From contig CM120641.1 of NCBI GenBank assembly GCA_051362555.1, positions 10,788,001 to 10,852,000 on the forward strand: DNA of 64,000 bases. The letters are read 5' to 3'. Numbering within the stretch: position 1 is the stretch's first letter; each line of letters begins with the position of its first letter. The translations under genes were made by a program, and so were the position numbers. The stretch comes from Lingula anatina (taxonomy: Eukaryota; Animalia; Brachiopoda). The notes under the pieces were generated by a model. It did no database searches and was not told where the DNA came from. It saw only the letters and a program-made list of their open reading frames with translations. Below are positions 1-64,000 of this stretch, piece by piece.

Positions 1-3000
1 TACCAAATCTCAGCAAGCCTGAAAAAAAAATGCATATGACACCTGCTCATTATGTACTGTTATAAATAAATAAATAAATAATCATGCATAGTTCAGTACA
101 ATGCAGACAATATTTACATGATGCACCACAACTTTTTACCCCTCAAATCAATTGATAATAAAGACTGTTGAACTTTTCTGTGGTAGATAAACAGTTATAT
201 TGCTTATCCAACAGACAGCATGCTCAGTCTGCTGTTGTCTTGGATCAAAATCACAATACCAACAAGTAGCAGTGTTTCTTGGAAATGCCACAGAGTGCAC
301 AAGCCCCTGATGCTAAAAGCCATCATTTGCAGCAATTTTAACAACCTTTTGACCTTATCTAAGTAGCCATCACTTGACTGCTTTTTTATATAATCTCTCT
401 GATGTCCAACCCACCACTCAAGGTGTATAACACAACTCTTGCATTATTGAGAGATGACATGGGTGTGACATGGTGTGTGGGGGTGGGGGTGGGGTGCCAC
501 CTGAAGATTGGACTAAAAAGATTTTGTAACAACTAGTCACAGTTCATCATTAACCACAAGATACATCTCACGTGATAAAACTTCACAGTGGATACTGTGT
601 ATCTAAGTTAACACAAACAGTTCTACTTATGACCACAATATTTTAGATTTAGGTAAAAGGAAAGTTAATACTTATCTCCAAAAAAATCAGTAGAATAAAA
701 GCTTTTCGACAATACTAAATATTAATGAACAAAAGAAAACCATGCCTTCAGTTCAGTAGGCCAGAATAGCTAACCAAATCCAGAACCCCAGACAGCTTAA
801 AATGAGATGTAAAATCATAGCAAAATAAAGGTCCCTTTGTAGTCTGGTGATGCAAGTTGCACTTTTCCACTGAAGATAGTCCACTTCCGGGTGTGGTAAT
901 AATGTCTAACCCAGGATACATACCAAGTACAGTAACTGTGGCCTCAGCCTGAGCTGTAGGGTGGGTCTGTCCTGGCTCACTAAGCACTGCCTCACACTGG
1001 TACACCCCCGCATCCTGAGTGGTCGGATTGAAGATGGTCAGAGTCCTGTTGTTGTACTGCAGAATGTTCCTATTATTGTCATGATTGATTGCTGTCCTCT
1101 GATTACCATTCTTTCTGAACCACAGGGTAGTCAAATAATTTCTGGGTCTGAAGACAAAAGGGAAATTAAGAGAAAAAAGCAAACCTATGTAATGTTTACA
1201 TAATACTAAACTACAAGGTGCCACAAAATACTCACTTGGAAGTATCTTTAACCCCAGCTGAAAAGTGGTGGCAATTTTTATTCTCGGCAAATTAATGTAA
1301 AAGAAAATTGAGGTTCCTTATTATCAAAAAAGTGCACCAAGGACCTCCAACATTTGCATATAATAATTATATCTTAAACTGTTAAATATTCAAGTAAACA
1401 TACTATCCACTTTTGATGAGAAAAGTGTGCCACAATTAAATTATGCTCATGAACAGGGGTTGATAAAGGGTAATTAAAAGCTTCTAGATGACATTCGTAA
1501 TATTTACTGGTCTTATATAGACTGTTAAGTAAACATTTATGGAATTTTACATATTGATATTTACTTTGCATTGGCCACACACTCCAATTTTATGGGGAGA
1601 CTTGTTCCTTCAGCTACTGTTACATCTTCTGGGGGTACAACAATCTCTGGTGAAATAGAGGATCGGTCATTGGTGCCTTGAAGAAAAAATATTGTTTTAG
1701 AACCATGAATTTAACAAGGTAATATACAAAATACTATTTGCAATATGCAACTTATGAGTTCTTGCACACATTCAGAAACATACACAGATTCATACATGCA
1801 CAAAAACACTTGCTGAGCATTTGGGAATAAACACTTGCATTTCTGGAAAACAATATTTCTTTCACTTTGCCTTCTGGAGAATACCTATCAGCTGTGTGCA
1901 TTTATCAAGCCCTCACAAACCTGCAGGGTATAATAACAAACAGCACATGGCACCTCTTAAACCAAATTTGATCCAGTTAAAGAAACTCCCTCTTGGCTAA
2001 TATGAACAAGTACTGGATTAAGTTATTAAGGCAACAAGCTAGCTTATAGAGAGAGCAAAAAGTACATGTTCACACACCTGATCAGCCAGAATGCTTTCTA
2101 CTATTTTTTTTTCTATCTGAAGATTTATCAGACACCTAGCTCTTTCTTGTTTTAATAGCTTATCAACTGAAAAAATACTAACAATTGTAAATGTTATTCG
2201 GTTATTCTATGTAAATGTTCAAATACTGCTAACAGTACAATATTAACAAAGGCTACATAATCACAGTCATCTAAGTGGTGATATACAATTTATACAAAAT
2301 TTCTACTTTTGCTATTGCCAGGAGGCATCTCCCATTCTTTATTCAAATAACACATTTCTCTTGCTTTTAAAAGTTTGAACTCTTACCAATTTTAAAAACA
2401 CTTAATAGCCATAGTCCAACCTTTTTATATTCAATACAACTCTTTATATCTGTCAGAAGTAGGCTTTAAAAAATGACCTCTATGCCAAAGCAATTTTGGC
2501 CCCAGGTATGAACTCTAACAATAAAAGCATGAATTTTAATTTCCTTGTCTGCCTTAGGAAATGAAAAAATACATAATCTCCCCACCAAAAATACTGCAAT
2601 TATGTTGCTGCTCCCATAAATTGATTACCAACCAATGTATTCCTGGCACTGCAGCATAGAAAACTATTTTCTAACATTTTTGTTAAATAAACCATTTTTT
2701 TTCAACAGCCTTAACCCATATCCAAAAGGCATGTTATGTCTCTTTTTAAATGCATGCACCCATTCACCTGGCCAAGTGGAAGGGAAATGATCAATAAAAA
2801 ATATTTTTTTCCTTTAGAATTTGACAGACATGTGGGTGGCAATTACTAGAATACTATTGATGATGCCAGAAACATTCTTATTTCCAAATTCCCATAAATA
2901 GTTCCTTACTTTGAGTTTTCAAAATTGCTTCATCTTACAATTCATCCCTGTTCTACAAATTTCCACTGGAATATTCTTTATAGTTTAAGATGCCCACTTT

Positions 3001-6000
3001 AAGGCCTTAAACTGTTTTCTCTCCTCTCTATTTCAAAAATATACAAAATAAAAGAAAAGTCTCATTGTGAGTTATTTATTTTAGTGAATAATGTACACGA
3101 GCACCCACCTTGCACCCTGAGGATAAAGTTGTGAGTCTGTCTCTCCTCTTGAGGTAAATAAGTATTTTTTGCTACTGCATGGAAACTTTTGGCATCTTGT
3201 TGGGAAGTTTCTGTGACAACTAGGTTATTTTTCAATGTTACATAATGCCTTGTCCAAGATGCTGGGTTGATTAAAATTCCCGCTTCAAACCACTGGACAG
3301 AGGCAGCAGGGTAGCTATTTATTGTTGGTAAGTTTATAATGGCTGCACTGCCTTCGCTGACTGTGACATCTTCACTTGTGGAACGGGTGGGGAAAGTTCC
3401 TAAATCTAAAATAAAAATACTTCATCAAACCTACAAGTTTAAAGGCAAATGTGAAACATGACCAAACAAAGAAAATATTACACTGAAAACTTACTGATTA
3501 CAAAACAGACTTGGCAATCTAATTCCAATAGTTGTTCATGCAATTTCGAGTAAACAAATAGTATTATCAAATAACAAAACCAAAATCCTAGATAAAAGAG
3601 AAAATACAGCACAAAATACCACGTCTGGATATGAAAACAAAACATCATTCTTTGAATTGTTACATGTTTCTGATGTATAATGACTACAGTTTAAAATGCA
3701 TTGAAAAACACAAATGAGGCATAATGGTGCAATACAAAACACTGTAAACCCTGAAATCATGAAAATACATCCAGGACCATAGGTTTCTTGATTTTAACAC
3801 CCATGTCTACAGTAGTGTGTGTGTGTGATAAAAATTTATCAAATGTAAGTAAGTGGAGTGACAACTATGAATCATTAATCAGCATCTTTCATGCCTCCAT
3901 GAATAAGTGCCATTGATATTAGTCCTCCTTTATGCCGACATTAGGAAATTGTTACAGGCAATAGATCACCTTTCAGGGAGGCAGCAAGTTCAGAGGGTCA
4001 CTAACTGGAGCTGATAACATTTAAAACAATTTTATCCAAGGTTTTTTCATGATTCAATAAAATACTTAGCAGCTAAATCAAGTCTTTTTTTTTCTCATTT
4101 AGATTCAAATTTTACTTTACAAGACGAGGCTTAGCACTTGCTTGATTAATGTGACAATTCCTTACATCGAACCAGATTCTATTGGAGATTTCTTAGATAA
4201 TTTTATGTGGGTAGAAACTGTACAGACCCCCCCGTAACTAAAAAAAGTTCAAAACAAGCTTAACAGTCCCCCCCCCCACCTAGGAAAGTTCTTTTTACCT
4301 TTGAGTGCTTAACCCAACAAGTATCTTCAAAGATGTTCAAAGAAAGAAACAACTGGTGAGAAATTCAGGTTTCATACTTACATGCTACATGTATTTGCAC
4401 CTTACTACTGAGTATTGCACCATGGGGGTTAGAAGCAAGGCACTGGTATTCTCCAGCATCCGCTACTTGAATATTTGTCAGTCTTATCGAAGTCCGACTG
4501 ATATTTCTGTATATAAACTGTCCATTTTTTAACCAGCTGTATAATGGCGGGGGATCTCCAGTAGCTTGGCACATTAAAAGTTTGTTGTTTCCCACCCATT
4601 CTGTACTTTCTTGTTGATTTGAACTTAAAAACCTCGTTGGAGGGGATTGAGCGTAACCTGTTAAAGAAAGAATAATATAATCTTATCAAGAATATAGTAT
4701 GATCCACATTGTATCATATTTCCTTGAAATAAGTGGTAATATACAAAGAGATGCTTATAGTGTTCAAGACCATGGATATTCACCTCAACAGGTGAGTCAA
4801 TGTGTTACATCTTTTGAGACCAATAATCATTATCTATACATGTATACCTACAAAAAATGTCCTTATAGCTGTTAAGTGTTGGTTATTGCATTAATCAAGT
4901 CCTTGAAATGTTTAACCATATGAAACAGAATCACAGATTTTATGTGTTTTAGATATCACAAGTAAGTGAAACTGTGCAGAGTGCTTTACAACAAGGCTAG
5001 ATAAGATTCACTTGACCCTATTTCTGGATCTAGATTTCTTATCAGCAGTCTGTATAGCAACTAAACTACATTCCTGCCATACCTAACAATCAATACCAAA
5101 GGTATTCTTTTTGTTTTCAATATTCTTAAATCAGTAGCCCCTTAAACAAACAATTCAATATTTCCAATGGTATATAAGCAATTGAACTACCATCTGTATA
5201 TACACACAAAGACATCCATGGCAGTCGTGACAAAGCCCTGACTCATCGCCTTATTACAAATAGGGCACAGGTAGGCAGTCTATCAAGACTAGCAGTGAAG
5301 TAGACCAGACAGCAGGTGAAAATACCATATCAATGCCTTCAGAGCCAGATGTGCTACATTCTACATCTGCAGTCCTACACAGGGGGTTCTCATTTAATCA
5401 TGCTAATCGCCTTAATTAATCCATTGGTAAATGGAGATATCTCCCAAGATTTTCTAGGGCTTTTAATGATGTAATGCGACTTAATCAAGTCTCACTGGAA
5501 TAAGTAAATTTGCACTCAGAAGCACTGAGATTAAGACATAACCAATACAACTATAATTAATATAATAATTACATTAGCAATGTACTCAATAGTACATTAA
5601 CTTGGGTCAGATCTGACATCCTGCTTAGTGAACAAAATATTTCTTTATCTGCTATTCTCTCAGATCTAAAATTATACCTATTGTAACTTCACCTTCTAGT
5701 CTTATCAGAGAGGCATATGTGCCATGTTAGCAGTGATTGTGATCTAATTGTTCAATGATTGTAGTACAGAGAGAAGCATGAATCATATAATTGCTGTAGT
5801 ATTATCTACAGACAGGGGGTGTATGTGGGGTTCTGACTAGATATGATTATAGGAGGAATGCAGAAAAATGTCAGTTTTCAAAAAATATATTTTACATGTA
5901 CATCTTAAGTATATCTTGCAGTAAATCTGCCAGTTTGGGTCGAAGAAACCCAACTAGATTACTTGAACAGCTATGAAACAAACATGTTTGCCAGAGACAA

Positions 6001-9000
6001 ATTACCACATTGTAAACTTTAAGCAAACAAAAGCACAGGTATTGAAAGCTAGCACTTTTCACAGTATTCCACAGTATGTAAAAGCAGGAGACTTATTAAA
6101 GTCAAGGAGGCAAATTATCAACACCATCTCAACCTGAATCATCAAATGCCTTCTTAATATGGGCATTTTTACAATCCTGGGCTCCTTTTTTTCCCACCAA
6201 GGGTCAAAAATAGAAGTCATTATTGTGTTGAAATTTGTACTTTTCTTGAAAGTATAGACCTGAAGGGTATAAGAAATGACAATCCCGAGATAAAACCTTG
6301 TGTATGAATAAAGATATGATTATTTGAATTTTGAAAATCATTTTTTTAATTTTCATAAGCTAAACCTTGAAGTGTGTGACTTTTAGGATAATTTAAGGTA
6401 TTGATCTCCAAAAAAACACTTAGTTTTACTCAGAGAGTATTGTTCTTTTATGTATTGGCAAAAAAAATGGATGAAAATATCCAAAATTTGACGAATCAAT
6501 GATATTTTGTAATTTTCCTGTTTCAGTATTAAATGTGACTCCATGAAGTTTTTGATTCTGAGATATTCTGAGGACTTCTGTACTTCACTTTACCTTGCAT
6601 TAGTTCTTTATGTTATGCTTCATGATTGTGTAAAATATTATTTTGCACAGACATGTGTGCTAATTGCAGTGTCATGTTAAAATAAATGTCCTTTCCGAAA
6701 CATCCCTGTTTCGGAAAGGACATTTTTTTAAACATTTATGATATTGTTTTAATATATTGTAGTATTTGAGTTTATAAGTTTTAGGTAAAGTCTATGAATA
6801 ACTGGGCAAAATAGGTAGAAGCTGAACTAAAATTGAAGTCTTTTTATTACATTTTGTGCTTGTTTTGTCTATTCTGTACTAGTAATTCATTAGTGGAATT
6901 TTATTTTATTTAATATTGATTCTGAGATATATTCCAGGTATTCTTTACGCCATTATACCTTATTCCAGTTTCTTTTGTTACAGTTCATAGCTGCATAAAA
7001 TTTTATTTGACAATGTCAGATTTACCAACAGTAAAGACATGTTTAAAAATATGTCCTTTTAGACATGTCCTTGTTTCGGAATGGACATTTATTTAACATT
7101 TATGAAATTGCCTTAAGATCTTATAGTATGTTGGTTTCCAAGGTACAGGTGAAGCAATCTTTGGACAAAATATGAGTAAACTAGATTAAAACTGAACTGT
7201 TTTTATTACATTAATTGGTCATTTTGGATAGTTTTTTATTCTTTTTTGAAATGGTACTCCATTAGTATTTGATCATGACATAAAATAGACTCTTCTACAC
7301 TCCATTATACCCTATTCTACTGCCTTTTGATACAGCTCATAGCTGTATAAAATATTATTTGACAAGGTCAGGTTTAAATTAATAAATTACATTTTTAAAT
7401 ATGCCCTTTTAGGCATGTCCTGTGTTTCGGAATAGACATTTATTTAACATTTACGAAATTGCTTAAATGATATATATAGATATAGATATAGATATATATA
7501 TATATAGAGAGAGATGTATCATGATGTATGTATATATTATAAATAATCACAGGAAGTTAATTATAACCTGTGTCTGCCTGCAAGTGCCTCTGTAAACCAT
7601 GCCAGTGAACTGACTCTTGCAACTTTAACACGTGTAGCCTCATAACTATTTTCGAATACTTTTATGTACATCATAAGTAAGCAATATTTAAAGTAAGGTA
7701 AGCTATATTATTCAAAATTACATTCTACATAAATTTGATGTGCTTCCCATCATCCTCTTCCTCATGAATAATAAATAGATGAGCAGACCAAAGAGTGAAC
7801 AAGTGTTTTAGACAATGTGTTAAAAAATGTCCTTTCCGATACAAAGCATCCAAATTGCCTTTATTTCTATTTATACTGATATAATCTCTTCAATCAGTTG
7901 TTAATTTAACTTTGAAATATATGAACTTTGGGAAAATATGCAATGGAAGTTCTAGTAGATCCAAAGAAAAGATGCCGACTTGCAAAAATGATTTTTTTTT
8001 TGTTGAGGATATATATAGAAATTTAAAAAGATGCCACTGAAGAAATGTTTTTCTATTATTTTTATGTCATATGCATGATGCTCTAACAGTAATTTGCTCA
8101 TGTCAAGTGAAACATACAGCATTAAAGACAGAATTCTCTCTATTTATAACATTGGCAATGTAAAGGTACTTTGTTTCGGAATGGACAATTTTTAACAAGC
8201 ATCTCAAAAAAGGCCACAGTTAAATGGGTTTCTGTGCACTGGGGTTTTCTTATATAAAAATAAATATCACATGTCCTGGGCTTTAGAGAAATATATATTG
8301 TTACAGGCTAGGTGTCAACATGTTCTTTTTATGTAAGAGAAACCTAATGTTTCGGAATGGACAAATTTAACGGAAATACACGGTAGGGTTATTTTGCACT
8401 CCATGTCAAGCTCCAGAATCATCGCGCAGATTTCATTATTTGATACAAACAATACCAATACATCCAAATAATGATTAGGATGGTTAATTATACTGTATGT
8501 TTTATGATATATTTTCTGAAAGTAATTTATTTTTGTTTCGGAATGGACATTTCGTTTAACGGAAATACCAGCATGCCATTAAAAGACTTTTTTTTCTAGG
8601 ATAGACCTCTCTCCTGTTAATATTTAAACTTTTTTGCTTCCACCATACTACTGAGTGTTTTATAATCCAAAAAAATGCAATGTCAAACACTGTTTTAATT
8701 TATTTCAGATTGCTTTTTATTTCATATGACTAAAACGGGAAAAATTTTTGGTCATTTTTCGGGCTTTGCTTTAGCATAACTTTGGACTCGGTGGTGATAT
8801 TTGGTTTCTATTTTCAGTGTTTATTTTCACTTACACCATTCTCTAACATAGTGATAAAAGAATTCTTTGATCATATGTATGTAATTTGTTAATTAGCAAT
8901 ATGTGGGAAAATCTGAAAAGTGCCCAGGATTGTAAAAATGCCCATATATCCTGTATTCTTCCACCTGTTGGGGGTGATATATTTAAAATGTAAATTTATA

Positions 9001-9553
9001 ATAAGAGCCATTTAACATTATTATTTCTACACAATTTTTTTTCTTGTCATGTTGTCTTTTATTCACAGCATTCTAATTTAAAGGAATTTAGATGATGTCC
9101 ATTTATTTTTTTTTTTAACGACCCATACTGTGGTTTCAAGTTTACCTGTATATCTATTTATTTATGATATGCTAGTAATGCTATTTTACTGATCCACTTA
9201 TCAACCTAAATGGGCAATCATTTTACAATACTGACATATGAGGGTTTAGAAACTAATGCCATGAAGTCCTAATTATCTGCAAATTTCCTGGATTCAATCA
9301 TAAATATCAATTCATTTGTAATGTTTTGCCTATAACCTACAGGCACATAAAATAGGAAATTACTTTCAATGACAGCATTAACATGGTTTGTTTGTCTTAT
9401 GCATTTCTAATTATAATGTTACAATTACGATTATATAAATCATCATACTGCCTAATCAGATGTATACAAACCTGGATAGATTGTATGTCCTGCAATCACA
9501 GATAGCACCATTAACCATCTTGAAAATTTATGGAAATAAGTCCTGGTAAACAT
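1..9553 (-). CDS. SDK: Sidekick-like Ig-superfamily cell adhesion molecule, 5' part (runs off the window start). Exons ~9553-9472, 4657-4382, 3405-3109, 1676-1565, 1147-924, 18-<1
   Basis: Phase-compatible GT-AG exons give a signal-peptide-like N-terminus (MFTRTYFHKFSRWLMVLSVIAG), Ig1 (LMCQATGDPPPLYSW...DAGEYQCLASN), a Cys-less Ig2 (VAYLGTF...AAIINLPTINSYPAASVQW) resembling Sidekick Ig2, and Ig3 (LECVANAK...DAGVYQCEA). The first coding exon is the least certain. Confidence 0.85.
6161..8943. mobile_element. Non-autonomous TIR DNA transposon (Sola-like?) in sidekick intron 1
   Basis: 22-bp perfect TIR GGGCATTTTTACAATCCTGGGC at 6161 with its reverse complement ending at 8943, ATAT on both flanks, ~350-bp internal tandem units and a recurring TGTTTCGGAATGGACA motif. 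No transposase ORF seen. Confidence 0.8.
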
Positions 9554-10039
9554 GATCAACTTCTTTTTTCTAGAAAAATACAGGGTACCACTTCTGATAA
9601 ATTATTGTGTCTGGGCACTTGACACAGAAATCAGAGGCTTAGTTTAGGTTCCTTAGTTTACGTCAGTTTCTTTGGCGTGTACTCAAAACGCATAAAATTT
9701 TCTAGAACATTTCAACACTCGAACTTATTCTTAAAAGTATCACATCCCTTCTCCTGTGGTAACCGCTGTCATCGTTATTTCAAAACTTCAGCTTTTCTAA
9801 TATCCAAGGTGTAAACAAAGTGGTACTCCCATACGCGTGCTGTAGTCGGCCATGTTGAAATACACGGGCACTCGTTTCTTTCAATTTTGTTGAAAAAAAC
9901 TTTTCCAACAGGTGTACATATCGTTATCTTTGTGTGGTAGATCTTCTAATAACTTTCCCAACACTTCAAGGTAGTTTGATCGGCTCGGTAGAATCCAGAA
10001 CAGTAAAATTCCTATTGTTGTTGAGCATTCGAGGGTGAA

Positions 10040-10110
10040 TGCCACTACTATGGTTTAAAATACCCTACCGGTCACATGACCTACGCACCAACAGGTGATT
10101 GGTCGCAAGT
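10040..10110 (-). promoter_or_regulatory. Probable sidekick promoter elements
   Basis: CpG-enriched patch (~9650-10400) upstream of the start codon, with palindrome GGTCACATGACC (E-box) and a CCAAT box (GATTGG on +). Confidence 0.4.
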
Positions 10111-10898
10111 GCTTCCCACAAGAATGTGTCATTTGTCTCATATTAGTGTGTCACATTTCCGGAGCACAGTGATTGCACTCGTTCCTTTTGTGACGAAGGA
10201 ATGTCACTTTAGTTTATTGTAAATGTTTAAGGCATAAAAAGTGTTGCGCACTGCTCCAAGAAATGTAAAACTACTGTAACAAGACATTCATTACAAGGAA
10301 ATTTTATGGATATTGTGTTAGTTGCGACAGGTAAAAAAACCAGGTCAACACGCGCATTCGTAGTGCAATACTTTGACATCAAATATTATTTTCATCATTT
10401 TCTTTTCTCCTGATAATTCTTACAAATGTACAGTAGTTGCGTCTTATCACTTTTCACACGCATGCATAAACATACTGATAATTAAGTATAAAAAACTTAT
10501 CAAGAAAACTTTTCTTCTCTTTCTTTCTTGTATGACAAATGTGCATAAACGTACTGATAATGAGAAAATAAAAATAAAACAAAAACTGTTATCAGGAAAA
10601 CTTTACATCTCATGCTTTCTATATGACAAAAATATATAAAATGTTATAAAAACAGACATGATCATTTCCAATTTTATAAAAGTATCATTTTCACTTTGCC
10701 TGTCCAAAGGATCAAAAAGTTTTTTCCTCCAGGTGTACCATATTGATACTTTTAAATGGTATAAATAAACATGCATAAAGAAAATTGTTTTTTAAGCTGA
10801 CCCAATTTCTCTCCACTAAAAATAGTAAACAATCATTCATTCATACAGTTAATTCATAATTCAACCATGGAAACTCTCTCCATAATTAACATTGCAAT

Positions 10899-13680
10899 TT
10901 AAATAAAATGACTGCGATCTAGCACATCAAATTCTACCCCAAATATCCCCTCTTTTGTTGATTGCTTTGCCAATGCTGCAAGTGATCTAAGGAATTCTTT
11001 TTCAAATTCGTAACCTGCTTCATCACAGTTCTCCTCACTGACATCAGTGGGAAAGGATAATCTTAGGTGTTCTAAGCAGAGTGGAAATGGTTGCATCATT
11101 TGAATGCTTTCAAGTAGTTCAAATCGATCAAAAGCATTCTGACAAATATTGATGTATTTCAGCTTTCTTAATAAACATATACCTTTCAAAAGGTCCATGA
11201 GATGGGAGGTCTTGAATGAACAGGATTCCAATTCTAGAACAATCAGATTTGAAAAATTTGAAAACAGTTCACCAAGTGAAGTGAAAGACAATGTCCCCAG
11301 CACATTTTCACTTAAATCTAACTCTGTTATTACTGCAGAATGATGAGACCTCACAAGAAAGCTGACATCCGTTTCATTCAAGCAACATCCAGCAACACGC
11401 AAGTACTGTAAAGGCTGCACTATATACCCTATTACCCACAGTTTGTGTTTTAATCTATTGTTACTCAAATCTAACCTCTTCAAACATTTCAATTCTTTAA
11501 ACATAGACATCAGTGCTTCACATGCTTCATGATGTTTTTGCCAATTGATGTTGTTGCAAGATAAGTCCAGGGCTGTGATTTTGTAAAATCGAGAAATAAG
11601 TGGAGCAAGGCGCACAATCCCATCTTCGGAAAGGGCATTATACTTGAGTCTCAGTCCTAATAGGTGCTGAAATAAAGAATGGTAAATTTTTGTAGAAGTG
11701 ACTTAAAAGATATGCATTTTATTGATTAAAAGAGACAGCCTCAATAAAAAGTAGAAATAAAACAATCAACATAAAATAAATTTAAGAATGACTACACAAG
11801 TAAAATTTCAACCTATAAAAAAGACATCCACGTATAAAATAAAGACATTTTTCATTTATACAACACATCAGAAAAAGATAAATTATATCAAAGTAGATTT
11901 GTGATGTACTACCTCGGGTATCAAATATTGCAGCAGGATGGTAAGTCTGGCCTCACCAATGCAGGTGGCATCCATTTTGGTCACTTGTACACCAAAGTGG
12001 ACATTCTGGAACTGAGAGACCTTTAATGCCTTACATAGCTCCATGTGGTTCTCTCCATTGGTAACACAGGCATCAAGTTGAATTCTATCTGTAATGCAAG
12101 GAAACGTCATTATCTAATTGACCAACAAATACACATCAATAATAATAAATGAAGTACCTTGGAGGTTGCATAAAAATATATTGGGCCACATTTCATGACT
12201 GTAGATTTAGGAAGGTTAGATCACTTCATATCAAGACAAAGTGTGTTCTTTAGAAAACTGATGACACTAATGATACTTTTTAGAGTTTTCAGATGAAAAG
12301 TAATGTTGACAAATAAGATTAATTTTTTTTCTACAAAATAAACTTTTGCTTGTTTGTTTCTTCACTAATATTCATACATGCTGAGTTGAAAAGAGATGAA
12401 AGAGGACCTTTTGCAGAAATCCTGAAAATGCTAGCACTGAAGGCCCACAGCTCAATTTGGGGACATAAATACAGCATAAATATCCGGATAAATGCAAAAG
12501 AATTTAATCTCAACACATTTCTGGTCTGAAATGGTTTCAATTACAGATTACTTTTGGTTTTACTTACAACTGTCATCAGGTGGCAATGTTTCATCTACAG
12601 TATACACTGTTCTTTCTGAATCATCCGTAGATTCTTTCATTATATTGTTGTAAGCAGCAATAACTTCCTTTTGCTTTCCTTCATTGTACACAAGTAAACA
12701 GTGGGATGCTAGGTACTGCACAATGATTTCCGCTGAAATGCATATCATATCCATTTTGATTATAATCTAATTAATAAAATTATTATTATTTTTATTTTTA
12801 GTATTATTATTATTATTATTAATACCCCTGCTCGAGTATTGCATATCTAAGTGAAGTGCAAATGGAAGGAATACATGCTCTCACTTATATCAAGGCAAAA
12901 TTTTTAAAATGCCTTATAAATGTAAATTAATTCATAGGTTATAGTGATGGTCAATAAGCACTTAAAATGGTTAAAGAAAACAGAAAGTTATGCTATACAT
13001 TTTCTTTTTCATGTTGAATAATCATGGTGACTATAACATCTTTATGATATTGAAAAAAAAAAAGAACATGTGAAGAGAAAAAAAGAAAGAAATTAAGTCC
13101 CTTAAAGTCTCCCATTAACTTCTTTTGCTGAGAAGAAGATAAGAAATAAATCTAAGCCTTATGCAAAAAAAAAATACAAAAAGAAAATATGTTAACCTGC
13201 TGGAAATCCAGACATGTCCAAGTACTTTAATTTTGTGGGTGTCCTTTTCTTTAAACACTCTACAAAGGTATGGGCCAAAGTTGTAGTGTACTTGACTGCC
13301 ATTCGCATATGATCTTTTGCATTCTCTACATTGTAAACCTGGGATACTCCTTGAAACAAATCAGGTGCCAGGTCTCGAACCGATAAGACCGCATAAGGCC
13401 AATGAGCAAGCAAGACCTCCATGGCGCGATCTCTATTTCTTCCAAGTGCAGCTCTCATTAAAGTTATGCACAATTCAGCCGGGATCGAACGAATTGATTT
13501 CAATGTTAAACTTGAATCCATGACAATTTTCTGTGCAGTTATATCAGCCAAAGAGGCTGCTGAATAATCTTTGAGAAATTGCGGTAGCATACAGGAACAA
13601 GTCGAGTGGGTTGAGCCCGCGACTTCAAGTTCAACTGGGTATAGAGCTCCTGTTAAATTCGATAAAAATTCTGTCCCCAT
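10899..13680 (-). CDS. LRRC14: Leucine-rich repeat protein 14-like (PRAME/LRRC14 family). Exons 13680-13197, 12732-12568, 12088-11913, 11666-10899
   Basis: N-terminal SLADITAQKIV / IPAELCITLMRAAL / LLAHWPYAVLSV / KLKYLDMSG segments are typical of PRAME/LRRC14, followed by RI-like LRRs (ITALDLSCNNI, LKRLDLSNNRL, ITELDLSENVL). Four exons splice in frame. Confidence 0.8.
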
Positions 13681-14069
13681 GATGACTTCTTTAAATCAGC
13701 ATAATGCCAAGAATACCTAATTGACTTTTCAGGAAATTTAACACAGTCGCATCCTGAGGTAACTGTGACAGTGAAAGCTTCAGACGTTGAGCTTGCCAAC
13801 AGACCGGAAATGTGGCGATAAACAGGAAGTTGCGCGAGGGAGGGAATGTATGAATGGTTTCATTTTTGGAACACTCGGAACTCTTCAGATGTCTCGCGCA
13901 TTGCCGATTGTTTTTGGAAGAGACACTGTTTTGTCTTAAAACATTTAGACCTGGAACGTAAAGTTTTATGTCGGAGAACATATATATATGAAAGTCTTTT
14001 GTATAAACAGATGTGCATATTACTTCAGGTGCTACTTATATTAGTTTCACTGTCATAAGTCATATAAAC
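13681..14069. promoter_or_regulatory. Bidirectional promoter between LRRC14-like and RSAD1
   Basis: Divergent start codons 390 bp apart, CpG-rich, ETS-type sites ACCGGAAAT (~13803) and CAGGAAGT (~13823). Confidence 0.6.
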
Positions 14070-15122
14070 ATGAAATGCTCTCGTTACATGTGTATGCGTT
14101 TGAGTAACGTTACCTGTCGGCTGACTTACACTGGTGTAGGTTTTAAACGATGGATTGGCGTGCCACGGACGGGGACAGTGTGTAACATCGGCAACAGGAT
14201 TCTTAGTGGCACTTACTTCACTACCCATGTTTCCAGAATGGTATCACAGGTTGCAAACTCTTCAAAGAATGACAAGAATCTTACCTTAAACGTGTGGGAA
14301 GACACTGCAACTCTGTATGTTCATGTAAGAAGGATTCATTGTCTTATTGACAAAAAAAAATATTTTTTTTAATCACAATCTTTGGGAGATAGATCTACGC
14401 TTTTGTGCATCACAATCGTAAGAAACTTAATGGTAGGCTGCTTTTATAGATGAGTAATAAAAATATGAAAGAAAAAATTATTCAATTAAATTTAAGCAAA
14501 ATGAGTGGTGATAACAAAGTGTGTAAATTCAAAATTAAAGCAAATGCTATGAAAATAAGTGTGACAACCTATTTTTACATTGCAGTGGCCATATTGCTCA
14601 AAAAGGTGTACATATTGTAACTTCAATAAATATATCAAGTAAGTATTATAAATGAAAAAATGAATTCATGATTGGAGTTTTCGTGTTTATACACATTGCT
14701 TTCTTTTAAAAATGCAATCTGCATTAAATTCTGAGTCATGCAGAATGCCCTTTGAATATCAATTATTTTCTAAATTCTTAGTCATAGATATTTCAATTAA
14801 CTTTGTTTCCCAAAGGATTTTTATAAAATAGATGTTGATTTTATTTTCTTAGCAATAATGTTGATCACAGAAGAATGGAAAGATGTTTAGAAAAGGAGAT
14901 TCAAAGTTTGACCAAAGTGAGTGGTGTTAAGAAAATAGGTTCTATTTTCTTTGGCGGAGGTAAGTCATGATCAATATATATATATATATATATTGGTCTT
15001 CTTTTTTATTTTGATCTGTTTGCGCCCCTGACAAGGCCTCCGGGCCGAAACATCTGTAGGGACTTATATTAATTAAAATGGAGAGAACAGATTAACTTTG
15101 TTCGTTTTCTTGTCTTTCTATA

Positions 15123-15163
<41 letters not shown>

Positions 15164-18100
15164 CTTTAAAGTGAAAAAGTTGTTGAATTTATATATGGTG
15201 CTTAATTTGATGAACATTTACAGGGGTGGATCCAGAGAGATTTTTTAAGTCTTTCAAACCTTCTTTGTTGATCCGTCCTAGATTTTTGACCATCTTCCAA
15301 CAAAAAAAAATTAGAGGCATGTCAATGTAAACTTGACAATTTCTGACCATCTTTCAGAAGACGGCTTTCATCTGCCCCTAATTTACACATATCATTTGAC
15401 TTTATCAGGAACTCCCAGTCTTGCACAGCCACAGACCCTGCAGAGGGTGGTAGAAACTGCTGCTGCTTGTGCTCTGTTACCAGGAGATGCTGAAGTATCT
15501 CTTGAAGCCAACCCAACTCTTTTAGAGACTAAAAAAATTAGGTGAGAAAATAATTTTTATATACAGTAGATGAGTGACTTTTCACCAGAAAAAGTTATCT
15601 TATTGATACATATATCAAAATGAAATATCAACAGGAAACCTTGGTTTATTTCATGATTTGCATCAAATTTGGTTTACATGAAGCTACTTTTGATAGTTAT
15701 TCTTTTTCAGAGAGATGAAACAAGCTGGAGTCAACAGACTCTCAGTAGGAACACAGGTAGCAATAATTAAACTCTTCTTTAATTTTCAAAGTGGTAGTCA
15801 ATTAATGTACAGCGATGTTGTGAACATTTTCTAACAATAAAAAGATAAGAGAAGAAATTAGAACAATTTTTTAGCATGTGCGTTTTTTTTTGATTGATAA
15901 GTTATCTATTTAATTATTACTGTGCTGTACCTAAAAGTAGTTTAAATATCTGAAATTAGAAGTATTGACAATGCAAATTTATTATTTGATTTTATTCAAA
16001 TTTTGGAAATCTTCATACATCTAGTACATATTCCTTCTTAATTTAGTCCTTTAGTCATAAATTTCTGAAACTGCTGGGAAGAGAACACTCTGGAGAAGAT
16101 GCTGTCAGGTAAAGCCTCATACCTGAATTTATGTTGGCTGCACTGATAATTTGAATTTGTTGGAAACAATATATAGCATTATATCAAGAGGATTACAAAT
16201 TAATAGTAATAAGGATATGAAAATGTTTTTCATATTTATTTGAATATTTGTGTGGTACCTAAAGTGAACCATAGTTTATAATGGAGTGTATATTTGTGTT
16301 GTTTGATTTCTTTTTGGCTCATAGTGAACCAAAGAGAAATTAAATTGATATGCTTCCAGGTGTATTGAAGAGGCAAAGTCGGTGTTTCCTGGGAAAACTT
16401 CTTTAGATCTAATATTTGGCCTTCCTGAACAATCCATCAGTGAATGGGAATCAGACTTGAAACAGGTATAAGAATTTTTTCTTTAACATGAAACACAGTT
16501 ATGAAAGGTTTTCATTAATTAATGTCTTCTTTTCTTCATCAATTTTCATTTTACTTTCAAATGGTTTATCATTGTAAATTCTCATAAACATAACTTGATG
16601 ATCATTGCTCTATGATCTATTTTTAGGCCATAAATGTAGCAGATAACCACATCTCCTTATACCAGTTAACACTTGAGAGAGGCACTGCTTTATTTAAAGA
16701 TATCATGATGGGACATTATGTAAGTAAAATTTGTACTGTTCTGAAAGCTTTTCTTAATTTCATCTCTGTTTATAAGTATTTATTATGGTGATTTTTCTAA
16801 ATTGGCTATTTTATTTTCATTTCCATCATATTCTTACATTAATTTAAGCCCTGGGCTTATGTAATTTTATTTATTATGGAGATTAAATTAAGTTGTTTTT
16901 TTTTGGAAGACTTAGGTCCAGTTTATGACACAGTCAGTATTGTTGTCAAGCACATTGGTCTTATTTAGATATTTTAATGAATTTTTTAGGTAATGCCAGA
17001 TGATGATGTCGTTGCAGAAATGTATGAAATGGCTGTTCAGGTAAAAATTCACTTATTTCTCCAACTCCACTCTTTACACCCTTGTAGTTAAACCTTTTGT
17101 TTGAGACCATTAAATGTTGCCTCTTTGTATTTGCATCTTGAAATGCTATAATTATTTATATTTTAATATCTATATCTATGATATTTTAAAAACTTTCTAT
17201 AGTTTGAAAACATTTTTAAGGTACTTGAAGATGCTGGGTTTGAACGATATGAAGTTTCAAATTTTGCAAGGAAGGTAAATAGTTGACACAGTAACTGATT
17301 TAAAATCTCCTGTAAAATTTATGTTGAACAAAAGCCAGGAGAAATTGCAGAAAAATGATGTAATCAAATTAACCCTTGTCTTATATGTTGTAATATAAAT
17401 TCAATTGAAATATTCATTTAATCTTTAATGATTTGTTGGGAAGAAAAAAACTGCATTTTTATTCTATGTGGCATCTGACTATAATTTGTAAATGAAATAT
17501 GATACACTAAGTAATCACAGATTATCATGCACCTGTTTCATTTTCATAAATAATTATAAGTAATTTTCCATACTTTCACCACTTATTTTTGTCTGTACTG
17601 TTGCTTCTTACCCATAATGTTTCAGAATGCAAGAAGTTCCCATAACCAAGCCTATTGGAGAGGAGACAATTATATTGGTGTTGGGCCTGGTAATTTTTAG
17701 CACTCAGTCCTTAAAATTTATTTTATTTTTAGACAATGAGAGAGGTATTTGAACCAGTTTTGCTTAATGCATAGTGCAACTTTTTAGCTCATTTTCAATG
17801 TACATGATAGTACATGTATCAGTCTGATGAAAGAAGATTATGTGTTACATGCTTGCATTGAGGCCTGTAGACCTATTATAAATTAAAGATCAAGGAGAAG
17901 GCCCTGCCCATGGTAATGTGATAAAATACTCATAATTTGCTGTGCTGTGTTTCAGGGGCACATGGCCGATTTCTTGTCCATACCAAAGAGGGAAGACAGC
18001 GTGAGGCAAGAATTCAAACCCTTGAACCTCAGCCATGGATGACTGAAGTGGAAAAGTATGGAGATGGGACCAGAAAGAGAGTTATCCAAGAGACAAATGA

Positions 18101-19334
18101 TATGTATGTCAGCGCACCTTCTTCTCCCTTTCACCTGACACTTGCTTTACATAGCAACAGCGACTTAAGATACTAACTAGCACTTGTAAGTGCCAGAACC
18201 TACCATGTTTATAGAGGGATAAATGAAAATAATTTTCAGAAATGTAGCAGATTTGTTTTGGTGTACAATGTACTGTACGAATGATTTTTTCATTAACCTA
18301 TTTTTTACACTTTCATTATAGACTGGAAGAAATCTTAATGCTGGGATTGAGAACTAAAGAGGGAATATCGAATGTGGTAAGTTACTCTCGTCTTTTAGAC
18401 TCGTATACAGTTTAAGGTATTCCTTACATGTTGAAATTCATGAAATCAGTTTTAGAGAAGGGGCTAACCATGAAAAGTACCAGGGTGGACAGAACCAATC
18501 TTCTGGGTCTTCCAGAAGATGGTCAGATCTTTTAAGTTTACATTGATGGGCATCTCATTTTTTTTTTCTGAAGAAAGTCAGAAATGGAGGATTTATCAAC
18601 AAAGATAATTTGGAAGGCTGTCAGATCTGCCCCTTAGTACATCTTAAAAGAGACCTTTTACATGTATCCTAATAGAACAATAGAATAATTATATATATAA
18701 ATATATATATTATATATAAATAACAATATATAAATAACAATATATTATTTTTTTCTGTCTGCAGCATTGGCAGAAATTTAGCAACTCATCCATTCAAGAT
18801 ATATTTGCTTGTAATGAAGATGTTCAAGATTTTGTGGACTTAGGATTACTCAGGCTTGATGAGGAGAGGTAGCTTAATTATCACATTTGTGCACATGCAA
18901 GCAGTTGTTGACTTTTTCCAATTGAAATTTGATAAAGCTAAATAACTTTAAGAAGTATAATTGGTAGAACTAGAGGAAAAGTGTTAGTATTAAGAAAATT
19001 AATTTATAAAAGGCACAAATTATAATCTAATGTATAATTTTTTAAGTGGCAACAAATGTGTGCATGTTTAAATATCATTGACTTGTATTGATAATTCTGT
19101 TTTGGAACCTCATTCTGTGAAATTTATATTGCTGTAGTTATAAATGATGTATGTGAAATAATTTATTCTCAAAATGATTTGGGCAGCCATTTAAGACAGG
19201 TAAAATTATTCATCTCATTTATTTTCAGCTTGTGCGCCACAAGTAAGGGACTAAATGTCATTGACAGTGTTCTTCGTGTACTGCTTAATTCTCTGCACCA
19301 TAACCTACAAGATCAGGACTTGAAACACACGTGA
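14070..19334 (+). CDS. RSAD1: Radical SAM domain-containing protein 1 (HemW-like heme chaperone), mitochondrial; ~15 exons
   Basis: Exons give a transit-peptide-like N-terminus, TLYVH|[17 protein letters not shown] (CxxxCxxC), SIFFGG|[61 protein letters not shown]...YIGVGPGAHGR and [10 protein letters not shown]; stop at 19332-19334. Confidence 0.93.
14993..15119 (+). mobile_element. Short Penelope-like pLTR remnant with a minimal hammerhead-like motif, inserted in (TA)n in an RSAD1 intron
   Basis: CCC-CTGACAA-GGCC-TCCG-GGCC-GAAA-CATCTG-TA-GGG (15025-15061), with (TA)n tracts on both sides. Confidence 0.55.
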
Positions 19335-20232
19335 CAACCAAACCTGACATTATAACCAACATTATATATATATATATATATATATAATATTGATATCAAG
19401 AAAAATGTATCAATCATTTAATAGCAAACCAATGTTGAGGTGTCATCCCGACTGTCAGTCAATGAATGTAAGTTCCTGCAGCATGAAGAAAATTTAGAAT
19501 TCAGAATTTGACTGATACATATTCCTGCATCTTATTTTACTGGATGGCTACAAACATTCAGTCAAAGTGCTCATATATTGTGGCGAAAGCTCTCAGAAAA
19601 TATGAAGCAACATTTCCCATATGATGAACAATTAGAGATTTTCCCCATGCTTCTGGTTTAACAAATGTAACAACCACAATCAAGCATTTTTTATAAAACT
19701 ATGTTAAATTTAAATATTATAACCCATATAAGCCAAAGCATGGATATACATGTGTTTAGTTATAATGCAGCAGAGGTTCAACTTCATCAAATCCATAGTA
19801 GCATTCTAACTCCGTTGTTCTGAGTCTTATGTCCTCTTGACTTTTCCTATTCTGGTATATGGTATGAAATATTATGATTAAGAAGATATAAGACAGTTTA
19901 TTAATAAACATATTTTTATTGTGCTATTTTGTCAGTACATAAATAAAAATGAAATTTAAAATAAACTTAAAACATTTTATTTCTAAAACTATCAACAATA
20001 ATAATAATATAAATTAATTAGTCTAATATATAATGAACCATTTTGGATTGGATCTTTGGAATTGTAGAAAGCAAAGCAATCAAAATCTTAACATATCATT
20101 CTGTCATTTCACTTTGTTAAATTCCTACTATCTACATTTTTAAAAGGTGTCAGTTGTTGGGCTATTTAGTGTGGGATTAAAATTTTTAATATGTTTACAT
20201 TTGCATCTTAAATAGCTGGAACTGTTATCCTT

Positions 20233-22366
20233 AACAAGGCAGCAAAGCTGTCAAATGTACAGACAAAAAACAGGAAATAACTATGCACAAAATAGGCTAC
20301 TGTCAATTCTGATGCAAAAATACATTATGTTAAACTGCAAATTCAACATCAAATTTTAATTATCCTCAACAATTAATACCAATGTAATTAAAATATGTGA
20401 CAAGTTTACATTTTGAAAATGTATAACTTCCAGAAAAAGAAGTTCCTTAGACTGCTTTTCCAACTCAGACTGCATTTTAGTCCTGTATTTCTTTTTTGAA
20501 AGTTTGGCAATCATAAGTAACATGGTTTTCCCATAATGGTCATCATGGCAGCAGCACCCAAAATTGTGTTTTCTTCTATTTTGATGCCATATTACATAAT
20601 GGTTAACAGAATAATGACCGTCAATTTTTAATAATAAAATATACGTATCATGGATTTTCAGAAAATGTGACTAGCATGGGTCTTCAAGCCCGTGGAACTT
20701 CAAAGTCACACCTTGAAAATGCCAATATGTGAAAAATTAAATTTTCACAAAATAACTGTTTAACTGGCAGCAAGAATTACCAAACAGACTGTATTTCCTA
20801 CTGAAGCTGTATTTTAGTCCCATGTTACTTTCCTGTAAGTTTGAGAACAGTAAATGACATGGTTTTTCTTAAATGGTCATCATGGGAGCAGTGCCCAAAA
20901 TAGTTTTTTTTTTTCAAATTTTGATGCAATATTACATAATGTTTAACAGCATAATGACCATCAACTTTAATAATAAAATATTAATATTATGGATATTCAG
21001 AAAATGTGACTAGCAAAGGTCTTCAGGCCCATGGAACTTCAAAGTCACACCTTAAAAATGCCAAAATGTAAACAAGACTGCACTGTTCTGAAATGGGTTT
21101 ATTTCCATTTTTAACCATTTTTAACATAAAACAAAATTAACAGTTTTCTGCCGTTTTTATATGATAAACTAAGAAAATTGATGAGATGGGAAAAATATCA
21201 ACAGAGCAGTGTTAAATGTCCAATCTCTTCCATTCTGAGATTCTGAACATAGTGAATGATTGAATCTGACAAACTGCAATGATATGAGTTTATTTCCATT
21301 TTTGAAACTTTATTACACAATACACGATAACAAGTTTACCATCATTTTTACATAATCAACTAATAATGTTGTAAAATTGCAGGAAATGCCAAACAAACAC
21401 TTTTACGTATCTTATTAGTTCAATAATGAAACTGTTTACAAACCTAAGAATTAAATCTGAGGAAATGTGAGAAAACTGCATTTCTTTAAAATAATGGCCC
21501 GATTATGCTGATTTTTGAACTCAACCTGCGTTTTAGCAGGAATGACCACTCCTGTGAGTTTAATGACAATTGGCCTATCTGTTTTTTCTTATATTGTGTT
21601 TACAGTGTTGCATTTATGCTGAAAAGTGAAAAAAAAAAGCATAACTACTAAAATAGTGGCCCGATCATGCCGATTTTCGAACTCAACCTGCGTTTTAGTA
21701 AACACGATAAGTGGAGGGCAGTTTTACTTTTTGGCATAATATTTACAGAGCTGATGAATATTCATAAAACGCAGGTCAAGTTCGAAAATCAGCATGATCG
21801 GGCCATTATTGTATAAGTTATGCTGTTTTTTCACTTTTCAGCAAATATGCAACCCTGTAAACATTTTGTGCATAGTTATTTCCTGTTTTTTGTCTGTACA
21901 TTTGACAGCTTTGCTGCCTTGTCTTATATTGTGTTTACAGTGTTGCATATATGCTGAACAATGAAAAAAACACATAACTACTAAAATAGTGGCCCGATCA
22001 TGCTGATTTTCGAACTTGACCTGCGTTTTAGTAAGATTGATTACTCCTGTGAGTTTCATGACAACAGGCCTAACGGTTTTCCTTAAAATGTGTTTACAAG
22101 GTTGCATATATGCTGAAAAGTGAAAAAACAGCATAACTTCTACAATAATGGCCCGATCATGCTGATTTTCGAACTTGACCTGCGTTTTATGAATATTCAT
22201 CAGCTCTGTAAATATAAAGCCAAAAAGTAAAACTGCCTTCCACTTATCGTGTTTACAAGGAAAGTGCACGGCGACGGCATCGGCATCGGCATCGCCATCG
22301 GCGACGGCGACGACAGACGCAGGTGATGGCAATATGTACAGACACATCTGTGTCTGTACATAAAAA
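20233..22366 (-). mobile_element. Helentron-associated / DINE-1-like non-autonomous element, copy 1
   Basis: Terminal hairpin TATGTACAGACAC-ATCT-GTGTCTGTACATA (22333-22362), (GACGGC/ATCGGC)n microsatellite, ~157-bp core repeats, matching subterminal repeat ATGTACAGACA near 20255 and short stem-loop GGCAGC-AAA-GCTGTC at the other end. Confidence 0.8.
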
Positions 22367-24403
22367 GTGATGAAATTTTTATTTCTGCTTAAAAATAATT
22401 TGTGTGTGAGAACAAAAGGAGGATTTTGGGTTTGGATTTCAAAGTGGTAGCCTGAGTGCACTAGAATGCTGTCAATAATACCGCTTTTGTTTTTCCCAAT
22501 GGAAAAATCAGTAAAATCCCATTTTTAGTTTTTTTTTCCCTTTGGAAAGAAATACATAAGATGGGTATTCAAAGTTTGCACTTATAATTTATGAAACAAA
22601 CAGGTACATTTCTACCATAAAATTAAACATAGGACTGCCCCAATATGAAAATTAATGCTGAGATAATGGCATCACTGTGGACCTTTGTATTTGCAATCAT
22701 CTTCGTCATGGTTACTGATTTTTTCTCTAATACATACTGATATAAAAATGCTCTTTTTTTTCAACAAAATATCAAAGTGCTTATTGCACAACTAACATGT
22801 ATACATAATTGAGGACAAAAATGTAAAATAAAAATGCAATGGATTAATAATACACTATGATAAGAAATGAAAACCAGGCAGGTGCATGTTCATAAATTCT
22901 GAAATTGAAACAAAATTAAATGCTGCTGTATAATACTGATTAAAAAATAAAAAAAAATAAAAAGCAATAAATTACACTTGCATCAATAGTACTGTTTTCA
23001 AATTGAATCTTTCAATATGCTATCATATACCTATTGCAGGTCTTAAAGGTAATTTATTTAACTGCAAACAATTTACTAATATTACAACATGCTAAAAAAA
23101 TCTCCTCCCATCTATTTCCACTTTGGTATGCAGAACTGATAAAAGCACCTGACCAAAGCCGTTTTTGCTATAGCAAATAAAATTTGATACACACCAAAAC
23201 ACAAGCTAGGCTTTCCCCCCTTTGTTTTGGCCTTAGATGGTACAAGGTGGTGCTATGCCCTCTTTAGGCCAGTGGCTCAGCTCATAGTATTCAATATCTA
23301 CTGCACTTAGCAATAAAATCTTGGTCAAGAGAGGATTATATTTATCCTTGCATGAGGGGCAATTTTGGGAAGTTTGGATGTTATATATATCCACATTTTA
23401 ATTCATTTTGGTATTCTAGTTGAAATAACTGTACCTCAAATGGGTTTTCTTCCAATAGTGCTTCCTTTATAGTTACTACACATACCTTTATAACTTTTTA
23501 AGAGAATGCATATTCAACCTTACCAAGATTGTCCCTTGACTGTCCTCATTTATTGTCTACTCTCATTTCAACCCAAATTGGGCTTCTTTGGGAAATTCTT
23601 TTTAGAAATCTGCAGGGGTAACATTTTTCTATCATTTCTATACAATGAGATAAGCTGTTCTTTATATAGTTAATTGAGAAATAAATAAACTTTATTAATA
23701 TACAAATGCAACGTAACATTCATTGTGTGATGGTTAGCAATGTTAAAATCACTCCAACTATAACTATCTATGATCAGGAAATCATTTAATTATAATTCAA
23801 AAACGTATTATGGTAATCAATTTTTTGTTACCTTGGGAACACATACTAGTAAGTCATCTCAATATACTTCACGAGTCTTTTATAAATTCAGAAATCAATT
23901 GTTAAAAATCATAAACATGATACAAATATGAGTTAAATAACATGGCAGTCTGACTGAAATGTCCCACACATTTTTAAATAAAGTCTTACATCCTAATGAA
24001 TGAGTTTTATTTAGAAGGAAAAGAACATGCCATCCAAGTTATTATTACTTGACTGTATAACTTTTTTCAAAGTTGTTTTAATGCAGTCAAATTGTGTCGC
24101 ATTTTACAAAATGACTTGAGTGGCACCTCTGGAAAGTTAAATTTATTTGAGGGAGCTAATCATTCATGAGGTCTAAAAAAGGTATTTGCTTGTGATATGT
24201 GCAGTCATATTAAAAAACACAGAACACCATGCCAACTTTGTTAATATTTTTTTGTGAAATAGGGCTCTAGATTTGCAATGTTCTTCTTCATATCAGTACC
24301 AATTCAGAGGTAATGTGAACACCATGTATATTGCACTATATTAGCTGATTTGTTTATCCTACTCCATATTACCACAATGTTAACACTCCACCATGATTCA
24401 TGA

Positions 24404-28152
<3,749 letters not shown>

Positions 28153-28854
28153 TTCAGAGAATAGTTCAATAGATTTATTCAACTTCACCTTTGTAACGAC
28201 GAACGGCCTTCTGCAAGTAAAATCCCTCTTACGTTCAGCTTTTCTCAAAGTTCTGTATAATATTCAAAACATTCGGCACGAAATAGTAGTTTAAAAGTCG
28301 ATATGCCCCAGAAAATGTGACTTCACATACTTCTCATAGTCAGGTGCAGCACTGCTCCCTAATGAATTTAAACGGATGCCACACGATCACAAATGAATAG
28401 AGCATCATCGCAAGGTGAAGGTCAACTTACTACTAAGATGCACAATTAATATGTCGAGATAAACAGAATATTATATATACAGAGGCTCACAATTGTTATT
28501 TTTGAATAAATATGTGAAGAAATAGCAATAAGTATTCATCTGATAAATTTACGAAATTTCCAAAGCAACGACCTTGCTCTCTAGTGAAAAGAGACGGAAC
28601 CGGAAAAAAAAGGAAAGTGCAAGTTAGTATAGTAGCATAATTGGGTTACTAATCGTTACCATTCACCCGGCATCAGGTCTGAAATTTAAATTGGAGGTGA
28701 CATATTCCTTTCACGGCTTTAGGACAGCCGCAACGGGTGAACTAAAACCGTATGAAAACTTACTCCAGGCAGTGCCATGTTGAGATAAGTTGCAAAACTG
28801 TACAACTACTGGTACAGCTAGTACGTAAAGCCGCAGCTATTCCCAAACGGTAAA
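28153..28854. promoter_or_regulatory. Bidirectional promoter region shared by FAM89-like and the HEPN-PGRP gene
   Basis: Divergent start codons ~700 bp apart, CpG-enriched relative to gene bodies, ETS-like ACCGGAAA at ~28599. Confidence 0.5.
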
Positions 28855-29370
28855 ATGGAAAGCTCTGGCACCATAAACCTCGGAAAATATGCAAGGCTTT
28901 GTTTTCTTGTCATTGAACTTGGGACAGAGGCAATGAGGCAGTATTTCAAGAAGATACTGCTTCCATCTGGTACATCTCTACAGCAGTTTCTCTCTAGTAA
29001 CAGAGTCATTTTAGAAGGCATGTTAAGCAAAAGGAAACTTAATAAGACCCAATTTGATTTGTTATTTCCTCCGGGAGGCACAATGCCTGTAACAAGTTTG
29101 AACAATTTTGATATCACACTTTTGTTTAGTTTAATTAGAGACCTGCACCCTAAGACGTCTGATGTTCCTGAGCCCAAATCTGATGTTTGGAACAACCTTC
29201 AGGCAGCCAGATCTTCTCCCAATCTACCAAGACAAATATTGGATCTGATTGAGATTAAATTTTATCGAAACAGTCTTGCACACTCGAAGTCAGTGAATAT
29301 TACAGACTCTGATTATGAAGTTATGTGGCAGTCAATCACAATCAGTGTACTCAACTTGGGTGTAACAACA
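28855..29370 (+). other. DZIP3/hRUL138-like HEPN domain
   Basis: YARLCFLVIELGTEAMRQYF start, QFDLLFPP, FDITLLFSLIR, and IKFYRNSLAH (R138-H143; 29266-29283) followed by ITDSDYEVMWQSI. Confidence 0.85.
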
Positions 29371-32300
29371 GAACAACTGGATTCTGTTAAAAACATAACC
29401 ATTGATCCAGAGAAGGAACAAGAATACATCACACGATTGAAAAACCAAGAACAGGAAGAGCAAAATTTAAAAGAAGGCTTGCATACCAGAATAAGACGAG
29501 TGGAACATGCCGTGACAGTCATTGTTGTCTTAGTGGTAGCAGCTAGCATGGGGATGGTTTTAAGAGACAAATTACCCAAATCTATTTTGGGTCTGATTGA
29601 CATGTTACAGTTTGGTATGGCTAATTTAGGATCTTTTTCTTTGCTTCTATTAACCTTTATGATAACAGTAGTGGGAGTAACATTGGTGAAGGAAATGTTA
29701 CAGCACCAGGCATCAAGGCTGCATGAAACAATAAAATGTGGTATGAAGCACAGAAAACAATTCACACATATAACACTGTTGGTAAAATTTTGTCTTGTAA
29801 AACTTACCGTACTAACAAATTGAGTACAAGTATATTGGCTTCAAGGGTCATTCCATATCAACTCATCCAGCGAGGGTACCCTCCGTCAAGAAAGTTGCTG
29901 ATTTTCACATATTTTGTAGATATTATAGGGACTAGAAAAAAACCTAAAATTTTAGATTGAGATCTCAACTGGTTTCAGAGTTATGACACTCCAAAGTTGG
30001 ACCCAGCTGAGGGCTTGCTGTGCCTCACATGAATGTAGGTCATGGTGACCTAGTTAAGAAAAACACTATAACAATAGTTCTGCATATCCCATTGCTTTGT
30101 AGCTTTCATGACTTTATATTTTAACATTTCAGGAATCCAACTATCACACTGAAAATGGTCTGGCATATTTAAAATGCACTTCATTTTCACTTTGAAAAAT
30201 CCTTGTCATTTTTTCAAAATGACAGACACCCCACCCTTTTAATCTAATTTTTCTCAATGTCTCCAAAGGGACAGGTGTTTTTGCTTTATCTCATATTAAA
30301 GAGGAGGCTTTGAACTTAAAAGTGAAAGTGTTAAATCAATTTGTATATTTTGGAGACAAAAGTAATAAAACATTATAAGAAAATATGTGATATGGGCTAT
30401 TGCATGGTCACTGATCCAGAACAATGTGCTATCAAACACCCAAATTTAGAAATATCTACATTAGTTTACCTGTTATCTTTCAGAATAAATTGCCTATGAT
30501 GTTGTTATACTATACAAATTTTTTTTTTGATGTGAATGAAATTGTTTTATGCAGATATTCTTTTAATTAAATTGACATCCCAGCAATAGACCAGTTTCCA
30601 TGTCTCCATCCATACCAACTTGTTGTCTCATGCCTTTTAAAAGATATTTAAAACCTAAATAAATAACCATATCATACATATGCCCATAAACTTATTGTTT
30701 TATTATAATGTACATGTTTATCTATTTATTTAAATGTCAAAATAGTTACATGTATATACATGTACAGAATGCTACAACTTTGTACAACTGTAACATGTAG
30801 TTTCAAGTTAACATTTTATCTTACATAACCTAAAAAAATATGATTTTTCCATAATAACTATTTTTATTTTAGTTAAAGATGATTAAAAAAAATTTAACCT
30901 ATGATACATAATATTAAAGGGACTTCTCACAAATTTTCCTTTGGCCACCCTGCATAATATTATATAATCTGCCAGTGACAGGAACAGGGATGATAATTTT
31001 GCAAAGTATATCATTTAATGGCACCCAGCAAATGCTTGCTGACCAAAGAAAATTCTGGGTGAGTAGATTATGTAAGATAAAATGTTATCCTTAGAATACA
31101 TTTAATGTAAATAGTTATACAAAGCATTCTGCATATTACCCCAACCTAATAGAGGTGAATTTCACATGCTGTAGTATTAAAAATATTACCAATTGAATTT
31201 TGAAATTGTAATCAATTTTTATAACCTGTGTGTAGTCTGTAGAACAAAAATGCATTGCTGTCTCAAATTTACTTATACATGCAATATTTATCATGTGTGT
31301 ACCATTATGTAAGAAGCCTAAATGGTACTGCGCACTCAACATGTACTGGTAATGGATGTTCCAGGTGATATAATATTTGTAATGATCCAGTCATGGGACA
31401 TTGTGATGTAAAGCTGATGTAAAGCTGACATAAGGATGTCTTTCAAAATATTTTAACTGTAACTCAAGGGGGTTTGCCATATGGTTAAAACATAGGTAAC
31501 TTATGTTTCCCAGAAAAATGTTCGAAAAAAAAGATTATTTTTGACCAAGTCCTTAGTGCAGTGGGTAAAAGGGTGTTTTGCTATCAACTGAAACATATAC
31601 ATAAAATGCACAGTGTTTGGCATTTCTGACATAATTTTTGCACCATATATAGAAAATAGTTCATTTTATGTTTCTTTTACTGTTAGCATGCTGCATTTGT
31701 ATTTATAAAATTCAGTGACAAACAAACTAAAATTGCAGCAAAAATTATTGTTCTGTAGAGAAGATTGCTATGTTTTTAACAACTTTATACAAATTGTAAA
31801 AATTAGATGATGAAATAATAAAAGAAATCAGCACTTATTGAGCTTGCAAAGTGAGCACAACACTTTCACAGTTGAAAATTTTCCATTTGTGACAGTAACA
31901 TTTGGGGTCAGACTATGAATTAACTTTTATGACAAGTGGTTCCAGGACAAACTTTGATACACACTTTTTCATGTGGGACCATAAGAATTACCAAACTTTG
32001 TTTCTAATCCATACATTGAATATTTTTGAGAGCAATGCCTCTAACATTATTTGCAGCTTTAGATTGGGTTTGGATGATAAACATGTAACTTTTCTGACCT
32101 ACAAAAAAGAAGAAAACATGTACATTAAAATAAAACAATAAATTTTTGGGCACATGTATAATATGGTTATTTATTTAGGTTTCAAATATCTTTTAAAAGG
32201 CATGAGACAACAAGTACAATGTAGGTTGGATGGAGACATGGAAACTGGTCTATTGCTGGGATGTCAATTTAATTAAAAGAATATCTGCATAAAACAATTT

Positions 32301-34263
32301 CATTCACATCAAAAGAAAATATTTTATAGTATAACAACATCATAGGCAATTTATTCTGAAAGATAACAGGTAAACTAATGTAGATATTTCTAAATTTGGG
32401 TGTTTGATAGCACATTGTTCTGGATCAGTGACCATGCAATAGCCCATATCACATATTTTCTTAAAATGTTTTATTACTTTTGTCTCCAAAATATACAAAT
32501 TGATTTAACACTTTCATTTTTAAGTTCAAAGCCTCCTCTTTAATATGAGATAAAGCAAAAACACCTGTCCCTTTGGAGACATTGAGAAAAATTAGATTAA
32601 AAGGGTGGGGTGTCTGTCATTTTGAAAAAATGACAAGGATTTTTCAAAGTGAAAATGAAGTGCATTTTAAATATGCCAGACCATTTTCAGTGTGATAGTT
32701 GGATTCCTGAAATGTTAAAATCTAAAGTCATGAAAGCAACAAAGCAATGGGATATGCAGAACTATTGTTATAGTGTTTTTCCTAACTAGGTCACCATGAC
32801 CTACATTCATGTGAGGCACAGCAAGCCCTCAGCTGGGTCCCACTTTGGAGTGTCATAACTCTGAAACCAGTTGAGATCTCAATCTAAAATTTTAGGTTTT
32901 TTCTAGTCCCTATAATATCTACAAAATATGTGAAAATCAGCAACTTTCTTGACGGAGGGTACCCTCGCTGGATGAGTTGATATGGAATGACCCTTCACTT
33001 TGTACATATACTGTACTTAAAATATTGAAGATGTAATATTCACTAATTATAGAGGATTATTTTAACAATATATTATATACAATATATTTTCTATGGTCAA
33101 CAGCTAATGAAATGCTTGTATTTGAAATAAAAGAAAAATGCATAGTTATCTTGAAAAGATCTTTTACAGGTTTTTCTGACCCTAGTACAGTGCAAATTGT
33201 CTCCAGGAGAGAATGGGGTGCCAGAGAAGCCTCCGGACCCATGAGCCCCTTGCTCATCCCAGTCAAGTATGTTATTATAGCGCACACAGTGTCTGGATTA
33301 TGCGAGTCCGTGGAAGCATGCTCAGGTATTTTACGAGGCATACAGCAAAGGCACATGGCTGATAGAGGTGAGATTCACTTTAAAGAAATGGGCCTATTGT
33401 AATATTATGATTTTTATATGATTTCAATTAAAGTGTCAAAATAATTTTAAACTGATGACATAGTCCAGTAGTGAAAAGAAGTATATGTACAATTTTATAT
33501 TTATTTTGATTTTTGTAAATATCCTGTAATGAGGTATGTTAACCTGCTCCGTGTACTCTGCTGTTACCATTCGAGCTGCCTGAAGCAAAATAATGTTTAA
33601 GTGTATACGTAAGTTAAAATAAAAGTTTTTTTTTCAGGTTGGTCAGATATTGCATACAATTACCACATAGCAGATGATGGCAGAGTATATGAAGGTCGGG
33701 GACCATCAATTGCTGGGTCACACACCAAAGGGTAATATATACAAAAAAAATGTCATGAATCAGATATTCTGTGCCTTTATCATCCAGAGTTATTTATATC
33801 ACTGGAAATGCCATTACTGTTTATGGTAATCTCTGCAACTCTTTGGCAACTTCGGTAGTCTGTGACCAACATTTTTCTATTCCCGTTTGACATGAAAAAT
33901 TCCTTTTTGTGGCTGTTATTATTTCAATTTTTTATTTCCCTTCATTCAGAAGCTTTTTTTTTTTTTTTTTTTTTTTGCTTAAAATATTACTAAGGTTTTA
34001 AGAAAAATTATATATCCTCACATTTCAGGTGGAATTTGAACTCTTGGGGCATTGCCTTCATGGGAGACTTCAGTTACCGCCTACCTAGTCCAAGGGCCTT
34101 ATGGGCTTTAAAGGCTTTTCTGAAAAACTCGGTAGAAAATGGTTTCTTAGATGAAAATTATGTACTGTTAGGGCACTGCCAGGTTGCTCCCTTTGCAAGT
34201 CCAGGAGACACACTGTACAGAGAACTTAAAACTTGGGATCATTGGCAAGACATCCATGCGTGA
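28855..34263 (+). CDS. Predicted membrane protein: DZIP3-type HEPN domain - coiled coil - TM (1 or 2) - non-catalytic PGRP domain. Exons 28855-29614 (or -29740), 33170-33367, 33638-33731, 34029-34263; 428 or 470 aa
   Basis: Exon 1 has FDITLLFSLIR and RNSLAH HEPN motifs and hydrophobic segments. Two phase-1 donors (G|GTATGG at 29615, G|GTATGA at 29741) fit the phase-1 acceptor TTTTACAG|G at 33170. Downstream exons encode a complete PGRP domain (IVSRREWGA, YVIIAHT, GWSDIAYNY, VYEGRG, GIAFMGDF, GHCQV, SPG). Confidence 0.72.
29844..32994. mobile_element. Foldback / long-TIR non-autonomous DNA transposon (PIF/Harbinger-like 3-bp TSD) in intron 1 of the HEPN-PGRP gene
   Basis: Arms of ~0.9 kb (29844-~30750 and ~32080-32994) are near-perfect reverse complements starting AGGGTCATTCCATATCAACTC; TCA directly flanks both ends; no transposase ORF seen. 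Confidence 0.85.
33170..34263 (+). other. Peptidoglycan recognition protein (amidase_2 fold) domain over three exons
   Basis: Canonical PGRP motifs in frame across GT-AG introns; stop at 34261-34263; AATAAA at ~34423 and ~34434. Confidence 0.93.
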
Positions 34264-35036
34264 GCTACCAGTGTTACAAGAACCACTCGTAAGATTTGGT
34301 ATTACAAACATAACTTATTTAAACGTGAGGTTTATCACAATATGCTCATTAAAATTATAATATCACTATTTGTGATAGATATGAACAGTTCCATTCTGTG
34401 TTTAAGTGAATCTCTAAAATTAAATAAATTCAAATAAATATGAAAGAACACAAGGTTTGTGTTTTAATATGTCCATCTTTTTATTCATGAAAATCTCTAT
34501 AACTGAAGTTAATATATAAGTGTCACAGGATTTATGTTTGAGTATGTACACGTAACAACATTATGAAATATATTTCCAAACTGTTACATCTCTTCGTGGA
34601 CCAAAAAAGCAAAGTGGTGGGTGCATCATTCTTTTTCAATTTTATCTTTCCATGGAATACTAGCACAGTCTTGAATCTGATGCTGTAAATGTAGAAATTA
34701 AACAAGATATTGCTTTTTTTTGTTGAAAAAAAGTCTAATGAATGATTAATTTTAGGGTCTCTGCTGTTTGTTGAATCTCTGGTGTCTGAAATCATTACTT
34801 CTCCCTACAAAGTTATACTGAGTCTAAAATATCATGTCACTTTTCAACAGTGAAATTACTATACTGGCTCAACGATTTTACTTTTACAAAAAGGGAGTAA
34901 TGCACATTACTGATCACCTGGTTCAAAGCAAGAGGCTTTTTAAAAAATGTTTTCCAGGTTGTAGAACTGAGAAGCAATAGTTGATTCAATAAAACACCTG
35001 ACATTTAACAAAAAGAGGGCACTGGTTATCATTGAT

Positions 35037-38000
35037 TTAGTCACTATCCTCACTGTCGCTGTGAGTTTCTCCAAACAACTCCTGTCCGTTAGTAGCCTCA
35101 GCAAGTGATGAACCCTGTGTGTTATCAGCTGAATATTTTAAGGTAACAACTGTGGGAGAATTTGGAAGCCCAAATGCTATAGCAGTTCTATTCAATACAA
35201 CTTTTGAGCACTGTATCTTGACATCTGGAGTGAAGACTGAGAGAATTCCTTTTTTGAAATCCCAGAGAGATATGTCCTTGGCTAGCACCATTGCCTTACT
35301 GGAGTTATGCAGGATGTAGATTGTGGAGTAAATGTCTAGCTGGAAGCCTGTGTATGTTGGAAGCTTGTGCATGGCTTGGTTTTCTAAATCCCACCAAACC
35401 ATTTCATTGCAAATATTTCCAAAGACAACTTGTGTGGCACTGTCATTGATGGCAACTGCACATACCCCTTCTTCTTCTTCAAGTTTGGCATGAACTTTTC
35501 CCGTCATGCAGTCCCATACAACAACACAGCTGAATTTTTCAACATCATCATAGTAGGTGTGCACCAGGTGGCCACCAGTTGATGTCAAGGCAGATGTATC
35601 TAAGGTCAGAATTGCTTTGTCATCAACCAGCGTTTGAATGTGGCGCCCCCGTGTTATATCAAACACACACAGGTAGCATGAAAAGTATGAGGCCACTATC
35701 ATTTTTTCATCATCACTGACAAGAAACTGAGTAATCAAGTTCTCTTTCCCCTTTTTGAGTCCTTCTATGCGGTCATTTTCATCTTGAATTTCTCTCTGGT
35801 GCCTTCTTTGTCGACCAGTTTTGGTTTCTGATCTCCTTTGCCATGGTAACATTTTGGCAGTTGTACCCCTCTTTCTATGAGATGCGACTGATGACTTGAT
35901 TACATCAGAGAGTTTGGATCTGTCTTTATATATATTGAGGACTGTTTGGCCAGATTCTAAACTCCATATGACAAAGTGAGTCCTATCAGGAGATGGACTC
36001 ATAACTCTCTCACCATTTAGCATGAAATATTCATTTGAAAGGCCAACATCTATGTGGGCCCCATGCAAGATACGATCATACTGTCTGGTTTCCAGATTAA
36101 ACACAAGAATGGAGGTGAAATATTCTTCGTACTTGTTGATCATGCAATCTGTGAGGATAACAACATTCATGTTCTTCACCAGGAGAAGGTCCATGTCTTC
36201 TACTAAACCTCTCTCTGAACAGACAGCACTGATTTTACACTGAGTCTTGAACAAGTTCCACACTGTCACTGGCCCATTACAGTCCATTGGCTTAGCCACC
36301 ACATAGCGAGGATTATCATCCAGAATTGTAATTTCTTCAATGCCAACAACTCCCTGAACTGGCACTTTCTTGCTGAGACCGAGAGTGATGTCCCATACCA
36401 TAAGGTTGTTGGAAGCTGATGATGCAGTCACACAGTAGCTCAAATTCAGACATGCTGCCAGGTTTGTTATTCCAGAGTGATAGCCCAAATGTCTGTGTTC
36501 CTCAGTCTCCAAGTTCCAGACAGCTAGATAGGTAGCACCAGTTTTTTGAGAGCTTACCAAACCAATGGCATGAGATCCAGACTTGTTGAATTCAACATCT
36601 TGAATACTGGCATCCATAGCACAACCTTTGATGGTTCGGATGTACAGACCAGTGCTGTTGTCAAAAATTTCAAAAATAAAGTGGTCATCACAGTGACAAG
36701 CTAGCACAAAGTACATGGGAGTTGTTCCAACAGCTCGTAGCCTTGCAGCAATGTCATTGATGTTGATAGTGTATGCTAACTGGCCAGTGTGAACATTGTG
36801 TGCATATGCTTTAGTGTCACCACGGAAACCATGCAAAATCTGGTCTCCATAGGTACAAGAGGATACTGTTGTTGATCTTCCTCTGTGGGCTGAAAGGGTT
36901 ACTTCTTCTTCATCAGGAATTTCTTCAACAGGTGGACTTTTATCATCTTGGCTACCTTCAACCAAATCCTCTTCATCTTCTTCTTCCTCTTCCAGCATCT
37001 GCCATATCTGAACCTTGTTCTTTTGTTCTTGTTCCATCTTCTGTTTTCTAGCTTTTTCTTCCTCTTCATTCTTTTCATCTTTTTCCTCTAAGTGAAAGGA
37101 GTTGACATGTGTCACTTCACCATCCAGATTCCACACATGCATGGTTTCTCCACCATCAACAAAGAGTAACAACATTGTTCCATTAGAAGCTGTTGTTGGG
37201 ATCACGTAATCCTCAAGTTGTTCTATTACTCTGACAAGATGACCTTTTTCCAAACTCCAAATTTGCACAGAATAAGTCTCACATACAATGGCATACCTGT
37301 CCTGCATGGCCATTTTAATGTGATATGCTTCTTTCCCAACTCCTTTGATTGTCTTGGTAACTCTTCCAGTTTGAAGATCCCAAAGTTTCAGGGTGTTGTC
37401 AAGGGATGCTGATACAGCTTGTTTGCCAGAATTGGTGACTGTCACAGCAGTGATGGCCCCATGATGTCCACCTAACTCTAATCCAGTCAAGGAACCAGGA
37501 GGTAGAAGGCATGTGGCAGAGGGAACAATAACTGGGATAGAACTTTTTGCAGCAGCATCCAACAGAGCAGGAAAGTGTGGGTACTTTCTTGGATCCTCAG
37601 AAGTGGCTGGGACATCTTTTGCCATTATGTCAAAAAGTCTTCCAATCAGTTGTGAAGCAAGCTGATGGGGATCCTTTGTCAAAACATGACAACCTCGTTT
37701 GAGAGACTCTATGACTAAATAAAGTTCCATGTCAGAACCTTCATCACTATTACTGGATTCAGCTTGGTGGTAATCATCCAGCAGCTCCCACAGGGAAGTG
37801 GAACACAGTTTAGCCAGTAACCACTCATAGTTGAGAAGACATTCAGTCTTCAGCAGCAGGGTCTCTTGTGCCATTATCAAATGGTGTGGAAGCTCATTCA
37901 GGAGTCTCAGGTTGTACGATCTTTTGATTTCCAATCCATATGTGCCTTCTTCTACATGCTCATAACACCCTGACTGTTTTCTGTACTTCTCAGTATCAGA

Positions 38001-41000
38001 TGACTCTTCCAGAGGCCTGCCTAAGAAATATGCTGCCATTGCCTTGTGGTATGACACTAATTCTTTGCCCTTCAGGTACATTTCTGCGTATGCTTCTTGG
38101 AAAGACCAGTGTGCCCATTTGTACAACAGTTGCCCTCCATCACCAAGGATCTTGGTAACATATCCTGCATCTGTTAAGTTGTTGAGGAGACGCACCAGAA
38201 TAAAACTTGGAAGCCTTGGAAAGGAAGATTTGTTCAAGGTTGACACAAACTCCATAACTCTGGAATCCTGGGTGAGTAGTTCATGTAATTCACTCTGGGT
38301 TAAGCCATTTTTGGCTGTGCAAAGAAAACCAAAGGTGCGTCTCACCAAAAGTTCCCCATGTACTTTAGCTAGATGACCAGCAAAATTGAATGCCATGGTT
38401 CGTACAGTCTTGCCAAGCTTCATTTTGTTGTGTGTGAAGGAAGTCCACTTGCAGGCTTCTCTGAACACCATATACACAAGAAGGGGGGTAGTTTCTGGCT
38501 GGAATGCCTCTAATACTACATCAAGTTGGGCATCTGTAACACATCTGCCTTCCTCATGCAAGTAGTGGTAGAGCATATTGGAAGCAGCTTCTTCGGACAA
38601 TGGAAGGATTTCAAGGAACTTTTCTGCAGGAATCTTTTGTTGGAGAAAATTCATTATTTCACTTCCTGTATTCATCGACAGCACGATGTGAACATTGTCT
38701 GGTAGTTTGGAAGGGATCCAAGACTGAAGGTCATTTGCAGAATCTGTAAATCACACAGTTTATACATAAAAATTACCCTAAGCATTGAATCATTTATTCC
38801 ACGATCTGTTAGAAATTTAGATTCTGTCCCCAATACAAAAAAAAAAAAAAATTATGAGAAAACCTCCATGATTACAGGTGGAATACAATGCTACAGCTTA
38901 AATCTTTTCAATACTTCAGATATGCTGGCTATTATTTTTCTATGTTTACTATGGTATGTAATATTTCAAACACTTACCCTGTTCTAATATCAACCTGTCC
39001 AACCCATCTAGAATAATGAGAAGTGGTTTATCTGTATTTGCATGGGACAGCAAGTCGTCAAATTCATTCATCAGCCATTTCAAATTCTGGAAAAAAATTA
39101 TCAATTTTCAACATTTTGTTCATACTACACACTGCATATTGGAAACAATTGTTGCCCATTGCTGTAGGATTCCAGAAAGTATTCATGGCATGAAATTTTA
39201 ATTTCAGCCCACATATCAAATATATTTAACCTAAAAGCTCTGTATCATTCCATTCAAAATATTAAACAATCTAAACTTTCCTTTTTTTATGTTTTTTTGC
39301 CTTATCTAAAACTCTATCACCAAGACCTTAAATTTCTCAACATTATTAACCTACAGTCAATTTTCTCACCATTTATAATGCAATCAGTATGTTTTATACA
39401 TAGCATACTTAAGCAATTAAGGCAACCAATCACAACTGATTTCTTTTAAGTTTTTCAAATTTGCTCTCAAACTAGTAAAATAAAATGCCTTATGAGAGTT
39501 AAAGAGAATACCATTCATGTATGGAAGCATAACTTACCATGCTTTTCAAATCGCTTGTATTCAAGTTGAATATCTGCCTTAGTTGGAAGCACAGCCCCTG
39601 AAGCAAAGTATGGAAGCTGGTGGACATGGAAGTATGACCAATACTCCGGAACAGCACCCTGAGGTCCTCCCTATGTATTAAAATTATAACAATTTGTCAA
39701 CCAAAATGCTTGATTCTGCTACACAAAGGAACCTGAGAGAAGCAAGCTGCAGTGCATTTATTTAACCTTAACTAATGTGCATCAAATATCAAGATGTCAA
39801 TTGGCATGGCACACTGGCCAGTGTATCAAATATATAGCTGACTATACAGAGTTAAAGGTGAAGCATCTTTTCAGTTGCCTGTTGTTGTCTAAACAATAAC
39901 TGCAATGTTTTTTCTACCTTTTCATCCACTCTGTTGCTGAACAAGCAATGGTGGATAGCAAAGAAGATGTGCCCATCCCTGGCTTGCCATGTACAACAAT
40001 TGGTGAGCTTCTGGTAGACCACAATAAATTTCTTGTCGAATGAAGTTGATCACTTCTTCCATAGAATCTCTTTGCCCTAAATATAAAATAATTAGCACTA
40101 TGTCTGACACTGTGAACCTTTTTCTGCTTTGTTTGTTTGATAATTATAATTATTTAAGGTAATAATTCGATTCAACAGAAGTAAGTGTCATAATATATAA
40201 TTGTCATACATGATAATTACAAATCAGATAAAAATGAATAACGGAATAAAAAAATACCCTAGGCTTACCTTTCAATGCAAAAATTAGCATGCTGGACAAT
40301 GTCAGTCACATGCTTCTCATATACACCACTCAAGCTATTAATTGAACTTGCAGTGGCATATGGAAGGCTTTCTATATAGTGCTCTACCACATCTTGGAAG
40401 CTGCGACACATCTTCTTTGCATATATATTGTGCTCCCTATTTTTCGGACGATTGCCTTCAGGGTTGAATCCATCAAATGCCCAGGGAATCAAGAAGCGAT
40501 GGTAGTGGTTCTTGGGAAGCTGCATAAAAATGTCATCAATGTATAAGTCTATATAACTTGCAGCTTACCATTTGTATTTGAGGCTGAAAACTGTTCCAGT
40601 TAAAATAATCACTTTAAATAATTTAACACACACACACACAGCTGCCATATCACCCTTGCAATTGACCACTCTCCCTCACACAAACACATAAAAATCTCCC
40701 CATTTCTCCCCCATACTGATCTTTACATCATCTTTTCATCCAATATTTCCCTACCTCAACCATGCACATCTTGTCCACCAGTTCCTGTAATGCAACATCT
40801 TTATCTGGATCCTTGGTCCCAGGCTGAATCAGGTCCACATAGTCTCCAGCTTTGCTGTCTTGGAGTTGAATGTCACTGAAACATCTGTAAAACCAGGCAC
40901 AATTCTGGTGGTTCTCATTCTCAAAGAATCCTCGACTGTTTTCCTCTTCTTGTACTGTAAATGTGGACAGTTACAGAAAAATCAGCCATTCAATATCAAA

Positions 41001-43207
41001 ATACCACAGAATAGTAGGCTATGCTATAATACCATATGGGATACACTGATGATTATAATTAAACTGTAGATAAAAGCCAACCTAAACTTACTTAGGTTAA
41101 ATATGTTACTTCTAACAGCGTCTAAAATGGTCATTTATTAGAAGGGTAAAATACATCATACATTCACCGACCATAAACTGTAATGCTGACTCATTTGGAA
41201 TTTCAATTTAAACCAAATATTTCAGTTTTATCAAAAAATGTTTCAGTAAAAATTAAATCAGAATTTTAAAAATCTTCCTCATTTTATACTTTTAAAACCA
41301 GTTACCATCTTCAGCTATATTACCAATGTCTATATACGTACATGAGATGCATAGTTTTCTTATTGTTCTCTGGTCGACCTTGGCCATCTTGCTGTACTTA
41401 TGCAGGACACCCAACAGTCTCCTTGCAGCATGCTGCCACTGGTCCAGGGCAAGTTTGACTCTACTGGCATCCTTCTCAGTGAAGTCTGGGAAGTGAGCAC
41501 TAAAAATAAATAGCAAAAGATTAAACTATAATTGCAATGTGGAGTGGAGGTTAGCCATAGGCATTTTTCAATTATTTTTACCCATCATGAATTGTGTGTA
41601 AGGGAGACAATTAATCTGATAAAAATCATTTAATTGTGATTATAATATAAATATAAAATAATTTATTGTGATAAAATTATTACAACTTATTTTTAATGAT
41701 AAATAAAAATAATAATAATTGCAATACTTAAAATGTTTAACTTGATATAATGCAATTACAGTTCATATGATTGAAATTTATTCTGAAATTTGTACCTAAT
41801 CATTTTCATTATTTTCATATATTTTACAACAATATTTCAAGAAGCATTAAGGAAGAAATAACTTAAAAGTGTTTCTCACCTGATATTTTGTAATCTGTAT
41901 ACATGTGGTGAGGTGTTGGTGTCAAGAGCGTAGCACTCCTGCAGGAGTTCCAGGTCCTCCAAGCCTTGGAAAGGGTTTTCTTGTATACCTTCATTTTCTT
42001 GAGTTCTAATAGCCTGAAGTCACAAGGACAAATATGACATGCTTGTAAAGACACAAAAATGAGCTATTATGCAAGAGATTAAGTACTTATTTTACTTTTT
42101 GATTAGATAAATGTTTCACATGCTAGCAATCAAACATGTCTTTACACATCTGCATGAAGTAGAAGTTCTATAAATTTTGAGGTTTATCTATATTATTAAA
42201 TTCTTCATTGTAATGTTACAGCAATGCAATGAAAAAATAGAGATATGAAATTGAATATTTCAAATGAGTAACATTGATTCATGTGAGTTAGATAAAACAT
42301 GGATACTGGGAAGGATGGTAAAACTCAAATCATTACACTTGATAGCAACTCAGAGAAGAATAGAGATAAATAAAAATTTTCAACCCCTCACATATACACT
42401 AACACAAATATTTAATGACTGCTTGTTAACTATATAAAGAGATGCACAATCTATAGAGGTCAAAATGACAAATATATGCCCAGTTACAAATTAGATCACA
42501 AAAGTATTGCTAGACAAAATCATACCTTCACTGCTTTAGCCTTTTGAGGTTTTAAATTGAACGTAAGACAAAATTAATTTTAATCAAAGAAAAACAAAAT
42601 GTCATTCCAATTTGTACATTTACTACCATGTATCATAGATAAAAGGCAATTAGTCATAGCTTGCTGTATAAATCTATCCATAAGTGAAAAAGAATAAAAC
42701 ATAAGTTCCAGAGTTCAAATAATTATTTTTTAAAAAATACCAGAAAAAACCTTGATATTTCATCCTAAGATTACCGAATGCTTCATATAAAACTAGAAAT
42801 AGTTACTAACAAAACCTACATGTAAAGCTTTTTAAACAACTGTAAACATGCATCTTTTTGTGTACTATTAGCATAAATTTTCATGAGAATGTTGTGCAAT
42901 TTGAGATGGTTATTGGTAACTTTATTCAAGTCCTGTTTTATAATCTAATGCAATTTCTAACTGCTAATCAAGCACAATATTCACAGTAACATGCAGCAAT
43001 CCAAAACTCAAAGACTGACAGCCAATATATCATGATATTAAAATTGCTGATATCTATAGATGTGTAGATAGACTGTCATGCTGTGTCTTATCTTAAAGGG
43101 ATAACAATTGTTCATTTGGAAAAAAGGGATTTTCCTGGGGTAAATGACAATATTTCCATACTTACCAATGGTTAATGAATTTGTTCTGAACTTCTGACAT
43201 ATTCCAT

Positions 43208-43250
<43 letters not shown>

Positions 43251-46200
43251 TAAAAAGTTTGCTCTTAAGAGATTATTATCTGTATAACAGAGGGTAGCCA
43301 TCTATGGTGGTAAAACAGAATTAATTTTATTATATTACTATGAGTTGTTTGGAATGAATTTATTGGGAAATATGGATCTCATACGATGAGAACGTAGGTA
43401 TCCCTTTAAGAAAGTTTACTTTTAATGTGAAATGTGACTGCAACATATCTTCATATCATATAAATTCCTATCTACAACAAAGATGTTGAAAACCAAATTG
43501 TAGAGAGAGAGAGAAAAGACACAGATTCCATTAGCAAGTCGAACAACATTTTTTAGATACAGATATCTATTTATATCTCTAAACAGGCTTTTAAAACTAT
43601 TACATCAAGCTCAAACAGTTTACCTTGAAAACCATGGTCTTGTTATTAACAATAAAAAGCTTGTAAATGACCATCTTAATTCTTTGAGAAAGTAGAGTTA
43701 TTCTATTAACTATTTTCCTTTACATCAAGAATATAATGAAAACAGCACAAAAAACAAGTGCAGCTTTTGCTTTCTTTGTGGTGACTTATAAAATACATAA
43801 ATGTAACTGTAACTACCCAATCTCATAGTGTCTCCTTTCACTTTAAATTCATAGTTGAAATGAAGTGAAGAATGCATTAAAGAAAGAAGCAAAACATGTA
43901 CAAAAAGTTTTTTAAAAAATTTAAATATAAAATTCTCTAGAAAAAACTTACCACTTTAGCAATGGCTGCTAACCCTCCCATTCCAGATGAAAATGGATTC
44001 TGCAAACTACGTCTAGGGGAGGGCGCATATGAGGGAACACTTGGATTAGATGCACTTTTCTTCATTTTAACCACTATATCTTGACTGCTTTCCCTGTTTT
44101 TCTGATTGGTCAACTGCATAATCATCTCTTTGGGATTAGCAATGGACAAGTGCCGTGTTTGCTCAGTAACAAAATTTGCAATTTCTGCATCACGCTCTTT
44201 TTCAACTGCACTGAGAATGGCTTCAAATTCCTCCTTACTAAATACAGTTGGCAGGTTGGGATGGCCATACTTCTCTGATAGAAAAGACTGTAACGATAAA
44301 ATTTTTGAAATATTAAAAATTTAAATAAAAAAATATATCTCAAAACTGCCATAATATAAAATAGTATCTAAGTTAAACTTCATTTTGATTTATTAATCAC
44401 ACAAGAAATAAGTAATTTAAAAAAAAAACTCAATCCAAAACAACTTTTTAGATCAATCAGATAAAAGTCTTAATTAAACAAATGGGAAAATAACAATTTG
44501 ATAAAACATACAATAAAATTGAGTCCATGTTTCTCCAGGCAACACTCCAAAGCCCTCCTACAAGTTTCTGCATAGCTGTGATCATCAAGAAACAGCCCAT
44601 TAATTCCCCAGTGGAGATCCAGCAACTGAAGCTCATAGCCTTTTTTCTGTGCCAAATTTTGTAGATAAGGGTAGACTGAGTTTGTAAGGAGTTTTCCTTC
44701 TCCAATTGTATCTAAAAATGTCAGAATTTTAACAAATTATAGTACTTAGGCTGATACATGTACTGACATCATTTAAAAAGCAAAAAATAACAAGTATCCT
44801 AAATATATTAAGATAAAAATTACTTTGAAATTTTTCATATATAAAAAATTTACAACTTTCAACAGAATTAAAATCCTTCTCTCTTTCTAAATAATGTTCC
44901 TCTCTAGGGTTGTCCATTTGTCAGACAATGCTTACAACTGGAACTTTTAATTGTAACCTTTTAACCTTATTATAATCTGAAGCAATTTTCTGACATAATA
45001 ACATTAAAACTACATTATTCCAAGCACTCCTTTAGGCAAGCTGATGTTTGTTTAAGCCAGTTAGTTAGCAAACAATGTAGACCCGAATATATGCTTTGTG
45101 CAATTTACTATTTGTTCAGCTCACTACTAACAATTGCCCAGACGTGTTGTTATGGGCAGAATGCATTGGAAATATTTTGCACGATACACTGTCAGATACC
45201 TGTTGACGTGCTGCTGATATAAATCCTTAAAATGTTTTCTTCTGTGCAGTAAGGGGTGTGCAGTCTTCCTTTCAACATCTCCTCCCTTATTTCCGTCCGT
45301 GACATTTCAGCAGGAAATTTCAACCTGCTGTTCACATTAGTGTCCTTTGGTTGGAAATCAGTGACAGTGGTTTCATTAGAACTGTTGAAACTTTGAAAAG
45401 AGCAACTTGTAGCACCTGACATCATCTGCTGGGTAACAAATGCTTTTCTTTTTTTAGAAGCAGATAATTGCTTTAGTTGTCCAGTGGGGTCTCTACCATC
45501 AGCAGAGTAGTCATTTTCTGCATGAAGCTCAATTCCAGAATCTCTCTTAGGAACAATATCTGGTAAAGGTGCTTTTTCTTTATTGAAAATGACATTTCCA
45601 TTTTTATCCCCACTTACACTGCCACTTGGTAGTGACTGAATACTGTCTAATGAGGAAATACTCTGAGACTCAAAACTATTGCCCAAAGACGGCAGGGAAG
45701 CTGATATTTTATCTCCTTGTAGTCTGTAAATTATGTCAACATGCAAAGATTCATGAGAAATTGACTTCCTGCGATCATTGGGTTGTAGTCTTGTGAGCGG
45801 TGACAAATAATAATTATCTTTTGGCAGGAGACTGTCTGATGGGCTGTTGGTCTCAGATCGTGCCCGTCTGTGAGACTGCTTGTGTACCGAAGGCTGTATT
45901 TTCATCCCAAACTCATCATACTGATCAAGGATAGGTTTGAATTTTCTTAAAACTTTCTGAAATATAGGATTAAAAATGAACATGTTGACATAAATGTAAA
46001 TTAATGATTTTACAATGTCAGTAAATCAAATGAGTGGCATAATTCAATAACATTTTTAATTAGCAACTTTTGATAATTACTCATAATTTACACATGTATG
46101 CAGACATTAGGTTGAATTCATAACCAAAATCCCCTTTTATAAATATCGTATCTTCAGTTTTCCAACCCAGCATTTAATCAAGATAATAATAATATTTACC

Positions 46201-46927
46201 TGTTGTGTTTCAAATCTCTCTCTTTCTTCTTCCATTTTTTCTTGTTTTTTCTGCGATTTTTTTCTCAATTCTTCCTCTCTAGCTGCAGCCCCAGTGATCC
46301 TCCTTTCCACATCCTCACTTATCATCCTCTGTTAATAACATCAAAGAATCAAATTAACCATAAAAACAAATATTAAAATAAAACAAATAAAGATAATAAT
46401 CATACAATAATAACAATAACAGTAACTTAAAAGATGAAAATATTTTTTTAAATTTATATTAAAAAATATACATAATGAAAAGTTTGTGATTATAAGGACC
46501 ATAAATACAGATAGACGTAACATTCAATAATGCCCTGTATGCCTCTCACCTTGAATGCTGAAAGAACTCTGTGCCGTTCATGTATAGGTAAATGCTTTAA
46601 CCGTACTTTGCCATTCTTCCCATTAACCTAAAAATGAGCATAACAGTGAAAGTAATGTTACATGTAACTGAAGTGTGGTTTATTGTGATATTTGATGCAA
46701 AGAGAAAATTCATTTTAAAATCTGTAAATGGTTTCAATTATAAAATTAAGCCTATTTAAAGAAAATGGCCAGCTCACCTTCTCGATTCTAGTCATTTGAT
46801 CATGGTTATCACTGGAACCTCTAATAGCCTTTAAAATCCCTGCTGCACTGGCATCTTTTACACTCTCAGACATCACAGGCATATGGGGCTCCATTTTAGA
46901 TTGGTTATCTTCTGCAGGATGCTGCAT
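35037..46927 (-). CDS. NACHT and WD40 repeat protein (NWD1/NWD2-like STAND NTPase); many short 5' exons and one ~3.7-kb terminal exon (38744-35037)
   Basis: ILRIYISSTST|D...VYPYL...LLDLHWGI and FLSEKYG (NWD N-terminal domain); FYGR...PIVVHGKPGMGTSSLL (Walker A region); LLIILDGLD (Walker B); YNLRLLNELPHHL, LASQLIGRL; WD40 GHHGAITAV...SASLDNTLKLWD. Start codon at 46927 is tentative. Confidence 0.88.
43097..43405. mobile_element. Kolobok-like MITE
   Basis: TTAA|AGGGATA ... TATCCCT|TTAA ends; diverged second copy at 53751-54081. Confidence 0.6.
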
Positions 46928-49900
46928 CCTAAATATTTTAATTTTCATTTTTTTAAATGTATGTATTCATGACTCTCAGTTATTGTAGTGTGTAATAAAT
47001 CTGAAAGGACTTAGGACTTCAAAGCACTCTTTGAGCTCTAATAACACATGGCTTTGGCAGATTTTCTAAATATTTGGCTGGTCACAAAATACACTTTCTG
47101 TTCTTTGAATCAGATTCGAAATAAGATAAATTTAGATCTTACTAAAATGGTAAATACTAAGTGGGAAATTGTGTGAAGATGGCAATAAGAGCTATTGCTT
47201 TGTCCTTAAACTATCAGCCATTTAAAAAAAAAAACTTTATCCTTATTTCAGTTATCAAAGATTAAAATCTAAAAAAAAAAAATTTAAACAAATATATTGC
47301 CACACGTGCTTAACATAAAACTTACCTTAGAGTATTCTACAATTACTCTCGGATTTTCTCAATCGTACAGCAACTCAAGGACACGAACTGTGTAAGATCA
47401 AAATAGTTCTCAGTTGTTACCATCTCCATGCTGATTTTTTGTCTACAGAATTCACTTTCTCATCATTCTAACAAGAATAAAATCACTGCAATTTAATTTT
47501 TTTTTTCCTGGACACTATTAAGCAAAGTCAAAAACACAAACAGTTGGAAGGCGAGCAGTAATTTACAGTAGTTGACTGCCCAGCACTGTGCAGTAATTGA
47601 AACACGCAAATTCAAATAAAAGTAACCAACACAAATCAATACTCCTGTCCTGTGCTACTTCCTTACTTCATTATCCAGAAATTTGATGTATCATTCACAG
47701 AAGTCTTCCATGTCTCAAATTTCCAAGGTTCGGAAGGAAACTGCATAAAATATTCCCTGTAACTTTCAAGGGTGAACTTTGTGTATGGCGTTGTCAAGTA
47801 GCAGACGTGTGACAGCAATTAGCTCTCTGCCTCTATGTACATGTACCTTCCCCCATCATAAGCTAATATACACTCCTTTTCTCTCTATGTTTGGGGATAA
47901 CGACCTAGATATCCTTAGTGATAATACAAATCAAGGGCTTATTATGGAATATGATTGAATCAGAACATGGATTTTCAAGTGAACCAATTATAGAATGTTA
48001 ATTATCCGTGACCAATACAAACTTTTAGATAACTGTGGGTCCTTACAAAAATGAAAATTTACATTTCCATTCACCTTAGAGCTATTAACCAGTCGATGTA
48101 CTAACAATTTGTTAAGTGCCAAGGGACAATGCAATTCAGCCGAGAAGAAAGGCACAGTAAATTTTAAATGGGTAAATATTGACGCTATATTTCATGATTG
48201 AGAGCACTTCAATTGAAGGATTGATCCTACAAGTCATAATACCCTATGCCTCAAATCATTATATATTTGCAGGGTTTTTAATTTGATAAGATTGTTTTCC
48301 CCAAGTATTAACTGTCCCCAAGTTGAAAGTATTTGGCTTGGTAAAAATTGTACCATCAACATAATCAAGGAATACCAAACATATTATCTAGAATAAGCAA
48401 AAGTCTTGATAAAATGTTAGACTGGAGCAAGATGTTTGTTTTATAGTAAGCCATGGGACAGTGTTTATCTTATAGATCTACCCCTCAGCAAGTCCTGTGA
48501 GACCTCCATGGTGATCTACTGGTGTAACAATAGGAGTTGGGACACTATTAGACCCAAGCAAAAAAAATCAATGACTCAATATCAAAACTGCTTGAGATTT
48601 TCTGTGATTTAATCAATAAATCATAATAAAATTTATAAAATATTTTTTCCCAAACAAATGACTTTCCTAAAAGTTGCCACCTGTTGTCAACTTTGGTTGT
48701 GAACGTGGCTTCATACTCTTCCCTCCAGTTACACAGCTTGACATTTTTAAGTCATTTTAATTACAATAAGTAAATCCACTTGCATGGAGGTAGTGGACTT
48801 ACCACAGTCTCAATTTTCATTTGAGCGAATTGTACATGCCATTTTTAAACTTCCATTTTCAATTTTTCTTTTTCTCGTCTGCTAAATGTGCCTGCTAAAC
48901 TTAGTTTACATAGTTGAACTTTATCTTTCTTATTTTTGAAAGTATCATAGCTATTATTATCTATAATTCTTTGTGAATGAGGCACAAATTCTTAGTATTT
49001 ACCAATCCTTTAACTGTTTTTAAAAGATATAAGTTATAACATTTTAATACTACTTCAGTTTTTACAATCAAACTACATTGTGGTAGGAGAACATATGGAA
49101 GAATTTTATACCAACAAATTAATAATTTATACACAAAATGTGAACTATTAATTTTTGTCTGTCTGCACTTCTTGCACAAAATAATACTGGTATATTATGT
49201 CAAAAGTTCAATTTATTGTCAAAACAAAGAACAATAAATACATTAATGCTTCATAATCTGTAAATGAGGGAAGATTTCTAAGACAAAAGAATCAACAGTG
49301 TTACCGACTCATGATACAATTCAATGCATCAATTACTTTGGACATCAGTGAAAAAACTTAAGTATAAAGTTCAATGCAAAATACACTGTTCTATCATTTC
49401 ATCACATAATAAAAAAGATAAGTTTTATTATCTCTAATGCTTCATCACTAAACAAGATAGACCAGTCTTTAACATATAACTTGTACAATGATTTCAAGGA
49501 CCAATCACACTGCACTCATTGTATTAACTAATTCAAACATCAAATTGTTTAAGTTGTTCATTCTGTCTGTTATAACTGGTCCATGGCTAAATATCCCTGA
49601 TATATCAGTTCCTATTCTAAATGCACGGTCATCTCAGAATTCTACAACAGCTCCAAGGCAGCAGGTGAAGTACAGTTTTGTGCAGAGAAGGTGACATTAC
49701 GGATATGGATAAACTTACGTATCGCAAATTGCACATAATTACAGGGTAAACACAATAGAACACAATGCTTAGAGTAAGTCAGCTGGGGTAAGGGAAGTTA
49801 GTTGAGTTGGCCTCGTTTAAGGTGATGAGTGACAGCCTTAATTGCCACCTCTCCCTCTACCGATGCTGCTGAGTGACAGCTTTAATTGTCATCTCCCAAG

Positions 49901-49999
49901 TCCCAACCGCTTATCTGATTATCTGCCCGACTGCACACAATCATTGTTTATCTATATGTGGCACGCTTTCATCGTATTCGTCCTTCAGTTAGTATTTAA

Positions 50000-50438
50000 A
50001 GCCTAGGTCCCAAATACGTTTTCCACGCACGGTATTTTAGGTTCCTTGCGTCCGGCTAGGACGTAGCAAGATCGCACGTAGCGGCTGTTGATCATGTCGA
50101 AAAGTTAAGCTTAGGTCCCAATTACGTTTTCCACGCACGGCTTTTAGGTTCCTTGCGTCCGGCTAGGACGTAGCAAGATCGCACGAAGCGGCTGTTGATC
50201 ATGTCGAAAAGTTTCTACGTGCTGTTTGCGTCCTCCAAAAGTCGCACGATGGACGTGCTCCTCACGCACGAACTCCCACGTTTTCCCCCATTTTTTGGCC
50301 GTAGACCACGCATAGCAGCCCATACTTTCGGTTGGGATCTAGGCTTTATTTGATTCCCTCCCTGCGATTTAGCTACGCCCTAGACGGACGCAAGGAGCCT
50401 AAAAACCGTGCGTCCAAAACGTAGTTGGGACCTAGGTT
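50000..50438. mobile_element. Nested PIF/Harbinger (Tourist)-like MITEs
   Basis: Outer element AGCCTAGGTCCCAA...TTGGGACCTAGGTT flanked by TAA; inner relative at 50108-50345 flanked by TTA. Confidence 0.7.
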
Positions 50439-53400
50439 TAAGATAGCATTTTCTCTCTTCACGATGTCTTGGTTCTCAAGGCTCGGTTACAAATTAATGT
50501 CACTCCTAAAATTGTTTCAACAGGCGTTTTTGCTGCGCACATAGTTACAGTTTTTTTTTTTTTTTTTTTTTGCTGTAAATTGTGTTGTAGATTTTGAAAT
50601 TCCCATGTGTTGTTGATTCTGAATATTGAAAATAAAGGAACAATAACCCAAATAAGACGGTGTATTTTACGTTTTTCCTTGAGGTATCAGTTTCAGCTCA
50701 AATTATTACATTGAAATGCTCACACTATTATAAATTTTGAGAATATAATTGATTGCAGTTTAACCTGGCTTTGCCCCAACCTTTTCGATCACGAAAAACA
50801 ACAGGGACCGGGTAATCTATCCAAACGCGTTTTTTTTTCTTTACTTTTAATTATGAAGCGGCGCGGAGTATTCAATCGGAGATTAAGACGACGATGATAA
50901 TATCCAGTGACTCGTACGTCAAATTATGGCTGTACCCACGCACCATTTTTCCATTATTTATACCCACCATCCCTAATCAACGATCTCACCTGGTTTCTGA
51001 CGAATATCGACGCTCGCTTACCGTCATTACAATTTTGTTACAAGAAATATCCTAACGGCAACTGGATATAACACTTCTACATATTAGTTTGAAGACCTTC
51101 ATTTGAATTAAGCTGTTTTCTTTGGTACCAACGTCTTACTAATGAACCACAACTTTAAAACAGGTCGAAAGCGAGCATATAAAAAATGCTCTTGTATTAA
51201 GCCATTAAAATTCACCATAGATAAGGGTTTTTCTTAACTGAAGGAACTTGCAGGCAACATAATTGTACATCACAACAATTTATATGTGTCCACACAATGA
51301 TCAAAGACTACAGCATGGTTATATAATGTTTTCATGAAATCTGACCGGCTATCATTACCAATAAATGTTACAATTTTTTTGGTTGAACTTTGCTTGGTTT
51401 GGTGCATGCAAGCTCGTTCTGTCACATTATACGTTACCGATACGGACTGTCACCAGCACCTATTACTGGCGACGGATGTTTCTTTTGTGTTTTTTTTTTC
51501 GAATTTATATCAGAATATTTTATTTAACGCAATAAAGGAAATGTCTGGCATATATTTATATAGCAAATATTCTTATATGACATTATCCATACAACTTATT
51601 CGATCCAGACTTAGTTCACGTGTATCTTGATGGAATGATTTAAGCAAGCAGTTTTTTAATAACTTTATTTTAAATTGCAATTTTCAAAGAACTTTATTTT
51701 AAATTAATAGTTTTATATTCCCGTTCTTCTGCTGAAACGAGCAGATTTCTTATTGTTTCATGAATAAAATAATAAATAAAAATCCCTTCTTCATACAATG
51801 TTCTTCGTTTGATAATTATCCTTGTTGAACAGTGAACGAAAATAAAGGCAGTCTCAAGAAATATGTTGATGGAGAGATGGGAAGATGGCGATCTTATCGG
51901 AGCTCTCAATTTACCTGTACGTTGCAGTAATTAAACAGTTAGCTTACGTGGCAGCTCTGATTCAAAGTGTCACCTGAAAATCTTTTGTCCGACTTAAACT
52001 TTCAAGATGTGCCAAGTTTGATTTCAATCACGCTCCCTGCGGCAACTGCCGATACGAAACCAGCACCTGACAACAGTGAAATTATTATCCCAAGAGGAAA
52101 TCTAAAGCACGGAGCTGTCTGCAAGCCAGCTGTCCAAAGTTGGTAAGTTAATAGTGCAGTTTCAAAATATACGAAACCCTACACCCTGGAATTGATCACA
52201 GTATTAAGCAATGTGCTTTTGTGCGACTACATGTAGCCCTATTTCTACAATTATTATAATCATTGAATAATAAGACTTTTCCCACCATCAATTAACTCAA
52301 ACATTACAGAAGGAGATTCCGTTAAGATGTTATGTTGTTGGTGTGATCTGTAAGTTTGATGTTCATTACATAGGATTGGACGTTGCTTTTACGGGTAAAA
52401 AAAAAAACCCACAATACTCTTAAAATTAGACTGCGCTAAATAGGGTATCGACTAGTTAGCAAACTAAAATCAAGGATGGAGGGATGTGCTACAGAAACTC
52501 CCCCCTCACCCCACCGATAATGACTGGCCTGTAATTGTGCGTTTAACAAAGGTAGTGTTACAGTGATATTCACACCTTAAGCCTCTGGCGATAGTCAAGC
52601 AAGCAGAAGAAGATATAAAACCTCCTTCACTATAAACTGAGCCACACAACAGTGGTCAAATTCCTGCTTAAATCAAGACGGCTATTCAAGCCCACTTTCC
52701 CGCCATTTTGCATTAATTTGACACATGTAGTCGTAGGTGTAGTGTAAAATGTCAACGAAGTACTGATTGGCTTAAAAACCGGAAGCTAGAGGAAATGAAC
52801 CAAGCGTTTACCTTGGCACAAATGACCTTCGTTAAATTTGTACGCAGTCATGTGACGTGAAAGTGCCGTGAAACTTATTACGAGTTTTCGCATTTATGTT
52901 ACTCCGATTGAACAGTATGATTAGTCTGACGTCGGTGAAAAAAAGGGAAATTATTTTGGGTTTAAATGTTATTTATTTATTTATTTTTTTGGACATTTTA
53001 AAGTCGGCTCACTGACTCACTTAGTCAAAGTTATGCCTGGGTTGCATCACAGTTAGCGGGAAACTGGACCTGCAGTATTATAGACCACAACACAGTGACG
53101 TATCATCGACTCGTTGACAAAGGTATCATTTACAAGAAATCAGTAAATCAATGTGAATAACTCTTAAACATCCCATTCTAACCAGAGCAAAGGGTCGCGT
53201 CGCAGCGTAACACAGGACGATTTAATAACCCACAATTAAGCGAGATCATATATCACGCCTGTTTTCACACATGATTGTGTGTTGCCGAAAGGCGAGAAAC
53301 ACCCCGCCGTCACCCTATTTGCGTAAGCCCACCCCTTCTTACTCATCGCTGCATGTGTGTAAGATGTACGTACGATGTGAGTAAGATGTACGTAAGTCGG

Positions 53401-53750
53401 CATTGTCCTTTAGCCTACGGATTTTCACACAATTCTTTTGTCCTCTTAAGGGGCGTACGTAAGACAAGTTAATCGTTTTTGAAGTAAGCGTATCCGTAAT
53501 GGCATCTTCTCTGCACAAAACTGTATACATGAATCCTAAAAGAATGCAATAAGAATATGAATTACGACTCTCCAATGAGAAGCAAGGTATCGATCAAACC
53601 CACTGAATATTATAATTATAGTTGTCCACTGGAATAAGATTGGGCAGTTAATCTTAAGTTATCGGGTAGGTAGTTTGAATAAATTTATTTATTGATGTTT
53701 TTTTTTTTATATTTTGCACTTACTACAGACCTTAGCCTAGAGCACACTAA

Positions 53751-54081
53751 ATAGGATAACAACTGTTTATTTTGGCCAAAAAAGGGATTTTCATGGTGTT
53801 AAGGTCCAATTTTCCCCATGCTAACCAATGGTTAATGTATCCATTCTGATATTCAAAGTTAGTCCACATTTTTTTTCTCTCAAAAAAAGTTTTTTTTTTT
53901 GTAATAATCTCTTAAGAGATTATCATGGAAGTATAGCCATCTTTGAAGGTTCACATGGTCTGATGGCAAGCACAGATTCCAGAATTCTTAGTGGCAAAAT
54001 GGGATTTATTATTTTTCAATGAGTTGTTTTACAATGTTTTAATTTTGAAATATGAATCTCATACAAACACTTTTTATCCCT
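53751..54081. mobile_element. Kolobok-like MITE, diverged copy
   Basis: Shares GGATAACAA, AAAAAGGGATTTTC, ACCAATGGTTAATG, CTCTTAAGAGATTAT, ATGAGTTGTTT and TATCCCTTTAA with 43097-43405 in the same order. Confidence 0.55.
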
Positions 54082-54144
54082 TTAACTTTCATCACAAGTC
54101 ACAAACTGCTTGATGAATCCAAATACCACATAAAATATAACTTT

Positions 54145-54945
54145 TCTAACAGCACGGTAGTCTGTCATAAATACATGGGCTAAAGACAAAGAACTTATTC
54201 CCAATGACACTATCAGTCTTTGTATATCAAGCCAACTTCTTGGGGACTCCAGCTGAATGCGCTAATTTTGTCAGTTTAAATGTACACAAAAGAGGATTTG
54301 GCACCAAAATTCATATTTAACTAATTATCCCGGGGTAAACAGAATTTTTCCTGGATTAACCAACCTTTTATCTTCCTTTCCTGACACTTGCTATTAACTC
54401 TGTAACAATTTTGGAAAAAGCCAAAGATCAAAACCTGCACATAAGCAAAGGTTTTTCTTTCATTTCCACTGACTCATCTTCCAGATATTGCCAGACTCTT
54501 GCACCGTTAATCGTGCTCTTTTCAAACTGTGTCAAGATGGGTCACTTCCGAGGTTAGACAGGGGACTGTGAACACGTTTTTTTGCAGTATTGATTAAGGC
54601 CACTTATCTGTCATTTTATGTTTCATTGTTTTAATTGTCCTCAGATAAGTTCAACAAGAAGCAATCCATGCACTTAGAATGTTTTAATCCCACTAGCCTT
54701 GTGTGGCTTTAACAGATGAACACGCCTCCTTTGTTTCCAACTCACTCGTATAATCTCCAGCTTTTCTGTATTCTACCCAACACCAAGAGGGGGGTGTAAA
54801 TCTTTTAAACTGATTACATTCAGCGAGAGTCCCCGCGGAGTTGGATCGATCTACGTAGACCGATACTTTTATTGGGAGTGAGCCCTAGCTCTGTCTATTT
54901 ATGCACCTACTGCAGCGGGTATCTGACGCGCAGCTCTTGTTAGGA
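54145..54945. repeat. Degenerate ~100-bp inverted repeat pair (old MITE?)
   Basis: 54166-54259 (CATAAATA...TCCCAAT...CCAACT...GGGGACTC...GCTGAATG) is an imperfect reverse complement of 54818-54903. Confidence 0.5.
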
Positions 54946-55099
54946 TCGGAATAATTCAAAATGCATTTGACTACAGCAACAGAAAACAATTAAATTTTAC
55001 AGCTGTCAAGTATGTGTTGACTTGTAATTCCTTCTTAAGGAACAGCTTTAAATTAATAACTGTGAATTATAAAGCTCACCATGTTTGAATTGCCCTCCT

Positions 55100-55692
55100 C
55101 GTTTCCTCGCTGCAAATGTGGTCCCAGTCACATGACCATATGACGTAAAGTTGACCTTTATAAACACAGGGACCAGCAAACAATTGTGGAAAATTTTCAC
55201 ACATTGTTCATACAAACGAAAAATTTTACCAAAAAAAGTATTATAAAATATTTTTTAATAAACATGTGTTATATTGTATATATCTGTACTCAGAATTGAG
55301 TTTTAATAAATAACTTTTGCTGTAACCCTGTGAAAGATGCCTGATATATGGAAGAAATACAAGGCTTAAAAACAGCAATTTTACTGACTTCTAAGGACAT
55401 GGAAAGCCCATTTATATCACTCATCGATTTCAGCTTCCCTCTGGTATATTTTTGATCAAATAAAATTGTTTCAGAGCTTATAATTATCGTTTTTAGATAC
55501 TGGATTGAGAGTATTAAATTGATAATGGCGGGCGACCCCCAGCGACGCAAGAGGAAAGTCATGCGATGGGATGTGTTTGCCGCTCTCAGCCATGCACTGC
55601 AACCCTCCACTATTCGCCATATTGGCTGCGTGGTTTGGGAATGCAAAGACTTCGGTGATAGGAGTTTGTTTAGGCCTATTTCTATCAGAAAG
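55100..55692 (+). promoter_or_regulatory. INO80 promoter and probable non-coding first exon
   Basis: CpG-rich; GTCACATGAC E-box and TGACGT CRE-like site near 55127-55146; YY1-like ATAATGGCGG at ~55522; donor AAG|GTAACT at 55693. Confidence 0.55.
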
Positions 55693-56769
55693 GTAACTTT
55701 TTCAAAGAAAGATGGTGGTACACTGTGTTTAGTAGATGTCGGTGGACTTTATGGGTATATTTTGTTGTTTATATGTGGATAAATGTGCAGACTATTGAAT
55801 GCGGAGTAGGTCAAATTCTTTGATGATTTTCTGGGTCGATGGGGAAGATGCCGTCCTTATTTTCGTAACAGAACCAATTTTTCAGTTATTGCGTGTATGT
55901 TTCGCGTTGTTTACAGACAGTTCTTGTGCACGTGGGAGAAAGCCGGTTTAACCCTCTATCCACTGAGTACATGTATGTTTTTAAAATGAAAGCAGGGGAT
56001 CTTGCTATACTACTTGATGTTTCTTTTAAGTTCGTTTCAAGGTCATTTCTATTAGATATTAGAGCTTGTATTGAATATTGTTTATGTTTTACATCTTAAT
56101 CGTGAGACATGCTGAAGTACGTTGAAGTTTAGTGTGTACCCTAGTCTTAATATTCATAACCATACTCATTATATATGGCTAGTGAAGTGGAATTTGGCCC
56201 GTAAAAAGACTGAAATGAAAATGCTTATAAATGCCAGAAACATAGAAATTATATTTATTATGCTACCTAAATTTACATGGTAATTAAAGTAAGGCACCAG
56301 AAATAATATGATTAATTATAATAACAAAATAATGAAATTTCAAGTTTAAAACTTACATTAATTTTTATATTGAGATTGTCACATGTTATGATGGTGAATA
56401 TGTATCATTACAACATATTGTGCAAAGGTATATGCTGTTATCTATAAAAGTTGCAAGGAGTAACCATATTCTTCATATCAGAAGTTTTGTAATTATGTTT
56501 TATTCTATTTATTTGACAAGATCACATATGATGGACAAACTCATTTCAACTTTATTTTATAATCCCCCCCTTAATAATGATGATGATGATTATTATGATT
56601 GTTATGATTATTATTGTTTGAAAACCAGTTTTAATTAGTTGACCTATGTTGCAATGAAAATATTTTCAGAAAATATTTTAAGTAGCTGTTTATTAATAAT
56701 TTTTTATTTGTCTTTGTCCATGATATTATGAGCCACCTGCATGTGTGTTGTGTTTCAGGGCTATTTAGG

Positions 56770-59700
56770 ATGGCTAATGCAACTGTAGACCAGAAGCCAG
56801 TATTACCTGGGACTTCTGGTCAGCCCCAGGATGACCTGGCCAAGCCCCTTCATGTCCAGCATATAGAGAAGTGTTTGGAGTTGGGGCCATTTCTTAGCTA
56901 TGTTGACAAGGTGCTAAGCATTCCAGATTTACCAAGGTAAATAAAGTGACTAGTTTGTTTTTTGCTAGATTTCTTAAGCGTTAAAATTGTCTTTATTTGA
57001 ATAAAATATATTAATATAAATGTTCATTTGCTGATTTACTTCAGCTTTAGCTAAAACCTGCAGTATCATTCTTTAATTTATATTTCAGTGATTCAGATAC
57101 CACAGATACAGATACTGAATTATCTGACGCAGAGGGCATGAAAATAGTTAATGGGGTTGCTACAACAAAGCCAGGTAAATTGTTCTCTTCAGTTTTAAAA
57201 GTACATGGTAAAATTATTTGAAAGAGTGTCATTTAGTTATATTTTAACTTTACCTGATTTATTTATTTATTTATTTTATTTTATTTTTTTAAGAAAAAAG
57301 AAACAATTTAATGAGAAGAATGTAAGGCTTTATTAGATAATATATATTTTGAGTGGAATTTCTTTTGTTTCAGAGAGGAGGGCAGACAAGACCCGGCTCT
57401 ATAACTTCACTAAAGTAAAGAAAAGTAGAAAATGGTTAAAGGTAAAGAGTAAAAATGATAACATTTAATGAATCCATCGATATTTTGTTTTTCTTTGGCA
57501 GCAGCTGACTTAAAATAGCAAATTTTGATAAATACTAATAACCATAATGTTGGGGAAAAAAATGGCAGAGGCATTGTTTATTGCCAATGCCAAAAAATCT
57601 CAGATATGATTAAGGGTTAAAAGAAATAAAGTGATATTAATCAGGTGTTATAAACAGGTTTTAACTGAACTAACTGAAAAAGATTTAAAATTCAGTATGT
57701 ATAATAAAGTTATGCAGTTATCCAATGGGTTTAATTCCTCTCAAACACTGCAGTATGCATCTGTCACTTAGCCAACCTGTCAAATTTCAGAACATCTTGT
57801 TAAGTGATAGTTCGTCTGATGAGGACGATGATGAAATGACTCCTGAAAAAATGCAAGAAATGCTCAGAATACACAAACTACAGAGACAGTGCCAGATACA
57901 GTTTTACAATGACCCACAGGTATGGAATATTATAGAACTTATATATTGACTTGTGTTGTAAAAAATCTTCCTATTTTCTTATCAGGTAGCAGGCATTTAT
58001 GTTCAGGAGCACATTACATTATTTTTTCATAATAATTTTCTATTCCTGAGAGAGGGAGAGGGGGGGGGGGTGGCAATGAAAAGGAAGGCATGTGGACATT
58101 CCATTTGCTGAAGCCAAATTGGAAAATTTTTTTATAGACTATTTTTTGTTTGGAACTTGATAAAGTGATAAACTTGATAAAGTTGAATGCAAGAAAATTG
58201 TTCAGTTTATTATCTTGTTTTTGTTGTACATTTTACATACTGTCCCTGTAATGGGGAGAAAAATAGGAACTAAGTCAATGAATCTCTTTTACCTATTTCC
58301 TAAAAATAGGACATTTTAGTGCAAATCATTCATTATCTGCTATAAAACCTATGTTTGGATAGTATATACTCAAATTTTGGATGTGCTTACATTTTAGTTA
58401 CATCAGTATCAGTATTATAGTGTGGGGTTACTGTCTAACTACGACAAATATCATGACCACCACAAGCAGATTCTTGGGCCTAAAAAGAAGGGACCTAAAG
58501 ATGAACAGAAAAAATTGGAGAAAAAGCTTATGAAAGGTATGTATATTTACTTTACTTTTAAGTTGTGGTTTATTATCATCCAATCAAAATTATGACATTA
58601 CTTTAGAGAATAGATGTTGGACCATATTTTGACAGGCATAAGACAAAACAAAGTTTGTTCAAGATTCTACATACGCGCAATGCATGATTACTAATGGAAG
58701 TATTTAATTTTTGCCTTTGAAGCCAAGCTGAAGAAGCTAAAGAAAGAGAGAGGGTCAGATGAACTTAAGGTAAGTCCCACAAGACACATAGCTAAATTTT
58801 TTGTTGTTGATTTTGAATAAGAAAATGATGATAAGGTTTAAGTTAATAGGTAAATATTTACATTTTTATTATTTTATTCAATTTAGTGCTTTAATAGATA
58901 AAGTAAATGCTTTTTGATTACAGAGCCCTCCTATTCACCACTCCACCCATACTCTGAAGGTGGTCAAGGTGAAGAGACTAACACCAGAGCAAGCATTGGT
59001 GAAGAGAAAAAGAATGTGGATGAGCATAGTGAAGAAAGAAGTTCCTAAGGTATATTGGACATTTTTACAGACACATGGATTCTTCATCTTTTTTTTTTTT
59101 TTTTTTTTTCAATGTATTAATGGTTTTTCTTTTAGAATGATTCAGTCTTTTAGATTAAATTGTTGTCATGATAACAATAGGAAATAAGCATAGTAATGAA
59201 AAGTTGTTCATTTAAGTTTTATCAGATATTTTTGTTCATCCCTTAAAGGAACATTGTATTATTATTAATTGTATTTCAGGCTCAGAAACAAAGGACATCA
59301 ACACGTAAAGAAATGTTTTCAAATGCAAGGAAGGTAATTTACACTTTGTGTATTTGTACTTTTTCCCAAAAGTATTCCCTTGTACCAAATTTATTTTTAT
59401 GATAGTGTGAGTAGTATATAAGCTAAGAAAGGAGAAGTTAACATGAAAATAAAATGGAAATAAAAAAAAATCTGTTAAATGTAATTTCAGCTAGCAAAAG
59501 AATGCATGAAAGAGAGCCGTAGGAAAGCATTGCAGTTCCAGCGTAGCACTAAAGATAGTTTACAGAGAGCACGTCGGCTAACTAGGGAGATGTTAGTCTA
59601 CTGGAAGAGATTTGAAAAAGTGGAGAAAGAGTCTCGTAAAAAGGCAGAAAAAGAAGCCCAAGAACAGAGGAAAATGGATTTGGAATTAATGGAGGTATGG

Positions 59701-62700
59701 TCTTTCTACCCCACCAACATGAAAAGAGAATGGTGTGTTGGAATAAGTTTCAGGATTTGTATGAAGCGTGGTTGCATTGTTTTTAGATTTTTTTTTTTTT
59801 TTTTACTAAAAAAATTTATGGACTTTCCACTCATGGCATATTTTTTTCAATATTGCCAATATTTGCTATTATGTCATTTCCCTTCAGATGATCTTCAGCA
59901 TTATCATATTGTCACTGTTGTTACTCAGTGGTATCAATTACAGAATTAGATTTCTTTTCTATGCTTTTGTTTATATTTATTAAAGGCAAAAAGGCAGCAA
60001 AGGAAGTTGAATTTCTTAATCACCCAGACAGAACTGTATGCCCATTTCATGAGTCGCAAGGTAGCGGGAGGTAATGACACAATGCAGAAAGAGATTTTAC
60101 AGAGATTGGATGATGATGACGGGGACTCCAAGCGCCATCTGGAGGTATCTGGTGGATTGGTTACAGACATGAAGGGAGATAATTACAGTGAGTTTCAGAA
60201 GTTATCAACCTCAGAAATCAAGTAATGTTTTTTATACAATATAAACATACAGTTCCTGTTTATCAAGCTATATTTTGGTTGTTGCAAGCTGGTTACATGT
60301 GTAATGACACTGTCTACCACTATTTATAATGACTTTTATGTCATTTAGGCAGTATTTTCAACATTGTAACTTATACTGTCTTATTGTTTTTTTAGATAGT
60401 GAATCTATGAAAAACATAGCTGTAAAGAATGCTACAGATGCTTTCCAAGCTCACCAGGCAAAAGTAAGAATTTGTTATGTTGATTTATAACTTATCTACA
60501 TGATGACAGTTAAAAGTAGTACATGGAAAGTCTTGGCAAAAATCAAGATTTTGGGTTTTTGACTTAACTCTGATACTAAAGATTTTACCACTCATGAAAA
60601 CATTGGTTTTACATTTTTTGGAATATCATGGAAAAGAGTTTTTAAAAAATGGATCAGTGATCTATAATGTTTTATCATATTTTTTAATCAGTTGCCCCTG
60701 GTAACAGTTTAAGTTATAGTTTCATAAAGCAGCTGAAACTAAGATTGTATTTTTTAAAAGTAAGAAACTTCCACAGAAGTGTCAAGAGAACTGTATGTTT
60801 TGATGAAGAATGTCTTGAGTTTCAATCCATGAAAAAGTGGCAGTAGTAAAAGCAAACTTTTCAATTTCAGACCAAGTCATTTGATAGTGGTGTTGTGATG
60901 AGACAGAAAGCCAAAAAATCATGTAAGTATTTGTGACAGCACATTATGAGGAGTTCCATTGTTTTATTCTTAAAGTGACCCTTTATGAATATTTGGCACT
61001 TGTAGACAAGCTTTTATGCTATGCGTGTGTACAAAGAAGCTTTAAAAAGATAATTATCCATCCTGTTTGTACCTAGAAGTTTTCGCAAATTAGTAAAAAA
61101 ATTTACTTCATATTTCATATATCCAATTACTCGCTTAGATAGTAAATTATACAGGATTTTTTTTACTTGTTTCAGTGGACTCTAGCCTGTCAACACCAGA
61201 CCTCACTATGGAGGAAGAGTTGCCACAGCCTAGTATATTTGAAGGCAAATTGAAGGCTTATCAGTTGAAGGTAATGTGAATGTCCCTGTCTACTTGGCTA
61301 AATTATGTTCTGTATTTTGTTGGCAATATATTTTTTGTCAAGATTGGAAGAGTGTTATGCTAGCAGACAAAAGGTGTGCTTGGTTCTGTTTTATTGTAAG
61401 GTCTATTCTAGGAGGATTATGAGGATTTTTTATTTGCAGAATGTGACCTTCATATATTAAATGGTAACACACAGAAATGCAGTGCTTGGAGGAAAACTAA
61501 CATACCAGAAATCCTTGTGTTGTCACTGAAAATATAGTTCACATGGAGATTAACGTTCTTTTAAAATCATTAGATCAGCAGTTTTAAATGCAGACATTAA
61601 TTGTTGTTCACTGTATCCTGTAGGGCATGAACTGGTTGGCAAGTCTTTACAATAAAGGCATCAATGGTATATTGGCAGATGAGATGGGACTGGGAAAGAC
61701 AGTTCAGAGCATTGCACTTCTCTCTCATTTGGCTGAGGTAAGATGAATATTAGCTGTTGATAAGAAATGAGATACGCAATTTTTGTGTGACATGATGCAG
61801 CAAATTGTATATCTGATTGGGATTTTAGAACTTTTACAACTCTTGTTGTAATATTCTTCATGATATTCCAATATGATCTAAAAGACAAATGATATCAGAG
61901 GCTTTTAAAAGCTTTGAATCAGTAATTTTTGAAGTCATAAATTTTCTTGTCAAAACAACTTTTATTGTTCATGTTGACTTGATAATATTTTATGAAAAAA
62001 GTGCAAATTTTGTGACATCTGTGGATGTTCTTATCATTTTTAGCACCATGGCATTTGGGGGCCCTTCCTTGTGATTGCCCCTGCATCCACCCTACACAAT
62101 TGGCAACAGGAATTCTCCAAGTTTTTGCCAAGATTCAAGGTAATTTCACTGAAGTGCTACAAGAAAGTAAGCCACAGTTATGATCTTCCAAGTATGTGGC
62201 AATTTTTTTCTTGTTCCTATCAATATCTCCTTTTTGTGTGTGGTCACAGTTGGGACAGCACAAAGTGAACATCTGAACAACAGTTACATGAAATTACTGT
62301 CAGTTTAGCCTAAAAGATTCTTGAGTAACAGACCCATCAAACTATAATGCATGTCAACTTCAAGAATGGACAAAAACATATTACTTTTCAAAAGCAACAT
62401 ATTTTTAAAGAATGCATTGTTGCATATGTCATGTTGCAGCTTTATAAGATTGTTCTGAATGTTTTTGAATGTCAGGTTTTCATGAATTCTCATTCAGTGA
62501 TGTTTTTATCCAGGTTGTACCATACTGGGGTAATACACAGGATCGTAAAATCCTTCGTAGCTTCTGGGATCAAGCCCACGCCTATACGGAGCAATCTTCC
62601 TTCCACGTTGTGATCACCAGCTATCAGCTGGTCATCCAGGACATGAAATACTTCCAGAAGATCAAGTGGATCTATATGGTGCTGGACGAGGCCCAGGCAA

Positions 62701-63672
62701 TCAAGAGTAGCAGCAGTATCCGCTGGAAGATGCTGCTTGGATTCAGCTGTAGAAACAGATTGCTACTCACTGGAACACCCATACAGAATAGTATGGCTGA
62801 GGTAAATGGATATGTTTTTTTCTTCAGTATGTCATTTCACTTTTTTTTGCAGTTCACAGTCAGTCTTGTCGGAAATTTGTATGGGGCCCAAGTATTTTTC
62901 TTTTTGTGCTAAATATTCTTTAAATAAATAAATTGGCACATTCAGTGGTTCAGGCAAGAGTTATGGTTTGTCACAAAATGGGTGTTAAAAGCATTACCAT
63001 GAAGTTCATAAATGATTTTCATTTTAAAATAAATCTCAACAAGGATTCAGTGAACATGTCAAAGCCTTTGCTTGAACCTCATATTGACATTTTAGAATCA
63101 GCATTAACCTTTTTTCTTGCTGTAACAGGTAAGTTTTGATAACTGAAAATTATTTACTTAAATTTTATTGATATACTTTTTAAATGCCTTTCCAGCTGTG
63201 GGCTCTTCTGCATTTTATCATGCCTACGCTGTTTGATTCCCATGATGAGTTCAATGAGTGGTTCTCTAAAGACATAGAGGGAAGCGTGGAGAAAATGTCT
63301 GGCATGGATGAAAGTATGTATACTTATGCAAAAGCAACTTTCTTTATCATGTTTGTCACTAAGAGTGCTACCTTTTATCATGTATTCAACACATCTTTAT
63401 TTAAATCCTTTTGATTTAGGTGTTCGATTTAATAAAGTTAGCTCTTTTAATATAACACTTAAAGTGACTAAATCTTCTTTGCTGTGAATTAAAAATTTTT
63501 ATTAAAATAGTGCATCTTATAGTATCCAAATTATCCTGGCAGGAACTGATTTCTTTGTGCTTTAAAGTGATTGTTTTTCCTTCCAGATTGCCTGTCAAGA
63601 CTTCACATGATATTAAAACCCTTTATGTTGAGAAGAGTGAAAAAAGATGTAGAAAATGAGCTCTCTGATAAG
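56770..63672 (+). CDS. INO80: Chromatin-remodelling ATPase INO80, 5' part (about 18 exons; continues beyond the window)
   Basis: [15 protein letters not shown]-terminus, [23 protein letters not shown] region ([22 protein letters not shown]; [19 protein letters not shown]), [71 protein letters not shown]. Confidence 0.97.
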
Positions 63673-64000
63673 GTAGGGTTGGTGTCAGAAAGGCATTAGT
63701 ACGGTAATTGCTACCTCATATTTAAGTTAGATACCAGGTGTCTGTTTTATTTTAAAAGAAGTTAGATTCATTTTACTCCTATTGTAAAATTCATGACTTA
63801 TATATGATAATATATATTGCTATTATTATTGTTGTTGTTGTGGTGATGATGATGATAATTGTACTGTTAGGACATGGTCCATACTTTCAATTTTCACTGT
63901 TAATAGTTAAACCTCACCATTTGTAAACTTAATTGTAACTGAGAAGTCACCCTTGTTATTGTGCTGTCACCCAGTATTAGCCTGGTCAGACAGAAGTTGC

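Follow-up and report, generated by a model that had tools for sequence, protein, structure and literature searches.

PGRP-LC and PGRP-LE multimerise on their ligand, and PGRP-LB carrying the C160S substitution loses its Zn yet still binds peptidoglycan (PMC8124813, in the text available). The membrane PGRPs of brachiopods and molluscs are described as being without the insect-type RHIM motifs – at least in the portion of PMC9835746 that deals with them – and would need another route for signalling. HEPN domains, in turn, share the consensus R-[DNH]-xxx-H and require dimerisation for catalysis, according to bioRxiv 10.64898/2026.05.28.728550. For the HEPN_DZIP3 family, RNase activity appears as a prediction only in the available parts of PMC9646362, PMC3710099 and PMC8662601.

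Both kinds of domain meet in one gene of the brachiopod Lingula anatina, located in a window of 64,000 nucleotides (GCA_051362555.1, contig CM120641.1, positions 10,788,001 to 10,852,000) that is numbered here from its first letter on the forward strand. RefSeq already holds both isoforms, as the uncharacterised LOC106156274. Its frames, all on the forward strand, stay open across exon 1 (28855–29614, or to 29740), exon 2 (33170–33367), exon 3 (33638–33731) and exon 4 (34029–34263), giving proteins of 428 or 470 amino acids. The short form of exon 1 encodes a HEPN domain, a charged helix and hydrophobic helix 1, and its donor after 29614 is in phase 1; the alternative extension of 42 codons (29615–29740), spliced from the distal donor, carries hydrophobic helix 2 and, in all eight reads of run X8, a frame-keeping 9-nt insertion at 29713. 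Exons 2, 3 and 4 supply the N-terminal third, the middle and the C-terminus of the PGRP domain, the last with the stop. Since sense reads start in the 28514–28754 bins, a 5′ UTR lies upstream of 28855.

Exon 1 and the PGRP exons form a single expressed, spliced gene, as raw reads from eight of nine available RNA runs – chosen by species label, with some 6–30% of each run read, at low depth – make plain. The joint 29614>33170 (GT..AG) occurs in all eight runs (25 reads: 1, 1, 2 and 4 in the first four, 3, 6, 4 and 4 in the second four), and the joint 29740>33170 in three of the four runs of the second set (10 reads: 2, 1, 0 and 7), being absent among the joints listed for the first four. The 270-bp intron is spliced in seven of the eight runs and the 297-bp intron in all of them. 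An earlier note on this DNA had thus been right that exon 1 splices in frame to three PGRP exons, and the reads join HEPN to PGRP where that note had also allowed for separate transcripts; nor is there, among the listed RNA joints or loose ends, any first exon belonging to the PGRP exons themselves, for which the note, too, had seen no evident start. It had given 29614 or 29740 as the donor and had missed that both are used. Expression of the gene is modest, at about one-tenth of the neighbouring gene’s depth in runs X2 and X3.

Intron 1 holds a DNA transposon (29844–32994, no strand assigned) that is spliced out. The insertion of 3151 bp has inverted arms of ~920 bp, 96% alike, is flanked on both sides by a 3-bp TCA duplication and has no coding content, the ORF list containing none of 100 amino acids or more inside it; it looks PIF/Harbinger-like. 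The distances given in the earlier note hold: 175 bp separate its end from the acceptor, and without it the intron measures 275 bp when counted from the distal donor. That the transposon made the fusion can be rejected, since the intron around it would, if emptied, be similar in size to the neighbouring introns, and distant relatives have the same fusion.

The N-terminal domain, which the earlier note had described as a DZIP3-type HEPN with an intact RNSLAH motif, does score as one: PF18738 is matched over residues 40–191 (28972–29427, forward strand) with E 4.3e-34 and 117.8 bits against a curated cut-off of 27, at profile positions 2–144 of 144. The motif (residues 138–143, with R138, N139 and H143; 29266–29283, forward strand) fits the R-[DNH]-xxx-H consensus and is predicted to be catalytic. 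The model gives the N-terminal part a folded, helical domain at approximately residues 9–181 (pLDDT 80–95 per 10-residue block); the overall pLDDT was 90 with a 54-row alignment and a poor 41 without one. In a structure search, the best rows for residues 1–187 were the HEPN proteins AbiF (8vz6; Z 6.7, rmsd 5.3, 154 aligned) and Csm6 (4rgp; Z 6.2, rmsd 3.8, 113 aligned), with Roquin, EiCsm6 and Swt1 at Z 4.6–5.0 amid unrelated helical rows – all below Z 8, a level that is not decisive, and from a query larger than the domain alone. The HEPN half had no sequence match in the PDB, where by sequence no relative of any HEPN_DZIP3 domain is solved, and an ESM Atlas search with the whole protein gave no usable match.

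Beyond the HEPN domain lies the charged helix (residues 185–215; 29407–29499, forward strand), a possible stalk or coiled coil. Its roughly 30 residues correspond to the coiled-coil-like stretch previously proposed, but the model makes it continuous with hydrophobic helix 1, as an unbroken helix of residues 185–235 that runs through the membrane segment. The hydrophobic helices also expected in exon 1 are there: helix 1 (218–236; 29506–29562, forward strand; Kyte–Doolittle 2.40), a predicted signal-anchor that is the only one in the 428-residue isoform and aligns with the single TM of five relatives, and helix 2 (260–278; 29632–29688, forward strand; Kyte–Doolittle 2.30), which the 470-residue isoform alone has in addition. 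From hydropathy, we infer that the 428-residue form would be a type II membrane protein, with HEPN in the cytosol and PGRP outside or in the lumen. The Lingula protein shows a weak difference in charge between the two sides of helix 1 (+4/−2 vs +3/−1), and its PGRP half has no glycosylation sequon; the five relatives have a clear basic bias on the N-side of the TM and sequons past it, both of which fit the predicted type II topology.

The PGRP domain passes the cut-off for PF01510 (Amidase_2; 47.6 bits against 26), and its model is close to known structures: Foldseek matches it to PGRP-LE at E 9e-19, it superposes on TCT-bound PGRP-LE at 0.7 Å, and it aligns with amphioxus PGRP3 at Z 30.2 and rmsd 1.1 over 168 residues. 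With sites assigned by spacing and motif, the amidase set of Zn ligands (His, His, Cys) plus Tyr retains H292 (exon 2), Y326 (exon 3) and H400 (exon 4), whereas S408 (exon 4) replaces the Cys, at H+8 like H152/C160 in PGRP-LB; R340 (exon 3), at Y326+14 like R92 at Y78+14 in PGRP-LB, is the predicted DAP-contact Arg. An active amidase is rejected, given S408 at the position of the Zn-ligand Cys, and the domain is predicted to be non-catalytic, binding peptidoglycan without cutting it. A Pfam scan at E 0.5 found no RHIM family, a profile that cryptic RHIMs can escape.

HEPN_DZIP3, a TM and PGRP occur together, at 27–33% identity, in at least five other 50%-clusters – three Lingula paralogue groups, one protein of the annelid Owenia fusiformis and one further protein – among the best 150 of 12,686 matches, 60 of them Pfam-scanned. 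These numbers are a lower bound, from protein databases only and from a word-indexed search insensitive enough to miss several of its own query rows. An additional N-terminal Death domain is found in three DZIP3-type relatives and is common to Owenia and Lingula at 44% identity; the Pfam scan detected none in the LOC106156274 protein. In Mytilus and Mya, PGRP is joined to a Cxorf38/DUF4559-type HEPN, with no hydrophobic helix in Mya and two and one in the two Mytilus genes. The two HEPN types are weakly alignable (hhalign probability 12%, 65 columns around the motif), and the bivalve fusion is probably independent of the DZIP3-type one. The motif, as R-[NHD]-xxx-H, is kept in all six Death-less genes, from two HEPN families, and in one of three Death-bearing genes – a small contrast between related genes – and the Zn-ligand Cys in none of the nine examined (eight Ser, one Asn).

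In a quick PGRP tree, six of the seven DZIP3-type rows fall together with a single unfused one (SH-aLRT 87, unstarred) and P0128 sits elsewhere on a long branch, so that a single origin is not established; the bivalve HEPN-fused PGRP domains stand apart from the DZIP3-type ones. In the HEPN tree, fused and unfused rows part at 98/95; it was not counted as a test of monophyly because its 11 unfused rows are a narrow sample that lacks solo HEPN proteins from brachiopods and annelids, and 12 near-duplicates were left out. Exon 1 and the PGRP exons both look selected. The 25 listed coding differences, confined to the divergent runs X7–X9 and taken from 80 rows among 80 + 152, comprise nine synonymous and six replacement changes in exon 1 and nine and one in the PGRP exons; against ~22% synonymous sites this corresponds to p 0.002 and 1e-5, respectively, without transition correction, and exon 1 accumulates more replacements than the PGRP exons.

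LOC106156274 probably encodes a membrane-anchored innate immune receptor and may be a peptidoglycan-clustered membrane RNase, a reading to which we give an even chance. With HEPN in the cytosol, the 428-residue form would expose PGRP outside the cell or in the lumen, and the second helix of the 470-residue form would bring PGRP back to the cytosolic side, so that one gene could survey the two compartments through its two splice forms. Like PGRP-LC and PGRP-LE, the receptors would gather on polymeric DAP-type peptidoglycan, and two RxxxxH motifs of the clustered HEPN domains would form a composite RNA-cutting site. Cleavage of the host's mRNA, tRNA or rRNA would then either stall or kill the cell exposed to bacteria, or set free a signal that acts downstream, and the Death-domain paralogues would be an adaptor-recruiting branch of the family. 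A one-component sensor–effector, as the earlier note had suggested, is favoured by an architecture found in two phyla, the probably independent bivalve fusion, a non-catalytic pocket in nine of nine genes and the motif kept in Death-less members; the paralogues with a Death domain and a decayed motif tell against it. So do the middling structural matches of the HEPN part, the weak charge bias across helix 1 together with the missing sequon, the larger share of replacements in exon 1, and the consideration that an RNase is an odd response to an extracellular bacterium.

Those same paralogues make a non-catalytic signalling role possible: two of the three Death-bearing relatives keep HEPN without RxxxxH, and the domain therefore has a role without catalysis. 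It is conceivable, if on the unlikely side, that LOC106156274 is a peptidoglycan-clustered signalling receptor in which HEPN is an oligomerisation or RNA-binding scaffold, recruiting adaptors directly or via the Death-domain paralogues for NF-kB or caspase signalling. HEPN_DZIP3 takes the Death-domain slot in invertebrate NLRs (PMC9646362 and PMC8662601, in the parts available), and spiralian transmembrane PGRPs without RHIM require another output (PMC9835746, with the same restriction). A pure scaffold, however, would have no need of a motif that is intact in six of six Death-less genes from two HEPN families, and the LOC106156274 protein is itself without a Death domain.

The RNase could also be active but switched otherwise, as a dimer that is pre-formed or auto-inhibited and not assembled by peptidoglycan; the continuous helix would transmit the change in conformation that opens it, or proteolysis would release it. 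The modelled helix of residues 185–235, unbroken across the membrane segment, would suit such a switch, and there are parallels in human CXorf38, in which a downstream helix has been proposed to be auto-inhibitory (bioRxiv 10.64898/2026.05.28.728550, in part), and in RnlA, which alternates between dimers (PMC8266594, likewise in part). We nevertheless consider it distinctly unlikely, as multimerisation on ligand, described for PGRP-LC and PGRP-LE, is the simplest purpose that a non-catalytic PGRP could serve, and the Mya protein lacks a membrane helix through which a change could pass. More improbable again is a decoy or scavenger, damping or presenting the peptidoglycan that it binds, with HEPN as a passenger and exon 1 serving chiefly as promoter and membrane anchor: the faster change in exon 1 and the modest expression would agree with it, yet the synonymous excess extends to residues 1–215 (six synonymous, three replacement, among the rows listed for X7–X9), and the architecture is kept from brachiopod to annelid and turns up again, motifs intact, in bivalves. 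That annotation merged two adjoining genes on paper is scarcely credible: the 3.2-kb transposon between the halves, the stop of its own that read-through exon 1 reaches at 29823, and run X1 with a depth of 15 at 29370–29583 yet one joint read would speak for it, but 35 junction reads from eight runs and three studies, together with five full-length relatives, refute it as the principal account, though a minor transcript with HEPN alone may exist.

The literature searched gave no description of a HEPN–PGRP fusion; Gerdol et al. 2018, on Lingula immune genes, is cited for brachiopod transmembrane PGRPs and may cover these genes, those with a Death domain included. The supplementary architecture lists of PMC9646362 and PMC8195603 may bear on novelty. 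The earlier note knew of no characterised PGRP with this architecture; it had missed that the gene model was already public and that paralogues with a Death domain and a decayed motif exist. Our broader proposal, tentative and short of an even chance, is that spiralians have a class of antibacterial receptors, each a single component whose RNase peptidoglycan would directly activate. The class would have arisen at least twice, with a DZIP3-type HEPN before the brachiopod–annelid split and with a Cxorf38-type HEPN in bivalves, and in LOC106156274 the choice of donor, by adding a second membrane helix, would move the sensor inside the cell. Spiralian membrane PGRPs would thereby have the RHIM-independent output that has been missing, and the bacterial logic of ‘sense, dimerise, cut RNA, die’ would extend to animal antibacterial immunity; if ligand-gated, the receptor would be an RNase by which an animal responds to bacteria, and might serve as a modular biosensor. 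The family offers two candidate outputs, HEPN RNase and Death domain, on a single scaffold with single-residue controls, and, because its likely ligand is known and purchasable, the simplest handle on the activity of the widespread invertebrate HEPN_DZIP3 domains, which are predicted RNases. The mussel version belongs to a farmed species and is already named PGRP1.

That protein (Mytilus galloprovincialis PGRP1, AJQ21530.1) and Mya arenaria LOC128244635 share with the Lingula protein an RNxxxH HEPN, zero to two hydrophobic helices and a Ser-type PGRP, but their HEPN is Cxorf38/DUF4559 and their PGRP is placed elsewhere in the tree; they are named as PGRPs or called uncharacterised, and nothing more. 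The DED/TRADD-N receptor-like proteins of Crassostrea virginica (Kaur et al. 2021, PMC8195603, as far as its available text goes) are likewise spiralian and predicted to be transmembrane, with Death-like domains inside and, in some of them, HEPN as a variable effector; they differ in a Cys-rich ectodomain and in a reversed domain order, and the main text mentions no PGRP, peptidoglycan or amidase. The HEPN_DZIP3-NACHT proteins of bivalves, corals and other invertebrates have the same HEPN family in the same N-terminal effector position, interchangeable with Death domains and with Rx4H kept (PMC9646362 and PMC8662601, in part; P0199, P0206). They oligomerise by a cytosolic NACHT ATPase, whereas the Lingula sensor would be a PGRP across a membrane helix. 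Ire1, too, is a membrane protein. Ire1 and RNase L combine a sensor and a dimerisation-requiring HEPN-type RNase on one polypeptide (PMC3710099, in the part available), as the Lingula protein would. The latter differs in having no kinase – only HEPN_DZIP3 and Amidase_2 pass the cut-offs, and 428 residues leave no space for one – and in its HEPN family, its N-terminal RNase, its predicted type II topology and its ligand, which would be bacterial wall instead of unfolded protein (Ire1) or 2-5A (RNase L). With PGRP-LC and PGRP-LE it shares a non-catalytic PGRP domain (41–42% identical, rmsd 0.7–0.8 Å in the model) with Arg at the DAP position and, with PGRP-LC, the C-terminal PGRP behind a membrane helix; its two splice forms may mirror that membrane and cytosolic pair, and where these have a RHIM-bearing tail it has a folded HEPN domain, with a predicted enzymatic output.

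The gene at 28855–34263 on the + strand opens with a reading frame of 322 codons, beginning at the ATG at 28855, which is followed by a 3151-bp insertion – bearing inverted arms of ~920 bp, 96% alike, with TCA on each side – and then by three small exons. Joined in silico from a GT donor at either 29614 (proximal) or 29740 (distal) to the AG acceptor at 33170, and onwards through 33367>33638 and 33731>34029, these exons stay open for 428 residues with the first donor and 470 with the second, and both frames end at 34263. Once the insertion is removed, the intron from the distal donor measures 275 bp, the size that the earlier note had estimated. Pfam recognises HEPN_DZIP3 at residues 40–191 (E 4.3e-34), in agreement with that note's assignment of the N-terminal domain, and Amidase_2 in the C-terminal part.

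Eight of nine RNA runs available under the species label, each read to ~6–30%, were mapped to the window, and the proximal joint 29614>33170 occurs in all of them (1, 1, 2 and 4, and 3, 6, 4 and 4 reads per run). The distal joint 29740>33170 appears in three of the four runs of the second mapping (2, 1, 0 and 7 reads) and is absent from the joints listed for the four runs of the first; no donor into 33170 other than these two is found among the joints listed for the eight runs. The proposed in-frame join of one HEPN exon to three PGRP exons is thus borne out by open frames and junction reads alike: the fusion is real and expressed, and its architecture is conserved. In the stranded runs, + strand reads begin in the 28514–28754 bins, and the depths of exon 1 and exon 2 are alike in runs X2 and X3 (7–14 versus 8–9). 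Runs X7–X9, several per cent divergent from the window, share the splicing pattern, and X8 carries a 9-nt frame-keeping insertion inside the distal-only segment of exon 1. Run X1, with a depth of 15 at 29370–29583, 0.13 in the next bin and a single joint read, counts against a clean splicing picture; its coverage there may come from a short transcript with HEPN alone, or be noise in the library. Among 34 coding differences – a selected part, beside 152 further rows – 25 are confined to X7–X9, with 9 synonymous and 6 replacement differences in exon 1 and 9 and 1 in the PGRP exons, against a synonymous share of sites of ~22%; these counts are indicative only, because the rows are selected and transitions uncorrected.

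A head-to-head gene (24404–28380, - strand) starts at most a few hundred bases from the 5' end of the HEPN–PGRP gene; its reads stop at 28373–28382 and splice at 27848, with a depth of ~90 in X2 and X3, and a promoter common to both genes is possible. Its exons, without a Pfam match at E 0.001, are presumably FAM89/LURAP-like, and one intron holds dense direct and inverted repeats (20233–27403, unit ~159 bp) that produce spurious ORFs. The tail-to-tail neighbour, an NWD1/NWD2-like winged-helix and WD40 protein (35037–46025, - strand), ends ~780 bp beyond the PGRP stop. Farther away lie exons of an Ig-domain adhesion protein (748–4682, - strand), of an LRR protein that we take to be LRRC14-like (10899–13695, - strand) and of a remodeller, presumably INO80-like (59485–62912, + strand).

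The PGRP domain shares 41–42% identity with PGRP-LE, LCx and SA; in the predicted structure (mean pLDDT 90) it superposes on TCT-bound PGRP-LE at 0.7 Å. By motif and spacing, H292, Y326 and H400 correspond to Zn-site residues of PGRP-LB, and Ser408 occupies the position of its Zn ligand Cys160, a Cys missing from all nine distinct HEPN–PGRP genes compared. According to the accessible part of PMC8124813, PGRP-LB C160S loses Zn and retains peptidoglycan binding, and an Arg 14 residues past the Tyr touches meso-DAP; R340 is its counterpart here. The domain is accordingly placed only as a predicted binder that would not cut and would prefer the DAP type. On the effector side, RNSLAH matches the consensus R-[DNH]-xxx-H, two copies of which, in the portion of bioRxiv 10.64898/2026.05.28.728550 available, are required together for HEPN RNase catalysis. 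The top structural rows for the modelled domain are HEPN proteins (AbiF, Z 6.7; Csm6, Z 6.2), scores alone too low to decide, and comparison with PDB sequences found no solved structure related to the HEPN half. RNase activity of DZIP3-type HEPN domains stands as a prediction in the accessible parts of PMC3710099, PMC9646362 and PMC8662601. A 780-aa protein (P0068) has three tandem HEPN_DZIP3-like domains, the first with an altered motif, which could form an intramolecular pair.

Among the best 150 of 12,686 matches in a 50% cluster library, five other clusters align end to end with the subject protein: three Lingula paralogues, Owenia fusiformis CAH1777915.1 and one further protein. HEPN_DZIP3 and Amidase_2 are Pfam-confirmed in all five, three of which add a Death domain at the N-terminus, and each has a single strong hydrophobic helix with basic residues ahead and sequons behind. 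Death-bearing proteins from Owenia and Lingula can be aligned along ~510 residues at 34% identity and group at 92/90 in the HEPN tree, from which we infer an origin before the brachiopod/annelid split. Lingula members occur as near-identical pairs on different contigs (P0003, P0063/P0173, P0064/P0174), probably uncollapsed haplotypes; P0003 has its first residue at the position matching M77, perhaps because the model is truncated.

Proteins of Mya arenaria and Mytilus join PGRP to DUF4559, which we take to be the Cxorf38 family. That family is entered as an active HEPN family in a table of PMC3710099, as far as the accessible part goes. The bivalve motifs are RNNMAH, RNKIVH or RNKVFH, with zero, two or one hydrophobic helices. 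Their HEPN domains align weakly with the DZIP3 type, and in a quick tree their PGRP domains fall elsewhere, so that the fusion is likely to have arisen independently. Mytilus edulis XP_071153567.1 (P0179, 1003 aa) contains two tandem DUF4559–TM–PGRP units, probably two merged adjacent genes, with two and one hydrophobic helices, mirroring the two splice forms of the window gene.

Since the folded domain comes first, the single-helix 428-aa isoform would most simply be a type II membrane protein whose HEPN faces the cytosol and whose PGRP lies outside or in a lumen; in the two-helix 470-aa isoform both domains would sit on the cytosolic side. This topology is read from hydropathy and relatives, the charge bias across the helix being weak in the subject protein. 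PGRP-LC and LE multimerise upon ligand, as the accessible part of PMC8124813 has it. By analogy, peptidoglycan would cluster the receptors through their PGRP domains, bringing HEPN motifs into pairs that would cut RNA in the exposed cell – a mechanism plausible and directly testable, on an architecture of known parts in a new combination, and in our judgement evenly poised between right and wrong. Across nine related genes, the R-xxxx-H motif is kept in all six without a Death domain versus one of three with it, the pattern expected, in small numbers and related genes, if catalysis is the output wherever the adaptor is absent. The same comparison shows that a HEPN domain can persist without the motif, and a non-catalytic scaffold acting with Death-domain paralogues such as LOC106153404 and LOC106168506, set against the intact RNSLAH, is unlikely and still deserves some weight. 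A pre-formed or auto-inhibited HEPN dimer, opened by means other than ligand-driven multimerisation, we think rather improbable. A decoy, compatible with predicted binding and at odds with a kept motif, is very doubtful, and an artefact, for all the uneven coverage of X1, is scarcely credible beside joint reads in every run.

Both isoforms are already RefSeq models of an uncharacterised gene, LOC106156274 (isoform X1, 470 aa, five residues different from the window's long form; isoform X2, 428 aa), and 'peptidoglycan recognition protein 1' is the name given to an almost identical model of 352 aa that lies on a different contig; the gene model is thus known, and the new part is its reading. The literature covered contained no published description of a HEPN–PGRP fusion, and an earlier mention of these genes, for instance in Gerdol et al. 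2018 or in supplements, is possible. Molluscs and brachiopods have transmembrane PGRPs, and RHIM-bearing ones were not found there, in the accessible part of PMC9835746. HEPN effectors are already in print for invertebrate NLRs and predicted oyster transmembrane receptors. The sensor resembles that of PGRP-LC, whereas RHIM was not detected in the subject protein. In logic the gene is like Ire1 and RNase L, yet it is not a member of that group, having no kinase, a different HEPN family and the reverse domain order.
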